A stretch of DNA of 64,000 nucleotides from an uncultured Candidatus Binatia bacterium (GCA_965215605.1 OZ244070.1:2528001-2592000), one strand, 5' to 3'; counted from the stretch's first letter, positions 1-64,000 are shown. Notes: a model not told the origin generated them from the sequence alone. Numbers and translations: made by a program.

Positions 1-112
1 TGAAACGTTCACGGCGCCTCCTTCCATGCGTTAAGGTTGTTGTTTCGCGCAAAGCTGTCGATTCTTGGTAAAGACAGGTTATTACCCTTATTTTTTGCCC
101 GAATCAACCGAT

Positions 113-850
113 ATGAACCACACTCCGCTAACGTCGAAGCTCATTTTCGAGATGGAAAGGGTACGTTCGTGCCTGATTCGGGCTCTGGCCGCGGTGATGG
201 TGCTGTTCGCCGTCGCCTTTCTGCTCGCTCCGCAACTCTTCGAGGTCCTGGTGGAGCCCCTCCGAAGCCGGCTCCAACCGGGACAGAGCCTCATCGGCAC
301 GGGGGTGGCGGAAGTGTTCTTCGTGGAGATCAAGGTGGCGTTCCTGGTGGCGCTGCTGGCGGGAAGCCCCTTTGTCTTCTACCAGGTATGGCGTCTGGTG
401 GCGCCGTTGCTGGGCGCCGACGGCAGGACGGTCTGGCTGGTGGGCTTTGTCGGGGCTGCTTCGCTGTTCTTCCTGTCGGGCGCGTTCTTCTGCTACCGGA
501 CCGTTCTGCCGCTGGCGTTCCTGTATTTCCTGGACCAGTACGGCGCCATCGGGGTTGAGCCGGAGATCCGCGTGGCGGAGTATTTTTCCTTCTTCTCCCG
601 CATCGTGATGGCTTTCGGGATCACGTTTCAACTGCCGGTCTTCACATTCTTCCTGGCCCGCACCGGGGTCTGGAGCCACCAGTTCCTGTGGCACCATTTC
701 CGCTACGCGCTGTTGATGATGTTCGTGCTGGCTGCCGTGCTGACCCCGCCGGACGTGGTCTCGCAACTCCTGCTGGCCGGACCGTTGATCGGGCTCTACG
801 TTCTCAGCATCGGCATCGCCTACGTGTTCGGCCGCAAGCCGCCGGAATGA
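113..850 (+). CDS. tatC: Sec-independent translocase subunit TatC (divergent)
   Basis: About six TM segments; motifs FYQVW, AFGITFQLP and AAVLTPPDVVSQ. ATG at 113 chosen inside ORF 65..850. Confidence 0.85.
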   Translation: MNHTPLTSKLIFEMERVRSCLIRALAAVMVLFAVAFLLAPQLFEVLVEPLRSRLQPGQSLIGTGVAEVFFVEIKVAFLVALLAGSPFVFYQVWRLVAPLLGADGRTVWLVGFVGAASLFFLSGAFFCYRTVLPLAFLYFLDQYGAIGVEPEIRVAEYFSFFSRIVMAFGITFQLPVFTFFLARTGVWSHQFLWHHFRYALLMMFVLAAVLTPPDVVSQLLLAGPLIGLYVLSIGIAYVFGRKPPE

Positions 851-945
851 ACGACTCGCTGCCGGTCTTCGGTGCGGTCAGCCGCCGCGGGCGAAGGCAT
901 GGCGGTGCGGGCTCGTGCGTTGCGGGCCAAGGGCCGCAACCCGCG

Positions 946-1710
946 TCAGTCGGCGTAGTCGGGCTCTTCGCGGTCCAGAATCCGTTTCAAGGCGGCGAAG
1001 TGCCGCTCGGCCGCCAGGTTCTCGCCTCCGGACCGTTGCCTGCGCAGGTGGTCGGTGGTCTCCCGGGACATGCGCCGGAGCGGATGCCCGCCCGTCTCCG
1101 CCAGCACCTGCACCTGGCAGGCGCGTTCCAGGAAGTACAGCCGGTCAAAGGCCTCGGCCACCGTCCTGCCGGCGGTGATGACTCCGTGATTGGCCATGAA
1201 CAGGACGTTCTTGCCCGCCATCACCCGCGCGATGCGTCCACCCTCGGTCCGGTCCAGCACCAGGCCGTTGTAGTCTTCGAGGTAGGCTACGTCGTCATCG
1301 AAACGGGTGCTGGTCTGGTGCACCATCTCAAGGCGGCCTCCCTGGCGGCAGGAGATGGCCGTTGCGTAGGGCATGTGGGTGTGCAGCAGGCAGCGGAAGC
1401 TTTCCGGGTCGGCCCGGTGCAGCGGGCCGTGGATGTGGAGCGCGGTGGGCTCCACCTCGTGCGCCCCCTCCAGGCGGTTTCCCTGGAAGTCCACGAGGAG
1501 GAGGTTGCCGGCGGTTATTTCCGTCCAGTGGAGCGGATAAGGGTTCAGCAACATCAGGTCGTCTCTGCCGGGGAGGAGCAGGCTGAAGTGGTTGTCGATG
1601 GCCTCATGAAAACCGAAACGGACCGCCAGACGGTAGGCGGCCGCGAGGTCCAGGCGCGCCGGCCTCGCCGCTTCCCTCTCGTACGACAAGTCTTCGCTTC
1701 TCTTTGCCAC
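946..1710 (-). CDS. Class II aldolase/adducin family protein
   Basis: IDNHFS, EPTALHIH, LHTHMPY and MANHGV metal-binding motifs. Start uncertain; ORF is open to 1872. Confidence 0.85.
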   Translation of the reverse strand: MAKRSEDLSYEREAARPARLDLAAAYRLAVRFGFHEAIDNHFSLLLPGRDDLMLLNPYPLHWTEITAGNLLLVDFQGNRLEGAHEVEPTALHIHGPLHRADPESFRCLLHTHMPYATAISCRQGGRLEMVHQTSTRFDDDVAYLEDYNGLVLDRTEGGRIARVMAGKNVLFMANHGVITAGRTVAEAFDRLYFLERACQVQVLAETGGHPLRRMSRETTDHLRRQRSGGENLAAERHFAALKRILDREEPDYAD

Positions 1711-1860
1711 GATGGCCACCCCCGTCGTCCCGACCTGATGGGCACTTGCGGGGGCCGTGCCGCGTCGCCGCAATGTGCCCGAAAACCGTGCAGGCGATTG
1801 TGTAACAATTGGGCCGCAGGCGCAAGCACGATCATCCTCCCCTCTTGCCCCATCCCCGGA

Positions 1861-1918
1861 CTTCAGGCTCACCTCTCCTTGGATTCCTCCCCCTCCTTCA
1901 GGCTCATTTGTCCTTGGA
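1861..1918. repeat. Two imperfect 23-nt direct repeats, 35-nt period
   Basis: cttcaggctcacctctccttgga (1861-1883) and cttcaggctcatttgtccttgga (1896-1918), 20/23 identical. Confidence 0.7.
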
Positions 1919-1997
1919 AAAGACTGCCGCTTGATTACCAGCGTGCCAGCCCCTACACTGGCTCTGAAGTTCCTCCTGACGCCTCAAGCGCCCTGGA

Positions 1998-3476
1998 ATG
2001 CATACCCTCGAACAGCTCTACAACAACTCCCTGGCGCTGCTGACGGACCTCTACCAGCTCACCATGGCCTATGCCTACTGGAAGTCGGGCACCGCGCAGA
2101 AGGAAGCGGTGTTCCACCTCTCCTTCCGTGAAAACCCCTATGACGGCGGGTTTGCCGTGGGTTGCGGGCTCGGGCACGTGGTCGGGGTGCTGTCGCGTTT
2201 CGGGTTCGAGGCGAGCGATCTCGAATACCTGGCGCAACTGCGGGGCAACGACGGACAGCCGCTGTTCGAGGACGCCTTCCTGGACTATCTTCGGGACTGC
2301 CGTTTCGCCTGTGACGTGGACGCGATTCCCGAGGGGACGGTGGTGTTTCCCCACGAACCCCTGGTGCGCATCCGCGGTCCCATCCTGCAGGGCCAGATCC
2401 TGGAGACCGTGCTGCTCAACATCATCTGCTTTCAGACCCTCATCGCCACCAAGGCGGCGCGGGTGTGCCAGTCCGCCCGCGGCGAGCCGGTGCTGGAGTT
2501 CGGGCTGAGGAGGGCGCAGGGATTCGACGGCGCGCTCGCGGCGAGCCGGGCGGCCTACGTGGGCGGCTGCGCGGGGACATCCAACGCGCTTGCCGGCAAG
2601 CTCTTCGACATCCCGGTGAAGGGCACCCACGCCCACAGTTGGGTGCTGTCCTTCGACGACGAGATGGAGGCCTTCGAGACCTATGCCGAGGCCATGCCCA
2701 ACAACTGCCTCCTGCTGGTGGACACGTTCGACAGCCTGAACGGCGTCCGCAGGGCGGTGGAGATCGGCCGCAGACTGCGGGAGCGGGGGCACGAGATGGT
2801 GGGCATCCGGCTGGACTCCGGAGACCTGGCCTTTCTCAGTATCGAGGCGCGCCAGATTCTGGACCAGGGGGGTTTCCCGGACGCTGTCATCGTCGGCAGC
2901 AACGACCTCGACGAGCACGTGATCGCTTCGCTCAAGGAGGAGGGCGCCCGCATCAACGTCTGGGGCGTGGGCACCAAGCTCGCCACCGCCTACGATCAGC
3001 CGGCCCTCGGCGGCGTCTACAAGCTGTCGTGCGTACGGACCGAAGGCAGCGAGTGGATCAACAAGGTGAAGCTCTCGGAGCAGGCCATCAAGGTGTCGAC
3101 GCCGGGAATCCTGCAGGCACGGCGTTTTCGCCAGGGGGACCGGTTCGTGGCGGACGCCATCTACGATGAGACCCTGGGCATTGCCGACGGCTGCACCATC
3201 GTCGACCCCATGAACATGACCCGCAGGAAGCACGTTTCCGGCGGCACCGGATCCGAGGACCTGCTGGTCCCGGTGTTCCGCGGGGGAGAGCTGGTCTACG
3301 AGGTGCCCTCGGTGCACGCGGCCCGGGAACGCGCCCAGGCCGAACTGGCGGGTTTCCACAACAGCATCAAGCGCAGGGTGAACCCGCATGAATACCCGGT
3401 GGGCCTCGAGGCGCGGCTCCACGAGATGAAGACGAGGCTGGTGCTCCAGGCCCGCGGGGTCAACGGCGCGGGTTAG
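1998..3476 (+). CDS. pncB: Nicotinate phosphoribosyltransferase
   Basis: [43 protein letters not shown] and GGVYKL motifs. Confidence 0.95.
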
Positions 3477-3521
3477 CGGCGAGCGCTGCCTCTCTCCCGT
3501 CTCCCTGGATCAGGGCGCTCT

Positions 3522-4733
3522 ATGAACACGCTTGCATCGCTTCGCGCAATGGCTGTCCAGGGAGGCCGGCAGCGCCTCAGGCTCCTGGGTTTCATCACCC
3601 TGGCGCACGTCGCCATACACTGGTTCATGCAGATCCTGCCCGTGCTCGGGCCGACCCTCAAGTCGAACGTCGGTCTCACCGACGTGCAACTGGGCGGTCT
3701 CGCCTCCATGCGGATGTTCGCCCAGGCCGCGCTGGACGTGCCGTCGGGAATGCTTGCGGATACCTGGGTACGCCAGCGCGCCCTCATCGTGACCGCCTCA
3801 CTGGTGTGCATGGGGCTCTGCTACTGGGTGTTCGGGACACTGTCCGGCTACGGGTGGTGGCTGCTTGCCGTCGCGTTCCTGGCCGCGGGAACCACGCTGT
3901 TTCATCCGGCGTCGGTGGCCTCGCTGTCGAACCGGTTCCCGGAGAACCGGGCCACGGTCATTGGCGTCTACGGCATGGGCGCCACCCTGGGCAACACGCT
4001 GACCCCGCCGGCCATGGGTCTTCTGCTGGAGAACTTCGCATGGCAACGGGTGATGGAGAGCCAGTTCCTGGTGGGGCTCGCGGCGGCGGGGCTCGTGTGG
4101 CTCTACGCCGCGCGCATGTTCGAGGGGGACGAGATCCCGACGAAGAAGCCGAAGCCGTTTCAGGAGATCACGGAGCTGGCGCGGAATCCCGTGGTCCTGG
4201 TGCTGATGCTGGTCCGGAGCTTCAACCAGATCGCGCGGCAGGTGACCATGACGTTCCTGCCCATCTACCTCGTCGAGTACCTGGGTTACGCCGACTTCGG
4301 AATGGGCGTCTATCTCATGATCATGAGCGTGTCGGGTCTGGTGGCCCAGCCGGTGATGGGAGTCCTGTCGGACCGGCTGGGGCGCAAGGCGGTGCTGGCA
4401 CCTTCGCTGCTGCTCCTTGGGCTGGTGTACTTCCTTCTGCAATGGGCGGCGGCGGGAGTGGCGCTGGCGGTGGTAGTCGTCGCCATCGGGTTTCTCTTCT
4501 ATACGGTGGCCAACGTGACGACGGCGGCGGCGCTCGACGTGGCGGGAAAGGGCAGCCAGGCATCCTCCTTCGGGCTGGTCTCCCTGGGCACCCACATCCT
4601 GGTGGTGCCCGCGCCCACGCTGGCGGGATATCTCATCGGACGTTTCGGCATCATGGCGGCCTTCTTCTTCCCCGGGGTCTGCCTGTTGGCGGGCGCGTGC
4701 TTCGTGTTCCCCCTGCGGTTCCAGAGGGACTGA
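3522..4733 (+). CDS. MFS transporter
   Basis: About 12 TM segments; GxLSDRLGRK motif; FHP motif. Confidence 0.9.
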   Translation: MNTLASLRAMAVQGGRQRLRLLGFITLAHVAIHWFMQILPVLGPTLKSNVGLTDVQLGGLASMRMFAQAALDVPSGMLADTWVRQRALIVTASLVCMGLCYWVFGTLSGYGWWLLAVAFLAAGTTLFHPASVASLSNRFPENRATVIGVYGMGATLGNTLTPPAMGLLLENFAWQRVMESQFLVGLAAAGLVWLYAARMFEGDEIPTKKPKPFQEITELARNPVVLVLMLVRSFNQIARQVTMTFLPIYLVEYLGYADFGMGVYLMIMSVSGLVAQPVMGVLSDRLGRKAVLAPSLLLLGLVYFLLQWAAAGVALAVVVVAIGFLFYTVANVTTAAALDVAGKGSQASSFGLVSLGTHILVVPAPTLAGYLIGRFGIMAAFFFPGVCLLAGACFVFPLRFQRD

Positions 4734-4757
4734 GTCGCGTGGCGAAGAGGTCATACG

Positions 4758-4829
4758 CGTCATTCCCGATTTCCCTCCGTCAGTCCCGCGAAAGTTTACT
4801 CCCGACCCCGATCGGGGGCGGGAATCCAG
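4758..4829 (+). repeat. CGTC-type REP-like palindromic element
   Basis: cgtcattcccg...cgtcagtcccgcgaaag...gcgggaatccag, with internal hairpin ccccgatcgggg. Confidence 0.6.
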
Positions 4830-4916
4830 GGCCGGTGGAGGGGCAGCGGTCCGGTTGACCTCGATGGCGTCGGGTGGTAGTGGCTGTTCGAATCCTGACC
4901 ACGCGGGAGGTTTGTC

Positions 4917-5981
4917 ATGAGCGAGATTTCCGTCGTCGACGCTGACGGCCATCTGATCGAATCCATACCGGAGATGGCGAATTACATGGTCCCGGAAGCG
5001 AAGGACTACGCGTTGAATCCGCCCCGGAACCGGGCGGGCGTGTTCCCCTCCATCGACGGCATGCACTACCCGGAGACGGAGGAAATGACCGCGGAGAACC
5101 GCATCAACCCGGTCAGAGCCAGTGACGGCCGGCCGGGTTCCGGCGAGGACATCTTCGAGTTCGTCAAGAAAGCGGAGATTACGGACTCGGTGCTGTACGC
5201 CACCGAAGGTTTGTCCCTCGGCTTCATTCAGCAGCCCAGTTACGCGGTCAAGGTGTGCCGCGGCTACAACGACTACGTCACCGAGCGGTACCGCGGCATC
5301 AGCAAGCGGCTGCATCCCATCGCATTGCTGCCCATGCAGGACCCCAAGGCCGCGGCCGCGGAGTTGCGCCGGTGCGTGAAGGAGCTGGGGCTGCTGGGCG
5401 GCATGCTCCCCTCCACCGGCCTGGATCTGCACCTGGGCCACGAGTTCTACGCACCCGTTTACGAGGAAGCCGCGGAGCTGGGCTGCGTGCTGGGCATTCA
5501 CGGCGGCTCCAACCGCGGCGTGGGCCTGGACTCGTTCAGCAGCCGGTTGGGTTCCCGGCTGCTCCATCACCCGGTCCCGCTGATGATCGCCCTGGTCTCG
5601 TTCATCTACCACGGCTGGTTCGATCGCTACCCGACCCTCAAGGTGGCGTTTCTGGAGGGCGGCTGCGCGTGGCTTACCTGCATCGCCGACCGCATGGAAC
5701 GGGATGCCGAATTGGAAGGGCTTTCGTGCAAGCCACTGCCGGAGTACATCGCCAGCGGCCAGATTCTCATCGGCTGCGAGGGCAACGACGCCAGCCTGCC
5801 GTACCTGGCCGGGCGGGTGGGCATCGAACCCTTCGCCTACTCCTCGGACTATCCCCACGAGGTGGACCTGCCGGCGGCCCGGAAGATGATCGAGGAGACG
5901 CGCAACCACACGGAGCTGTCGGAGGAGCACAAGGCGGCGGTGCTGGGAACCAACGCGCGCCGCTTCTACGGACTCAACTGA
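4917..5981 (+). CDS. Amidohydrolase_2 family protein (ACMSD/LigY-like)
   Basis: VVDADGH, GIHGG, LKVAFLEGG, YSSDYPH, LGTNARRFY; GGAGG RBS. Confidence 0.9.
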   Translation: MSEISVVDADGHLIESIPEMANYMVPEAKDYALNPPRNRAGVFPSIDGMHYPETEEMTAENRINPVRASDGRPGSGEDIFEFVKKAEITDSVLYATEGLSLGFIQQPSYAVKVCRGYNDYVTERYRGISKRLHPIALLPMQDPKAAAAELRRCVKELGLLGGMLPSTGLDLHLGHEFYAPVYEEAAELGCVLGIHGGSNRGVGLDSFSSRLGSRLLHHPVPLMIALVSFIYHGWFDRYPTLKVAFLEGGCAWLTCIADRMERDAELEGLSCKPLPEYIASGQILIGCEGNDASLPYLAGRVGIEPFAYSSDYPHEVDLPAARKMIEETRNHTELSEEHKAAVLGTNARRFYGLN

Positions 5982-6009
5982 TGCTCCCGTCTTCGTCCAC
6001 GGCCACCGC

Positions 6010-6933
6010 GTGATCGTCGAAGTCTCCGGCGTCACCAAGCGCTTCGGCGATCGGGTGGCGGTGGACGAACTCACCCTGAACGTCCCGCCGGGCGTCTGCT
6101 TCGGTCTGCTGGGCCCCAACGGCGCCGGCAAGACCACGACGCTCCGCATGATCTATGGCGTCACCCTGCCCACCAGCGGCCAGGTCCGCGTGTTCGGCAT
6201 GGAGGTGTCGCGCAACGTGCGCGCGGTGCGCCGGCGTCTGGGCGTCACCCTTCAGCAGAACGTTCTCATCGAGACCCTGTCGCCCCGGGCCAACCTTGCC
6301 ATCTTCGGGCGCTACCACCTCATGGACGGCGCCGGGCTGGCGCAACGAATCGAAGAGCTCATCGATTTCATGGAGCTGCGCTCCCACGCGGACGTGCCGG
6401 TGAACAAGCTTTCCGGCGGCTACCAGCGCCGGCTGGCCATCGCCCTCTCGTTGATGAACCGCCCGGAGCTGCTGATCCTGGACGAGCCCACCACCGGACT
6501 CGACCCGGCGGTGCGGCTGGCCCTCTGGTCCCGGGTGCGGGAGTTGCGCCGCGACGGCGCCACTGTCCTCCTGACCACCCACTACATGGACGAGGCCCAG
6601 CGGCTGTGCGACACCGTCGCCATCATGTCCGGCGGCGACATCATGGCCCAGGGCGCGCCGGAAGAGCTCATCGATCGCTTCCTGGCGCGGCAGGCGGTGG
6701 AGATCGAAGCGACCCCGGCGCAGGAGCAAGGCCTGCTGCATGGGCTGAGCGTGAGCCCGCCGCGGTGCCGGCTGGGGAACCGCAGCATGGTCTACCTGGA
6801 CGACCCCGCCCCGCTGCTGGACCGGATCCGGCGCCTCCCCGGGATCGGCGCGAAGGTCATGGCGGTGCGGCCCACCGACCTGGAGGACGTGTTCCTGACC
6901 CTCACCGGCACCAGCCTCGAGGATAACCCGTGA
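6010..6933 (+). CDS. ABC-2 exporter ATP-binding subunit (NodI-like)
   Basis: GPNGAGKTT, LSGG, LDEPTTGLDP, TTHYMDEA. Confidence 0.9.
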   Translation: MIVEVSGVTKRFGDRVAVDELTLNVPPGVCFGLLGPNGAGKTTTLRMIYGVTLPTSGQVRVFGMEVSRNVRAVRRRLGVTLQQNVLIETLSPRANLAIFGRYHLMDGAGLAQRIEELIDFMELRSHADVPVNKLSGGYQRRLAIALSLMNRPELLILDEPTTGLDPAVRLALWSRVRELRRDGATVLLTTHYMDEAQRLCDTVAIMSGGDIMAQGAPEELIDRFLARQAVEIEATPAQEQGLLHGLSVSPPRCRLGNRSMVYLDDPAPLLDRIRRLPGIGAKVMAVRPTDLEDVFLTLTGTSLEDNP

Positions 6934-7697
6934 CCCTGTCCTGGCGGTACGCGCTGGCGGTGTGGCGCCGCAATGCCGCGATGTACCGCCGCACCTGGAG
7001 TTGGAACATCCTGCCGAACTTCTTCGAGCCGGTGCTCTACCTCGTGTCCCTCGGCGTGGGCCTCGGCGCCTACATCACCACCATGGGCGGCACCTCCTAC
7101 ATCCAGTTCCTGGCGCCCGGGCTCGTGTGCGTCGCGGCCATGAACGGCGCGAGCTTCGAGGTCACCTACAACATCTTCGTGCGCATGAACATCGAGAAGG
7201 CTTACGACGCCATGCTGACCACGCCGATCCAGCCCGTGGACGTGGTGGCCGGCGAGCTGCTGTGGTCCATGACGCGTTCGTGCGTCTACGGCCTGTGCTT
7301 CGCCCTCGTGGTGGCGGCGGCCGGGCTGGCGCCGTTGCCCCAGGCCCTCTGGGTGCTGCCGGTGATACCCCTGACGGGCCTTCTCTTCTCCGCCATCGGG
7401 CTGGCCTTCACCCTGCGCATCGCCGCCATCGAACTCTACAGCTTCTACTTCACCCTGTTCCTCACGCCCCTGTTCCTCTTCTCGTCGGTATTCTTCCCCC
7501 TGGAGGAACGCCTGTCGCCGTCCTGGCTCTGGATCGCCGAGTGCCTGCCGCTGCTCCACCCCGTGCGGCTCGCCCGCGCCGCGTTCTTCGGCCCGGCCTC
7601 GCCCGCGCTGCTATGGGACGTGGCCTATATCCTGGGCCTCTCCACCATCCTCGTGGCGTATGCCGCGGGCCTCATGCGGCGCAAGCTGACCCTGTGA
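6930..7697 (+). CDS. ABC-2 exporter permease (NodJ-like)
   Basis: VWRRN, EPVLYL, YIQFLAPG, FSSVFFP; GTGA overlap with the ATPase gene. Confidence 0.9.
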   Translation: MTLSWRYALAVWRRNAAMYRRTWSWNILPNFFEPVLYLVSLGVGLGAYITTMGGTSYIQFLAPGLVCVAAMNGASFEVTYNIFVRMNIEKAYDAMLTTPIQPVDVVAGELLWSMTRSCVYGLCFALVVAAAGLAPLPQALWVLPVIPLTGLLFSAIGLAFTLRIAAIELYSFYFTLFLTPLFLFSSVFFPLEERLSPSWLWIAECLPLLHPVRLARAAFFGPASPALLWDVAYILGLSTILVAYAAGLMRRKLTL

Positions 7698-7761
7698 CCC
7701 CCCGCCCCGAGACGAGGGAAGTAACGGCGGTCGAATCCGGAACCGGCCCGCCGGCGGTTCA

Positions 7762-7787
7762 ATGCCCGGGTCAAGTCCGGGATGACG
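7762..7787 (-). repeat. CGTC-type REP-like palindrome
   Basis: atgcccgggtcaagtccgggatgacg; its reverse complement begins CGTCAT and forms a stem-loop. Lies between convergent genes. Confidence 0.55.
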
Positions 7788-7832
7788 GGGCGGGGACTCG
7801 TGACGGGAAAAGGGAAGGAGCGGAAGGTTCTC

Positions 7833-8900
7833 TCAGGCGCCGCCCGTGCCTCGATACAGGGGAGATTCCTTGTAGCGCCCGATGAAGAAACGCGTGAGGA
7901 CGCCGATGGCGGCGGTGGCGGGCACGGACAGCAGCAGTCCGACGAAGCCGAACAGGGCGCCGCCGGCGAACAGGCCGAAGATCAGCCACAGGGGATGGAC
8001 GGCGATGCGGCTGCCCATGACCCGGGGCGTCAGCACGTAGTCGGCCAGCAACTGCCCCACGAGAAAAATCGCCAGGACCAGGGCGATCCGGATCCATTCA
8101 GGCCAGAACTGGAGACAGGCGACCCCGACGGACGCCACCAGCCCGAAGATCGTGCCGACGTAAGGGATGAAGGACAGGGCGCCGGTGGCGAGTCCGATGG
8201 TCAGGCCGTAGTCGAGGCCCGCCAGCGAGAGGGCGACGCCGTAGAAGGCCGCCAGCGCGGCGCAGATGATGACGGAGCCGTGGAGGAACCCCTTGAGCAC
8301 CACGTCGATGTCGCGCATGATTCCGCGCACGGTGCCGGCGTGGTCCCGGGGCAGCCAGTCGTCCACGGCGGCGACGATGCCGGGCCACTGCCGCAGCAGG
8401 TAGAAGGTAGTGAGGGGGGTGATGGTGAGGAGGGTGGCGATGTTGACGACCGCGGCGCCGCCGCTGGCCAGGCCCTGGAACAACCCCAGTCCCAGCTTGG
8501 TCAACCGCTGCAGGTTCCCCCCCATGGTCTGGTGCAGGCCCTCGGGTTGGCCGGCGCCGATGGCGTTCAGCGCCCGGTCGAGCAGCGGTCCGACCGCCTG
8601 GACAAGGCGGGAGACCAGTGCCGGCAGCCGCTGGATCAGGTCCGCGGCCTGCTCGGCCACCGGCGGGATGAGCAGCAACAGCACCAGCAGCCCGGCGCCG
8701 AAGAAGCCGGCGCCGATGAGCACGGTGGCCGTGGTCCGCGAGCAACCGCGTTGTTCCAGCCGGGTGGCAGCCGGGTCCAGGGAGTAGGCGAGGGCGATGC
8801 CCAGGACGAAGGGGAGCAGAACGGCGCTCAGGAGCCACACCAGCAGCAGCGCCGCCGCCAGCACCAGGAGCCAGAACCATGCCTGTGTGCGCGCGTTCAT
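7833..8900 (-). CDS. AI-2E (PerM) family transporter
   Basis: LLPFVLGIALAYSLDP, SFIPYVG, LTPRVMG, VHPLW, GGALFGFVGLLLSVP. Confidence 0.9.
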   Translation of the reverse strand: MNARTQAWFWLLVLAAALLLVWLLSAVLLPFVLGIALAYSLDPAATRLEQRGCSRTTATVLIGAGFFGAGLLVLLLLIPPVAEQAADLIQRLPALVSRLVQAVGPLLDRALNAIGAGQPEGLHQTMGGNLQRLTKLGLGLFQGLASGGAAVVNIATLLTITPLTTFYLLRQWPGIVAAVDDWLPRDHAGTVRGIMRDIDVVLKGFLHGSVIICAALAAFYGVALSLAGLDYGLTIGLATGALSFIPYVGTIFGLVASVGVACLQFWPEWIRIALVLAIFLVGQLLADYVLTPRVMGSRIAVHPLWLIFGLFAGGALFGFVGLLLSVPATAAIGVLTRFFIGRYKESPLYRGTGGA

Positions 8901-8935
8901 GAACCAGCGTCGTGTCCGGCAGACTCCGTGAGAGT

Positions 8936-9469
8936 TTACCGGATCCCGAGCCCCTTGGCGCCGCAGAACCGCACCACCTCGCGTTCCAGCGCCTCGACGT
9001 TGTCGCAGTTGACGATCACGGACGAATCACGGTGATCGAGCGCCCCGCCGGCGAGCCGGTCCGACCAGCCGCCGGACCCCTGCAGGACGTAGATGGGGCG
9101 CCCGTGAATCCACGCAAAGCACAGTTCGGAGAGGGTGCCGGCGCCGCCGCCCACGGCCACGATGAAGTCGCCCGCCAGCGCCGTCAGGACGTTCCGGGCG
9201 TGGCCCAAGCCGGTAGGGATGACCACATCGCACCATTGGTTGGCCGCGGCCGCCTGGCTCCCGGGGGTGATTCCCACGGTGAGGCCGCCGGCCCGGGCGG
9301 CTCCCCTGGAGGCCGCTTCCATCACCCCGCCCCGGCCGCCGGTGATCAGGGTAATGCCGCGCCGCCCGAGCATCCCGCCGGCATCCTCGGCGAGCGCCAG
9401 GTTGTCATGGGAGGCGTCCGAGTCCCCCACCAGCGCGGCCTGGGCGAAGCGTACGGCGCCGGCATTCAC
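8936..9469 (-). CDS. LOG/TIGR00725 family Rossmann-fold nucleotide-binding protein
   Basis: ITGGRGGVMEAASRGA, TGLGHARN, GGGAGTLSE. Confidence 0.85.
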   Translation of the reverse strand: MNAGAVRFAQAALVGDSDASHDNLALAEDAGGMLGRRGITLITGGRGGVMEAASRGAARAGGLTVGITPGSQAAAANQWCDVVIPTGLGHARNVLTALAGDFIVAVGGGAGTLSELCFAWIHGRPIYVLQGSGGWSDRLAGGALDHRDSSVIVNCDNVEALEREVVRFCGAKGLGIR

Positions 9470-9487
9470 GTGTTCGTCGGGCCTCCC

Positions 9488-10954
9488 TCAGTCCAGCAGG
9501 TAGCCGAATTTTTCATGGGCCTTCCGGACCACCTCCGGGCTCGGCGCGTTGACCTTGGGATACTTGTCGAACCACTCGAAGGGACGGCAGGCGTCCACTA
9601 CCACGCGGGAGTTGGTGAGGTCCTGGACCTTGCGCTGATCCGGCGTCACGCGCGGGTCGGCGGGGGAGGTGCGCATCTTGCGCAGTATTTCGATGGAGGT
9701 CTCGGGATCGGTCCGAGTGAGCATGGCCCAGATCAGCTCCTCCAGGTTGGACACGTCGACGTCGTCGTCCACCACGATGACGAACTTGCAGCCGTACACC
9801 ACCGAGCCGCAGGATGATGCCAGAACGCCCGCCTGCCTCGCGTGGCCGGGGTAGCGCTGCTTGATGCCGATACCGTGCAGCAGGCGCGAGGCGCCGACCT
9901 CGTGGCACCACACCTGGGTGACGTCGGGAACGCCGGCGCTGGCCAGCTCGTGCTTGAGCATGGCCGAGCGCATGATGGCGCGGTAGCGCGCCATCTCGTC
10001 GGAACCGGCCCCCAGCGGCGGCACGCCGAGGATGATGGGATCGTTGCGATGGTAGATGGCGCGGATGTCCAGGGTCGGCTGCTCGCTGGCGCCGCCGGCA
10101 TAGTAGCCGGTCCACTCGCCGAACGGCCCCTCCACCGCGCGCTTGTCCGTGGTCAGGAAACCTTCCATGACGATCTCGGCGTTGGCCGGGAAGGGCAGGC
10201 CCGTAACCTTGCCCCGCACCACCTCCACCGGGGTGCCGCGCAGGCCGCCCACCACGTCGAACTCGCACACGCCGTAGGGAAACTCCGTGCCCCCCACGAA
10301 GAACGACATGGGGTCGCTGCCCACCACCAAGGCCACGGGCATGGGCTGTCCCTTGTCGAAGTACTTCTTGCGATGCATGTAGGCGTGCTTGCCGGGGACG
10401 AACAGCAGGCTCACCGATTTTTCGTCCTGCACCATGGCGCGGTAGGTGCCGACGTTGATCCAGCGCTCCTCGGGATCGATGGTCACGCAGAAGCAGCCGG
10501 TGCCGATGTAGCGGCCGCCGTCGTCCGCGTGCCACTTGGGGGTGGGGAAGCGGGTCACGTCGATGTCGTCGCCGGTGAGGACGTTCTCGAACACCGGTCC
10601 GTCGTCCACCACTACGTGGGGTAGCCGCCGCTGCACCTTGATGTAGTGGTCGAAGAAGGCTTGGCTGAGTTCCTGCTTGGTGAGGTGTTCGGGAAACCCC
10701 AGCGTCATGTTCCGGCGCTTGCCGGCGAAGGCGTTGATGAGGACCCGGAAACCCTTGGGGCAGCCGGGGACCTCGTCGAACAGCACCGCCGGCCCGTCGT
10801 CCACGCGGATGACCGCGTCGGCGGCCAGGCCGATGTCCTCTTCCCAGCTCGCGCCGGTGACGGTGCGGAGCTCGCCAAGGGCGTCGGCCCGGGCCATCCA
10901 TTCGCGGAGGTCGTGATAGGGGAGCCTGGCTTCGATGTCAGCAGTTGTGGTCAT
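9488..10954 (-). CDS. UbiD family prFMN-dependent (de)carboxylase
   Basis: DGGRYIGT, INVGTYR, EGPFGEWTGYY, VVDDDVD, WAMLTR, VVDACRP. Start MTTTAD at 10954. Confidence 0.92.
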   Translation of the reverse strand: MTTTADIEARLPYHDLREWMARADALGELRTVTGASWEEDIGLAADAVIRVDDGPAVLFDEVPGCPKGFRVLINAFAGKRRNMTLGFPEHLTKQELSQAFFDHYIKVQRRLPHVVVDDGPVFENVLTGDDIDVTRFPTPKWHADDGGRYIGTGCFCVTIDPEERWINVGTYRAMVQDEKSVSLLFVPGKHAYMHRKKYFDKGQPMPVALVVGSDPMSFFVGGTEFPYGVCEFDVVGGLRGTPVEVVRGKVTGLPFPANAEIVMEGFLTTDKRAVEGPFGEWTGYYAGGASEQPTLDIRAIYHRNDPIILGVPPLGAGSDEMARYRAIMRSAMLKHELASAGVPDVTQVWCHEVGASRLLHGIGIKQRYPGHARQAGVLASSCGSVVYGCKFVIVVDDDVDVSNLEELIWAMLTRTDPETSIEILRKMRTSPADPRVTPDQRKVQDLTNSRVVVDACRPFEWFDKYPKVNAPSPEVVRKAHEKFGYLLD

Positions 10955-10968
10955 GGGTTTGGTTCCGA

Positions 10969-11853
10969 TCAGGCGGCCATGGACTTGATGCGTTCCACCG
11001 CCTCGTCCACCAGCTCGTCGGTGGTCTCGTTGGCGCCGACGATGCCGACCCGGGACATGCCCGTGAACCAGGAGCGTTCCAGGTCGTCGATCTTCTCGAT
11101 GCGGTACACGTTGCCGTTGAAGGCCTTCGCCACCTCCTCCATGCGGTTGGTCATGCCCTCGGTCCAGCCGAAGATGACCACCGCTTCCACGTCGCGCGCC
11201 AGCTCTTCCACCTTGGGCAGCCGCTGGAGCGAGTCGATGCAGGCGGTGTTGCGGATGCGGACGTTGGCGAAGCGCTCCAGGATGCGGGTCATGATCTTCG
11301 TATAGCTCTCCATCCAGAAGGTGGTCTGGACGATGACGCCCACGGGCTCGAAACGGGTCAGGCGGATGTCGGCCACGTCCTCTTCTTTCTCGACGATGAA
11401 CACCTCCCGCTCCTTCTCCTTGGCGATGCCCATGAGGCGCGGGATGCCGTGATGGGAGCGGCTGCTGAGGATCACCAGGTGGCAGCCCTGGTCCAGCAGC
11501 TCCAGCTCGGCTTCCTCCTGCTGGACCACGAACGGACAGGTGGCGTCGGCCAGAAGCTCCAGCCCCTGCTCCTTCGCCTGCCGGCGAACCTCCGGCGGCG
11601 CGCCGCGGACGCCGTAGATGAGTTTCTCGTCCTGGATGGAGTCCATGTCGTTGGTGGAGCGGATGCCCTCTTCGTCCTCCAGGCTCCTGAAGGCGATGAA
11701 GTCGTTCTCGGGCCTCAGGGACCACACGGCGATGCCGTCGCCGTGTTTCTCCACCATCTTCTGGTGCATCGCCCCGGCGCGGTGCACGCCCACGCAGAGA
11801 CCGCTGGGCGGGATCCCCTTGGTGTTGTTGAAGTCGACCTTGACCACTTCCAT
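10969..11853 (-). CDS. Non-canonical IspH/LytB-like [4Fe-4S] protein
   Basis: GLCVGVHRA, DATCPFV, QTT and NTAC match the IspH fold. His/Glu/Ser substrate motifs are altered. GAGGAGG RBS. Confidence 0.75.
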   Translation of the reverse strand: MEVVKVDFNNTKGIPPSGLCVGVHRAGAMHQKMVEKHGDGIAVWSLRPENDFIAFRSLEDEEGIRSTNDMDSIQDEKLIYGVRGAPPEVRRQAKEQGLELLADATCPFVVQQEEAELELLDQGCHLVILSSRSHHGIPRLMGIAKEKEREVFIVEKEEDVADIRLTRFEPVGVIVQTTFWMESYTKIMTRILERFANVRIRNTACIDSLQRLPKVEELARDVEAVVIFGWTEGMTNRMEEVAKAFNGNVYRIEKIDDLERSWFTGMSRVGIVGANETTDELVDEAVERIKSMAA

Positions 11854-11983
11854 GAGAGCCTCCTCGCTAAACCGGGTTGTTGCGGAATGTTTGCAAATCG
11901 GAGGGGGTTTTTCAACGGGTCACGGGCCGCCCGTCCAGATTGAACCCCGCTCGTGCATTCGTCATCCTGCGCCGCGGGCGCCT

Positions 11984-13102
11984 CTACACGAGCTGCGAGA
12001 GCAGCGCCGGCGCCGGCGCCACGCGGATGCCGTCGGGCGTCACGTAGTCCTTCACGCCGGTGGCGGAAATCTGCCATGCCTCGGCGTCGGGGAATTTCGT
12101 CTTCAGGTACTTGAGGCTCCGGTCCGGGTTGGCGTCGGACCACTTGCACTCCACGAGCAGTGACGGGGCGCCTCGCCGCTCAACGACGAAGTCCACCTCC
12201 CGGCCGTCCTTGTCGCGAAAGTAGCGCAACTCGAGATCCAGTCCTTCGGTGTCCTGCTGGTGGTGGACCCACTTGAGCAGGTGGCAGGCGGCGAGGTTCT
12301 CGAAACGCGCGCCGTCTTCGGGCGGCAGGGTCCAGTCGAAGTGGTAGTGCTTGGACTGTTTCTTGACGGTGCGCAGGCGCGGCGAACCGAACGGAAGCAG
12401 GCGGAAGAGGGCGTACAGCCGTTCCAGAGCGTCGAGCCAAGCGTTGGCGGTCTTGTGGCTGATCTGCAAGTCCTGGCGCAGAGCGTTGACGGAAAGGGGC
12501 GAGCCGACTCGCTCCGGCAGGGACAGCATCATCAACTCCAACTGCCCGAGGTCCTGGATCCGTTCGAGAGTGGCCACCTCTTCCCGCACCAGCAGAGCGC
12601 CGTATTCCCTGGACCATCGTGCGGCTTCACGGCGGCTGCCGGACAGCCAGGGTTCGGGGAAGCCGCCAAGTTCCAGCAAGTCGCGCAGGCCCTCGGGCGT
12701 ATCGATGCCCAACTCGGCCACGGAGAAGGGGTGTAGCCGCAACAGGTGATAGCGTCCCTGCAAGGAATCGCCCCCGTAGCGGTAGAAGTCCAGTTGCCCG
12801 CTCCCGGTCACGAGAATCTTCTGTCCGGCCCGGCGGCCGTCATACAGGCCTTTCAGGTAGTTGCGCCAGTTCCGGTACTTGTGGACTTCGTCGAAGATCC
12901 ATAAGTCCGACGCCGGCAACTCCCGCCGCAGGATGCGCTGCCGGTGATCGGCGATGTCCCAGTTGAGGTACGCATCGGCGGCGCCGGGCAGGCTGCGCGC
13001 CAGGGTGGTCTTGCCGACTTGGCGCGGGCCTGCCACGAACGCCATCTTGCGCTGAAGGTCCGACAGGACCTGCGCGGCAAGGTATCTGGGCGTCTCGGCC
13101 AT
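11984..13102 (-). CDS. AAA+ ATPase with DUF4143 domain
   Basis: GPRQVGKTT, IFDEVHK, VTGS, GGFPEP, FENL, REVDFV, VECKW. Confidence 0.9.
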   Translation of the reverse strand: MAETPRYLAAQVLSDLQRKMAFVAGPRQVGKTTLARSLPGAADAYLNWDIADHRQRILRRELPASDLWIFDEVHKYRNWRNYLKGLYDGRRAGQKILVTGSGQLDFYRYGGDSLQGRYHLLRLHPFSVAELGIDTPEGLRDLLELGGFPEPWLSGSRREAARWSREYGALLVREEVATLERIQDLGQLELMMLSLPERVGSPLSVNALRQDLQISHKTANAWLDALERLYALFRLLPFGSPRLRTVKKQSKHYHFDWTLPPEDGARFENLAACHLLKWVHHQQDTEGLDLELRYFRDKDGREVDFVVERRGAPSLLVECKWSDANPDRSLKYLKTKFPDAEAWQISATGVKDYVTPDGIRVAPAPALLSQLV

Positions 13103-13108
13103 GGGTCG

Positions 13109-13172
13109 AGTATGCGCCCATTTTTGACTCTGGTCAAAATTGGCCGCGGCTAATTTTGACCAAGGGTGAAAA
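13109..13172 (-). promoter_or_regulatory. Putative leaderless promoter with operator-like inverted repeats
   Basis: CATACT lies 6 nt before the ATG with no SD. TTTTGAC-N4-GTCAAAA at 13122-13139. An 11-bp perfect inverted repeat at 13131-13141/13152-13162. Confidence 0.55.
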
Positions 13173-13183
13173 CAGCCGCGCGG

Positions 13184-14224
13184 TTAACCTTGCGCCGCCT
13201 GGGCCTTCTCGGCTTCCACAGCGACGTCGGTGAGGTATTCTTCCTGCTCCACGATGGTGTAGAGGGCCAGGGAGCCGTCGTCCTTGACAGGCTTGCCGCC
13301 GAAGAAGTGGAAGGCGTGGCCGTCCCAGTCGTAGAACTCGTCGCCGCGCTCGAACATGGCCTTCCAGCGGTATCCCACCGGACTGCGGTGCAGGCCGGTG
13401 CGCGCCGGCAGGGCGTCCTCCTCGTCCAGGGTGAGGCTGTCCTCTTCCTTGGCCATGGCTTCCTCGGGCAGGGTCTCCCACATGCGGCGGTAGTTGGGCA
13501 TGAACTCCTCCGCCCGCACCGTCAGCGCCGTGTGCATGTCCCACCAGGGGCCGTGGCCGGCCACGCGCTCGTCCACCTTGTCCGTGAGCTTGTAGACGAG
13601 CCGTCCGCCGGCTTGAAGGCGCAGCACCAGGTTGCCCTCCGCGACGTTGGGGTTCACTTCCGGCGTGAGGGCGCAGTAGGTCTTGAAGAAGTCCGCGGTC
13701 TTGCCCAGGTCCCGGGAGCCGTACACCGCGTGGCTGATGCGGCCGACGCCCTCGCTGGTGCAGACCTCCATGGCGCCCTCAGGCATATGATCGGGCGCCC
13801 AGAACTCGAACTGGTTGCCGTCGGGGTCGGCGAAGTAGATCACCGTGCCCTCGTCGCCGCCGTCCGCCGTCCGCACCGGTTCGGTGTGGGGGATTCCGTG
13901 GCGCTGGAGCCGCTTGACGTGCCGCTCCACCTCCTCGGGCCGGATGTAGAACCCGCATCGCGGCAATTCCTCCCCCAGCGGCTTGGCGGCCGGATAGACC
14001 TCGGGCTGGAGGAACGCGCCGATGCGGCAGGACTCGCCGTCCCACCACAGGAAGCACATGATCGGGACGTCCTTCTTGCGCGCGTTGGTGGTGATGCCAC
14101 GGATCGGCCGCCGGGTGATGCCGGTGGCGTTCACGGCCCAGTCGACCCAGGTCACCATGTCGTTGGTGCCCACGATGAAATGGTCGATCCAATGCACGAC
14201 GCCGCGCGGTTCATGTTTACCCAT
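13184..14224 (-). CDS. VOC/glyoxalase superfamily protein (two-domain)
   Basis: IDHF, IYFADPDGNQFEF, ISHAV, FYDWDGHAFHF; GGAGG RBS. Confidence 0.8.
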   Translation of the reverse strand: MGKHEPRGVVHWIDHFIVGTNDMVTWVDWAVNATGITRRPIRGITTNARKKDVPIMCFLWWDGESCRIGAFLQPEVYPAAKPLGEELPRCGFYIRPEEVERHVKRLQRHGIPHTEPVRTADGGDEGTVIYFADPDGNQFEFWAPDHMPEGAMEVCTSEGVGRISHAVYGSRDLGKTADFFKTYCALTPEVNPNVAEGNLVLRLQAGGRLVYKLTDKVDERVAGHGPWWDMHTALTVRAEEFMPNYRRMWETLPEEAMAKEEDSLTLDEEDALPARTGLHRSPVGYRWKAMFERGDEFYDWDGHAFHFFGGKPVKDDGSLALYTIVEQEEYLTDVAVEAEKAQAAQG

Positions 14225-14333
14225 CGGATACCTCCCCCGGGCCGTCGGACCCGGAATACTGCGGACTGGACCCCCTGGCGGCCCATGACACGCCGATACC
14301 AAACCGGGTTGGTCGTGTCAACGAAACCCCTGC

Positions 14334-14471
14334 TCAATCGCCAAGGGACCTCATGTACGCGATGACGTTCCGGCGATCCTTCTCCCTGAAGTATTTCATG
14401 GTCATCTTCGACTTGACCTTGGGATCCTTCAGGAACTTCCGGAGATACTTCTGGGGATTCTTGAGGTACTG
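14334..14471 (-). pseudogene. C-terminal remnant of a class I cytochrome c (c2-like)
   Basis: Hand translation gives QYLKNPQKYLRKFLKDPKVKSKMTMKYFREKDRRNVIAYMRSLGD*, with the SKM axial-Met motif and NVIAYM helix. No CxxCH upstream. Confidence 0.7.
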
Positions 14472-14498
14472 GAGAGGCCCCAGAGGGAGCCTCTCCAG
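14469..14498. terminator. GC-rich hairpin after the amidohydrolase gene
   Basis: ctggagaggc / gcctctccag 10-bp stem; no clear U-tract. Confidence 0.45.
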
Positions 14499-14521
14499 CA
14501 GGCTGCATGCGCGCGTCAGGC

Positions 14522-16120
14522 CTATTTCTCTTCAAACGTGATCCGGCCGCCCGTCATGGTGAGGACGGGCCGGATAGCGGCGATCTGTTCCGGCGGGACC
14601 ATCAAATAGTCGCGGTCGAGTGCGACCAGATCAGCCAGCTTGCCGGGCTCCAATGACCCGAGGCTGTTCTCCTTGAACAGCAATTTTGCGTTGTTGATCG
14701 TATGGGCGATCAGAGCGGCCTTGCGGGAGACGCGCTGATCCTCGCTCCAGGCCCTCTGCCCCGCGATATTGCGGCCCGTCACGGCCCAGCCGAGGGTCAG
14801 GAAGGGATTGATGGGTGCGACGATGGCGCCGTCCGAGCCCAACCCCCACAGGACTCCGGAACGCTCGATGCTGCCGAGAGGCGGACGGTTGCGCGACCGC
14901 GAGTTCATCATCGCCTGGGAGTGCACGGCTACGGCCATCCCCAACTCACGGGCTCGATTCAGGTCCGGTTCGGTGATGCCCAGCGAATGCGCCAGCGTCC
15001 AGCGCAACTCCTTGACTCTCGGGGTGTGGAACGCGATCTCTTCCGCCAGGTCGATGAACTGGGAGATGGTCACCGCGCTCATGGTGTGTTCGTGGATCGG
15101 CCAACCGTGCTCGGCGGCGGTGCGCGCAACGGTGCGTACGGGACCCCAGACCGCTTCTTCCCAGGGGTCCCGGCGATTGGCCCGGTCGTGCATCGGCCCG
15201 TATATGTGCTCGCCCAGTCCGATCACGCCGAATTGATCGGTCGCATCGAACGGCTTCGCGGCTCCATCCGTTATGAGTCTCAGGGCATCGTCCGTGCTTT
15301 CGGGATCGCTGGCGCGGTAGCGCAGCGTGTGGAAGACCCGTAGCGGCATTGGCCCGGCGGCGGCCAGGCTTGCAAGCGGCGCCAGCTTGCCCTCGCTCGG
15401 CCGTCCGATATCGTAGACCGTCGTCAGGCCTACCCGGTTCAGTTCGGCCATATAGGCGAGTATCGCTCCTTTACTGGAACTCTTGTTGCGCCAGCCTATA
15501 TATCGCCCGAAAGGCCGGAAGCTTTGCCGCCCGCGCATCCGGGCACCTTCGGCGGGATCCCGGCCCACTGCCTTCAAGGCCACGGTGTTGGCATAAGCCG
15601 TGCGGTAGCTCTGCTGAATGTAGACAGGATGGTCGGGCGCCGCCGCATCCAACTCCGCGAGTGTGAAACCGCCCGGCTCGTTCCGAAATTGAGCCGCCGA
15701 CCAGCCGCCGACTACGGTAATCCACTGTCCCTTGGCCGCCGAGGCCGCCTTCGCGGCAATCATCGCCAAAGCCTTGGCCCGGCTCGTGACGCCATCGAGG
15801 CGAACTTCGCGCTGATAGTTCCAGACGCTGCGGATGAAATGGAAATGATTGTCGATCAGGCCGGGGATCACCGTCTTGCCCCCCAGCTCGATGGTTCGGG
15901 TATTCGGACCCTTGTGGCTGGCCACGGCTTGGGCTGAACCGATGGCGACAATCCGGCCGTCGGCGATGGCCAGGCTGTGGGCGACGGAGAATTCCGGATC
16001 GACGGTCAGTATCTTCCCGTTCGAAAGGATGATGTCGGCCGATTGCGCCCTGGCTTCGGGCATCGAAACAAGGGCCCACGTGAGAACCGTCAACGTGGTG
16101 AGAAAATATCGCAATGACAT
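14522..16120 (-). CDS. Secreted amidohydrolase_3 (YtcJ-like)
   Basis: Signal peptide (ARA-Q), PGLIDNHFH, LGSDG, GSLEPGKLADLVALDRD. Confidence 0.88.
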   Translation of the reverse strand: MSLRYFLTTLTVLTWALVSMPEARAQSADIILSNGKILTVDPEFSVAHSLAIADGRIVAIGSAQAVASHKGPNTRTIELGGKTVIPGLIDNHFHFIRSVWNYQREVRLDGVTSRAKALAMIAAKAASAAKGQWITVVGGWSAAQFRNEPGGFTLAELDAAAPDHPVYIQQSYRTAYANTVALKAVGRDPAEGARMRGRQSFRPFGRYIGWRNKSSSKGAILAYMAELNRVGLTTVYDIGRPSEGKLAPLASLAAAGPMPLRVFHTLRYRASDPESTDDALRLITDGAAKPFDATDQFGVIGLGEHIYGPMHDRANRRDPWEEAVWGPVRTVARTAAEHGWPIHEHTMSAVTISQFIDLAEEIAFHTPRVKELRWTLAHSLGITEPDLNRARELGMAVAVHSQAMMNSRSRNRPPLGSIERSGVLWGLGSDGAIVAPINPFLTLGWAVTGRNIAGQRAWSEDQRVSRKAALIAHTINNAKLLFKENSLGSLEPGKLADLVALDRDYLMVPPEQIAAIRPVLTMTGGRITFEEK

Positions 16121-16287
16121 GGTGGTACCCCCGGTGCCCCGGCAAACGTCGCTGGAACCGTACGGCCCCGGCGCCCTCGCCTCAAACAGAATGCCGCATT
16201 CAGTTAGACGGTAGCAGGTTCCGGGTTGTTCATGCGGAGAAGGGGGGAGAACCTCACGGGCGATGCCACGGTGCGACGGCGGACCCG

Positions 16288-16569
16288 ATGCCGCGTTGTC
16301 CCGTGGCGTCGAAAGAAGACGGCCTGCGAGTCCTGGTGGACGGCGGCCGGGCCGAAAGCCTCATGGATGCATGCGCGCGTCACATCGAGGTGAGGGGGAG
16401 GTTGATCGGGGTGTTGAGCGCTTCCGAAATCCCGGAGCCGGGGCTTCGGACGATTCTGGAAGCCCTGGGCGGAAATCCCGCGCACCCTGGTCCCGATTCG
16501 GACACGACACGGGTTCCTTTCAGATGTGGGGCTGATCCGTCCGGTTCCTTCCCCTTGTTGAAAGGTTGA
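16288..16569 (+). pseudogene. Possible degenerate CBS-domain fragment
   Basis: Only the GRLIGVLSASEI segment resembles a CBS motif. Confidence 0.25.
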
Positions 16570-16605
16570 GCCCCGTCGGCGTTCCGTGTCAAAGTTGACG
16601 GGAAG

Positions 16606-17850
16606 ATGGAACGCGCCCGGCTGGACAGGCTCAACGGTATGCTGGACGAGGTGCTCCGGACCAACGAGTTCTATCGCCGCAAGCTCGATGGGTGCGTTGT
16701 GCGGCCCGTGGAGGGACCGGAACAGTTCTCGGAGCTGCCGTTCACCACCAAGCAGGAGCTGGTGGACGACCAACTCCGGCACGCGCCGTTCGGCAGTGAC
16801 CTGACCTATACCCTGGAACGGTACGTGCACGTGCACCAGACCTCGGGCACCACGGGCCGGCCCATGTACTGGCTGGATACCGAGGCGTCGTGGGACTGGT
16901 GGGGCGAATGCTGGAAGGCCGTGCTGGAGGCAGCCGGGGTGGGGCCCGGAGACCGCGTCTTCTTCGCGTTCTCCTTCGGGCCGTTCGTGGGGTTCTGGAG
17001 CGGCTGGGAAGGGGCCCGCAAGGTCGGCGCCCTGGCCGTTTCCGGGGGCGGACAGACGACGCAGCAACGGCTCAAGAGCCTTATGGAATACGAGGCCACC
17101 GCGCTGGTGTGCACCCCGACTTATGCCCTCCACATGGCGGCGGAGGCGCGGCGGGCGGGCATGGACCTGGCGCGGGACTCGGCCGTGCGGGTGACCGTCC
17201 ACGCGGGCGAGCCCGGGGCGAGCATCGCCTCGACGAAGCGCCGCATCGAGGACGCGTGGGGCGCCCGCTGTTTCGACCATACCGGGGCCACCGAGGTGGG
17301 CGCCTTCGGCTTCGGCTGCGACGCCCTGCCGGAAGGGGTCCACGTCAACGAGGACGAGTTCATCGCGGAGGTGGTGGACACGGAGAGCGGCGAGCCGCTG
17401 CCCGACGGGGGCCGGGGAGAGCTGGTGCTGACGAACCTGGGCCGGGTGGGAAGCCCCGTCATCCGGTACCGCACCGGAGATGTAGTGGAGCCCCGCCGCG
17501 GTCCCTGCGCTTGCGGGCGCGACTCCCTGGTGTTGGACGGGGGCGTGGTCGGACGCGTGGATGATATGGTGGTGGTGCGGGGAGTCAACATCTTCCCGAG
17601 CGCGGTGGAGCGCATCGTGCGGCAGTTTCCCGAAGTCGAGGAGTTCCGCGTCGACGTGCTGGAGACCGGCGGGCTGGCGGAGCTCAAGGTCACGGTGGAG
17701 CCGGGCGCGGGGGAAACGCCGGCCGGTCTCAGGGAGGGTGTGACCGAGTCCATCCGGGACAACCTCCACATCCGCCCGGTGGTGGAGGTTGCGCCGCCGG
17801 GGACCCTGCCCCGTTTCGAGTTGAAGGCGAGGAGGTTCTTTCGGAATTGA
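16606..17850 (+). CDS. Phenylacetate-CoA ligase (PaaK)-like aryl-CoA ligase
   Basis: LPFTTKQEL, TSGTTGRP, CTPTYA, AGEPG, IRYRTGD, GRVDDM. Confidence 0.88.
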   Translation: MERARLDRLNGMLDEVLRTNEFYRRKLDGCVVRPVEGPEQFSELPFTTKQELVDDQLRHAPFGSDLTYTLERYVHVHQTSGTTGRPMYWLDTEASWDWWGECWKAVLEAAGVGPGDRVFFAFSFGPFVGFWSGWEGARKVGALAVSGGGQTTQQRLKSLMEYEATALVCTPTYALHMAAEARRAGMDLARDSAVRVTVHAGEPGASIASTKRRIEDAWGARCFDHTGATEVGAFGFGCDALPEGVHVNEDEFIAEVVDTESGEPLPDGGRGELVLTNLGRVGSPVIRYRTGDVVEPRRGPCACGRDSLVLDGGVVGRVDDMVVVRGVNIFPSAVERIVRQFPEVEEFRVDVLETGGLAELKVTVEPGAGETPAGLREGVTESIRDNLHIRPVVEVAPPGTLPRFELKARRFFRN

Positions 17851-17858
17851 GCAGCGCC

Positions 17859-18353
17859 ATGTCCGACAGCGAGACCATCACCGGAAAGCGCCTGATGCGG
17901 TTGCGGGTCAACGGCGAGGTGCACGAGGTGGCCGGCCACGTCACCCACAGCCTGCTGGAGGTGCTCCGGGAGGAGATGGGCCTCACCGGCACCAAGCATG
18001 GCTGCGAGCTGGGGGAGTGCGGCACCTGCACGGTGCTGGTGGACGGCGAGCCCATTTACTCGTGCCTGATGCTGGCGGTGGAGGCCGAGGGCGCGGAGAT
18101 CACCACCGTCGAGGGACTGGCCCTCCAAGGGCGGCCGCATCCATTGCAGCGGGCGTTCTCGGACCTGGGTGCGGCCCAGTGCGGCTACTGCATCCCCGGA
18201 ATCCTGCTGGCGGCCAAGGCGCTCCTCGACAAGCGGCCAGAGCCGTCACGCGTCGATATCGAGGAGGCACTGTCGGGCAACCTGTGCCGTTGCACGGGCT
18301 ACACCAAGATCATCGAGGCGGTGGAGCAGGCCATGGGCGAGATGCGGGGTTGA
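17859..18353 (+). CDS. 2x[2Fe-2S] subunit of a xanthine-oxidase-family enzyme (HcrC/CoxS-like)
   Basis: GCELGECGTCTV, QCGYC, NLCRCTGY. Confidence 0.92.
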   Translation: MSDSETITGKRLMRLRVNGEVHEVAGHVTHSLLEVLREEMGLTGTKHGCELGECGTCTVLVDGEPIYSCLMLAVEAEGAEITTVEGLALQGRPHPLQRAFSDLGAAQCGYCIPGILLAAKALLDKRPEPSRVDIEEALSGNLCRCTGYTKIIEAVEQAMGEMRG

Positions 18354-18381
18354 CGGACAAGGGCTTGGAAACGGGATCGAC

Positions 18382-18609
18382 ATGACGCCGATAGAGTGGA
18401 TTGCGGCCGGGCAACTGGCCATCGGCGCCGGGCAACTGGCCGTCGGCGCGGTCGGGGTCATCCTGGTGTGGCAGGGTATCCGGCAGATGCGCAGGGCCGG
18501 CGACCAGCGCGAGAAGCGCGAGGATGCCCGACATTGCGAAGCGATGCGCGCGCTGGAAGCGCTCATAGAACGAACCGCGGGGAGCCGGGGCGAAGGCACG
18601 CAGGTATGA
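18382..18609 (+). CDS. Small single-TM hypothetical protein
   Basis: MTPIEWIAAGQLAIGAGQLAVGAVGVILVWQG... followed by a charged helical tail; ATGA overlap with the next gene. Confidence 0.6.
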   Translation: MTPIEWIAAGQLAIGAGQLAVGAVGVILVWQGIRQMRRAGDQREKREDARHCEAMRALEALIERTAGSRGEGTQV

Positions 18610-20975
18610 AGAAAAGCCGTTTCTCGGTCATCGGCAAGCCCTTGCCGCGCATCGACGGTCCGGCCAAGTGCGCGGGCGACACGCGTTACGCCGACGACCT
18701 CGTCATGCCGCGCATGCTGTTCTGCCGGCTGCTGCGGAGCCCGCATCCGCACGCGCTGATCCACGACGTGTCCGCGCGGCGGGCGCTGGAGCTGCCCGGG
18801 GTCCACGCGGTCATCACCGGCGAGGACGTGCCGACGAAGTTCGGCATCATGCCGTCGACCCAGGACGAGGAGGCGCTGGCGGTGGACAAGGTCCGCTATG
18901 TCGGCGACCCGGTGGCGGCGGTGGCGGCCGTCAGCGAGGACGCGGCGGAGGAGGCGCTGCGGCTCATCGACGTCGACTACGAGGTGCTCGACCCCATCCT
19001 GTCCATCGAGGGCGCCCTCGAGGCCGAAGACCACCGAATCCACACGTGGAACCGGCGCGCCAACATCCAGAAGGCCGTCTCCTTCGAGTTCGGCGAGGTG
19101 GACGCGGGCTTCGAGGAGGCGGACGAGATATTCGAGGGGACCTATTTCTTCCAGGGCAACACCCACCTGCCCATGGAGCAGTACTGCGCGCTGGCCAACT
19201 ACACGGCCGACGGCAAGCTCACGCTGTGGTCCTCGACCCAGACGCCGCACTACGTGCACCGCGCCCTGTCCCGGGTGCTGGATCTGCCCATGGGGCGCAT
19301 CCGGGTCATCGCCACGCCGGTGGGCGGCGGCTTCGGCGGCAAGAGCGACCCGTTCTCCCACGAGATCGCGGTGGCCAGGCTAGCGATGATCACCGGCCGC
19401 CCGGTGAAGATCACGCTCAACCGGGAAGAGTCGTTCTATGTCCACCGGGGACGCCACCCGGTGAAGATGTGGATGCGCACGGGGGTCAAGCGCGACGGCA
19501 CCCTCAAGGCCATGTGGTTCCGTTCCTTCCTGGACGGCGGCGGCTACAGCAGCTACGGCCTGGCCACGGTCTACTACACCGGGGCGCTGCAGACGGTGAC
19601 CTACCAACTGCCGGCCTACAAGTTCGAAGGCGTGCGGGTGTTCACCAACAAGCCGCCCTGCGGCCCCAAGCGCGGCCATGGCACACCGCAGCCGCGGTTC
19701 GCCATGGAGGTGCAGCTCGACGAGATCGCGGAGAAGCTGGGGCTGGACCCGGTGGAACTGCGGCTCAAGCAGATCGTCGAGCCCGACAGCGTGACGGTGA
19801 ACGGCCTTCGGGTCAGCACCATCGGGCTGCGGGAGTGCATCGAGAAGGTCGCCGAGCGCTCGGGCTGGAAGGAGAAGCATCGCGCGCTGCCCCGGGGACA
19901 CGGCATCGGCTTTGCCGCCAGTTCCTACATCAGCGGCGCGGGCCTGCCCATCTACTGGAACGACATGCCCCACTCGGGGGTGCAGATCCGCGCGGACCGG
20001 GGCGGCGGCGTGACCGTGTTCTGCGGCTCCACGGACATCGGCCAGGGCTCCGATTCCATCCTGGCCTTCGCGGTGGCCGAGGAGCTGGGGCTTCAGCCGG
20101 GGGACGTGCGGGTGTTCACGGCGGACACCGACCTCACGCCGGTGGACCTGGGAAGCTATTCCAGCCGGGTCACGGTGATGACCGGCAACGCCGCCATCCA
20201 GGCCTGCGGCAGTCTCAAGGAGCGTCTGTTCGAGGTGGCGGCGGAGGTCCTGGAGGTGCCCGCCGACGACCTGGAAATGGAGGAGGGCCGGGTGCGGAGC
20301 CGCAGTCTGCCGGACCGGGGCCTGGGCTTCGCCGAGTGCGTCGAGCGGGCGGAGTCCCGGTTCGGCACCCTCGGGGCCACCGGCAGCTACCGGCCGCCCA
20401 GGCATCCGGGAGACTACAAGGGCGCCGGGGTCGGGCCTACCCCGTCCTACAGCTACTCCGCCGCCGTGGTGGAGCTCCACTGCGACGGCGACACCGGCGA
20501 GATCCACATCGACAAGGTATGGATCGCCCACGACTGCGGCCGCGCCTTCAACCCGTTGTGGGTGCAGGGGCAGGTGGAGGGAAGCGTCTACATGGCCCTG
20601 GGCGAGGTGCTGATGGAGGAGCAGATCTTCCGCAAGTCGGGCGTGCACAAGATCCCGTCCATCCTCGAATACAAGAGCCCCACGACGTTGGAGACGCCGC
20701 CCATCGAGACCATCCTGGTGGAGACCGACGACCCGGAGGGTCCCTTCGGCGCCAAGGAGGCCGGCCAGGGTCCGTTGCTGCCGGTGATACCGGCCGTGTC
20801 CAACGCGGTCTACGACGCGCTGGGCGTGCGCATCCACGAGATACCTGTGACCCCGGACAAGATCCTGCGGGCGCTGGACCAGCGGCTCAAGGAGCCCTCG
20901 GTGCCGGAGTTCGAGTTTCCCACGCCCATTCGCTGGGCCCCGGGCCAGGGGGTCGAGGTGCCGCAGAAGAGTTGA
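18606..20975 (+). CDS. Molybdopterin-binding large subunit, 4-hydroxybenzoyl-CoA reductase alpha (HcrA)-like
   Basis: SPHPHA, GGGFGGK, GPKRGHG, DIGQG, GSYSSR, GQVEGS, GAKEAGQG. Confidence 0.88.
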   Translation: MKKSRFSVIGKPLPRIDGPAKCAGDTRYADDLVMPRMLFCRLLRSPHPHALIHDVSARRALELPGVHAVITGEDVPTKFGIMPSTQDEEALAVDKVRYVGDPVAAVAAVSEDAAEEALRLIDVDYEVLDPILSIEGALEAEDHRIHTWNRRANIQKAVSFEFGEVDAGFEEADEIFEGTYFFQGNTHLPMEQYCALANYTADGKLTLWSSTQTPHYVHRALSRVLDLPMGRIRVIATPVGGGFGGKSDPFSHEIAVARLAMITGRPVKITLNREESFYVHRGRHPVKMWMRTGVKRDGTLKAMWFRSFLDGGGYSSYGLATVYYTGALQTVTYQLPAYKFEGVRVFTNKPPCGPKRGHGTPQPRFAMEVQLDEIAEKLGLDPVELRLKQIVEPDSVTVNGLRVSTIGLRECIEKVAERSGWKEKHRALPRGHGIGFAASSYISGAGLPIYWNDMPHSGVQIRADRGGGVTVFCGSTDIGQGSDSILAFAVAEELGLQPGDVRVFTADTDLTPVDLGSYSSRVTVMTGNAAIQACGSLKERLFEVAAEVLEVPADDLEMEEGRVRSRSLPDRGLGFAECVERAESRFGTLGATGSYRPPRHPGDYKGAGVGPTPSYSYSAAVVELHCDGDTGEIHIDKVWIAHDCGRAFNPLWVQGQVEGSVYMALGEVLMEEQIFRKSGVHKIPSILEYKSPTTLETPPIETILVETDDPEGPFGAKEAGQGPLLPVIPAVSNAVYDALGVRIHEIPVTPDKILRALDQRLKEPSVPEFEFPTPIRWAPGQGVEVPQKS

Positions 20976-20978
20976 CCG

Positions 20979-22040
20979 ATGCTGCGACTTCCCGATTTCA
21001 CCTATATCCGCCCGCGCACCCTGGCGGAGGCGTCGAGCGCGCTTGAAGAGCTGGGCGCCGAGGCCATGGCGGTGGCCGGCGGCACCGACGTCTATCCCAA
21101 GATGAAGCGGGGGCAGTTCACGCCGCGATACTTGGTGTCGCTGGGCCATGTGGAAGAGCACCGGGGCATACGCCGGGAGGAAGGGCGCGGTCTGTGGGTC
21201 GGCGCCGGCGAGACCCTGAGCGTCGTGGCCGGCCACGAGGTCGTGCGCCGCGAATTTCCCGCGCTGGCCGCCGCCGCCGGCCTGGTCTCGACGCTGCAGC
21301 TCCGGAACGCCGGCACCATCGGCGGCAACCTGTTCGTGGACACCCGCTGCAACTACTACGACCAGTCGTTCTTCTGGCGCCAAGCCGTGGGTTTCTGTCT
21401 CAAGAAGGACGGGGACATCTGCCTGGTGGCGCCCAAGAGCCGCGTCTGCCTCGCCATCTGCTCTTCGGACACCGCGCCGGTGCTGAGCAGCCTGGGCGCC
21501 GAGGCCGTCCTGGTCAGCGGCCAGGGGAGCCGGCAGGTGCCGCTGGACACCCTCTACCGCGACGACGGCATTGACTACCTCGCCAAACGGCCGGAGGAGT
21601 TGTTGCAGGGCGTGTGGATCCCGGAGGCGTCTTTCGGCTGGCGCAACGTCTACCTCAAGCTGCGCCGCCGGGGCTCCTTCGACTTCCCGGTGCTGGGGGT
21701 GGCCGCGGCCCTCAGGATGGCCGCCTCGGGGACGTGCGAGGGGGCGAAGGTGGTTCTGACGGCGGTGGCGTCGGCGCCCAAGGTGGTGGAAGATGCGCCC
21801 GGGGTTCTGTGCGGGAAGCCCGTGGACAGGGCCTCCATCGCCGAGGCCGCGGAGCTGGCCATGCGCGTGTCCCATCCGCTGGACAACGCGGACATGGATT
21901 ACTGGTATCGCAAGCGCATGACCCGGGTGTACGTGACGCGGGCGCTGCGGCAACTGACCGCCTCCGGCGAGGCGGCTGACGGCCCGGAGGCGGCCCCCGC
22001 CCAAGCGGGCCGGAAAGGAAGCCATGGCGGCATCCGCTGA
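20979..22040 (+). CDS. FAD subunit with [4Fe-4S] loop (HcrB-like)
   Basis: AGGTD, RNAGTIGGN, and the extra Cys loop RCNYY...FCLKK.GDIC...C. Confidence 0.9.
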   Translation: MLRLPDFTYIRPRTLAEASSALEELGAEAMAVAGGTDVYPKMKRGQFTPRYLVSLGHVEEHRGIRREEGRGLWVGAGETLSVVAGHEVVRREFPALAAAAGLVSTLQLRNAGTIGGNLFVDTRCNYYDQSFFWRQAVGFCLKKDGDICLVAPKSRVCLAICSSDTAPVLSSLGAEAVLVSGQGSRQVPLDTLYRDDGIDYLAKRPEELLQGVWIPEASFGWRNVYLKLRRRGSFDFPVLGVAAALRMAASGTCEGAKVVLTAVASAPKVVEDAPGVLCGKPVDRASIAEAAELAMRVSHPLDNADMDYWYRKRMTRVYVTRALRQLTASGEAADGPEAAPAQAGRKGSHGGIR

Positions 22041-23514
22041 GCTGGAAGCAAGGCTGCAGGGCCTCGAGAATCACCTGCGCACGGAGAACCCCGTTCTTCT
22101 GAGCGCGGTTCGGAGTTTCCGGAAACTGGACGGGATCTCGCGGCGGCTGGGGTTCCTGGGAGCCGGCGAGTCCCATGCCACGCGCATTCCGTGGTGGCCT
22201 CTGGTGGCCGTGCTGGGCACCTATTCGTCGGGCAAGTCCACGTTCATCAACGACTACCTGGGGCAGGCGGTACAATCCACTGGCAACCAGGCGGTGGATG
22301 ACCGGTTTTCCGTGTTGTGCTTCGGCAAGGAACAGGATGTCCGCGTGCTGCCGGGGGTGGCGCTGGATGCCGACCCCCGCTTTCCGTTCTACAAGATGAG
22401 CCGGGCCATCGAGGAGATCAGCGCGGGCGAGGGAAGCCGCATCGACGCCTACCTCCAGCTCAAGACCTGCTCCAGCGAAACGCTTCGCGGCATGATCGTC
22501 ATCGACTCGCCGGGCTTCGACGCGGACCAGCAGCGCACGGCGACGCTGCGCGTGTCGGACCGCATCATCGACCTTGCGGATCTGGTGCTGGTCTTCTTCG
22601 ATGCCAGGCACCCCGAGCCCGGCACCATGCAGGATACCCTGCAGCACATGGTGGCGGAGACCATCCACCGGACGGATTCGAACAAGTTCCTCTACGTGCT
22701 GAACCAGATGGACCACACGGCGCGGGAGAACAACCCGGAGGACATCGTAGGGTCGTGGCAACGGGCGCTGGCGCAGAAAGGGCTGACCGCCGGGCGGTTC
22801 TACTGCATCTACAGTCCGCGGGCGGCCGTCCCCATAGAGGACGAGGGCGTGCGCGCCCGCTACGAAGAGAAGCGCGACTTCGATCTGGCCGAGGTTCACG
22901 GACGCATCCGGCAGGTCGGAGTGGACCGGACCTACCGCATCATGGGAAACCTCGAGCACACCGCCCGCGACATCGAGTTGCGGCTGGTGCCGCGCCTGCA
23001 GGCCATGATCGCGGAGTGGCGCGCCCGGGTCCGGCGGTTTGACGGAACCGCTTTCGGCGTCCTCCTCGCGGTCGTGCTGGGGTGGACCGCGTGGAGCGGT
23101 GAATGGAATGGCCTCACGCTTGCCCACCCCTTCTGGTCAGCGGTGTTCGGCGAGGCCGCGTGGACCTATGCCGCGTTGGCGGCGGCGGGGCTGGTGGCGG
23201 GATACATCCATGTCTCGGCTCGCCGGATAGCGGCCAACCGCGTGCTCAAGACGCTTCGGCGCCGGTTGGGGGAGGTCCGCGACACGGATGTGCTCGATGC
23301 GCTCAGCGCCGCCTTCCGCCGGAACACGCTTCCGTGGCGTCCGGTGTTCGGAGCGCGCCCTTCGGGCTGGAACCAGGGTACCCGGCAGCAACTCTCCGAG
23401 GTGATCGCGGAGGCCAACGGCTGCGTGCAGGCTCTCAACGACCGGTTCGCCGACCCGGGCGGCGCGGCGGCGGCCCCGCCGCCCCCGGACACGCCAGCCG
23501 AGTCCCCGACATGA
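22024..23514 (+). CDS. Dynamin-superfamily (EHD-like) P-loop NTPase with two C-terminal TM helices
   Basis: GTYSSGKSTFIN, IDSPG, LNQMD; two hydrophobic segments near the C-terminus. Confidence 0.8.
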   Translation: MAASAELEARLQGLENHLRTENPVLLSAVRSFRKLDGISRRLGFLGAGESHATRIPWWPLVAVLGTYSSGKSTFINDYLGQAVQSTGNQAVDDRFSVLCFGKEQDVRVLPGVALDADPRFPFYKMSRAIEEISAGEGSRIDAYLQLKTCSSETLRGMIVIDSPGFDADQQRTATLRVSDRIIDLADLVLVFFDARHPEPGTMQDTLQHMVAETIHRTDSNKFLYVLNQMDHTARENNPEDIVGSWQRALAQKGLTAGRFYCIYSPRAAVPIEDEGVRARYEEKRDFDLAEVHGRIRQVGVDRTYRIMGNLEHTARDIELRLVPRLQAMIAEWRARVRRFDGTAFGVLLAVVLGWTAWSGEWNGLTLAHPFWSAVFGEAAWTYAALAAAGLVAGYIHVSARRIAANRVLKTLRRRLGEVRDTDVLDALSAAFRRNTLPWRPVFGARPSGWNQGTRQQLSEVIAEANGCVQALNDRFADPGGAAAAPPPPDTPAESPT

Positions 23515-23593
23515 ACCGACTGCGGCGCGCGGTTTCGCCCCGGTTGCCGTCCGTCCGGGCCGCAACCCGCCGGATACCCGTTCCCCCGATCCC

Positions 23594-24313
23594 ATGCGAA
23601 CACGCAAGCTGTTGAAACGCGGGACCATTCTCGCCGCCGTGGTGCTGGCCCTGTTCCTGGCAAGCCCTTACGCGCCGGCGCCGCTGGTCGGCGCCGGAGA
23701 GGGCGGCGGTTTGTCATTGACCGCCTCTTACTGGACCGAAGGGCAGACCCGGCAGTTCCTGTTGTCCCTGGGCTCGTATTCCGCCGTCACGCTGGTGTTG
23801 TTCCAGGCCAGCCAGGTTGTGTTTCCTCCCGTCCCGGGTGAGTTGATCGGGATCCTGGCCGGTTACCTCTACGGCACGTGGGCCGGTTTCGTCCTCTCCA
23901 CTCTCGGCCTGACGCTGGGCTCATGGGTGGTGTTCGAGCTCGCCCGTGTTCTCGGCCGGCCTTTCGTGGAGCGGACCCTGAGCCGGAAAATGCTTGCCAG
24001 GATGGGATTCCTGTCCACCGACCGCGGCGCCTTGATCTGCTTTCTGCTCTTCGCGGTGCCCGGCTTTCCCAAGGACTACCTGTGCGGTCTGCTGGGCGTC
24101 AGCCGGATGAGCTTTCCCACGTTCATGATCCTGTCCACGCTGGGCCGGATGCCCGCGACCTGCATACTGGCGTTGCAGGGAGCGAAGTTTCACGGCCAGA
24201 CGTATCTTGAGGCCGGGCTGGTGGTGGCGGCCTTCTGCGCGGTGGTGCTTGCCGCCTACCTCTACCGTGAACGGCTGTTCATGTGGTTGCACGCCAAGAG
24301 CCTGTCCGGATAG
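23594..24313 (+). CDS. DedA/VTT (TVP38/TMEM64) family membrane protein
   Basis: PPVPGE, AGYLYG, LARVLGR, PGFPKDYL, GRMP. Confidence 0.88.
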   Translation: MRTRKLLKRGTILAAVVLALFLASPYAPAPLVGAGEGGGLSLTASYWTEGQTRQFLLSLGSYSAVTLVLFQASQVVFPPVPGELIGILAGYLYGTWAGFVLSTLGLTLGSWVVFELARVLGRPFVERTLSRKMLARMGFLSTDRGALICFLLFAVPGFPKDYLCGLLGVSRMSFPTFMILSTLGRMPATCILALQGAKFHGQTYLEAGLVVAAFCAVVLAAYLYRERLFMWLHAKSLSG

Positions 24314-24347
24314 CCGGGACACGAAACCCCCCGCGGCATGGCGCGGG

Positions 24348-25031
24348 TCAGGGCTCTTCCGGTGACGGCGGACGGGGGAGGGCCGGAGGGTCCGCGCTGT
24401 TGAATTCCCGGCCGACGATGCCGGACGAGACGATGAACTTGAAGGCTTCTTCGACGGTGTAGTCGGTTTCGATCACTTCGTCTTCCGGTATCAGGACGAG
24501 AAAGCCGGAGGTCGGGTTCGGTGTGGTGGGTACGAAGACGGACAGCAGGTCTCCGGAAGGGGAGAGGTCGAAGGGGTCGGTCCTGCGGGTTGCCACCAGT
24601 CCCATCATCCAGACGCCGTTTCTGGGATACTCCAGCAGCACCACCCGCTGGAAGCTGCGGTGAGGTCCTTGAAGCGTCTCCACCACCTGCTTGACGGCGC
24701 CGTACACGGTGCTCACCAACGGCAACTTCATGAACAGTTGGTTCACGGTGGCGAGCACGCGGCGGCCGACGATGTTGGTGCCGAACATCCCGATAAAGAA
24801 GACCAGCAGCAGGGCCAGCAGCAGGTTGATGAACGGGACCAGCGGCGTAAGCCACTGAAGCTCGTCCATATCGAAGAAGAACGACAGAATGCCCAGGAGG
24901 ATCGGAGTGCCCGCGTTGCTGAGCAGGTTGAACAGGAACGCGATGAGGATGTAGGTGACGAACAGCGGGATCAGGATCAGCAATCCCGTGATCATCGTGT
25001 TCCGCAGAACATGGGGTTTCCTGGCTTGCAT
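24348..25031 (-). CDS. DUF502 family membrane protein
   Basis: ITGLLILIP, VYGAVKQ, EYPR, FVPTTPNPTSGF. Confidence 0.9.
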   Translation of the reverse strand: MQARKPHVLRNTMITGLLILIPLFVTYILIAFLFNLLSNAGTPILLGILSFFFDMDELQWLTPLVPFINLLLALLLVFFIGMFGTNIVGRRVLATVNQLFMKLPLVSTVYGAVKQVVETLQGPHRSFQRVVLLEYPRNGVWMMGLVATRRTDPFDLSPSGDLLSVFVPTTPNPTSGFLVLIPEDEVIETDYTVEEAFKFIVSSGIVGREFNSADPPALPRPPSPEEP

Positions 25032-25195
25032 GGGACGGGTGCCGGCGTGAAAGATGCAAGCAGAGAATACGTGAAGGCTGCACCGCTGGCAAGGGTGGCC
25101 TTCGACGCCCCGGCCCCTCTATTGACATACACGCCTAACTCATTTAATGATCGATAAAATCGTTGCCTGTTTTCGCGGCACAGGAGGGTGAAGCA

Positions 25196-26626
25196 TTGAC
25201 GTTCCTGAATGACACCACCGAAACGTTGGAGTTTCCGCCGCCCCCGTCCGAGACCCTGAACGGGGACGGCCGGCATGGGGGCGTCACGGGCCTGGAGGAA
25301 CATCGGCCGGACGGCCCGTTCAGTCTGTCCGACTACGAGGCGGTCATCGGCCGGGATCTGGTGGACGAGCTCAGGGGGCTGGCGGAGCCCTTGACCGGCC
25401 GGGGATGGGTGAACGTGAATTCCACGGCGGTGGGCGGCGGAGTGGCCGAGATGCTTCGCAGCGTCGTTCCCCTGGCCCGGTTGCTGGGCGTGGACGCCCG
25501 GTGGTGCACGATTCGCGGCAACCCGGAGTTCTTCCAGGTAACCAAGAAGTTTCACAACCTGCTGCAGGGCGCCGGGGCGCCCGTTTCCCTCGACGAGATC
25601 TTCGGCGCGTACCTCGATACCATCGAGGAGAATGCCTGCGATGCCTTCATTGCTTCGGACCTCACCGTCATTCATGATCCGCAGCCGGCGGCGATGATCA
25701 TGAACGCGCCGATCCGCGGCAACGTGATCTGGCGCTGCCACATCGATACCTCGGCGCCCGACAGGACCGTCTGGCGGTTCCTGTTGCCGTATATCAACCA
25801 CTATGACGGAGCCGTGTTCACCATGCCCGAGTTCGTCGGGCCGGGGCTCAAGGTCCCGGTATACGAGATCATGCCGTGCATCGACCCCCTCGCCCCGAAG
25901 AACCGGCACTACACGCGGAACGAGGCGCTGGATGTCCTGCAACCCTTGTTCAAGGCCCAGGACGTGGACCCGGAGAGGCCCATCTTCGCCGCCATCTCCC
26001 GCTATGACCGCCACAAGAATCAGGCCACGATACTCAAAGCCTTCCAGCGCCTGAGCGAGGAGCGGGGACGCGACCCCCGGCCGTACCTCGTCTTCATCGG
26101 GAATACCGCCTCCGACGACCCGGAAGGCGCTGACGTGCTGCACGAATTGAGGCAGCAGGCCGGGGGCCATCCGGATGTTCGGTTCTGCGTCAACGTGGAG
26201 GACAACGACCGCGTGGTGGGCGCACTGATGAGCGTCGCGCGGGGATTCGTGCACGTGTCGACAAAGGAAGGATTCGGGCTGGTGGTGGCCGAGGCCCTGT
26301 GGCAGGGGGCGCCCGTCATTGGCTCCCGGGCGGGCGGCATCAAGAGGCAGGTCATCGACGGCGTGACCGGCCATCTGGTGGATCCGCTGGACGTCGATGC
26401 CATCGCTTCGCGAATGGCCGCCGTGCTGGACGACGTCGACGCGGCCGCGGCCCTGGGCCGCCAAGGGAGGGATCACGTCCGCCGAAATTTCCTGCTGCCG
26501 GAACTGCTCAAGCGTTACCTGATGCTCATGAGCTACTACTGCGGCGTCAGTCCGGCGCCGCCGCCGCTCGGGTACGGCGACGAGTTCCACGGCGGCAACG
26601 CCTCCCGGCGCGAAAAGCGGGCTTGA
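25196..26626 (+). CDS. GT4 glycosyltransferase, trehalose synthase TreT-like
   Basis: NSTAVGGGVAEML, TKKFHN, HDPQP, WRCHID, EGFGLVVAEA. TTG start after GGAGG. Confidence 0.85.
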   Translation: MTFLNDTTETLEFPPPPSETLNGDGRHGGVTGLEEHRPDGPFSLSDYEAVIGRDLVDELRGLAEPLTGRGWVNVNSTAVGGGVAEMLRSVVPLARLLGVDARWCTIRGNPEFFQVTKKFHNLLQGAGAPVSLDEIFGAYLDTIEENACDAFIASDLTVIHDPQPAAMIMNAPIRGNVIWRCHIDTSAPDRTVWRFLLPYINHYDGAVFTMPEFVGPGLKVPVYEIMPCIDPLAPKNRHYTRNEALDVLQPLFKAQDVDPERPIFAAISRYDRHKNQATILKAFQRLSEERGRDPRPYLVFIGNTASDDPEGADVLHELRQQAGGHPDVRFCVNVEDNDRVVGALMSVARGFVHVSTKEGFGLVVAEALWQGAPVIGSRAGGIKRQVIDGVTGHLVDPLDVDAIASRMAAVLDDVDAAAALGRQGRDHVRRNFLLPELLKRYLMLMSYYCGVSPAPPPLGYGDEFHGGNASRREKRA

Positions 26627-26660
26627 AGTGTGCCCCGGCGCCCTTGGTGGCCGTTTTCTC

Positions 26661-26689
26661 TTTACAATATCGAAATGTTCTCATATCTT
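26661..26689 (+). promoter_or_regulatory. sigma70-type promoter of the HU gene
   Basis: TTTACA-N17-TATCTT in an AT-rich intergenic region. Confidence 0.6.
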
Positions 26690-26745
26690 AAGGATTATCA
26701 CTTGAACCGGCGTCCCTTGCCAGAAGGGGTGCGGAAGGGAAAGGT

Positions 26746-27054
26746 ATGGCAGCAACGAAGATGACTCAGGCGCAAATCGTGACGGACCTTGCGGCCAAGT
26801 GCGACCTCAACAAACGAGCCGCAAAAGACTTTCTCGACAATCTGGCCGCGCTGGCCGTCAAGGAGGTGAAGAAGAGCGGAGTCTTCATCGTACCGGGCAT
26901 CGGCCGGCTCGTTAAGACCAACAGAAAGGCCCGCATGGGGCGCAATCCGGCTACGGGGCAGGCAATCAAGATTCCTGCCAAGCGAGTCGTCAAGTTTCGT
27001 ATTGCCAAAGCCTGCAAGGACGCCATCGTCCCCCCGAAGAAGCCCCGCAGCTAA
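26746..27054 (+). CDS. hup: HU family DNA-binding protein
   Basis: PGIG, RKARMGRNPATG, IPAKRVVKF. Confidence 0.93.
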   Translation: MAATKMTQAQIVTDLAAKCDLNKRAAKDFLDNLAALAVKEVKKSGVFIVPGIGRLVKTNRKARMGRNPATGQAIKIPAKRVVKFRIAKACKDAIVPPKKPRS

Positions 27055-27132
27055 TAGATATGCGACCGGAGGCCGGGGACGCGTGGCCTCCGGCCGGCTC
27101 ATCAGCCTGTCGGACTTGGCGGACGTTCGAAC

Positions 27133-27933
27133 ATGGTGGACAAGTCCGAAGGGGGCAGGGTGATGGCGGTCTATCACGTCAAGGGTGGTGTCGGTAAGAC
27201 CGCCGCTGCCGTAAACCTCGCCTATCTCAGCGCCTCGTCCGGGTTCAGGACGTTGCTTTGCGATCTCGACCCGCAGAGTTCGGCGACCTACTATCTTCGG
27301 GTAAAGCCCAGGCTCAAGCATGCCAGAAGGGTCCTCCTCAAGGGAGGAGCGAAGGTTTCCCGCAACATCAAGGGCACCGACTACGACGGTCTGGATCTCT
27401 TGCCCGCCGACTGGTCCCACCGCCATCTGCCCGCTTCACTGGATCACGCCGGCAAGTCCAGGAAACGGTTGCGCAGCATACTCGGCCCCTTCCGTGGCGA
27501 GTACGACCTGATCGTGCTCGACAGCCCCGCCACCGCAACTCTGCTGGCGGAGAGCATCTTCGTGGCGTCGGACCTTGTGCTGGTGCCGGTTGTCCCCTCC
27601 ACACTCGCCGCTCGGGCGTACGCCAACCTGCGGGCGTTCATCAGGCGCAAGGGCTACGATGAAGGCAAGATCCGGGCGTTCTTCTCCATGGTGGAGGCGC
27701 GCAAGAAGATGCACCGGGCCACCATGGCCGCCATGAAGGAGCAGTTTCCCGGGTGGCTTCAGGCTGCCATCCCTTACGCAGCGGACGTCGAGAGCATGGG
27801 TTTCGCCCGGGCGCCGTTGCCGGCCTTCCTGCCCGCCGCCGCCGCGACCCGGCGTTATCGGGACCTGTGGGACGAACTGGCGGCCGTGCTGGATGCCGCC
27901 GCCGCGGCCCGCGCCCGGGACCTGTCCGTGTAG
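27133..27933 (+). CDS. ParA/MinD family ATPase
   Basis: KGGVGKT deviant Walker A, DLDPQ, LDSP. Start may be at the downstream GTG/ATG. Confidence 0.9.
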   Translation: MVDKSEGGRVMAVYHVKGGVGKTAAAVNLAYLSASSGFRTLLCDLDPQSSATYYLRVKPRLKHARRVLLKGGAKVSRNIKGTDYDGLDLLPADWSHRHLPASLDHAGKSRKRLRSILGPFRGEYDLIVLDSPATATLLAESIFVASDLVLVPVVPSTLAARAYANLRAFIRRKGYDEGKIRAFFSMVEARKKMHRATMAAMKEQFPGWLQAAIPYAADVESMGFARAPLPAFLPAAAATRRYRDLWDELAAVLDAAAAARARDLSV

Positions 27934-29484
27934 TTGGTCGTGTCCGAGTCCAAGTTCCAGATTCCCGGAGGCCAGGCCGGCCGGCAATGGCTGCGTGAGT
28001 TGAGCGCGCGGCATCGTCTTCACGAAGAGCCGCGCCGCAGGGGCGAGTCCGTGTATTTCGACACCTTCGACGGCAGGCTCGCCGCGGGGTCGCGGGCCTT
28101 GTGGGTCTCCGAGGGGACCCTGTGTCTGGAACGCCCGGACCGTCCGGGTGAGCCGATCCGGATGGCGCTCGATGGGTCTCCCGTATCCGCGGACAGCCTG
28201 CCGCCCGGCGAGCTGAGGGATGGGCTTGCGCCGCTGACCAGGAACCGGGCGCTGCTGAAGCTCTTCTCGGTTCGTTCGGAGGTTCGGAGCTGGCGCAAGT
28301 GGAATGACGACCGGAAGACCGTCGTGCGCGTCTCGTCGAGCAACGACGAGGTCTCGGACGGGGAACGGAGAGCGCGGCTGAACCCCGTTGTCGTGGTGCG
28401 GCGGGTCCGGGGCTACGGGAAGGCCTTTCGGGAAGTCTGCGACTGGTGCGCCAAACGGGCCGTGCTGGTGGACCCGGGCTCCCGCTATCGGCAGGCGCTC
28501 GAGGCCCTCGGGATCGACCCCGGGCGCGGGGCGTCCCTGGGCAGGCTGGAGATCAGCGCCGCCATGACGGCCGCGGAAGGGGTCCGGGCCATGCTGGGGG
28601 CGCAATACCGGGTGGCGCGGGGCAACGAGGAAGGCATCCGCGGTGACGCGGACACGGAGTTCCTGCACGACTTCCGGGTGGCGGTGCGGCGCGCCCGGTC
28701 GTTTCTGGGGCAGCTCCGGAACGCCTTCGCGCCGAAGCCCGCCACGGCGCTGCGGAAGAGCCTGTCATGGCTGGGCAGGTCCACCAACGCCTTGAGGGAT
28801 CTGGACGTGTACCTCGAACAGCAACCGGCCTACCGGGACATGCTCATGGAACCTCTGGCCGGAGACCTCGCGCCGCTGTTCGAATTCGCCGGGCGGCGGC
28901 GGCAGGCCGCGTTCCGGGAGTTCGTGGCGGTGATGGGTTCGGATGCCTACGGCGACACCCTGCGCCGGTGGCGGGCATGCGCCGGCGACGAAGGGGCGTT
29001 GGGCGTGGGCAGCCGTGGTTCCGAGCCGGTGCTGCGTCTGGCCGGGTCCCGGGTGGCGAGGCAGTGCCGGGCGGTCCTGGAGCAGGGCTACGGGCTCCGG
29101 GAACATGCCGGCCCCGATGACCTCCATTCCCTGCGCATCGAGTGCAAGCAGCTTCGTTACCTCATGGAGGCGGTGGCGGAGCCCATGCCCGACACCGGCG
29201 TCGTCGTGCAGCGGCTGAAGAAGCTCCAGGACGCGCTGGGGCGGATCCAGGACCTCTCCGTGCACGAGGCCCGGACGCAGGACTTCGCCCGCGCCATGTC
29301 CCGTGCCGGGAACCGGCAGGTAATGGCGGCCGTCGAGGTGTTGGTGTCGCGGATGCGCGTGGAAAGAGAGCTGGCCTGCGCCAAGGTCCCCGGGTTGTTT
29401 GAACAGTTCAGCCGGAGCCTGCGTGAGACGGAGCCGCCGTACGCGTTGCTGCTGCCCTGGCTTCCGCGAATCCAGTCCGGCTAA
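27934..29484 (+). CDS. CHAD-domain polyphosphate-binding protein with degenerate CYTH-like N-terminus
   Basis: YFDTFDGRL; EFLHDFRVAVRRARS, RDLDV, LHSLRIECKQLRY, LQDALG..QD. Confidence 0.88.
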   Translation: MVVSESKFQIPGGQAGRQWLRELSARHRLHEEPRRRGESVYFDTFDGRLAAGSRALWVSEGTLCLERPDRPGEPIRMALDGSPVSADSLPPGELRDGLAPLTRNRALLKLFSVRSEVRSWRKWNDDRKTVVRVSSSNDEVSDGERRARLNPVVVVRRVRGYGKAFREVCDWCAKRAVLVDPGSRYRQALEALGIDPGRGASLGRLEISAAMTAAEGVRAMLGAQYRVARGNEEGIRGDADTEFLHDFRVAVRRARSFLGQLRNAFAPKPATALRKSLSWLGRSTNALRDLDVYLEQQPAYRDMLMEPLAGDLAPLFEFAGRRRQAAFREFVAVMGSDAYGDTLRRWRACAGDEGALGVGSRGSEPVLRLAGSRVARQCRAVLEQGYGLREHAGPDDLHSLRIECKQLRYLMEAVAEPMPDTGVVVQRLKKLQDALGRIQDLSVHEARTQDFARAMSRAGNRQVMAAVEVLVSRMRVERELACAKVPGLFEQFSRSLRETEPPYALLLPWLPRIQSG

Positions 29485-30230
29485 CGTTCCGGGAACATGG
29501 CGGCGCCGATGATCCCGGCCGCGTTGCCGAGGCGCGCGGCTTCCAGCCGGCAGCCCACGTCCTTGAGATAGGGGAAGAACTTTTCGGGCTTCTTGCTGAC
29601 GCCTCCGCCGACGATGAACAGGTCGACGCCCAGCAGGTACTCCACGTGCACCAGGTATTCGTTCAGCCGGGCGCCCCACTTCTTCCAGCTCAGGCCTTTG
29701 CTTGCCCGGACGCTGGCGGCGGCGCGCTTCTCCGCTGCCTTGCCGCCCATTTCGAGGTGCCCCAACTCGGTGTCGGGCAACAGGACGCCGTCCCGGAAGA
29801 CGGCCGAGCCGATACCCGTTCCCAGCGTGATCACCATTACCGTCCCGGCGACGCCCCGGCCGGCGCCGAACTTGAACTCGGCCAGTCCCGCGGCGTCGGC
29901 ATCGTTGCCGATGGCCACCCGGGGCGCTTCCAACTCGGCCTGGAGGCGGCCGGCCAAGTCATAGCCGATCCAGGACGGGTCGAGGTTCGGCGCCCGCTGG
30001 ACCGAGCCGCTCTTGACCAGTCCCGGGAAGCCGCATCCTGCCGGCCCCTGCCACCCGAGTTGCCGCTGGAGCTCCTTGATGGCCGCCATGACGGCCGCCG
30101 GCGTCGCCGGCTGGGGGGTCGGCAGCCGTACCCGTTCGGTCGTCATCTCTCCGCTCCGCGTGTCCACCAGCGCCGCCTTGACCCCGGTGCCGCCGATGTC
30201 GATGCCCATGACCCGGTTTTCCTCGCTCAT
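29481..30230 (-). CDS. ppgK: Polyphosphate glucokinase (ROK family)
   Basis: GIDIGGTGVK, PTPQPATP, NDADAAG, TLGTGIGS, TELGH, SWKKW, GGGVSK. Confidence 0.88.
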   Translation of the reverse strand: MSEENRVMGIDIGGTGVKAALVDTRSGEMTTERVRLPTPQPATPAAVMAAIKELQRQLGWQGPAGCGFPGLVKSGSVQRAPNLDPSWIGYDLAGRLQAELEAPRVAIGNDADAAGLAEFKFGAGRGVAGTVMVITLGTGIGSAVFRDGVLLPDTELGHLEMGGKAAEKRAAASVRASKGLSWKKWGARLNEYLVHVEYLLGVDLFIVGGGVSKKPEKFFPYLKDVGCRLEAARLGNAAGIIGAAMFPER

Positions 30231-30368
30231 GCTCTCCTCGTTGCCGTACCTGGTAGCCGCCCGTACGGGCTGCCGCGGCTATTCACGGAGCCGGTAATCG
30301 TCTATCATCATTGAAGCTCACGTGGAATTCAACACCCGGCCGGGCACGGGTTCCCGTCTGGAAGCGGC

Positions 30369-32348
30369 ATGCTCAACGTCCTCACGAGTCTCGTGGCCGT
30401 CCTGGCCGTTACGGTGGCCACGGTCTTTGCCTTCCACAAGCTGAGGCTCCCCACGGTCATCGGCTTCCTGGCGGTGGGTGTGGCCATGGGTCCCCACGGC
30501 CTCAGCGTCATCGGTCACGGCGCCGAGCTGGAGATCCTGGCGGAGATCGGCATCGTGCTGCTGCTGTTCTCCATCGGCCTCGAATTCTCCTTCGAGCGGT
30601 TCCTGGAGGTCAAGAGGCTCGTCATCACCGGCGGGCTGCTGCAGGTGTTCCTCACCGCCCTGGTCGTGACCGCGGCCGGCGTCCATCTGGGATTTCCGCT
30701 GCGCATCAGCTTCTTCTTCGGCATGCTCGCGTCTCTCAGCAGCACCGCCATCGTGCTCAAGATCCTGAGCGACCGCGACGAGCTGTCGGCTCTTCACGGG
30801 CGGCTCGCGGTGGGCACGCTGCTGCTCCAGGACATCATCGCGGTGCCCATGATGCTGTCGGTGCCGGTGCTGGGGGAGACCGACGCGTTTTCCTTCCAGG
30901 TGGTCGCTCTCACGCTGGGAAAAGCGGTGCTGGCCGTGGCGCTGATCTTCATCGCGGCGCGCTTCGTCGTGCCGTGGTTGCTTCATCAGGTGGCGCGGCT
31001 GCGAAACCAGGAGATCTTCGTCCTGTTCGTGCTGCTCATCTGTCTCGGCACCGCCTGGCTGGCGTTCCAGTCCGGGATCTCCCTGGCTTTGGGCGCGTTC
31101 GTGGCCGGTCTCCTGATATCCGATTCGGAGTACAGCCACCAGGTGATTGCCGACATCCATCCGCTGAGGGACAGTTTCGCCGGCATCTTTTTCATCTCCA
31201 TCGGCATGCAGGTGGAAATCGGCTTCGTTGGCGAGGACCTGACCCTGGTCGTCGGCGCATGGCTGCTGCTTGTGCTCATCAAGGGCGGTCTGATCACGGC
31301 CATCTTCTCGTTCCTGCAGCGTTCGTTCCGGCTCGGGCTGCTGTTGGGCCTGGCGCTGGCCCAGGTGGGCGAGTTCTCGCTGATCCTGGCCCGTATGGGC
31401 GGGGCGTTCGATCTCCTCTCACCCGACCAGGAGCAGCTCTTTCTCGCCACCTCGATCCTCAGCATGCTGGCGACCCCTCTGCTGATCCTGGCCGGGGGGC
31501 GGCTGGGCTTCGCGCTGCACCGCGGCGACGGGGCCGAAGGGCCGTCCGCCGGCGACATCACCGGGCATGTCCTCATCGTGGGCTACGGGCTCAACGGACA
31601 GAATCTCGCCCGGGTGCTGCGCGAGGTGGACGTCCCGCACCGGATCCTGGACCTCAACCCTCAGGTGGCGCAGCGGGTGCGGGACGCGGGTGAAGCGATC
31701 CACTTCGGCGATGCCACCCGCCCGTCGGTGCTGGCGGGAATGGGGGTGGCGCGGGCGCGCGTGCTGGTGGTGGCCATCAGCGACCCCACGGCGACCTCGC
31801 GGATCGTCTGGCACGCGCGCCGGTTGAACCCCGACATCTACATCCTCGTGCGGACGCGATACGTGGCGGAGATCCCGCGCCTGACGCGCCTCGGCGCCAA
31901 CGAGGTCATACCGGAGGAATTCGAGACATCGGTGGAGATCTTCGCGCGGGTGCTGCAGGAGTACCACGTGCCACGCAACGTCATCACCCTGCAGGTGGAG
32001 TTGGTGCGCCGGGAAGGCTACAGCATGCTGCGCGGCCTGAGGCTGGAAGGCAAGAGCCTGGCGCGGTTCAGCCAGTTTCTCACCGGGGCCACCGCCGACA
32101 CCTTGCTGGTGCAACCGGATGCGCCGGGAGCGGACTACACCATCGGCGAGTTGAAGGAACACTTCCAGGGCCGCACGAGCGTCCTGGCGCTGGTCCGGGA
32201 GGGAGTCTCGGTGGAGAGCCCGCCCATGGACTACCAACTGAGGCCGGACGACATCCTCGTGCTGCTCGGCAGCCACGCCGACCTCGACCGGGCCGTCCAA
32301 CTCCTCACCGCGCCGGAGGAGCCGGACACCGAGTTGCCCGAGCCCTGA
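30369..32348 (+). CDS. CPA2 cation:proton antiporter (KefC-like) with TrkA-N and TrkA-C domains
   Basis: LFSIGLE, LSSTA, LQD, LAQVGEF, GYGLNG, FGDAT. Confidence 0.9.
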   Translation: MLNVLTSLVAVLAVTVATVFAFHKLRLPTVIGFLAVGVAMGPHGLSVIGHGAELEILAEIGIVLLLFSIGLEFSFERFLEVKRLVITGGLLQVFLTALVVTAAGVHLGFPLRISFFFGMLASLSSTAIVLKILSDRDELSALHGRLAVGTLLLQDIIAVPMMLSVPVLGETDAFSFQVVALTLGKAVLAVALIFIAARFVVPWLLHQVARLRNQEIFVLFVLLICLGTAWLAFQSGISLALGAFVAGLLISDSEYSHQVIADIHPLRDSFAGIFFISIGMQVEIGFVGEDLTLVVGAWLLLVLIKGGLITAIFSFLQRSFRLGLLLGLALAQVGEFSLILARMGGAFDLLSPDQEQLFLATSILSMLATPLLILAGGRLGFALHRGDGAEGPSAGDITGHVLIVGYGLNGQNLARVLREVDVPHRILDLNPQVAQRVRDAGEAIHFGDATRPSVLAGMGVARARVLVVAISDPTATSRIVWHARRLNPDIYILVRTRYVAEIPRLTRLGANEVIPEEFETSVEIFARVLQEYHVPRNVITLQVELVRREGYSMLRGLRLEGKSLARFSQFLTGATADTLLVQPDAPGADYTIGELKEHFQGRTSVLALVREGVSVESPPMDYQLRPDDILVLLGSHADLDRAVQLLTAPEEPDTELPEP

Positions 32349-32365
32349 CGGAGCGGACGGAACGC

Positions 32366-32402
32366 CGTGACGGGGGAGCGGCGGCAGGGCTCCCCCGTCA
32401 CG
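32366..32402. terminator. Hairpin between convergent kefC-like and glnA genes
   Basis: cgtgacgggggagc / gctcccccgtcacg 14-bp stem. Confidence 0.65.
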
Positions 32403-32414
32403 ATTTCTAGATGT

Positions 32415-33830
32415 CTAGATGTCGTAGTAGAGGGCGAACTCGTAGGGATGGGGCCTCAGCTTCATGGGCTCCACCTCCGCCCCGCGCTTGTAGTCCAGCC
32501 ACGCCGTGATGACGTCCTTGGTGAAGACGTCGCCCTTGGTGAGGAAGGCATTGTCCCGTTCCAGGGCGTCCAGCGACTCCTCGAGGCTGCCGGGCAGCGA
32601 CTCCACCTGGGCGGCTTCCTCAGGCGCGAGGTCGTAGAGGTTCTTGTCCAGCGGCTTGGGCGGCTCGACCTTGTTGGCGACGCCGTCGAGCCCCGCCATC
32701 AGCATGGCCGAGAAGGCATAGTAGGGGTTGCAGCTCGGGTCCGGGCTGCGGAACTCCAGGCGTCTGGCCTTCTCGCTCGTGGAGTAGGTCGGGATCCGCA
32801 CCGCCGCGCTCCGGTTGCGCTGGGAATACATCAGGTTGATGGGCGCCTCGTAGCCCGGCACCAGCCGGCGGTAGGAGTTGGTGGTGGGCGCGATGAACGC
32901 GCACAGGGCCGCCGCGTGCTTCAGCAGCCCGCCGATGTAGTAACGCGCGGTGTCGCTCAGCAACGCGTAGTTCTTGGCGTTGTAGAACACGTTCTTCTTG
33001 TTCTTCCAGAGGCTCTGGTGAGTGTGCATGCCCGAGCCGTTGTCCTGGAAGATCGGCTTCGGCATCATCGTGACGCTCTTGCCGTTGCGCATCCCCACGT
33101 TCTTGACGATGTACTTGTACTTGAGCACTTGGTCGGCCATGGCCGTCAGGGTGCCGAAGCGCATGTCGATCTCCGACTGGCCCGCGGTTCCCACCTCGTG
33201 GTGATGGACCTCGCAGATGATGCCGCAGGACTCCAGCGTCTTGACCATCTCGGACCGGAGGTCCTGCAGACTGTCCATGGGCGGCACCGGGAAGTAGCCT
33301 TCCTTGTAGCGCGGCTTGTAGCCGAGGTTCTTCTTGTCGCCGTTGCCCGAGTTCCAGGCGCCCTCGTCGGAGTCGATGTAGTAGAAGCCGTAGTTGTAGC
33401 TCTGGTCGAAGCGGACGTTGTCGAGGATGTAGAACTCGATCTCCGGGCCCCAGTAGCTGGTGTCCGCGATGCCGGTGGACTTGAGGTACAACTCCGCCTT
33501 CTGCGCCACGTAACGCGGGTCCCGTGTGTAGGGCTGGCCGGTCAGCGGATCCTTGATGTTGCACACCAGGTTCAGCGTGGGCAGCGACGTGAAGGGATCC
33601 ATGAAGGCGGTGTCGGGATCCGGGAACAGCAGCATGTCCGACTCGTCGATGGTCTGGAAGCCGCGGATGCTGGAACCGTCGAACCCGATGCCGTTCTGGA
33701 ACAGGCCGGTGTCGAACTCGTTGGTGGAGATGGAGAAATGCTGCCACAGGCCGGGCAGGTCGGTAAACCGCAGGTCCACGATCTCCGCGCCGTTCTTCTT
33801 GGCAAAATCGATGACTTGTCTGGGTGTCAT
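32415..33830 (-). CDS. glnA: Glutamine synthetase type I (GSI-beta)
   Basis: FDGSSI, HHHEV, MPKP, NGSGMH, RNRS, and the NLYDL adenylylation site. Confidence 0.97.
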   Translation of the reverse strand: MTPRQVIDFAKKNGAEIVDLRFTDLPGLWQHFSISTNEFDTGLFQNGIGFDGSSIRGFQTIDESDMLLFPDPDTAFMDPFTSLPTLNLVCNIKDPLTGQPYTRDPRYVAQKAELYLKSTGIADTSYWGPEIEFYILDNVRFDQSYNYGFYYIDSDEGAWNSGNGDKKNLGYKPRYKEGYFPVPPMDSLQDLRSEMVKTLESCGIICEVHHHEVGTAGQSEIDMRFGTLTAMADQVLKYKYIVKNVGMRNGKSVTMMPKPIFQDNGSGMHTHQSLWKNKKNVFYNAKNYALLSDTARYYIGGLLKHAAALCAFIAPTTNSYRRLVPGYEAPINLMYSQRNRSAAVRIPTYSTSEKARRLEFRSPDPSCNPYYAFSAMLMAGLDGVANKVEPPKPLDKNLYDLAPEEAAQVESLPGSLEESLDALERDNAFLTKGDVFTKDVITAWLDYKRGAEVEPMKLRPHPYEFALYYDI

Positions 33831-33913
33831 GGCGTCTTTCCTTTCAAGCTGGGATAGTGGGATGATGTCCGGCACGGTGCTCGGGCCGGATAGCTATCGA
33901 CAGGGCAAGGATA

Positions 33914-33930
33914 AGCAACCTTCGTGCCAA
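33914..33930 (-). promoter_or_regulatory. sigma54 -24/-12 promoter of glnA
   Basis: TTGGCACGAAGGTTGCT on the minus strand. Confidence 0.85.
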
Positions 33931-34016
33931 GACGAGCCGGGAGGTTCGAAGTCCTGTCTTTCAACCGGATTGCGGACCGATGGAGAACCGTCCGGTGCTT
34001 CCGCCGGCAGTCTCGT

Positions 34017-34033
34017 TGCACAAATCTTGTTCA
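34017..34033. promoter_or_regulatory. NtrC-like enhancer site
   Basis: TGCAC-N7-GTTCA about 90 bp upstream of the sigma54 site. Confidence 0.55.
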
Positions 34034-34067
34034 GCGCCGCTTAAGGATTAGGCACTCGGACAGGCTT

Positions 34068-35786
34068 TCAGGGTCCGGGCGGCCGGGATGACTTCCTGGA
34101 ACCCTTGAAGCCCAAGCTGAGGCAGATCACGGGGGCCAGACCCGCGGCCACGATGGCCAGCGCGGCCAGCGCGGCCTGCTCGAACGCCTCGTAGGAGGCG
34201 TATTCGTAGACGTGCGTCGCCAGCGTGTCGAAGTTGAAGGGACGCAGGATCAAGGTCATGGGGAGCTCTTTCATCGCGTCCACGAAAACCAGCGTCGCCC
34301 CGGTGATCAGGCTGCCGCGCAGCAGGGGGAAGTGGATACGGGCCAGCACCCCTCCCGGGCGGCGTCCCAGGGAGCGGGCCGCTGCGTCCATGTTGGGGGT
34401 GATCTTGGTCAGGCCGGCCTCCAGGGAGCCGAACGAGAGGGCCAGAAAGCGAACCGTACAGGCGAAGATCAGCGCGTAAAGCGTCCCGGTGAAGAGCAAT
34501 CCCGTAGGAGCGTTGAAACGGGTCCGCATGAAGTCGTCGATGGAATTGTCCAGCGCCGCCGCGGGTGTCAGCACCCCCACCGCCAGCACCACTCCGGGAA
34601 TGCAGTAGCCGATGCTCGCCACGCGGGTGGCGGCGTTGACCAGCGGCGTCCCCGACAGGCGCGCGCCGTACGCCAGAAACAGACCGCCGCACAGGCAAAC
34701 CAGGGCGGCCATGCCGGCCACGGCGATACTGTTCACGGCCAGGCCCAGGGTGCTGACACCCACCACGGTCTCCGTGCTTCCCACGGCCGAGGCGGCCATG
34801 AGCATTGCGGGGACGGCGAAACCCAGCGCCACGGGGGTGCCGCAGGCCAACAGCGCCAGCGCGCCGCGGACGCCGTCGAGGCTCGCCAGGGGCTGGCGCC
34901 TCGGCGCACCGTGGCTGAACTGGTACCGCCGCCGGCCGCGCGCAATGCGTTCCAGCGCGGCCATGACCAGCACCAGCGCCAGCACCATGGATGCCAGTTG
35001 AGCCGCCGCCGGCGGGTTGTTCATGCCGAACCAGACGCGGTAGACGCCCACGGTCAGGGTTTGTACCGCGAAATAGTCTACGGTGCCGAAGTCGTTGAGC
35101 GTCTCCATCAACGCCAGCAGCACACCCACCGCAATGGCCGGCCGGGCCAGCGGCAGGGCTACCCTCGCGAAGCAGCCCCAGGTCCCCAGGCCGAGCCCGC
35201 GGGCGGCGTCCCACAGGTTCTGGGACTGCTCGATGAAAGCGGATCGGGCAAGCAGGTAGACGTATGGGTAGAGCACCAGTGACATGAAGACCACGGCGCC
35301 GCCCAGGGAGCGGACCTCGGGAAACCAGTAGTCCCGTGGACTCTGCCACCCGAAGACCTGACGCAATGCCGTCTGCACCGGACCGGCGAACTCCAGCACA
35401 TCCGTGTACGTGTATGCGGCGATGTAGGCGGGCACGGCCAAGGGCAGCAACAGCGCCCACTGAAGCAGGCCTCGTCCGGGAAACCGGAACATGGTGATCA
35501 GCCAGGCCGTGCTGACGCCGATGATCAGCACGCCGGCGCCGACGCCGGTGATGAGCAGCAGAGTCTGGCCGATATAGGTGCCGAGGACGGTGGAGCTCAG
35601 ATGCGCCCACGCGTCACCGCTGTTTTCCAGGGCGATTCCCAGCACGGCGACGATAGGGCTGGTGAAAAGAGCCGCCAGCGCAAGGATTCCGACGGTCCAA
35701 CCGTCAACCCGGGGAAGTCGTGACAGGAAGGGGATGGCGGCGGTCCGCGCCGCCGCGGGCGCCGCGCTTGCGGGACCGGTCGGCAT
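34068..35786 (-). CDS. Fe3+ ABC transporter permease (FbpB/SfuB-like)
   Basis: FRFPGR, LPLAVPAY, YPYVYL, ARPA, MKELP..LRPFNF.TLA. Confidence 0.9.
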   Translation of the reverse strand: MPTGPASAAPAAARTAAIPFLSRLPRVDGWTVGILALAALFTSPIVAVLGIALENSGDAWAHLSSTVLGTYIGQTLLLITGVGAGVLIIGVSTAWLITMFRFPGRGLLQWALLLPLAVPAYIAAYTYTDVLEFAGPVQTALRQVFGWQSPRDYWFPEVRSLGGAVVFMSLVLYPYVYLLARSAFIEQSQNLWDAARGLGLGTWGCFARVALPLARPAIAVGVLLALMETLNDFGTVDYFAVQTLTVGVYRVWFGMNNPPAAAQLASMVLALVLVMAALERIARGRRRYQFSHGAPRRQPLASLDGVRGALALLACGTPVALGFAVPAMLMAASAVGSTETVVGVSTLGLAVNSIAVAGMAALVCLCGGLFLAYGARLSGTPLVNAATRVASIGYCIPGVVLAVGVLTPAAALDNSIDDFMRTRFNAPTGLLFTGTLYALIFACTVRFLALSFGSLEAGLTKITPNMDAAARSLGRRPGGVLARIHFPLLRGSLITGATLVFVDAMKELPMTLILRPFNFDTLATHVYEYASYEAFEQAALAALAIVAAGLAPVICLSLGFKGSRKSSRPPGP

Positions 35787-35851
35787 GACGCACGACCGTA
35801 GCACGGGAAGTCATGTTACTCAAACCAGAAATGTTTGACGGCAGAAACTTC

Positions 35852-37861
35852 TCAGGAACCACTAGCCGAACGCGCCTGCTTTGTCCCGCTCGCGGTCCTG
35901 TCGCGGATGCCGTGGGGTTCCGCCATGGGCGTATCGGTTTCTCCAGGGACGGCCTTCGCCGCTTCGGCGGTGTGCCGGTCCAGGTAGGTGCCGCCGGTGA
36001 GGACCCGGGTCATGATTCTCTCCAGGCGGGCGGAAGGAGACTCGGCCCGGGCCGGATCGGGTACGGCGCGGAGCTCCCCGGGAACATGGCTCTGCACCAA
36101 GTCGTTGAAACCCCAACGGTTCAGCATGTCGGCACAGGTGTCGGGCTCCCGCACGTCGAGAACCTGCACCACCCCGTCGCCGCCGGTTTCCACCGCGACC
36201 TCCGCCGGCCGGCCGAACAGGTTGTGGTCGCTGCTGAGGGCCTCCTGGTAGGCGCCCAGGAACAGGATCGCCAGCGTGTAGGCGTCGTCCCAGGGCAGCC
36301 CGTGGAGCTCGAAGGTGGAGCGAGGCTCGGCGGGGTGGGAGAACTTGTTGATCACCCCGTCCGAGTCGCAGGTCAGGTCCGCCAGGACCGCCTTGACGGC
36401 GGGTTTCTCCTTGAGCCGGCAGGTGGGCATGATGGGGAACAGCATGTCGAGGACCCAACTGTCCGGCAGCGACCTGAAGATGGAGAAGTTGAAGGCATGC
36501 AGCCGGGCGGCGATGCGTTCCAGGGCGGCCTTGTCCTCGCCGTCGAACCGTCCGTGGCGCGAGAAACGGCTCGCCAACTCGACGATCCGGGAAAACGCGG
36601 ATTCCGCCTGCGCCCGCTGCTTCAGGGAAAGGAACCCCAGGGAGAAGGCCGAGAGCATTTCGTCCTTCTTCTGGTAGGCGTCGTGGAGATACTCGCGCCA
36701 GTTCTTGCTGTTGATCTCCACCACCATGTCGTCGAGTTCGTTGACCGCGTCCACGTTGGAGGCCCGGGCTCGCGGCCGGCCGGGCTTGGGAGTGGTCCGC
36801 GGCTGCTCCAGCGGATCCACCAGCAGGGCCGCGTGGTGGGTCACCAGGAACCGGCCGGCTTCGGTGATGATCTCCGGCTCCGCGATGCGCGCCCGGTCCA
36901 GCACTTCCTTGGTGGTGTAGATGATGTCGTTGGCGTACTCCTGGACATTGTAGTTCACGCTGGAGTCCGCCGAGCTGTTGCTGCCGTCGTAGTCCACCCC
37001 GAGTCCGCCGCCCACGTCCAGGGTGTCCAATGGCACCCCCAACTCCTTGAGCTCGACGTAGAATCGGAGCGCCTCCTGCAGCGCCTGCTTGAAGTTCCGG
37101 ATGTTGGTGATCTGGGAGCCGAGATGGAAGTGGAGCAGTCGCAGGCGGTCCAGCAGCTTGCATTCCTTCAGCAGCCGGGTGGCATCCAGCAGGTCGGAGG
37201 CGGTGAGGCCGAACTTGGACAGGTCCCCGGACGACTCCTCCCAGCGGCCCATGCCGCTGGCGTTGAGCTTCACCCGCGCGCCGAGCCTCGGGCACGGCAG
37301 ACCCTTGGCCCGAAGCTCGCCGATGAGCTCGTACTCGCGCGGGCGCTCGAACACCACCACGACGTTGTAGCCGGCCTCGCTGGCGGCCGCCGCCAGTTCG
37401 ATGTAGGCGGTGTCCTTGTAGCCGTTGCAGATGATCGGGCCGCGGCTGTTGCCGAGCATGGACAAGGCGATGCACAATTCCGCCTTGGTGCCGACCTCGA
37501 GGCCGACCCCGTACCGGCGGCCGGTTTCGCAGATCCGCGCCACCGTCGCCCGGCGGCTGTTGACCTTGAGCGGATACGCGCAGGTGTAGGCGCCGCGATA
37601 GTTGAAGGTCTCGGTGGCTGTCCTGAATGCGCGGTGAAGGGCCTCGAGCTGGCGGTCGATGAGCTGCGGAAAGCGGACCAGCACCGGCGGCCGTACGCCT
37701 CTTTGCTGCAGCAGGATCACGAGCTCGTGCAGGTCGACGGTGTGGCGCGTCGGGGCATCCGTTATGATCTCGAGATGCCCCGCGTCGTTGACGTTGACGA
37801 ACCCCTCACCCCAGGACCGCCATGCAAACGGCTCCCCGGCTCCCAATGCCAGCTTTTTCAT
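35852..37861 (-). CDS. speA: Biosynthetic arginine decarboxylase
   Basis: YPLKVN (PLP Lys), CNGYKD, HFHLGSQ, DVGGGLGVDYDG, DLTCDSDG, GAYQE. Confidence 0.92.
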   Translation of the reverse strand: MKKLALGAGEPFAWRSWGEGFVNVNDAGHLEIITDAPTRHTVDLHELVILLQQRGVRPPVLVRFPQLIDRQLEALHRAFRTATETFNYRGAYTCAYPLKVNSRRATVARICETGRRYGVGLEVGTKAELCIALSMLGNSRGPIICNGYKDTAYIELAAAASEAGYNVVVVFERPREYELIGELRAKGLPCPRLGARVKLNASGMGRWEESSGDLSKFGLTASDLLDATRLLKECKLLDRLRLLHFHLGSQITNIRNFKQALQEALRFYVELKELGVPLDTLDVGGGLGVDYDGSNSSADSSVNYNVQEYANDIIYTTKEVLDRARIAEPEIITEAGRFLVTHHAALLVDPLEQPRTTPKPGRPRARASNVDAVNELDDMVVEINSKNWREYLHDAYQKKDEMLSAFSLGFLSLKQRAQAESAFSRIVELASRFSRHGRFDGEDKAALERIAARLHAFNFSIFRSLPDSWVLDMLFPIMPTCRLKEKPAVKAVLADLTCDSDGVINKFSHPAEPRSTFELHGLPWDDAYTLAILFLGAYQEALSSDHNLFGRPAEVAVETGGDGVVQVLDVREPDTCADMLNRWGFNDLVQSHVPGELRAVPDPARAESPSARLERIMTRVLTGGTYLDRHTAEAAKAVPGETDTPMAEPHGIRDRTASGTKQARSASGS

Positions 37862-38001
37862 CTTCCCGGCCTTCCCTCCTTGTCCTCGCCCGCCCCGCGC
37901 TTCATCCTACGCAAACAAGCCGCTCCCCTCCATCCGGGATGCGGCCCTCCAGTATCCTAGCATAGTTCGAGACGACTTGCGGACCCGGAAGATGGTCGCC
38001 T

Positions 38002-40113
38002 TCATCGGGCCAGGCGCAATGGCGTCTGGGTGTCCGGCCGAGTTGTGTGAAGTCCGTTCAGGTAGGTGTAGATGGCTTCCTGGGCTCGTGTCCTCGGGCC
38101 CCCGCCAACGGTCCTGTAGCGGTTCCGGAGGTCCTTGTCCAGCACCCTCGCCTTGACGTTGTCCCGCCACACGATGTCCAGCACGTCCCGGAGTTGTTTC
38201 TTGAGAGCCGGGTCATGAATCGGACAGGCCACTTCCACGCGGTGGTCCACGTTGCGTTCCATCCAGTCGCCCGAGGCGATGTACAGCTTCTCGTCGCCGC
38301 CGTTGGCGAACGCCATCACCCGGGAGTGCTCGAGGAAGCGGTCGAGAATGGCGGCGGCCTCGATGTTCTCGCTGAAATGCTCGATTCCGGGAACCAGCGA
38401 GAACATGCCGCGCACCATGAGCCTCACCTCGACGCCGGCCTTCGCCGCGTCGTAGAGCTTCCGGATCAGGCCGCCGTCTTCGAGGTTGTTGACCTTGAGG
38501 ATGACATGGGCCGGCCGGCCCTTGCCGGCGTTCTTGATCTCGGTGTCGATGAGCTTGGTAAGCTTGCGCCGGGTGTCGTAGGGCGAGACCATCAGGTGCT
38601 TGAAGTTGGTCCGCCGGTAGTTGCTCTCGAGAAAGCCGAACACCCGGCTTACTTCGCCGGTGATGCGCTCGTCGGCGGTGAACAGGCTGTCGTCCGTGTA
38701 TATCCGGGCGGTGGTCTCGTTGAAGTTGCCGGTGCCGATGTTGGCGTACAGCACGGTCCTCCGGTGCGACACCCGTGTGATGAGGATCAGCTTGGCGTGC
38801 ACCTTGAGTCCCGGCACGCCGTTGATGACCCGGACCCCTTCTTCCTGGAGGCGTTCCGACCAGTACACGTTGTCGGCCTCGTCGAACCGCGCCTGCAGCT
38901 CCATGACCACGGTCACGCGCTTGCCGTTGCGGCTGGCGTTGATCAGGGCATTGACGATCTTCGAGTTGCGCGCCACCCGGTATAGCGTCATCTTGATGGA
39001 ACGCACCTTGGGGTCGATGGCGGCCTGGCGCAGGAACTCGATGAGGTAGTCGAAGGTCTGGTACGGGTAGTGGAGCAGGATGTCCCGGCGCCGGATGGCC
39101 TTGAAGAAGGTGGCCGCGGCATCGAAGTCCCGGTGAGCCAGCGGCGGGAGCGCCGCTGCCGACAGTTTCTTCGGGCCGATGCGCGGGAAGCCCATGAAGT
39201 CCTTGAAGTTGTGGTAGCGTCCGCCGGGGATGAACGGCCCCGACTCGGTACCGAGGCCCATCTTGTCCTGCAGCAGCTTGAGCAGCCGCCGGGGGATCTT
39301 GTTGTCGTAGATGAAGCGGACCGGCGCCCCGGACCTCCGCTGCTTGAGGCCCTTGGAAATCTTCTCGATGTAGCTCTCGTATAGGTCGTCGTCGAGGTCG
39401 AGCTGCGCGTCCCGCGTCAGCTTGATCGTGTACGCCTCGAACTGGTCGAAGGGGAAGATGGAGAAGATGTCCTTCAGGCAGTAGCGGATGACGTCGTCCA
39501 GCAGTATCACGTACTCCCGGTCTCCCGCCTTGGGCAGGATGACGAAACGCGACAGCACGTCGGTGGGTATCTCGATCAACGCGTACTCGGACCGGCGGGA
39601 CTTGCTGCTGTAGAGGGAGATGGCCAGATAGATCGCCTGATCCTTCAGTTGCGGAAACTCGCTCAGGTGATTGATCATCAGCGGAATCAGGGTGGGTCGC
39701 AGCTTCTGCCGGTAGAATTCCCTGATGTAGGCTTCCTGGGCCGGGTTGAGCTCGTTCTCCCTGACGATGGAGATGCCGTGCTGCTCAAGCTCCTGGAGGA
39801 TGCTTCGATACGTGCTTTCGAACAGTGCCTGCTGTTTCAGCACGACGGCGTGGATCTCTTTCAGGACCCTGGAAGGGTCTTCGCCCAAAAGGCTTCGCGC
39901 GCCGGCGCCGAGTTGCTCGAGACGCCGGAGATGGGCCACGCGGACGCGAAAGAACTCGTCGAGATTGGACGAGAAGATGCCGAGGAAGCTGACCCGTTCC
40001 AGCAGCGGCACCGACGCGTCCGAGGCCTCCTGGAGCACGCGGCCGTTGAACGCCAGCCAACTGAGCTCCTTGTTCCGCAACGGCGGATGAGTCTTGTATT
40101 TGCGGCTTGCCAT
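38002..40113 (-). CDS. ppk1: Polyphosphate kinase 1
   Basis: ELSWLAFN.RVLQEA, SNLDEFFRVRVA, LHYPY, ELQARFDE, KVHAK, GTGNFN, RFLEHSR. Confidence 0.95.
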   Translation of the reverse strand: MASRKYKTHPPLRNKELSWLAFNGRVLQEASDASVPLLERVSFLGIFSSNLDEFFRVRVAHLRRLEQLGAGARSLLGEDPSRVLKEIHAVVLKQQALFESTYRSILQELEQHGISIVRENELNPAQEAYIREFYRQKLRPTLIPLMINHLSEFPQLKDQAIYLAISLYSSKSRRSEYALIEIPTDVLSRFVILPKAGDREYVILLDDVIRYCLKDIFSIFPFDQFEAYTIKLTRDAQLDLDDDLYESYIEKISKGLKQRRSGAPVRFIYDNKIPRRLLKLLQDKMGLGTESGPFIPGGRYHNFKDFMGFPRIGPKKLSAAALPPLAHRDFDAAATFFKAIRRRDILLHYPYQTFDYLIEFLRQAAIDPKVRSIKMTLYRVARNSKIVNALINASRNGKRVTVVMELQARFDEADNVYWSERLQEEGVRVINGVPGLKVHAKLILITRVSHRRTVLYANIGTGNFNETTARIYTDDSLFTADERITGEVSRVFGFLESNYRRTNFKHLMVSPYDTRRKLTKLIDTEIKNAGKGRPAHVILKVNNLEDGGLIRKLYDAAKAGVEVRLMVRGMFSLVPGIEHFSENIEAAAILDRFLEHSRVMAFANGGDEKLYIASGDWMERNVDHRVEVACPIHDPALKKQLRDVLDIVWRDNVKARVLDKDLRNRYRTVGGGPRTRAQEAIYTYLNGLHTTRPDTQTPLRLAR

Positions 40114-40226
40114 GGCAAAGAGGCACAAGAAACTACTACAATTGCGGCACCGCTTCAATACAGAACCGGGTGCGCCGGCCGGACGTGCCGCTGTTCGTCG
40201 TAGCGCCGAACGGTCGACGGCGATCG

Positions 40227-41102
40227 TCAGCCCGCGGCTTCGGAGTGGTACCGGAGGTCGTAATAGGCGGTCAGGTCGGTGCCTTTTCCCGGCGCCATGC
40301 CGAACGACACCCGGAGGTCCAACGGCACGTGCAGCCCGGGAAGATGGAGCTCGGTGGTTGCCGGCAGCGCGGACAGTTCCTTGGCCGCCCCGTCCTCGTC
40401 GAGATCCAGGGCGTCGCGCAGCATCCGTAGAGCGGCCGCGCGGTTGGCCGGATCGTTGCCCCAGGTGGTGGCCTCGGCGAGGCATTTGAGAAAGGCCACC
40501 ACCTTCCCCCGGTGCGCCGCCGCCCATCCGGCGGCGACCGCGAAGACCCCGCCCGGATAGTCCGGGAGCACCTCCCGATAGTCGGCGATGCGGCGCATGC
40601 CTGCCGCTTCTGCCTTCTTGTCCCAGGGCGGGTTCAGGATGCCGGCAAAGGTCTTGCCGCTTTCCATGGATTCGAAGCGCGGCCCGGTGGCGCCGACCCC
40701 GTCGAACTCGTAGTCGCCGCGGGTCATGTCGAGTCCATGGGCCAGCAGGATTCTTCGGAGCACCAGGGCGTAGGCCGTATCCACCGCGTCCACGGCCAGG
40801 AGGCGGCCGCGGAGATCCTCCCAGTCGTGGATCTCCGGCCGCACGTATACCGGCAGGGCCATGCGCTGGGACGCCTGCGCCACCGCGTGAATGTCGGCGC
40901 CCTCGCGCCCGGACCAGGCGAGCACGTTGTCGAAGGCGGTGGAGGCGATATCGTAGGTGCCGTCACTCAGGCCGCGCATCTGCTGGGTGGAGCTGCGGGT
41001 GAGGGTGGTCTCCACCGCCAGATCGTGAGCGGCAAAGAGTCCGCGCTCCCGTCCGATGACGACCGCGGCGTTTTCTCCGAAAGTGATGAAACGAAAGAGC
41101 AT
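40227..41102 (-). CDS. NitT/TauT-type ABC substrate-binding protein (no clear signal peptide)
   Basis: GLFAAHDL, TAFDNV, DLRGR.LAVDA..T.YA, GAT..R, LNPP. Confidence 0.75.
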   Translation of the reverse strand: MLFRFITFGENAAVVIGRERGLFAAHDLAVETTLTRSSTQQMRGLSDGTYDIASTAFDNVLAWSGREGADIHAVAQASQRMALPVYVRPEIHDWEDLRGRLLAVDAVDTAYALVLRRILLAHGLDMTRGDYEFDGVGATGPRFESMESGKTFAGILNPPWDKKAEAAGMRRIADYREVLPDYPGGVFAVAAGWAAAHRGKVVAFLKCLAEATTWGNDPANRAAALRMLRDALDLDEDGAAKELSALPATTELHLPGLHVPLDLRVSFGMAPGKGTDLTAYYDLRYHSEAAG

Positions 41103-41203
41103 GCGGGCCTCCGGGTGCCGGTCAGCTTTTGGCGTGTTCCTACACGAACGCGCGGGCAACCGCCAGTGCTCGCATCGAGGGGTGGGGAAGGGGTGCCGGA
41201 AGG

Positions 41204-41240
41204 CCGGTGCGGGCGGGGGTCCAGGACCCGCCCGCACCGG
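41204..41240 (-). terminator. Hairpin downstream of glnK
   Basis: ccggtgcgggcggg / cccgcccgcaccgg 14-bp stem. Confidence 0.55.
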
Positions 41241-41252
41241 AAAGGTACGGAA

Positions 41253-42899
<1,647 letters not shown>

Positions 42900-42963
42900 T
42901 TTATCCCCCGTTTGCCGGTGTTATTTCCCGCGGTTCTGTCCGCGGGACGCATGGAAGGTGTGA

Positions 42964-42980
42964 AGCAAATCAGGTGCCAA
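42964..42980 (-). promoter_or_regulatory. sigma54 -24/-12 promoter of amtB-glnK
   Basis: TTGGCACCTGATTTGCT on the minus strand. Confidence 0.85.
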
Positions 42981-43078
42981 CTCCGGGTGTCCGGGGCGCG
43001 CCGCCGCCGGGGCCTTGTCGTGGAGGCCGCGGGCGCGGTTCTTCGCGCGTGGACAAGTGCGCCCGGAACGGTGGCGAC

Positions 43079-43095
43079 TGCCCAACAAGCAGGCA
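43079..43095. promoter_or_regulatory. NtrC-like enhancer site
   Basis: TGCCC-N7-AGGCA about 100 bp upstream of the sigma54 site. Confidence 0.45.
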
Positions 43096-43183
43096 ACTGC
43101 GTAACGAGTAGGCAACCGGGGCCAGGCCGCCCGATGCCGCGTTGAGGGAGTGCAGGGTTGCGGAGAAGGGCCCGTGAACCGGC

Positions 43184-44932
43184 TTATCCGGTCCTGAGCC
43201 TTTGCCTCAGGCCGGTGTGCTGTTCCCGAATCCCGGAGGGCAACCGGTCTCCGAACTTCTCGAAGAACTCCGACTGGCTCCGCAGGTTGGTGCGCCAGCC
43301 GTCACGGTCCACGTGAAGCAGGCGGCGCATGGCGGCGCTCGACACGTCGGCACCCTTGCGGCTGATGCCGGAGGGCTTGGGCAGGTAGCCGATGGGGGTC
43401 TCGTCGGCTTTGCCGTCGTCCCGGGAGCGCTCGATGACCCACTGGAGCACGCGCAGGTTCTCGCCGAAGCCCGGCCACAGGAACCCACCCTGGTCGTCTC
43501 TCTGGAACCAGTTGACGCGGAAGATCTTGGGCGGACGGGTCAGGCGCTTGCCCATGGAGAGCCAGTGGTTCCAGTAGTCCCCCATGTTGTAGCCGCAGAA
43601 CGGCAGCATCGCCATGGGGTCGCGCCGGACCACTCCCACCGCTCCGGTGGCGGCGGCGGTGGTCTCGGACGCCAGGGTGGCCCCCAGGAAGGTGCCGTGG
43701 GCCCAGTCGAAGGCCTGGTAGACCAGCGGCACGAGCTTCTGTCGCCGCGCACCGAACAGGATGGCGCTGATGGGGACGCCGTTGGGGTTGTCCCGCTCGG
43801 CGGATATGGACGGGCACTCCGACGCGGGTACGGTGAAGCGGCTGTTGGGATGGGCCACGGGCCCCTCCTTGTTCCACGGCCGGCCGCGCCAGTCGGTGAC
43901 GCTCCTGGGCACGGGGTCGTCGTGCCCCTCCCACCACACGCTGCCGTCGGGCTTGAGCCCCACGTTGGTGAAGATGGTGTTTTTCTCCACCGTGCGCATG
44001 GCGTTGGGGTTGGTCCTGGAGTTGGTGCCCGGCACCACGCCGAAGAAGCCGGCTTCGGGGTTCACCGCCCACAGCCGGCCGTCGTCACCCACCCGGAGCC
44101 AGGCGATGTCGTCGCCCACCGTGAAGACCTTCCAGCCCTTCATGGATTTGGGCGGCACCAGCATGGCGAGGTTGGTCTTGCCGCAGGCGCTGGGAAGGGC
44201 GCCGCACACGTAGGTGGTCTCCCCCTCCGGGCTCTCGATGCCGACGATCATCATGTGCTCGGCGAGCCAGCCCTCCCGGGCCCCCAGTGCGCTGGCCAGC
44301 CGCAGCGCCATGCATTTCTTCGCCAGGAGCGCATTGCCGCCGTAGCCCGACCCCACGCTCCAGATGGTGTTGGCTTCCGGAAAGTGGCAGATGAACCGGC
44401 GGTCGATGTGCAGATCGGCCTTGGAGTGGAGCCCCCGGGTGAAGTCGCCGGAGTCGCCGAGGTGCTCGAGGGCCACGTTGCCCATGCGGGTCATGGCGCG
44501 CATGCTCAGCGCCACGTAGACGCTGTCGGTGAGCTCGATGCCCACCTTGCTGAAGGGAGAGCCGGCGGGTCCCATGAGGAACGGGATGACGTACATGGTC
44601 CGGCCGGCCATGGAGCCGTCATAGAGCTTCCCGAGCCGGTCGTAGGCCTCGTCCGGCGCCATCCAGTTGTTGGACGGACCGGCGTCGTCCTGCTCGCGGG
44701 AGCACACGAAGGTCAGATGCTCCGTTCGCGCCACGTCGTTGGCGGCGCTGCGGTGAAGATAGCAGCCGGGCAGGCTCTTCTGGTCCAGCGGGATGAGGTC
44801 GCCAACCCGTATCGCCACCTGGGTAAGGTGATCGCGCTCCTCCTCGGAGCCGTCGCACCACACCACATCATCCGGGCGACACATGGCTGCCGCTTCCTTC
44901 ACGAACTTCCGAACCGACTCATTCACGACCAT
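43184..44932 (-). CDS. pckG: GTP-dependent phosphoenolpyruvate carboxykinase
   Basis: GSGYGGN, WLAEHM, PSACGKTN, GDDIAW, HPNSRF, DPMAMLPFCGYN, VNWF. Confidence 0.96.
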   Translation of the reverse strand: MVVNESVRKFVKEAAAMCRPDDVVWCDGSEEERDHLTQVAIRVGDLIPLDQKSLPGCYLHRSAANDVARTEHLTFVCSREQDDAGPSNNWMAPDEAYDRLGKLYDGSMAGRTMYVIPFLMGPAGSPFSKVGIELTDSVYVALSMRAMTRMGNVALEHLGDSGDFTRGLHSKADLHIDRRFICHFPEANTIWSVGSGYGGNALLAKKCMALRLASALGAREGWLAEHMMIVGIESPEGETTYVCGALPSACGKTNLAMLVPPKSMKGWKVFTVGDDIAWLRVGDDGRLWAVNPEAGFFGVVPGTNSRTNPNAMRTVEKNTIFTNVGLKPDGSVWWEGHDDPVPRSVTDWRGRPWNKEGPVAHPNSRFTVPASECPSISAERDNPNGVPISAILFGARRQKLVPLVYQAFDWAHGTFLGATLASETTAAATGAVGVVRRDPMAMLPFCGYNMGDYWNHWLSMGKRLTRPPKIFRVNWFQRDDQGGFLWPGFGENLRVLQWVIERSRDDGKADETPIGYLPKPSGISRKGADVSSAAMRRLLHVDRDGWRTNLRSQSEFFEKFGDRLPSGIREQHTGLRQRLRTG

Positions 44933-44942
44933 ACGGTCCCCT

Positions 44943-45272
44943 TTACTTCCCCCGTTCCTTCTTCGCCGATGTCCGGGCGGATGCCTGGCCGGCCGGACGC
45001 GCGGCCTCCCGTTTCGTCTTTGCCGCTCTGGGCTTCCCGGCGTCCTGCGCCGGCGCCTCGGCTGCCTTCGGCGGCTTGCCCGTGGGATCGTTTGTGATGA
45101 AATGCCCGCAGTTGATGCAGTAGACGGTGTATGCCGGCTCCCGCCGATGATGGACGGTGTGGAAATGGCCCTGGGAACTGTTGATGCTGATGTCGACCTG
45201 ATAGAGCTTGATGACGACGTTGTGGTTGCAGTTTGGGCAAACTACCGTCTCGGGTACTTCCGTTTTGGCCAT
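44943..45272 (-). CDS. Small zinc-ribbon-like protein with basic low-complexity tail
   Basis: CPNC...CINC; GGAGG RBS; ends 10 nt before pckG. Confidence 0.65.
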   Translation of the reverse strand: MAKTEVPETVVCPNCNHNVVIKLYQVDISINSSQGHFHTVHHRREPAYTVYCINCGHFITNDPTGKPPKAAEAPAQDAGKPRAAKTKREAARPAGQASARTSAKKERGK

Positions 45273-45349
45273 CCGACCTCCCAGAAAGCCAGCGAACTCA
45301 ATGACACCTCAAGTCTGACTTGGGATAACCTTATAACGGGGTAAACGGC

Positions 45350-46468
45350 TTACGTCCAGTAGTCCTCCCGGCCGCCCTGGACCCACCAGTTTTCCCGCGG
45401 CCGGATGTCGAGATCGACCCCTTTCCGGTGCTCCCGCGCCAATTCGTAGAGCTTTTTGGCCAGGGCCACGTCGACGATGCCCTGCCCCCCCTGGTTCTTG
45501 TACAGGATGATCTGGTCGTCGCTGGTGCGCCCCTCGGCCTTTCCGGTCAGAATATCCGAAATGTCCACGACTTTGTCCCAGGTAATGATGCCGTCCTGGA
45601 CCGGCCAGTAGATGTCGCCCTGCTGGGAGTCCACCGCCTGTTCCCTGGACAGCGCGACGATGAAGTCGCAACGCCTGAGGGTGCCGTCGTCGATCTCCCG
45701 CCGCGGCTTGTCGAGGTTGCCGCTCTTGACGAGCTCGATATTGCTGCCGATGACCGAGATGATGTACTGGCCCGGTTCCAGCCACGAGCCGTCGATGACC
45801 GGGACATTGGTGTTGGTCATGCACAGGATGATGTCCACGTCCTGCGCCGCCCGGGGGCCTTCCGCCACCGGCTCCACCGGCACCTTGGTGATCTCGGTCA
45901 TCTTGCGGGCGAAGGCCTCCCGGTGGGACTGCGTGGGGCTGTACACCTTGGCGCTTTCGATCTCCCTGAGCTCGGTCAACCCGACGAAGGTGGAATAGGC
46001 CTGGTTGCCCGAGCCGTAGATGCCGACGCGGCGCGCGTCCGCCTTGGCCAGCCGGTCGATGCCCACCAGACTGGTGGCCGGCGTCCGCAGGTCGGCGACC
46101 CCGGCGGCGTGCTTGGGCCGGTGCGCCATGATTCCCAGCAGCGTCCCGCTGTCCGCGTCATAGATCAGCGCCAGCTCGGTCTGGTCGGGGTTGTAGGGCG
46201 GACGGCGTTGCTGATCGCCGACGATGGCCTTGCGGTGCAGCGCCACCTGTGCGCCCACGGCGCCATAGCTCGCCGCTCCGCCGGCGTAGATGTTGAGCAC
46301 GGTGTCGAACGGAGCCTCGCCTACATTTCTGTGCAAATTCAGCCGCTTGCGAGGGGCGTTGACGCCCTCCGGCGTGCCGATGTTCCTGAGCGCGGCCTCG
46401 GTGATGGAGACCGCTTCCGGAAAGGCAACCAACTCATCCACGTCTTGTGAATGGAAAAAGAGCGCCAT
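45350..46468 (-). CDS. Ornithine cyclodeaminase/mu-crystallin family protein
   Basis: LRTPA, GIYGSGNQA, RREID, GRTSDDQIILYKN; GGAGG RBS. Confidence 0.88.
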   Translation of the reverse strand: MALFFHSQDVDELVAFPEAVSITEAALRNIGTPEGVNAPRKRLNLHRNVGEAPFDTVLNIYAGGAASYGAVGAQVALHRKAIVGDQQRRPPYNPDQTELALIYDADSGTLLGIMAHRPKHAAGVADLRTPATSLVGIDRLAKADARRVGIYGSGNQAYSTFVGLTELREIESAKVYSPTQSHREAFARKMTEITKVPVEPVAEGPRAAQDVDIILCMTNTNVPVIDGSWLEPGQYIISVIGSNIELVKSGNLDKPRREIDDGTLRRCDFIVALSREQAVDSQQGDIYWPVQDGIITWDKVVDISDILTGKAEGRTSDDQIILYKNQGGQGIVDVALAKKLYELAREHRKGVDLDIRPRENWWVQGGREDYWT

Positions 46469-46631
46469 GATACCTCCAGGTGTGGTTGACCGTTGGGGGG
46501 ATGACATCGTGGACCGGACTCGCCGGAGGATGTCCGCCGGGCCGATTGTCGATCCGAAGCTATCAGATAGCCCGGCGGCCGGCGAAACGCAAGGTGGCGG
46601 GAAGCCGGCGGCGGTGACAAACGTGTAAGGG

Positions 46632-47462
46632 TCAAAACACCATTTCGACTCTGGAAACGCAGCGAAAGCCGTAGTACCCATGTCCCCTCGCCTGCCTGCC
46701 CGGGTCCACGGTGTGCCGGGAGGTGGCGGTGAGCCCCTCGTGGTCGCTGGCGGCGTTGCCGCCCCGGGTCACCCTCGGATACGGTGCCGACAGGCTCTCC
46801 CGGCCGTCCTTGGGGTGGTAGGGATACGACGTGGCGGTGGAGCGGGTCCATTCCCAAATCTGGCCGGCCATGTCCAGCACGCCGTAGGGACTCCGCCCCT
46901 TGGGGTACCGGCCCACGGGCACCGACTCGCCCCGAAAGCCGCCGAAGAAGGCCAACTCCGGCGTCGGCGGGTCGTTGCCCCATGGATACAGCCGCCGGTC
47001 GGCCCCGCGCGCGGCCTTCTCCCACTCCGCCTCGCTGGGAAGCTGCTTTTCGAGCCACTTGCAGTACGCGACCGCGCCGTGCCAGGCCATTTCCGAGGCG
47101 GGATAGTCCTCCCAGCCGGCCTCCACCTTCCAGGTGTCGCCCACGTGGTGGATGCGATTGTCCTCGTCGCCCACGTCCAGATACTGCTCACCCTTGGGCC
47201 CCACCGGGCCCTTGGCCCGGATGAACCGCGCGTATTCCTTCATGGTGACCAGGTTCCGGTCAATGAAGAACGCCGGCAGGAAGAGCTTGTGGGCCGGTCC
47301 CTCTTCGGGCGGACCGCCGTCGCGTCCCATGGTGAACTCCCCGGCGGGGATGAGGACCATGCCGTCGTGTTTGCCTTCGGCGGCGCCGGCGGTGTTTGCG
47401 GAAAGGGCCAGGGTCCCGGCCAGCACAAGCGGCCCCGTAATGGAGAAAAGGCTGGGTGCCAT
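46632..47462 (-). CDS. Secreted FGE-sulfatase (SUMF1/PvdO-like) domain protein
   Basis: Signal peptide, IPAGEFTMG, LPSEAEWEKAARG, DMAG..WEW, GFRC. Confidence 0.88.
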   Translation of the reverse strand: MAPSLFSITGPLVLAGTLALSANTAGAAEGKHDGMVLIPAGEFTMGRDGGPPEEGPAHKLFLPAFFIDRNLVTMKEYARFIRAKGPVGPKGEQYLDVGDEDNRIHHVGDTWKVEAGWEDYPASEMAWHGAVAYCKWLEKQLPSEAEWEKAARGADRRLYPWGNDPPTPELAFFGGFRGESVPVGRYPKGRSPYGVLDMAGQIWEWTRSTATSYPYHPKDGRESLSAPYPRVTRGGNAASDHEGLTATSRHTVDPGRQARGHGYYGFRCVSRVEMVF

Positions 47463-47674
47463 AACCGTGACCTCCAGCGTCGCCCTGCGGACGCGGCAAC
47501 GCTTCTCGATGGATTGCCGGATACTGTCCGGGCCGGGGAGACTTTAATACAAAGGGCGAAGCCGGTCCAGTTTTTCCACCCTCCCTGCGCCGGCGCCAAC
47601 GAACGGCATCCCTGTGGCCCGTGTCCGGTGATCGTGCTACGAGAACTTCTGTACCATCGGGAGGACCGTCAGTC

Positions 47675-49429
47675 ATGGATGCCGTACAGATGGAAGTGGT
47701 CTACCGGGCCACCGCGCAGATCGCCAAGGAGCTGGCGCTCAACATGCTCCGCACCGGCTATTCGAGCGTCATCAAGGAGAGCCAGGACTTCACCTTCACG
47801 ATCTTCGACGGCGACGGACGCATGGTGACCCAGGGACTGCCGCAGCCGCTCCACATCGGCGGCATCTCGGCGCAGGTGGGCGAGGTGATCCGGGTGTTCG
47901 GCGAGGACAACGCGGAAGGCGACGTCTACATCCTCAACCACCCGTACTTCGCCTGCCAGAATCACGCCACGGACGTCACCGTGGTCTCTCCGGTCTTCCA
48001 CCGGGGCCGGCGCGTGGCCTTCATCGCCAATACCGCCCACAAGCCCGACCTGGGAGGCAAGGTGCCGGGCACCAATTCCCCGGACGCCACCGACGTGATC
48101 CAGGAGGGGCTACTGCTGCCGGCGCTCAGGCTTTACCGCGGCGGCGAGCTCAACGAGGACCTCAAGACCATCATCATGGCCAACACCCGCACCCCGGAGA
48201 TTACTTGGGGCGACGTCCAGGCCCAGGCCCTGACCAACTTCTACGGCCTCAGGAAGCTCGCGGAGCTGATGGAGCAGTACGGCTCGGACGAAGTGACCGC
48301 GTGCTGGCGCGAGTGGATGGACATCTGCGAGGCGGAAGTGCGGAAGGCCATCGCGAAGATTCCGGACGGAGATTACGGTCCTTGCGTCGACTTCCTCGAC
48401 GACGACGGCCTGGACCGGGAGCGCTCCTACCGCATCGCCGCTTCCCTGCGGGTGGCCGGCGACGAACTGCACTTTTCCCTTGAGTCCTCGGAGCAGGCCC
48501 GGGGTCCCATTAACCTCCGGCCCTGCGTCATCCGGAGCTTCATCGACTGCCTCGCCGTGGCGGTGCTGTGTCCGGACCTGCCCGTCAACCAGGGCATCTC
48601 CCGGCCCATCCACGTGGCCTTTCCGCCCGAGGGTTCGATTCTGAACCCGCGCTATCCCGCGCCGGTGAACATGTACGTGCGTCCCGCCCAGATGGTCACA
48701 TCGGTGGTGCAGATGACGCTGGCCGAGGCTCTGCCCGAGGTGGTGCCGGCGCCGGACAGCGGCGCCGGCGGTTCGGTGTCCATCTCGGGACAGGACGCCG
48801 GCCGGGGCCGGTGGTTCTCGCTCTACGACCTCAACTGCGGCGGGGGCGGCGCCCGCGCCGACTCCGACGGTCCGGCGGTGTTGAACTCGCTGGTGATCAA
48901 CGTGATGAACACGCCGGTGGAGCCGTTGGAGACGGAGTTTCCCATCCGCATCGAGCGCTACGGGTTGTTCGAGGAGTCGGGCGGCGCCGGCCGCCTCCGC
49001 GGCGGCCTGGGCATGGTGCGGGACTGGAAGATGCTGGCGGACGAGGCCTACGTCAATCTGCGCAGCGACCGCTTCAAGCATTCCGCCCCGGGGCTCCACG
49101 GCGCGGGCCGGGCGCTGCCGTCGTCGGCCTGTCTCAACCCGGGCACGGAAGGTGAGCAGGCTCTCCCGTCCAAGGTCAGCCGGCTGCAGATGGGGAAGGG
49201 CGACGTCTTCCGCATACAATACGCCGGCGGCGCCGGGCGGGGCGACCCCTTCGAGCGGGAGCCGTCCAAGGTGCTGGACGACGTCCGGGACGGCTACATC
49301 AGCGCGGAAACCGCGCGGGAGGTCTACGGCGTCGCGATGGGCGGCCGTCCGCCCGAGGTCGACGAGGCCGAGACCCGACGCCTCCGAAGCGCGCCCCGGA
49401 ACGGGGACGCCGGATCGGGACGGGCGTAA
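47675..49429 (+). CDS. Hydantoinase B/5-oxoprolinase family subunit
   Basis: RTGYS.VIKES.D, AHKPDLGG, QEG, NTPVE, SGGAGR.RGG, GGAG.GDP. Confidence 0.9.
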   Translation: MDAVQMEVVYRATAQIAKELALNMLRTGYSSVIKESQDFTFTIFDGDGRMVTQGLPQPLHIGGISAQVGEVIRVFGEDNAEGDVYILNHPYFACQNHATDVTVVSPVFHRGRRVAFIANTAHKPDLGGKVPGTNSPDATDVIQEGLLLPALRLYRGGELNEDLKTIIMANTRTPEITWGDVQAQALTNFYGLRKLAELMEQYGSDEVTACWREWMDICEAEVRKAIAKIPDGDYGPCVDFLDDDGLDRERSYRIAASLRVAGDELHFSLESSEQARGPINLRPCVIRSFIDCLAVAVLCPDLPVNQGISRPIHVAFPPEGSILNPRYPAPVNMYVRPAQMVTSVVQMTLAEALPEVVPAPDSGAGGSVSISGQDAGRGRWFSLYDLNCGGGGARADSDGPAVLNSLVINVMNTPVEPLETEFPIRIERYGLFEESGGAGRLRGGLGMVRDWKMLADEAYVNLRSDRFKHSAPGLHGAGRALPSSACLNPGTEGEQALPSKVSRLQMGKGDVFRIQYAGGAGRGDPFEREPSKVLDDVRDGYISAETAREVYGVAMGGRPPEVDEAETRRLRSAPRNGDAGSGRA

Positions 49430-49436
49430 CCACCCC

Positions 49437-50624
49437 GTGGAACAGCAAGCTCCGGCCCCGCGAGGCTGGCTTCGGGACTTCCTCCTGACCTGCGGTGCCC
49501 GCTTCGGGCTCTTCTTCGCCATGTTCCTGATCGAGCCGGTGTTCCCCGTGTACCTCAGGAACATGGGGACCAGTTCGTTCATGATCGGCGTGGTCATGGC
49601 CGCCTTCCCGCTCGGCGCCACCTGGGTGAGACCGCTGGTGGGAGCCTACATCGACCGCCTGGGCAGCAAGGTCTTCCTCGTGGGCGGGCTGACCATCTTC
49701 ATCACCGCCGCCACGGGCTATATCTGGACCGGCTCGGTGCTGGTGGCGCTGCTGCTGCGTACCTACCACGGCTTCGGGTGGTCGGGATGCACCACGTCGA
49801 TAGGTACGCTGGTGGCGGACCTCTCTCCGGATCACCTGCGCGGCACCCTCATCAGCTACTCCGGGGCGGTGAGCACCGTGGCTTACTCCATCGCTCCGGC
49901 CGTCGCCTTCTCGATCGTCCGCCATCTGGGATTCCCGACGGTGTTCGCCAGCGGGGCGGCGGCGGCGGGGTTCGGCCTGCTGGCGGCGGTCTTGATCCCT
50001 TCGCCGGTGAAGTACAAGCCCGCGCCCACGCGCCGGCGCTGGTTCGACACCTTCATCCTGCCCGCCTCCCTCCTGCCCGCCGTGAGCATGGGTCTTCTGG
50101 GAATCTCCCGCGGCAGCATCATCGCCTTCCTGTCGATCTACGCCCTGGAAATGGGGGGAGATCCAGGCATCTGGTTCGGCGTCTTCGCGGTGGCGGTGGT
50201 GGTCGGCAGGCCCATCTTCGGCCCGCTCTCCGATCGCAAGGGCCGGCCCTTCGTGGTCATCCCCACGTACCTGCTTGCTCTGGTGGGCATGCTGGTGCTG
50301 GTGCTGTCGCGCTCGCCCATGATGCTGCTGGTCTCCGCGGCCATCCTGGGATTGGGCTACGGCTCCGCGCACGCCGCGCTCATGACCATGGCCATCGACC
50401 TGGCGCCGCGCGACCGGTGGGGCCTGAGCATGGCCCAGTACCACCTGTTCTACGACCTCGCCATCGGCGGCGGCGGGGTGCTGGCCGGCATCATGCTCCA
50501 CTTTACCGGAAACAACTATCCCGCTATGTTCTTTGCCACCACGGTGGTGGGACTGGGCGGATTCGTGTTGTTCCTGATGAAGTATCGGGCGGCAGGCGCC
50601 GTCTTGCCGGGGAGTCCGCGATGA
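49437..50624 (+). CDS. MFS transporter
   Basis: About 12 TM segments; G..IDRLG.K and GPLSDRKGR motifs. Confidence 0.88.
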   Translation: MEQQAPAPRGWLRDFLLTCGARFGLFFAMFLIEPVFPVYLRNMGTSSFMIGVVMAAFPLGATWVRPLVGAYIDRLGSKVFLVGGLTIFITAATGYIWTGSVLVALLLRTYHGFGWSGCTTSIGTLVADLSPDHLRGTLISYSGAVSTVAYSIAPAVAFSIVRHLGFPTVFASGAAAAGFGLLAAVLIPSPVKYKPAPTRRRWFDTFILPASLLPAVSMGLLGISRGSIIAFLSIYALEMGGDPGIWFGVFAVAVVVGRPIFGPLSDRKGRPFVVIPTYLLALVGMLVLVLSRSPMMLLVSAAILGLGYGSAHAALMTMAIDLAPRDRWGLSMAQYHLFYDLAIGGGGVLAGIMLHFTGNNYPAMFFATTVVGLGGFVLFLMKYRAAGAVLPGSPR

Positions 50625-50696
50625 CGCCTCGGAGCGGCATGGAGTTCCCCGAGCATCCTTGTCAACGTATTTGTGAAACGAACACCAGGAGGTCCC

Positions 50697-51449
50697 ATGA
50701 ATACATTGGCGGCGGCGTTCCTTGTCCTGTTGCTTTCCACGGCTCCCGCGTTCGGTGCCGATCCCGCACCGGAGAGGGTCCGTATCGGCGTTGATCCCGG
50801 CTACCCGCCATTCAGTGAAATCGACGAGGCGGGCCGGCTCAAGGGCTTCGACATCGACATCGCCCTTGCCTTGTGCGCGCGGATGAAGGTCGCGTGTACG
50901 CTCGTCCGGCAGAATTGGGAAGGGCTTATCCCGGCACTGCTGGCGGGGAAATTCGACGCCATCGTCTCCAGCATGTCGATCACCGAGAAGCGCCGGCGGT
51001 GGGTCGCTTTCACGGACAAGTATTACAGCAGCGTCGTCCGCTTCGTGGCCCGGAAAGGCTCGGGATTCGACCCGGCGGCGCCGACGGGGCGGACCCTTGG
51101 CGCGGCGCGCGCGACGATCGCGTCGGATTGGTTGGAACAGAACCTCTCCGGGGTGGCCGCCATCAGGCAGTTCACGGACCAGGACACGATGTTCGAGGCG
51201 TTGGCCGCGGGCGACGTGGACGCGTTGTTCGGCGACGCCCTGGGTTTCTGGAGATGGCTCGAGAGCCCGGCAGGCGCCGGCTTCACGTTTGTGGGCGATG
51301 GCTACCGCCTGGATGAAGGCATCGGCATTGCCGTGCGCAAGGAGGACGACACGTTGCGCGAAAAGCTGAACCGGGCGATTGAAGCCGTCCGCGCCGACGG
51401 CGCCTACGAGGAACTCAACGCCCGGTATTTCCCCTTCAGCATCTATTAG
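50697..51449 (+). CDS. Polar amino-acid ABC substrate-binding protein (HisJ/ArgT-like)
   Basis: Signal peptide, YPPF, GFDIDIA..LC, WEGLIPAL, SMSITEKR. Confidence 0.9.
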   Translation: MNTLAAAFLVLLLSTAPAFGADPAPERVRIGVDPGYPPFSEIDEAGRLKGFDIDIALALCARMKVACTLVRQNWEGLIPALLAGKFDAIVSSMSITEKRRRWVAFTDKYYSSVVRFVARKGSGFDPAAPTGRTLGAARATIASDWLEQNLSGVAAIRQFTDQDTMFEALAAGDVDALFGDALGFWRWLESPAGAGFTFVGDGYRLDEGIGIAVRKEDDTLREKLNRAIEAVRADGAYEELNARYFPFSIY

Positions 51450-51514
51450 ATCGGCATGCCGGGATCTCAACCCATCGGGGGGCGCGGCGGTCGCGCCGAC
51501 GGGAGGTTATCGAG

Positions 51515-52531
51515 ATGAAGCCCGTAGCCTGCCTGCTCGCCGTAGGACTGACCGTCGGCCTGTTCGCTTCCCCGGGCACCGCCGCCGACCCCATCGTCGG
51601 CTTGATCACCAAGACCGACGCCAATCCGTTTTTCGTGAAGATGAAGGAAGCCGCGCGGCGGAAGGCCAGTGATCTCGGCGTCGAGTTGCGGACATTTGCC
51701 GGCCGATACGACGGCGATACGGAGCCTCAGATCCATGCGCTAGAGAGGCTTGTGGCCGCGGGCGCCAAGGGCATTCTCATCACCCCGTCGGATCCCGCCG
51801 CCCTCGCCGGCCCGGTCCGGAAGGCGCGAGCCGCCGGTGCGCTGGTCATCGCGCTCGATACCCCTTTCGACTCCGTTGACGCCGTCGACGCCACGTTCGC
51901 CACCGACAACTTCCGGGCTGGCGAGTTGATCGGCGCATGGGCCAGGGCGAGCATGGGCGCCTCCGCGGAAGCGGCGAGGATCGCAACCCTGGACCTGTCC
52001 GCGGCGCAGGTCACGGTGAACGTGCTGCGCAACCAGGGGTTCCTCAAGGGCTTCGGCATCGACATCAAGGACCCCGGGAAGCTCTACGATGAGGATGACG
52101 CCCGCATCGTCGGCGCCGGCGCGGCCCTTGGCACCGAAGCAGGCGGGCGCGCCGCCATGGAGAGGCTGCTGCGGAAGATTCCGGGGATCGACGTCGTGTA
52201 TACGGTCAACGAACCGGTGGCGGCCGGCGCTCATGCGGCGCTCAAGGCATCGGGCAGGGAGCGGGAGGTTGTGATCGTTTCGGTGGACGGCGGCTGTCCG
52301 GGGGTCCGAAACGTGGCCGCGGGTGTCATCGGCGCCACCGCCATGCAGTATCCCGTCAGGATGGCCTCCCTCGCGGTGGAGGCGGCGGCGGCATTTGCCC
52401 GGACGGGCAGGAGGCCGGAGAAACCGCGCGCGCTGGACTTCCACGACACCGGCGTCACCCTGGTCACCGAGCGGCCGGTCTCGGGAATCCCGTCCGTTTC
52501 CGCGCGACAAGGTCTGAAGGAATGCTGGTGA
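51515..52531 (+). CDS. Sugar ABC substrate-binding protein (FrcB-like)
   Basis: GLITKTD.NPFFVKMK, ALDTP, ATDNF, SVDGGCPG, QYP. Confidence 0.88.
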   Translation: MKPVACLLAVGLTVGLFASPGTAADPIVGLITKTDANPFFVKMKEAARRKASDLGVELRTFAGRYDGDTEPQIHALERLVAAGAKGILITPSDPAALAGPVRKARAAGALVIALDTPFDSVDAVDATFATDNFRAGELIGAWARASMGASAEAARIATLDLSAAQVTVNVLRNQGFLKGFGIDIKDPGKLYDEDDARIVGAGAALGTEAGGRAAMERLLRKIPGIDVVYTVNEPVAAGAHAALKASGREREVVIVSVDGGCPGVRNVAAGVIGATAMQYPVRMASLAVEAAAAFARTGRRPEKPRALDFHDTGVTLVTERPVSGIPSVSARQGLKECW

Positions 52532-52550
52532 GACTGCGGGCAAGAGGGTC

Positions 52551-54605
52551 ATGAGTGATCCGGCCGTCTCCTGCCGCGTCGGCGTGGACGTCGGCGGCAC
52601 CTTCACCGACGTCACGGTGCTGGACGCGGGCACCGGGCAGATTCGGGAGGTGCGCAAAGTCCCGTCCAACCCCGCGGCGCCGCTGGAGGTGCTGGGCAAC
52701 GTGCTCGCGGACCTGCGCCTCAAGTGGGGCGCCGATTCCCTCTCCTACCTGTTGCACGGCTCCACCCACGCCCTCAATACGGTTCTGGAGGAGAAGGGCA
52801 GCCGCACCGGCCTGCTTACTACCCAGGGGTTCCGCGACGTCTACGAGATCGCGCGTCAGTGGAAGGGCGAGGAGGTGTTCAACATCTTCTATCCCGGGGG
52901 CAAGCGCTTCGTGCCGCGGCGGCGCGTGGCGGAGGTTCCGGAGCGGCTCGACAAGTCCGGAGCCGTGCTCGCGCCGCTGGACCTGGACGCCATCGACGCG
53001 GCGGTGGCCGGGCTCATGGAGCAGGGCATCGACGCCCTGGCCATCGCGTTTTTGTTCTCTTACGTAAACCCGGTTCACGAACGGTTGGCCGCGGAGCACA
53101 TCCGGTCACGCTATCCGGACCTGTTCATCTCGCTATCGTCCGAGGTGAATCCGGTCTGGCGCGAGTACGAGCGCACCGCCACCACCGTGCTGAACGCCTA
53201 CCTTGGCCCGCGCATGGAACAGTATTTCTCCGGCATGGAGGAGACCGTGGCGCGTCATTTCCCGCGGGCGCACCCGTTCCTGATGAAGTCCAACGGCGGC
53301 ATTGGCGCCCCCATGGCCATGGCCCGGTTTCCGGTCCAGACGCTCATGTCCGGTCCGGTGGCAGGGGTGGTGGCGGCGCACGAGTTGGGCGCGCGCGCCG
53401 GGGTCTCCAACCTCATCTCGCTGGACATCGGCGGCACCAGCAGCGACATGTCGCTGATCCCGGGAAGGCCGCTCTTCCGCACCGAGTGGCACATCGGCCG
53501 GCATCCCGTGCGGGTCGATTCAGTGGAGGTGGAGAGCCTGGGGGCCGGGGGCGGCAGCTTGGCCCAGGTGCGCTACGGCAAGGTGCTCCAGGTGGGGCCG
53601 CAGAGCGCGGGGGCGGTGCCCGGACCGGCGTGCTACATGCGCGGCGGCGATCAGCCCACGTTGACCGACGCCCTGGTGCAACTCCGCCACCTGAATCCCG
53701 AGGCCTTGCTCCAGGGCGAGATGCCCATCGATTCGGCGTTGTCGAAGGAGGCCATCCGCCGGCAGGTGGCCGAGCCGCTGGGCATGTCGGAGGACGACGC
53801 GGCTCTGGGGATCCTGCGCGTGCTGGTGGCCAATATCGTCTCCTCCATGCGCACCATGACCATCGAACGGGGCTTCAATCCCGCGGACTTCGTGCTCGCT
53901 CCCTTCGGCGGCATGGGGCCGACGCTGGCGACGGCGGTGGCCGCTTCCCTGGGCATCGGGCGGATCCTGGTGCCCGCGGACCCGGGCAACTTCAGCGCCT
54001 TCGGCATGCTGCTGTCCGACCTGCGCTCGGACGCGGTCACCACCCGGGTGGTGACGCTCACGCCGGATTCGCTGGCGGAAGCGGTGGCGGCCCTGCGCGA
54101 ACTCGAAGAAACCGTGCGGCGCGACCTCGCCGCCCAAGGACCGTCGCCGGACCAGATCCGTGTTGATTGGCTGCTGGACATGCGCTACCGTGAGCAGGCC
54201 TACGAGTTGACGGTCCCCATCGCCAAGGATGCCGCGAAACTCAACGTCGACGAGATCTGCGACCGTTTCGGCCAGGCCCACGAGCAGCGCTACGGCCACC
54301 GGGCCGATGACGAGGTCGTGGAGGTGGTCAACCTGCGGGCGTCGGCGTACGCCTCGCTGGGCAAGCCGGAGTTGTCACGGCGCGAAGGCGGCGGGGAGCG
54401 GCAGGCCGCTGCCGCGCACCGCGGGGCGGTGATGCTCGACGGCGTCCACGACGTGCCGGTGCTTCGCCGTGACGAGCTGGCCCCGGGACAGGCCTTGAGC
54501 GGGCCCGTGATCGTCGAGGAGAAGACTTCCACCACGGTGGTGGAGCCGGGTTGGGCGCTACGCGTCGACCCGGAAGGGAATCTGGATATCACGCGCGCGA
54601 CGTGA
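52551..54605 (+). CDS. Hydantoinase A/5-oxoprolinase family subunit
   Basis: GVDVGGTFTD, REYERT, SGPVAG, DIGGTSSD, GAGGGS, GPQSAGAVPGPACY. Confidence 0.92.
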   Translation: MSDPAVSCRVGVDVGGTFTDVTVLDAGTGQIREVRKVPSNPAAPLEVLGNVLADLRLKWGADSLSYLLHGSTHALNTVLEEKGSRTGLLTTQGFRDVYEIARQWKGEEVFNIFYPGGKRFVPRRRVAEVPERLDKSGAVLAPLDLDAIDAAVAGLMEQGIDALAIAFLFSYVNPVHERLAAEHIRSRYPDLFISLSSEVNPVWREYERTATTVLNAYLGPRMEQYFSGMEETVARHFPRAHPFLMKSNGGIGAPMAMARFPVQTLMSGPVAGVVAAHELGARAGVSNLISLDIGGTSSDMSLIPGRPLFRTEWHIGRHPVRVDSVEVESLGAGGGSLAQVRYGKVLQVGPQSAGAVPGPACYMRGGDQPTLTDALVQLRHLNPEALLQGEMPIDSALSKEAIRRQVAEPLGMSEDDAALGILRVLVANIVSSMRTMTIERGFNPADFVLAPFGGMGPTLATAVAASLGIGRILVPADPGNFSAFGMLLSDLRSDAVTTRVVTLTPDSLAEAVAALRELEETVRRDLAAQGPSPDQIRVDWLLDMRYREQAYELTVPIAKDAAKLNVDEICDRFGQAHEQRYGHRADDEVVEVVNLRASAYASLGKPELSRREGGGERQAAAAHRGAVMLDGVHDVPVLRRDELAPGQALSGPVIVEEKTSTTVVEPGWALRVDPEGNLDITRAT

Positions 54606-54614
54606 CCAAAGCGT

Positions 54615-54639
54615 GTAGGGGGCGGGTTCGAACCCGCCC
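54615..54639 (+). repeat. GTAG-type REP-like palindrome
   Basis: GTAG-G followed by the perfect 20-bp palindrome gggcgggttcgaacccgccc. Confidence 0.6.
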
Positions 54640-54678
54640 GTGTTCGGGCCGCCGCGTGGCCCGGGATGGAGGCATCAC

Positions 54679-55641
54679 ATGAAGATTCTGATTACGGGCG
54701 GCATGGGAGTCAACGGCGCGGTGACGGCGAGGCACTTGGTCCGGGACGGCGTGCGGCCGGTGCTCATGGACAACCGGATGGACACCTCCCTGATCTCGGA
54801 CATCGAGAAGGACGTCGATTTGGTGATCGGGGACATCCTGGACCCCGAGGGCCTGGACAAGATCGTCGCGGACCACGGGATCACCCACGTGGCGCACCTG
54901 GCGGCGCTGATGCCCATTCCGGCGGAAACCGATCCGGCCCTGGGCATCAAGGTCGGCGTCGACGGGACCCTGAACGTGCTCGAGATCGCGCGGCACCGGG
55001 GGCTCGAGCGGGTGGTGTTCACCAGCTCCAAGGCGGTGTACGGCGAGATCTTCGGCCGTCACGCCTATCCCGAGTACGTGCCGGTGAACGAAGAGCACCC
55101 CCAGAACCCTGCGGACCTCTACGGCACCATCAAGGTGTGCTGCGAGACCCTGTGCACCTACTACCAGAAGAAGTACGGGGTAAGCTCCGTGGTGCTGCGC
55201 TTCGGCTCCATCTACGGCCCCGGCAAGGAGGTGCGCCACGGCGCGCTGTCGCTCTACGGCCAGATGATCGAGAACGTCATGTCGGGGAAGGGCTTCACGG
55301 CCACCGGCGGAGACCAGTCCAACGAGGCCCTCTACGTGGGCGACGTGGCCCGCTCCATCATCCTGGGGCTGCAGGCCAAGGACCCCGCCGAGCGGACGTT
55401 CAATATCGGCACCGGCATGGGCGTCACGCTCCACGACTTCAAGCGCATCCTCGGAGGGCTCTATCCGGACAGCGAGATCGAGGTCGGTTCCGGGCTGGAG
55501 TTCCGCATGACCGAGAAGAAGAGCTACTGTATCTTCGACATCAGCAAGGCCAAGGAGCACCTGGGCTTCACCCCGGCGTATGACCTCGAAGCCGGCATCA
55601 GGGACTACATCGCCACCATCGAGCGGCTGAGGCCGCAGTAG
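54679..55641 (+). CDS. NAD-dependent epimerase/dehydratase (extended SDR)
   Basis: ITGGMGVNG, HLAA, FTSS.AVYG, YGTIK, YGPG. Confidence 0.9.
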   Translation: MKILITGGMGVNGAVTARHLVRDGVRPVLMDNRMDTSLISDIEKDVDLVIGDILDPEGLDKIVADHGITHVAHLAALMPIPAETDPALGIKVGVDGTLNVLEIARHRGLERVVFTSSKAVYGEIFGRHAYPEYVPVNEEHPQNPADLYGTIKVCCETLCTYYQKKYGVSSVVLRFGSIYGPGKEVRHGALSLYGQMIENVMSGKGFTATGGDQSNEALYVGDVARSIILGLQAKDPAERTFNIGTGMGVTLHDFKRILGGLYPDSEIEVGSGLEFRMTEKKSYCIFDISKAKEHLGFTPAYDLEAGIRDYIATIERLRPQ

Positions 55642-55645
55642 GGCC

Positions 55646-56389
55646 TTACACAAGCGGATTATAGTCGTCGCTTGCCATTGGTTCGTGCTCGTCCCAATGG
55701 CCGCTCATTTCAATCAAGACGCGTTGCTTGGACGGAGCGGGTAGCGGATTTAGCCGCACGACGCGCGCTGAGTACTTGGGGGTTTCGACCATTGCCGCAA
55801 CCAAGTCGGGCACGAGATAGCGTGGGGTCCAACCGATCATGTGGTAGTCGGACGTCTGAATTTGGACCGCCAAACCCGTCGCCGGATTAGTCAGTTCAAG
55901 CGTCACGTACAGTTCGTCCCACTTAGTCAGGCGGTCGATCCGCTCTTGTGCCGATGAACTCACGTGTCGCCAACCGTGAAGAAAGAAGCGGCAGGTGAAG
56001 CTTCCATCTTCGCGCTTCACGAGTTTCGGAAAAACCTCATAGGCATCCGTGACGCGAGTGCCCCCGCTGACAGCGAGAATCTCCACGGGGTCCGCACCTT
56101 CGGGTAAGTCAAGACCAGACAAGTAGTCTGTAAAATCCGGTCTTGCCCGATTCATAATTCGGTTCTGAAACAGTGGAAACAACTCCGAAGACTGGTAGTC
56201 GTCATCTAGGCGAGGGAACTCGGCCAATAATGGGAAACCGGCCTCGCACTCTGCTCGTTCCGCGCCGCGAATGTAGCGGAAACGATAGAGGGGAGATTCG
56301 GTCCCCACGTCCAGGCGACCTACCGGAAACCATAATCGGCTTTCCTTTCTCTGGTCCTGCCACGCCAGGAAGAGGGTGTTCATGTTCAT
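55646..56389 (-). CDS. HipS-like plus HIRAN-like domain protein (putative antitoxin/DNA-end sensor)
   Basis: LAWQ..W.PVGRL, YRFRY, LFPLFQNR..N..RPD, FFLHGWR, N......AV, IGW.PRYL. Confidence 0.7.
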   Translation of the reverse strand: MNMNTLFLAWQDQRKESRLWFPVGRLDVGTESPLYRFRYIRGAERAECEAGFPLLAEFPRLDDDYQSSELFPLFQNRIMNRARPDFTDYLSGLDLPEGADPVEILAVSGGTRVTDAYEVFPKLVKREDGSFTCRFFLHGWRHVSSSAQERIDRLTKWDELYVTLELTNPATGLAVQIQTSDYHMIGWTPRYLVPDLVAAMVETPKYSARVVRLNPLPAPSKQRVLIEMSGHWDEHEPMASDDYNPLV

Positions 56390-57201
56390 CAGATAAGCTC
56401 TCCCAAATTTCCCAAATTATAGCACATTACTGCGATGGCGAAGGCACGGGCCGACGGTGTCATCCAATCATCAGGCACCCGGCCCACGAGTTCACTCAGG
56501 GAACTCTCGTCAAGCCTTCCAAGTTTATCGAGCGCTGGCCGGAAAAGGTCTGGGTACTTCCGATTCGCTCGCCGGATCAATTCTAGTGGACTGGAACCAT
56601 GGCGCTCGTCCTCCGACCAGTAAATCGCCCCACGCCCCTTTTCCAGATAGTAGCCCACGCGATTCTCTGCTAGGAGTCTATCGCGGCGCGGATCTCTAAT
56701 TTCTCGACCAAGGGAGGAGGCATGATCGAACGAAGGTGCCACGCGACCTCTCCAACGATCCCCCGCACGCCAGCGCAATATACCCCAGTTCTCGTGATGA
56801 CGATCGGTGTTCCCAATCAGTGCATCCAATACCAAGTATTCCGCAAGGCGAAGTTTCGCCCGTCTTGCGCCATCTGCCTTTGAGAAAAATCGGTCCATCA
56901 CGTGCCAGATGTTGGTAAGGGTGTGGCTCGACTGCTTGAATGTCTTCGTGGGATCGTACCCGCGAACTACTCGCTCCAACAATTGGTTGCCGTGGACCAG
57001 TTCGCGGCCACCTCGTGAGAAGGACTCCGTAACCGATCCTCGCTCGCTCTGACACTCAGCCAGTTCTACTTTTGCATGCTCAATCCCCAGCCGAGACGCT
57101 ACCTCGGCGGAAATCTTCTCGGCCCAGTGCTGTCCGGTGTTGCCTTGCGGGTGTTTGAAGAGCCAAGCTGTCTCCCCATCAGCACGGTTTGGAGTACTCA
57201 C
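56389..57201 (-). CDS. HipA-like Ser/Thr kinase (N-terminus possibly damaged)
   Basis: WLFK, HWAEK, DALIGNTDRHHENWG, APSFDHASSLG; TGATG coupling to the downstream gene. Confidence 0.8.
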   Translation of the reverse strand: MSTPNRADGETAWLFKHPQGNTGQHWAEKISAEVASRLGIEHAKVELAECQSERGSVTESFSRGGRELVHGNQLLERVVRGYDPTKTFKQSSHTLTNIWHVMDRFFSKADGARRAKLRLAEYLVLDALIGNTDRHHENWGILRWRAGDRWRGRVAPSFDHASSLGREIRDPRRDRLLAENRVGYYLEKGRGAIYWSEDERHGSSPLELIRRANRKYPDLFRPALDKLGRLDESSLSELVGRVPDDWMTPSARAFAIAVMCYNLGNLGELI

Positions 57202-57249
57202 AGGGATGCACGGGCTCAGGGGGCAAGGGACCCCATCTGCCTCCGTACA

Positions 57250-57271
57250 AAGTACGGCGACCGCCGTACTT
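57250..57271. terminator. Hairpin downstream of the cupin gene
   Basis: aagtacggc-gacc-gccgtactt. Confidence 0.5.
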
Positions 57272-57300
57272 GGCTTGGCTGAGAACGAGTGAACTGTACC

Positions 57301-58401
57301 CTACGCCGCCCCCTGCCGTTCCAGGATGTGGGCCATGTCCACCGTGGCGCCGGAGCGGCCGCAGGCGTCGACGAAGAGCTGGATGACGTCCTCGTCTTCG
57401 TCCTCGTGCTCGATCTGCCAGCCACCCTGGTTCAAGGGGACGTCGGACTGGATCGGGCCGGGTACCAGCTTGAACATGCGGCTCAGCATCTTGAGGGCCA
57501 GGTAGCGGGCGGGCTGGGGGCCGGAGTTGAAGTGCTGGTGGAACCAGCCCTCGGGCGGCACCACCAGGGAGCCGGGCTTCCAGATGAACTGCTGTTTCTC
57601 CTCGCCCTCCGGCCACATCAAGGAATAACCTTCGCCGGAAAGGATCATCACGTGGGCGCCGGGCCCGTGGCGGTGGGCCTTCTTGTAGCGTCCCACCGGG
57701 AACTCGGAGACGTGGGCGCCCATGTGGCTCGCCACCAGCTCGAAGAACACCGTCTTGCTGCCCTTGCCGCGCTCCTCCCAGGCGATGGGCTCGATGTTGG
57801 CCACGTCGGGGATGAAGTTGGTCTCCAGCACCCGGTCGTTGTACAGGCGCGCGTGGCCGCGGAAGTCCTGGTCGTCGTCGAAGCGGTCCCTGAAGGCGAA
57901 GGGATTGTTCATGACGAATTCTTCGTTGTGGAAGATGTTGTAGACCAGCGGCGCGTTGGTGACGCCCAGCAGTTTGACCTCCCGGTCGCCGGAGCCGTTG
58001 AAATGCTGGTAGGTGGCGTTCACCGGGATGGCGAACAGGCTGCCTTCCTGCCACTCGAAGCTCTGCCCCTTGCCGTCGCTCTGCCACAGGGTGGTGGCGC
58101 CCCGGCCCGACAGCACGTACACCAACTCGTCGTAGATGTGCTTCTCGGGGTTGAGGCTCTTGCCCGGCGGGATCGTGACCACGAAGGCATCGTCCAGATA
58201 ACCGGCGCCCTCCAGGTTGATGTAGACGCCGTGGCCGCCCTTGCGGTCCCACCACTTCATCGGCACTTCCTTGAGGTCCTCGACGAAGTAGCCCCGGATC
58301 ACGTCCACGCCCTGAGACACCACCCATCGGTCGTAGGGCGTGTCCATGACCTCGGCGTTTCGGTCGACGCGTTCGAAGTTACCGAGACTCTCTATTTTCA
58401 T
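57301..58401 (-). CDS. Bicupin protein (gentisate-dioxygenase-like fold)
   Basis: EKHIYDE...YQHFN and KAHRHGPG...WFHQHFN cupin motifs; GGAGG RBS. Confidence 0.8.
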   Translation of the reverse strand: MKIESLGNFERVDRNAEVMDTPYDRWVVSQGVDVIRGYFVEDLKEVPMKWWDRKGGHGVYINLEGAGYLDDAFVVTIPPGKSLNPEKHIYDELVYVLSGRGATTLWQSDGKGQSFEWQEGSLFAIPVNATYQHFNGSGDREVKLLGVTNAPLVYNIFHNEEFVMNNPFAFRDRFDDDQDFRGHARLYNDRVLETNFIPDVANIEPIAWEERGKGSKTVFFELVASHMGAHVSEFPVGRYKKAHRHGPGAHVMILSGEGYSLMWPEGEEKQQFIWKPGSLVVPPEGWFHQHFNSGPQPARYLALKMLSRMFKLVPGPIQSDVPLNQGGWQIEHEDEDEDVIQLFVDACGRSGATVDMAHILERQGAA

Positions 58402-59287
58402 CCTTTTCCTCCGGCTTGACCTTCCGGGAGGTGCCCAAATGCCGGAACAACGGCGAGTCCTCCGACAGGAGGGCGGTGCTGTTCTCGGGCAGAAACTTCT
58501 CATAGGCTTCCAGGCTCCGGACGAAACCGTAGAACTCCGGATCCTGTCCATAGGAGGAGGCATAGATGGCCGTGGCTTCGCCGTCGCCTTCGCCCCGCAG
58601 CTTCTGGCTTTGCCGGTATGCTTCCGCCAGCAGAATGGTTTTTTCCTTGTTGGTCCTGGCGCGGATCTTCTTCGACTCCTCCTCGCCTTCGGAACGGTAG
58701 CGTTTGGCGATCCGTTCACGTTCCGCCCGCATGCGCTCGAAAACGCTCGTCTGCACCTCGGAAGGAAGGTCCGCCCGCTTGACGCGGACGTCCACGACCA
58801 CGACGCCGTACTCGCCCTTGGCCTTGTCCGCGGAGCGTTTGGCCACGGCCTCCATGGCCGACTCGCGATGCTGGGCGATGATGTCGGCAAAGTTTCGTGA
58901 CGCGAGCTCCTGCCGCAACTCGGAAAACACGATGTCGTCCATCAACAACTGCCCGCGTTGCTGGGTCAGCGCGGTCTTGAAGAACGTGAGCGGGTCGCTG
59001 ATCTTCCAACGGGTCACGTGGTCCACCACCACGCGCTTCTTGTCCAGGGTCAGATAATCCCTGGGCTGGGCGTCACTGGCGAGGATACGCCGTTCATACA
59101 TCGTGATGTCCTCCACCAAAGGCGTTTTCCAGTGGAGGCCCGGCGAATCCACCGCGCGCTTGAACTTGCCGAACTGCGTCACCACCGCCTGCTGCCACTC
59201 GCCCACGACGAAGAAAGGCCGTACCGGCGGAAACAGGAGGACGACCAGTATCAGGCCGACGACGGTTCCGGTGATGTATCGTTTCAT
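58379..59287 (-). CDS. hflC: FtsH modulator HflC
   Basis: PGLHWK.P, LTLDKK, DVRVKR.DLP, RM.AER...A..YRSEG, RSLEAY. Confidence 0.93.
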   Translation of the reverse strand: MKRYITGTVVGLILVVLLFPPVRPFFVVGEWQQAVVTQFGKFKRAVDSPGLHWKTPLVEDITMYERRILASDAQPRDYLTLDKKRVVVDHVTRWKISDPLTFFKTALTQQRGQLLMDDIVFSELRQELASRNFADIIAQHRESAMEAVAKRSADKAKGEYGVVVVDVRVKRADLPSEVQTSVFERMRAERERIAKRYRSEGEEESKKIRARTNKEKTILLAEAYRQSQKLRGEGDGEATAIYASSYGQDPEFYGFVRSLEAYEKFLPENSTALLSEDSPLFRHLGTSRKVKPEEKDENRESR

Positions 59288-60321
59288 TATTTGCCTCCTG
59301 CTCCCGGAAATCCCGCCATCCCTTTCAAGGGCAGCAGCGGCACGACGTTTTGCGCGCCTTGTGAATCGACGATGATCTTGTCGACGTTCGGGAGCACGCG
59401 TTCGATGGCTTCGAGGTGCAGTCTCTCGCGTGTCACCTCGGGGGCTTTCCGGTATTCGGTCAGTACCGAGTTGAACCGCGACCCGTCACCCTTGGCCTTC
59501 AGGGTCCGTTCCTCCTTGTAGGCCTCGGCCGCCTGAATCATCTCCTGAGCTTCGCCTCGGGCTTTGGGGATGAGGTCTTCCCGGTAGCCGCGGGCCTGGT
59601 CGATGAGCTTCTCGCGGTCTTCGCGCGCCCGGACCACTTCATCGAAAGCGTCCTTGACCTGGCTGGGAGCTTCCACGGTCTGTAGCTTGACCTCGGTGAT
59701 CTGTATGCCGGATTCGTAGGTATCCATCAGTTGCTGCAGGAACTCCTGGGTCTCGGTCTGGACCCGGTCCCGGCCCACGGTCAGGACTTCCTCGATGGTG
59801 GTGTTGCCGACCCGGCTGCGCAACGCGACTTCCGTGGCCGCCTGTAGGGTGGTCACCGGGTCCCGCAGCTTGAACAGGAACATTTCCGGGTTCCTCACCC
59901 GATACTGCACGGTGAGCTGGGCGCTGACGATGTTTTCGTCGCCGGTGAGCATCAGGGATTCCTGGGGAATCAGGCGCACGAGGTTCGGCCGTAGCGGGTT
60001 GCTGCGAAAGCCCACTTCCAATCGGCGGATCTCCGCCACGTTGACCTTCCGCAACTCCTCGATGGGCCAGGGAACATGGTAGTTGAGGCCGGCCGTGGCG
60101 ATGCGCGCCACCTTGCCGAACCGCGTGACCACGCCTTCCTCACCGGGCTGGATGGTGTAGAAGCCGCTGGCCAGCCAGATGACGGCGATGGCGCCGGCGA
60201 TGAGAAAAGGCACGCCGGACTTCAGGAAACCGGGTAGCTGCGGCAACCGGGAGAGGAGGTCCTCCCAATCCGGTCCGCTCTGCTGCCGGCGTCCCCAAGG
60301 GCCCTCGGATCCGCTTTGCAT
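59287..60321 (-). CDS. hflK: FtsH modulator HflK
   Basis: SGFYTI, MLTGDEN, V.DAFD.V, A.GEA, Y.KAPEVTRERL.LE. Confidence 0.95.
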   Translation of the reverse strand: MQSGSEGPWGRRQQSGPDWEDLLSRLPQLPGFLKSGVPFLIAGAIAVIWLASGFYTIQPGEEGVVTRFGKVARIATAGLNYHVPWPIEELRKVNVAEIRRLEVGFRSNPLRPNLVRLIPQESLMLTGDENIVSAQLTVQYRVRNPEMFLFKLRDPVTTLQAATEVALRSRVGNTTIEEVLTVGRDRVQTETQEFLQQLMDTYESGIQITEVKLQTVEAPSQVKDAFDEVVRAREDREKLIDQARGYREDLIPKARGEAQEMIQAAEAYKEERTLKAKGDGSRFNSVLTEYRKAPEVTRERLHLEAIERVLPNVDKIIVDSQGAQNVVPLLPLKGMAGFPGAGGK

Positions 60322-60429
60322 GAAAAGCTCCTTTGTCTTCCGGCCGTAGTCGCGTGAGAGGGTATCTTCGTCGGGAAGAGCGTCGGGCAGACACTCCTGT
60401 CATGGACTCTACCATTGCCCGCATGGGTG

Positions 60430-61374
60430 TCAAGCAACCTCTTGCGAAGGGAACGCCTCGCCGCGGGGAGGGATCCTGGCGGTAAGCCAGTACCACTGGT
60501 CCGGATAGCGGCGGATGAGGGCTTCCAGACGTTCCATGATGCGGTCGGTGTTGACCTGCACGTCCGCGTGCAGGTCGCCGGTCCGGGTCAACTTCAGTTC
60601 TTCCTCGACGACGAGTTCCAGTCCGCCGGCATCGTTCCGGATCAGGTACACCGGCAGCACCGCCGCGCCGGAGCGCAGTGCCAGGCTCACCGGGCCCCGG
60701 GCGGACCGCACCGGCCGGCCGAAGAGCCGGGTTTCCACCTCGCCGCGCTTGAGATTGTCGCCCAGGATCAGCACGGTCTGGTTGTCCCTGAGCACGGCGA
60801 GGATCTTCCGGACCGCGTCCCGCCGGGGAATGGAGGGGATCAGGCCGGCATAGAACGAGCGGCTGTGACGCAGCACCAGTTCCATGAACTTTTCGTCGTC
60901 GAGGAACCGGAACAGGCATTGAATGGAATAGCCGCGGAGCCCCAGGCCGCCGCCGACGAGCAGGAAGTTGCCCAGGTGGAAGCCCAGGGCGATCACCCCG
61001 TGGCCCCTGCCCAGGGCCGCGTCCAGGTGTTCGAGCCCGCGTACGCGCAGGGTGTCCCTCAGCCGTTCCGGGTGGCCGATGTGAAGGAGGCTGTCGACGG
61101 CGGCGTCGGCACACTGCCGCTGCACGTCCCTGGCCAGCCCCAGCTTGGCGGCCTTGTCCCAGGACTCCCCGAAGGCCGCGTCCATGACCGCCACCAGGCG
61201 CCGGCGGGAGACCGTCACGGAGAGGAACAGCCGGACCACGGGCCGTGCGAGACGCCGGAACCGCTCCGGCGAGGTCATTCGCATGAGCCGGAGCAGGATA
61301 CGGCCGAGGCCGCCGCAGGCGCGGAAAAACAGCCATTGGGTAGCGCGTCGAGGCCGGTCTTTCGGTGGTGGCAT
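60430..61374 (-). CDS. Lipid A/lysophospholipid acyltransferase (LpxL/HtrB-like)
   Basis: GLEHL, HLGNF, FGRP, IRRYPDQWYW. Confidence 0.8.
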   Translation of the reverse strand: MPPPKDRPRRATQWLFFRACGGLGRILLRLMRMTSPERFRRLARPVVRLFLSVTVSRRRLVAVMDAAFGESWDKAAKLGLARDVQRQCADAAVDSLLHIGHPERLRDTLRVRGLEHLDAALGRGHGVIALGFHLGNFLLVGGGLGLRGYSIQCLFRFLDDEKFMELVLRHSRSFYAGLIPSIPRRDAVRKILAVLRDNQTVLILGDNLKRGEVETRLFGRPVRSARGPVSLALRSGAAVLPVYLIRNDAGGLELVVEEELKLTRTGDLHADVQVNTDRIMERLEALIRRYPDQWYWLTARIPPRGEAFPSQEVA

Positions 61375-61401
61375 GGCGAAAAACCCTGTCTTTATGGCGA
61401 C

Positions 61402-61430
61402 TTGACAGACACCAGGCGCCGCCATAAGCT
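61402..61430 (+). promoter_or_regulatory. sigma70-type promoter
   Basis: TTGACA-N17-TAAGCT upstream of the 61462 ORF. Confidence 0.6.
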
Positions 61431-61461
61431 GACCGTCGCAAGGTGACACAGGAGAAGGGAG

Positions 61462-61785
61462 ATGGCAATGCCTCCAGTCATCGATTCCGACGGACACTAC
61501 CACGAGCCCCACTATCTCTTCGACGAATTCATCGAGAAGGAATCGGAGTTGCCGAACCTCCGCTTTGCGTTCCTGGAGATCGACGGACAGTGGCTCCACT
61601 ACTGGGCCAACTGGGTCAACCGGCACGTGGAGGACGCCCCGCGGACGTTCATGTACGCCAGCGACTACCCCCACGGCGATACCGAATGGGAACGGGTGCA
61701 GGAGACCCAGGCGCTGGAGAATCTCGCACGGGAAGAGAAGGACGACATCCTGGGGAACAATGCGGCCCGGTTCTACAAGCTGTAG
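61462..61785 (+). pseudogene. Amidohydrolase_2 relic with in-frame internal deletions
   Basis: 107 aa that keep IDSDGH, PNLRFAFLE and YASDYPH...ILGNNAARFY. Confidence 0.75.
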
Positions 61786-61798
61786 ATGCCGACCTTCG

Positions 61799-61828
61799 TT
61801 GACACCTCGCAAGACCCTGTGATAGCTT
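61799..61828 (+). promoter_or_regulatory. sigma70-type promoter of the tctC-like gene
   Basis: TTGACA-N18-TAGCTT with an extended TG; adjacent inverted repeat tgacgc-N6-gcgtca. Confidence 0.5.
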
Positions 61829-61885
61829 GACGCCCGCAAGCGTCAGGAAAGTCAACTCATTTCAAACGTACTTCAGGAGGTTCTC

Positions 61886-62863
61886 ATGATACGCAGGTAT
61901 TCTCTGGCCGTGCTTGCCGCTGCGTTCCTCGTTCTGGCGGTGGCGCACAGTTCGATGGCCGCCAAAGAAGACAAGTTTCCCAGCAAGACCATCACGTGGT
62001 TGATCAATGCCGCCCCGGGAGGCGGGTTCGACCTCCACAGCCGCGCGGTGGCCCGGGTCATGAGGAAGAAGCTCGGCGTCAACATCATCATCCGGAACGT
62101 GCCCGGGGCGGGCGGGATCATCTCGTGGAACCTGCTGTCGGCCGCCAAGCCCGACGGCTACACCATCGGTATCGTCAACCTGCCCGGCGCCATCGTCAGT
62201 CAGTTGTTCAAGGAGACGCAGTACAAGCTCAGGGAGTTCACCTGGGTCGGCCGCATCTCCGCGGCGCCGTACATCTATGCCGCCGGAAAGCAGCATGGAC
62301 TCCGCACGCTCGAGGACTTCCAGAAGGCCAAGGAAGTGCTCATTACCGAATCGGGTTACGGCACCACCGGATGGGTCAATTCCGCGCTCACGGCCGCGAC
62401 CATGAAGTTCAAGCCCAAGTTCATCATGGGCTACGCCGGCGCGCCGGCGTCGAACATGGCCATCGTGCGCGGCGAGGGGCACGCCCGCGCCCTGGGGCTG
62501 GATTCTCCGGGCCAGATGGCGTTCATCAAGGATGGCTCCATGGTCCCGACCTGGGTTTACCTCGAGAAGCGCGATCCCAGGTATCCGGACGTGCCCACCG
62601 TGGGCGAGCTCGGGTTTCCGCAGTTGAGCGTCCTGGCGGCCAACCGCGTGGTGGCGGCGCCTCCGAAAACACCCAAGGATCGCATGGCGGTGCTCATCAA
62701 GGCCTTCCGGGAGTCCATCGAGGACCCCGAGACCCAGGCGGCGTTCCAGAGCATGAGAGCCAAGACCGCGCCCGTCTACGGCGACGACTGGCTGCCCGTG
62801 ATGGAGACCATGTTCAAGCTGATTCAGGACAACGCGGACGTCTTCAAGAAGGCCCTCAAATAG
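61886..62863 (+). CDS. Tripartite tricarboxylate transporter substrate-binding protein (TctC/Bug)
   Basis: FPSK.I, APGGGFD..SR, NVPGAGG, KPDGYT, DVPT..ELG. Confidence 0.92.
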   Translation: MIRRYSLAVLAAAFLVLAVAHSSMAAKEDKFPSKTITWLINAAPGGGFDLHSRAVARVMRKKLGVNIIIRNVPGAGGIISWNLLSAAKPDGYTIGIVNLPGAIVSQLFKETQYKLREFTWVGRISAAPYIYAAGKQHGLRTLEDFQKAKEVLITESGYGTTGWVNSALTAATMKFKPKFIMGYAGAPASNMAIVRGEGHARALGLDSPGQMAFIKDGSMVPTWVYLEKRDPRYPDVPTVGELGFPQLSVLAANRVVAAPPKTPKDRMAVLIKAFRESIEDPETQAAFQSMRAKTAPVYGDDWLPVMETMFKLIQDNADVFKKALK

Positions 62864-62902
62864 CGCCCCGGCAACGAGGCGCCCGTCTCGCTACGTAAAA
62901 GA

Positions 62903-62936
62903 GGGGGCAAGTCCGGCTTGGACTTGTCCCCTTTTC
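62903..62936 (+). terminator. Intrinsic terminator
   Basis: gggggcaagtcc / ggacttgtcccc stem followed by TTTT. Confidence 0.75.
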
Positions 62937-62995
62937 TGTTGCGGCGAGAATGCTGCTAACATGTCGCTCACTCACACGTTGCACAGGAGGAGTTC

Positions 62996-63430
62996 ATGAA
63001 GATCGAAGGGAGCTATCAGTTCAACGCCCCGCGGGAGCGGGTCTGGGAGGTCCTGCAGGACCCCCAGATCATGGCCCGGTGCATGCCCGGCTGCGAGAGC
63101 ATGGAGGAAGTCAGCCCGGACCAGTACGAGGCCACGGTCAAGGTCGGCATCGCCGCGGTCAAGGGCAGCTACAAGGCCAAGGTCGCCGTCAAGGAGAAGC
63201 AGGCCCCCAGCCACTACGTGCTGAGCGGCTCGGGCTCCGGCGGCCCGGGCTTCATGCAGGGCGACCTGGTCATCGACCTGGAGGAGAACGGGGAATCCGC
63301 CACCACGCTGCGGTACAGCACCGACGCCAAGATCGGCGGCCTGATCGCGGGCGTGGGCCAGCGCATGCTGGGAGGCGTCGGCAAGATGATGGTGGACCAG
63401 TTCTTCAAGAAGATGGAGGGCTTCGTGTAG
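62996..63430 (+). CDS. coxG: CoxG (SRPBCC) family protein
   Basis: APRERVW..L.DP, CMPGC, GG.IA.VGQR. Confidence 0.85.
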   Translation: MKIEGSYQFNAPRERVWEVLQDPQIMARCMPGCESMEEVSPDQYEATVKVGIAAVKGSYKAKVAVKEKQAPSHYVLSGSGSGGPGFMQGDLVIDLEENGESATTLRYSTDAKIGGLIAGVGQRMLGGVGKMMVDQFFKKMEGFV

Positions 63431-63498
63431 GTTGTCGCATGCCGGGATTTGTGGTGTAATCGCGCCCCCATTCCGGAAGGCGCTTCACAGGGAGGTCG

Positions 63499-64000
63499 AT
63501 GATGTTCAAACTGCGTCTGGGTCTCTCTTCCGCGGCCATGGTGCTCACGGCGTGTCTGCTGTTCGCCGCCTCGGCGTCCGCGCAGCCCGTCACCATGAAG
63601 ATCGGGCACGCCACCACCAAGGGGGCGTACGACAACTGGGCCGACACCTTCAAGGCCGGTCTTGCCAACAGGGTCGGGGACCGCATCAAGGTGGAGGTCT
63701 ATCCGCTGAGCCAGCTAGGCGCGATACCCGCCATGGTCCAGGGGGTGCAACTCGGCACCATCGAGATGACCATGACCCCCCCGGCGTTCCTGTCCGGGGT
63801 GGACCCGCGCTTTGCGGTGCTGTCGGCCCCCGGCATATTCGACGACCTCATGCACGGCTTCCGCACCGTGCACGATCCCGCGTTCAGGAAGGCGTTCTGG
63901 TCCATCGGCGATGCCAAGGGCCTCAAGCTCGTCAGCCTGACCTGTGACGCGCCCACCGACTATGCCACCTCGACGCCGATCCGCACGCTCGCGGACTTCA
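63499..64000 (+). CDS. TRAP transporter substrate-binding protein DctP (partial, runs off the window)
   Basis: GGAGG RBS; signal peptide MMFKLRLG...ASA-QPVTMKIGHAT, IKVEVYPLSQLG, GVQLGTIE. Absent from the ORF track because there is no stop in the window. Confidence 0.88.
   Translation, partial: MMFKLRLGLSSAAMVLTACLLFAASASAQPVTMKIGHATTKGAYDNWADTFKAGLANRVGDRIKVEVYPLSQLGAIPAMVQGVQLGTIEMTMTPPAFLSGVDPRFAVLSAPGIFDDLMHGFRTVHDPAFRKAFWSIGDAKGLKLVSLTCDAPTDYATSTPIRTLADF

What the first reader, a model, noticed from the sequence alone, without database searches (positions are those of the whole stretch)
7833..11853. Non-canonical IspH-like Fe-S protein in an operon with a UbiD decarboxylase and a LOG/TIGR00725 protein
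Seen: four same-strand genes (IspH-like, UbiD, TIGR00725, AI-2E) with gaps of 14, 18 and 35 nt. The first keeps the three IspH cluster Cys (GLCVGV, DATCP, NTAC) and QTT. It has lost the HN motif, SAHG becomes GVRG, HPEV becomes HHGI (no catalytic Glu), SSNS becomes WTEGMT and GAS becomes GAN. Known: in E. coli IspH, H41/H74/H124/S225/N227/S269 bind the HMBPP diphosphate and E126 is the catalytic acid; UbiD needs prenyl-FMN, made from DMAP(P) by UbiX and then oxidatively matured. No ubiX is in the window. Inference: this is an IspH paralogue with a new activity tied to UbiD, such as prFMN supply or maturation, or reductive dehydroxylation of a non-phosphorylated substrate. It is the best candidate here for an undescribed system.
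Basis: partly seen in the sequence, partly recalled or inferred. Interest (0 to 1): 0.8.

Follow-up and report, generated by a model that had tools for sequence, protein, structure and literature searches.

The report
Remodelled IspH-like iron-sulfur enzyme in Binatia
A Binatia bacterium carries, besides its normal IspH, a strictly conserved IspH-like iron-sulfur protein with a rebuilt substrate pocket whose constant partner across relatives is a small unusual ferredoxin, not the UbiD decarboxylase that happens to sit beside it in this one genus.

Summary
Four minus-strand genes (IspH-like 10969-11853, UbiD 9488-10954, TIGR00725 8936-9469, AI-2E 7833-8900) lie 14, 18 and 35 nt apart. The IspH-like protein keeps the three cluster Cys and the QTT threonines. 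It has lost the HMBPP-diphosphate ligands and the catalytic Glu. The genome has a canonical ispH and a ubiX elsewhere.

The interpretation "tied to UbiD" is mostly not supported. The UbiD/TIGR00725 neighbours occur only in the window's genus: 23 of 23 genome loci and 1 metagenome locus. In other Binatia the gene is followed by a 94-aa 2Fe-2S-type ferredoxin with a Cys3+Asp motif, in 28 of 31 and 42 of 46 loci with downstream sequence. It is never followed by an intact UbiD. Across 123 genomes of the order, this ferredoxin occurs only where the IspH-like gene occurs: 53 have both, 6 have the IspH-like gene only, 0 have the ferredoxin only, 64 have neither. All 123 carry at least 15 UbiD genes.

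In the window's genome the ferredoxin sits about 430 kb away, right after the MBL gene that flanks the pair in one sister-family genome. This suggests the IspH-like gene moved next to UbiD.

Best reading: a new IspH/LytB subfamily, a ferredoxin-dependent Fe-S enzyme acting on a non-diphosphate substrate. The scan noted the same block before on other DNA (e1-1094293).

The parts
10969..11853 (-). IspH/LytB-fold paralogue (294 aa). It keeps the three cluster Cys (C20, C106, C205) and T177/T178. The HMBPP pocket is replaced by invariant R47, R83, H134-H135-G136, R139, E232-G233-M234 and N275.
   Evidence: PF02401 146 bits. TIGR00216 126.4 bits, below the 187.85 cut-off. hhalign residue map. Residue conservation in 120 of 120 sequences. 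AF2 model pLDDT 92.4 with TM 0.84-0.86 to E. coli IspH.
11859..11865 (-). Shine-Dalgarno-like GAGGAGG, 5 nt before the ATG of the IspH-like gene.
   Evidence: Read directly from the sequence. No sigma-70-like promoter was found in 7600-12200.
9488..10954 (-). UbiD-family decarboxylase (488 aa). It is one of 32 UbiD homologues in this genome, and its closest solved relative is PhdA.
   Evidence: TIGR00148 267.7 bits, above the 244.85 cut-off, and three UbiD Pfam domains. PDB 7pda_A scores 370 bits; passages of PMC10850782 name 7PDA as phenazine-1-carboxylate decarboxylase. 32 matches in G000; the best match in four sister-family genomes is 49% identical.
8936..9469 (-). TIGR00725 / SLOG-cluster4 protein (177 aa), related to LOG and to the Moco-carrier protein.
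   Evidence: TIGR00725 122.6 bits, above the 106.9 cut-off; PF18306 136 bits. PDB 1rcu, 6y01 and 2iz5 (Moco carrier protein) at E 1e-21 to 1e-19. It is the only copy above the cut-off in G000.
7833..8900 (-). AI-2E family membrane transporter (355 aa), the last gene of the same-strand block.
   Evidence: PF01594 181 bits. It follows TIGR00725 in 20 of 23 same-genus loci.
11984..13102 (-). AAA_14/DUF4143 ATPase gene upstream. It is a variable insertion and not part of the block.
   Evidence: Pfam. An ortholog of at least 90% identity is present in only 2 of 23 same-genus loci (L022, L023). In G019 a 25%-identical AAA_14-like gene on the opposite strand splits the IspH-like gene from UbiD.

Best explanation
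The gene at 10969-11853 encodes a functional [4Fe-4S] enzyme of the IspH/LytB fold. It belongs to a small, deeply separated, mostly Binatia-restricted subfamily. It keeps the cluster site with a free fourth iron and the Thr that contacts the substrate hydroxyl in IspH. The diphosphate-binding His/Ser/Asn shell and the catalytic Glu are replaced by an invariant Arg-rich pocket (R47, R83, R139, H134/H135, with E232 and N275). The inference is that it binds a small anionic substrate that is not a diphosphate, probably a carboxylate. It would then perform an IspH-like 2-electron reductive dehydroxylation, or a related Fe-S-mediated dehydration. Its redox partner is inferred to be a dedicated 94-aa Fer2-type protein with a Cys-x4-Cys-x2-Asp...Cys motif. 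That protein is encoded directly downstream in nearly all other Binatia and about 430 kb away in this genome (C1:2110001-2110282). The position next to UbiD, TIGR00725 and AI-2E arose once, in the ancestor of the window's genus, when the gene left an MBL-IspHL-Fer2 locus. There it is probably co-transcribed with UbiD. It is not a general accessory of UbiD enzymes or of prFMN supply. Shown here: fold, conserved residues, phyletic pattern and gene order. Inferred: cluster binding, substrate class, chemistry and electron donor.
For: Fold and site. AF2 gives pLDDT 92.4. Foldseek's best matches are all IspH, with TM 0.84-0.86 to E. coli IspH:HMBPP structures. hhalign against canonical IspH gives probability 100 and maps the residues.

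Conservation. C20, R47, R83, C106, H134, H135, G136, R139, T177, T178, C205 and N275 are identical in 120 of 120 clade sequences (117 full-length hits plus P0121, P0123 and P0129). Identity is 87-97% within the genus.

Separate lineage. Eighteen non-canonical rows are split from 30 canonical IspH, including the genome's own, by a branch with SH-aLRT 99 (quick tree). Only about five full-length clusters at 50% identity exist among 1.84 billion representatives.

Ferredoxin partner, by gene order. Fer2 lies directly downstream in 28 of 31 non-genus genome loci and in 42 of 46 non-genus metagenome loci.

Ferredoxin partner, by phyletic profile over 123 genomes of the order. 53 have both genes, 6 have IspHL only (two are incomplete genomes of the genus, 76% and 93% complete), 0 have Fer2 only, and 64 have neither. 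In the window's genus Fer2 is retained at 85-100% identity in 26 of 28 genomes (G000 itself is the 100% row, the other 25 are 85-99%). The two genes lie about 430 kb apart in G000 and at similarly distant coordinates in the single-contig genomes listed.

Relocation. In G000, Fer2 directly follows the MBL ortholog (2109179-2109898, then 2110001-2110279). This is the order seen in sister-family genome G025 (MBL-IspHL-Fer2) with IspHL removed. In the tree the genus clade is nested among Fer2-linked lineages.

Fer2 motif. H34-D35-C36...C41-G42-T43-D44 and C79 are invariant in 15 of 15 aligned sequences and in all 30 aligned.

Against a UbiD tie. See the rival explanations.
Against: No biochemical data exist. 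The substrate is unknown, and the flanking genes beyond Fer2 differ between lineages: OCD/mu-crystallin and an RDH/QueG-like Fe-S protein in some, Mrp/FeS-assembly genes in others, and MBL in one sister-family genome (G025). The catalytic Glu of IspH is missing, and no replacement proton donor has been shown. Fer2 has only three invariant Cys; that Asp44 completes a 2Fe-2S site rests on a recalled precedent and was not tested. Six genomes have the IspH-like gene without a detected Fer2. Seven loci lack Fer2 downstream: L065, L070, L071 and L171-L174. Within the genus, adjacency to UbiD is kept in 23 of 23 loci. A metatranscriptome contig spans both genes, so a local functional link with UbiD is possible. 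Two related metagenome contigs (L135, L140) carry a 51-aa UbiD N-terminal remnant right after Fer2. Related genomes are not independent samples.
Confidence: 0.6

Rival explanations
1. Local pathway coupling. In the window's genus the IspH-like enzyme was recruited into one catabolic or detoxification route with the PhdA-like UbiD decarboxylase, and perhaps with the TIGR00725 protein and the AI-2E transporter. It would remove a hydroxyl group reductively from the acid that UbiD decarboxylates, or from UbiD's product.
For: The same-strand block has gaps of 14, 18 and 35 nt. It is kept in 23 of 23 same-genus genome loci and in metagenome locus L170. One RNA-library contig of 2427 nt (X22) covers 9483-11833, which is both genes. 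Two X21 contigs cross the junction. L135 and L140 carry a UbiD remnant after IspHL-Fer2.
Against: All of this is one evolutionary event within one genus, where synteny is expected by descent. This UbiD has no ortholog above 49% identity, and TIGR00725 none above 50%, in the four sister-family genomes searched, and there the TIGR00725 homologues are not next to UbiD. In G019 an opposite-strand gene separates the IspH-like gene from UbiD, and both stay intact. Each genome holds 32-71 UbiD copies, which makes chance adjacency easier. The remnant in L135/L140 matches a different UbiD paralogue best (65% against 48%). RNA-library contigs can contain DNA and do not prove a single transcript (note).
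Confidence: 0.2
2. One reading: the paralogue serves UbiD cofactor supply or maturation. For example, it might make dimethylallyl monophosphate for UbiX from a monophosphate analogue of HMBPP, or help to mature prFMN.
For: It is adjacent to UbiD in the genus. The pocket has fewer phosphate ligands but keeps three invariant Arg and His, which could hold a single phosphate. Binatia have very large UbiD repertoires.
Against: High-quality genomes with 63-125 first-look UbiD candidates lack it, for example G026, G247, G248 and G296. No ubiX lies within any IspH-like locus examined. The genome's ubiX is more than 500 kb away. The conserved partner is a ferredoxin, not UbiX or UbiD.
Confidence: 0.05
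3. It is a second HMBPP reductase isozyme, a redundant IspH, as the JGI annotation says.
For: It matches PF02401. JGI names cluster members HMBPP reductase. The three Cys and T167-equivalent are kept.
Against: It scores below every NCBIfam IspH equivalog cut-off (126 against 187.85), and NCBI names it 'hypothetical protein'. The equivalents of H41, H74, E126, S225, S226, N227 and S269 are all replaced. A canonical IspH is present in every genome that has the paralogue.
Confidence: 0.03
4. It is a non-catalytic Fe-S protein, such as a redox or iron sensor or a scaffold, that only retains the IspH fold.
For: The catalytic Glu is lost. The neighbourhoods beyond Fer2 are heterogeneous. Some loci have Mrp/FeS-assembly genes nearby (L044, L045, L063, L160).
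Against: A whole set of pocket residues is invariant, including three Arg, two His and both Thr (120 of 120). This looks like a ligand-binding active site. There is no DNA-binding or signalling domain. The strict co-occurrence with a ferredoxin fits electron supply to an enzyme.
Confidence: 0.07

Closest known systems
[quoted passage not shown]
   Same: It has the same three-domain fold (TM 0.84-0.86). The three cluster Cys and the Thr-Thr of QTT are kept. Its length is about 290 aa. It is probably ferredoxin-dependent.
   Different: Identity is 22-34%. The diphosphate ligands and the catalytic Glu are replaced. A 3-residue insert carries an invariant Arg. It scores below the equivalog cut-offs. 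It co-exists with a canonical IspH. It has a dedicated Cys3+Asp ferredoxin-like partner.
PhdA, phenazine-1-carboxylic acid decarboxylase of Mycobacterium fortuitum (UbiD family, PDB 7PDA)
   Same: It is the closest solved relative of the neighbouring UbiD (370 bits over residues 14-470). The domain layout is the same.
   Different: This concerns the neighbour, not the IspH-like protein. Substrate identity cannot be inferred at this distance. The window's UbiD is one of 32 paralogues.
Molybdenum cofactor carrier protein / LOG-type SLOG proteins (PDB 2IZ5, 1RCU; TIGR00725)
   Same: The third gene meets the TIGR00725 cut-off and matches 1RCU, 6Y01 and 2IZ5 at E 1e-21 to 1e-19.
   Different: No ligand is known for TIGR00725 proteins. 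Orthologs of at least 74% identity occur only in the window's genus.
ISC-type and plant-type 2Fe-2S ferredoxins (TIGR02007 fdx_isc; PDB 1I7H)
   Same: The partner protein matches Pfam Fer2 (PF00111) and, weakly, fdx_isc (40 bits) and E. coli Fdx (E 2.6e-8).
   Different: Only three Cys are invariant, and Asp44 sits at the position of the third Cys ligand. It scores far below the fdx_isc cut-off (40 against 132). In the genomes searched it occurs only together with the IspH-like gene.

Membership tests
IspH/LytB HMBPP reductase (TIGR00216 equivalog) | Match to the LytB domain and fold | tested here: met
   PF02401 146 bits against a cut-off of 24.5. AF2 model TM 0.84-0.86 to E. coli IspH.
IspH/LytB HMBPP reductase (TIGR00216 equivalog) | Score above the curated equivalog cut-off | tested here: not met
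   TIGR00216 126.4 against 187.85, and NF002187 135 against 276. All seven IspH models are below their cut-offs.
IspH/LytB HMBPP reductase (TIGR00216 equivalog) | Three Cys ligands of the [4Fe-4S] cluster (E. coli C12, C96, C197; numbering recalled) | tested here: met
   C20, C106 and C205 align with them and are present in 120 of 120 clade members.
IspH/LytB HMBPP reductase (TIGR00216 equivalog) | Diphosphate-binding residues H41, H74, H124, S225, S226, N227, S269 (numbering recalled) | tested here: not met
   Only the H124 equivalent (H134) is kept. H74 becomes R83. S225/S226/N227 become E232/G233/M234. S269 becomes E276. There is no His in the H41 loop.
IspH/LytB HMBPP reductase (TIGR00216 equivalog) | Catalytic proton donor E126, and T167 | tested here: not met
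   By hhalign E126 becomes G136 (by MAFFT, R139). The T167 equivalent, T177, is kept.
IspH/LytB HMBPP reductase (TIGR00216 equivalog) | Conversion of HMBPP to IPP/DMAPP | not testable with these tools
   This needs an enzyme assay or complementation.
UbiD family decarboxylase (neighbour gene) | TIGR00148 cut-off and the three UbiD domains | tested here: met
   TIGR00148 267.7 against 244.85. PF20695, PF01977 and PF20696 are all above their cut-offs.
UbiD family decarboxylase (neighbour gene) | A UbiX prenyltransferase in the genome to make prFMN | tested here: met
   TIGR00421 235.7 bits at C1:3056958-3057503, which is not linked to the block.
   An intact UbiD is adjacent in 0 of 31 and 0 of 46 non-genus loci. 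ubiX is in none.
   UbiD is in 123 of 123 genomes of the order and the paralogue in 59 of 123.
TIGR00725 family (third gene) | Score above the curated cut-off | tested here: met
   122.6 against 106.9.
2Fe-2S ferredoxin (partner Fer2) | Four Cys ligands in the Fer2 pattern | tested here: not met
   Three invariant Cys (36, 41, 79), with Asp44 at the place of the third ligand. Cluster binding was not tested.

The most novel reading that the evidence does not exclude
The IspH-like protein and its Cys3+Asp ferredoxin form a two-component reductive dehydroxylase, or dehydratase, that acts on a non-phosphorylated organic acid. This would be the first IspH-fold enzyme outside isoprenoid synthesis. 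In the window's genus it has been rewired into an operon with a PhdA-like UbiD decarboxylase and a cofactor-carrier-like SLOG protein, giving a new decarboxylation-plus-dehydroxylation route for (hetero)aromatic or unsaturated acids in sponge-associated Binatia.
Probability: 0.2. Interest if true: 0.75.

Novelty: new variant of a known kind. Interest (0 to 1): 0.55.

Why it matters
IspH is a drug target and a textbook organometallic Fe-S enzyme, and no family member with another substrate was found in the papers searched. A paralogue that keeps the cluster site but has a rebuilt, invariant, Arg-rich pocket, together with a private ferredoxin, offers a defined pair of small proteins to express. 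With them one could ask what else this fold can reduce.

For annotation, these genes should not be named HMBPP reductase, as JGI names them. For the scan, the lesson is that the UbiD neighbour is a genus-level rearrangement. Binatia carry dozens of UbiD genes per genome, so adjacency to UbiD alone carries little weight there.

Tried and rejected
1. Complex prediction of the IspH-like protein with Fer2, both as alignments (after queue refusals), gave 'no answer' (score 0.01). This is not evidence either way.

2. The search for related loci with P0123 alone in metagenome contigs found nothing. The second scan, with an alignment, returned mostly Binatia-type loci. Only one relative of P0129 came back (L126, a 2.5-kb contig), with DUF423 and an unnamed ORF downstream. 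So the context of the most distant clade members stays unknown.

3. The neighbourhoods of the three genome loci without Fer2 (L065, L070, L071) and of L171 and L172 showed nothing consistent: M24 peptidase, NMT1-like binding proteins, MFS, GGDEF, arylmalonate-decarboxylase-like, PNPOx.

4. The sigma-70 promoter scan of 7600-12200 found none, and the terminator-like hits are at chance level.

5. I considered a recent duplication of the genome's own ispH and rejected it. Identity is 24-25%, and the own IspH sits on the far side of the SH-aLRT 99 split.

6. RNA run X23 gave no laid contigs. Depths from contigs were not used to rank genes.

7. The search of earlier findings by place returned nothing.

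8. Supplementary files of papers were not consulted (they are closed). The sequence-similarity-network supplement of PMC4746011 might list such outlier clusters.

Full report
**The observation**

The window has four genes in a row on the minus strand. They are an IspH-like gene (10969-11853, 294 aa), a UbiD gene (9488-10954, 488 aa), a TIGR00725 gene (8936-9469, 177 aa) and an AI-2E transporter gene (7833-8900, 355 aa). The gaps are 14, 18 and 35 nt.

Pfam and NCBIfam confirm the families.
- LYTB scores 146 bits, but every IspH equivalog model is below its cut-off (TIGR00216: 126.4 against 187.85).
- UbiD is above the TIGR00148 cut-off.
- TIGR00725 is above its cut-off.
- AI-2E_transport scores 181 bits.

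The IspH-like gene has a GAGGAGG box 5 nt before its ATG.

**It is a paralogue, and the genome has ubiX**

The genome (G000, 4.06 Mb, 97% complete) has a canonical ispH at C1:1543200-1544030 (317 bits). It has a ubiX at C1:3056958-3057503 (236 bits). Neither lies near the window. The two IspH-type proteins are 24-25% identical.

**The remodelled pocket**

A profile-profile alignment compared 16 clade members with 30 canonical IspH (probability 100). The E. coli numbers are recalled and were also given in the finding. The map is as follows.

| E. coli IspH | This protein |
|---|---|
| C12 / C96 / C197 | C20 / C106 / C205 |
| T167 / T168 | T177 / T178 |
| H74 | R83 |
| H124 | H134 |
| E126 | G136 |
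| S225 / S226 / N227 | E232 / G233 / M234 |
| S269 | E276 |

- A three-residue insert follows G136 and holds R139.
- The H41 loop has no His.
- MAFFT puts the gap elsewhere and aligns E126 with R139. Either way the Glu is gone.

In 120 clade sequences (117 full-length hits plus P0121, P0123 and P0129), the following residues are identical in all 120: C20, S45, R47, P48, R83-G84-A85-P86, C106, H134-H135-G136, R139-L140, Q176-T177-T178, C205, D207, S208, R211, N275 and T277. This is a conserved active site, not decay.

AlphaFold2 with a 48-row alignment gives pLDDT 92.4. Foldseek finds only IspH structures as good matches, with TM 0.84-0.86 to E. coli IspH with HMBPP bound.

**How big and how old the clade is**

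Among 1.84 billion representatives at 50% identity, only a handful of full-length non-canonical clusters appear: P0121 (73% identity, 727 members), and the singletons P0123, P0129, P0140 and P0145.

A quick maximum-likelihood tree of 48 rows splits these 18 non-canonical rows from 30 canonical ones by a branch with SH-aLRT 99. The genome's own IspH is on the canonical side. This was a quick search without bootstrap, and P0140 is a long branch.

Record titles of near-identical loci name Candidatus Binatia, some under older Deltaproteobacteria-type labels.

The phyletic pattern:
- In the order, 59 of 123 genomes have the paralogue at E<=1e-60: family f1 27/27 (all in the window's genus), f2 4/5, f3 27/90.
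- None of 200 other genomes drawn from the phylum has it.
- The tallies include the unpublished genomes G298 and G262. Without them the count is 57 of 121.

**Gene order: two patterns**

*Genome collection.* Fifty-eight loci were examined.
- The 23 loci with 87-97% identity (the window's genus) all show IspHL-UbiD-TIGR00725, followed by AI-2E in 20 of 23.
- Of the 35 loci with 64-78% identity, 4 end inside or right after the gene.
- Of the remaining 31, 28 have a 93-95-aa Fer2 gene directly downstream, mostly 6-25 nt away. Three do not (L065, L070, L071).
- None has UbiD next to it. L053 has a 46% UbiD about 6 kb upstream.

*Metagenome collection.* An independent scan gave 80 loci, of which 53 hold a gene at least 60% identical to the window's.
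- One of them (L170, 94%) has UbiD and TIGR00725.
- Of the other 52, 6 are cut off downstream.
- Fer2 follows in 42 of the remaining 46, and not in L171-L174.
- In L173 and L174 an RDH/QueG-like Fe-S protein follows directly.

Beyond Fer2 the neighbours vary. In many f3 and metagenome loci they are an OCD/mu-crystallin gene and then a 304-aa protein with two 4Fe-4S motifs (TIGR02486 RDH subfamily, 119 bits, below its cut-off). Elsewhere they are Mrp/FeS_assembly_P genes on the other strand, cupin and AhpD-like small genes upstream, or an MBL-fold gene directly upstream in G025 of family f2 (also metagenome locus L130); in G029 it lies one gene further upstream and G027 has none.

**Phyletic profile of the ferredoxin**

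The genome's own Fer2 ortholog was searched in the same 123 genomes. It is found in 53, and every one of these also has the paralogue.

| Class | Genomes |
|---|---|
| Both genes | 53 |
| Paralogue only | 6 |
| Fer2 only | 0 |
| Neither | 64 |

The six paralogue-only genomes are G018 (76% complete), G016 (93% complete), G245, G294, G309 and G311. Relatives are not independent, but within family f3 the pattern is patchy, and the two genes still come and go together: 23 both, 4 paralogue only, 0 Fer2 only, 63 neither.

In the window's genus Fer2 is kept at 85-100% identity in 26 of 28 genomes. G000 itself is the 100% row, and the other 25 are 85-99%. The two genes are about 430 kb apart in G000. 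In the single-contig genomes the listed coordinates are similarly far apart.

**The ferredoxin is itself unusual**

All 30 aligned copies carry H-D-C-T-E-A-x-C-G-T-D-R-V and a third Cys near the C-terminus. That gives three invariant Cys, with Asp44 where Fer2 proteins normally have the third Cys. From memory, a Cys3+Asp 2Fe-2S site is known in E. coli succinate dehydrogenase SdhB. This was not checked here. The protein matches fdx_isc only weakly (40 bits against a cut-off of 132) and E. coli Fdx at E 2.6e-8.

**How the UbiD neighbourhood arose**

In G000 the Fer2 gene (C1:2110001-2110282) directly follows the ortholog of the MBL gene (2109179-2109898, 55% identity). A PrpB-like gene comes after it. 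In sister-family genome G025 the order is MBL-IspHL-Fer2. The simplest reading is that the IspH-like gene left this locus in the ancestor of the genus and landed upstream of a UbiD gene. The tree agrees, since the genus clade is nested among Fer2-linked lineages.

The partner genes of the block are also genus-specific.
- The window's UbiD has no match above 49% identity in four f2 genomes.
- TIGR00725 orthologs of at least 74% identity occur only in the genus (26 of 26). The best matches elsewhere are at most 50% identical, and in f2 they are not next to UbiD.
- In G019 an AAA_14-like gene on the other strand sits between the IspH-like gene and UbiD, and both remain intact.

**UbiD is everywhere in these genomes**

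G000 has 32 UbiD homologues, and the four f2 genomes searched have 22, 49, 66 and 71. All 123 genomes of the order have at least 15 matches to PF01977. That call includes the unpublished genomes G259, G262, G279 and G298.

Complete genomes with large repertoires lack the paralogue, for example G026, G247, G248 and G296. No ubiX lies in any locus examined. So a general role in prFMN supply or UbiD maturation is unlikely.

**Evidence that keeps a local link alive**

In an RNA library (X22) one contig of 2427 nt, about 90% identical, covers 9483-11833, which is exactly the UbiD and IspH-like genes. In X21 two contigs cross the junction. Such contigs may contain DNA and do not prove one transcript.

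Two related metagenome contigs (L135, L140) have a 51-codon UbiD N-terminal remnant right after Fer2. It resembles another UbiD paralogue of G000 more than the window's (65% against 48%).

The closest solved relative of the window's UbiD is 7PDA (370 bits). [quoted passage not shown]

**Literature**

- Full-text searches for IspH-like, IspH paralog or homolog, LytB-like and IspH2 gave 57 papers, of which 30 were listed. By their titles and abstracts these concern canonical or plant isoforms and the M. tuberculosis LytB1/LytB2 pair.
- Searches for IspH family, superfamily or type gave 4 papers.
- In PMC4746011 (passages read) the IspH similarity network is described by taxon and by fusions, with no mention of pocket-less members in the passages seen.
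- No paper in the library holds UbiD together with Binatia or Binatota.
- Supplements were not available.

**Earlier scan note**

Note e1-1094293 described the same block in another genome as a remodelled IspH-like reductase with UbiD and a carrier-like protein. I confirm the remodelling. My own census disagrees with the 'conserved operon' emphasis: the operon is genus-level, and the conserved partner is the ferredoxin.

**Verdict**

The protein is a new, conserved variant of the IspH fold with unknown substrate. Its UbiD neighbour is a recent rearrangement. Its true partner by gene order and by co-occurrence is a Cys3+Asp ferredoxin-like protein.

Noticed in passing
whole genome G000 and the order: The UbiD family is massively expanded. 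G000 has 32 homologues, and the four sister-family genomes searched have 22-71. No paper in the library pairs UbiD with Binatia or Binatota.
   Followed up: partly
G000:C1:2110001-2110282 (locus L090 1501-1782) and the Fer2 genes of L043-L077: The ferredoxin-like partner has only three invariant Cys, with an invariant Asp at the third ligand position (HDCTEAxCGTDRV ... C). In the genomes searched it occurs only where the IspH-like gene occurs.
   Followed up: yes
L068:10360-11274 and equivalents in L046, L050, L054, L055, L061, L077, L173, L174: A 304-aa protein with two 4Fe-4S motifs is related to reductive dehalogenase/QueG (TIGR02486, 119 bits, below its cut-off of 160). It often closes an IspHL-Fer2-OCD gene row, and in L173/L174 it directly follows the IspH-like gene.
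   Followed up: partly
whole genome G000; window 45350-46681(-): The OCD/mu-crystallin family also has many copies: 29 tblastn segments in G000. One copy is in the window, beside an FGE-sulfatase-like gene.
   Followed up: no
window 16606-22040(+): An AMP-binding ligase gene is followed by the three subunits of a molybdenum hydroxylase (Fer2_2, MoCoBD, FAD_binding_5). This lies about 7 kb from the Moco-carrier-like TIGR00725 gene. A CoxG-like gene is at 62996-63430.
   Followed up: no
L135:2749-2913 and L140:6221-6385: A 51-codon remnant of a UbiD N-terminus ends in a stop between Fer2 and a bicupin gene. It is closest to the UbiD paralogue at G000:C1:3579517 (65%).
   Followed up: yes
window 11984-13102(-); L097 8669-9745(+): AAA_14/DUF4143 ATPase genes behave like variable insertions around the block. 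One lies upstream of the IspH-like gene here, with close orthologs at the same place only in L022 and L023. A 25%-identical one lies between the IspH-like gene and UbiD in G019.
   Followed up: partly
L179, L182, L183, L185 (metagenome contigs): There is a second non-canonical IspH subgroup of the P0140 type: R at the H74 position, Y-H-G..R, and R-Y-L in place of S-S-N. In L179 and L183 it lies next to a BamA-like Omp85/POTRA gene, with no Fer2 or UbiD nearby.
   Followed up: partly
L046, L057, L074, L075, L077 (five contigs of one MAG): One MAG labelled Candidatus Udaeobacter holds five contigs with Binatia-type IspH-like genes (G252 shows five matches). This looks like a mixed bin or strain mixture rather than five paralogues.
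   Followed up: no
L050, L055, L069 (OCD genes after Fer2): The OCD gene matches in two adjoining tblastn pieces. This suggests frameshifts, which could be real or could be assembly errors.
   Followed up: no
window 38002-40527(-), 27934-29484(+): A polyphosphate kinase gene and a CHAD-domain gene lie in an ordinary chromosomal neighbourhood with glnA, amtB-glnK and pckG.
   Followed up: no
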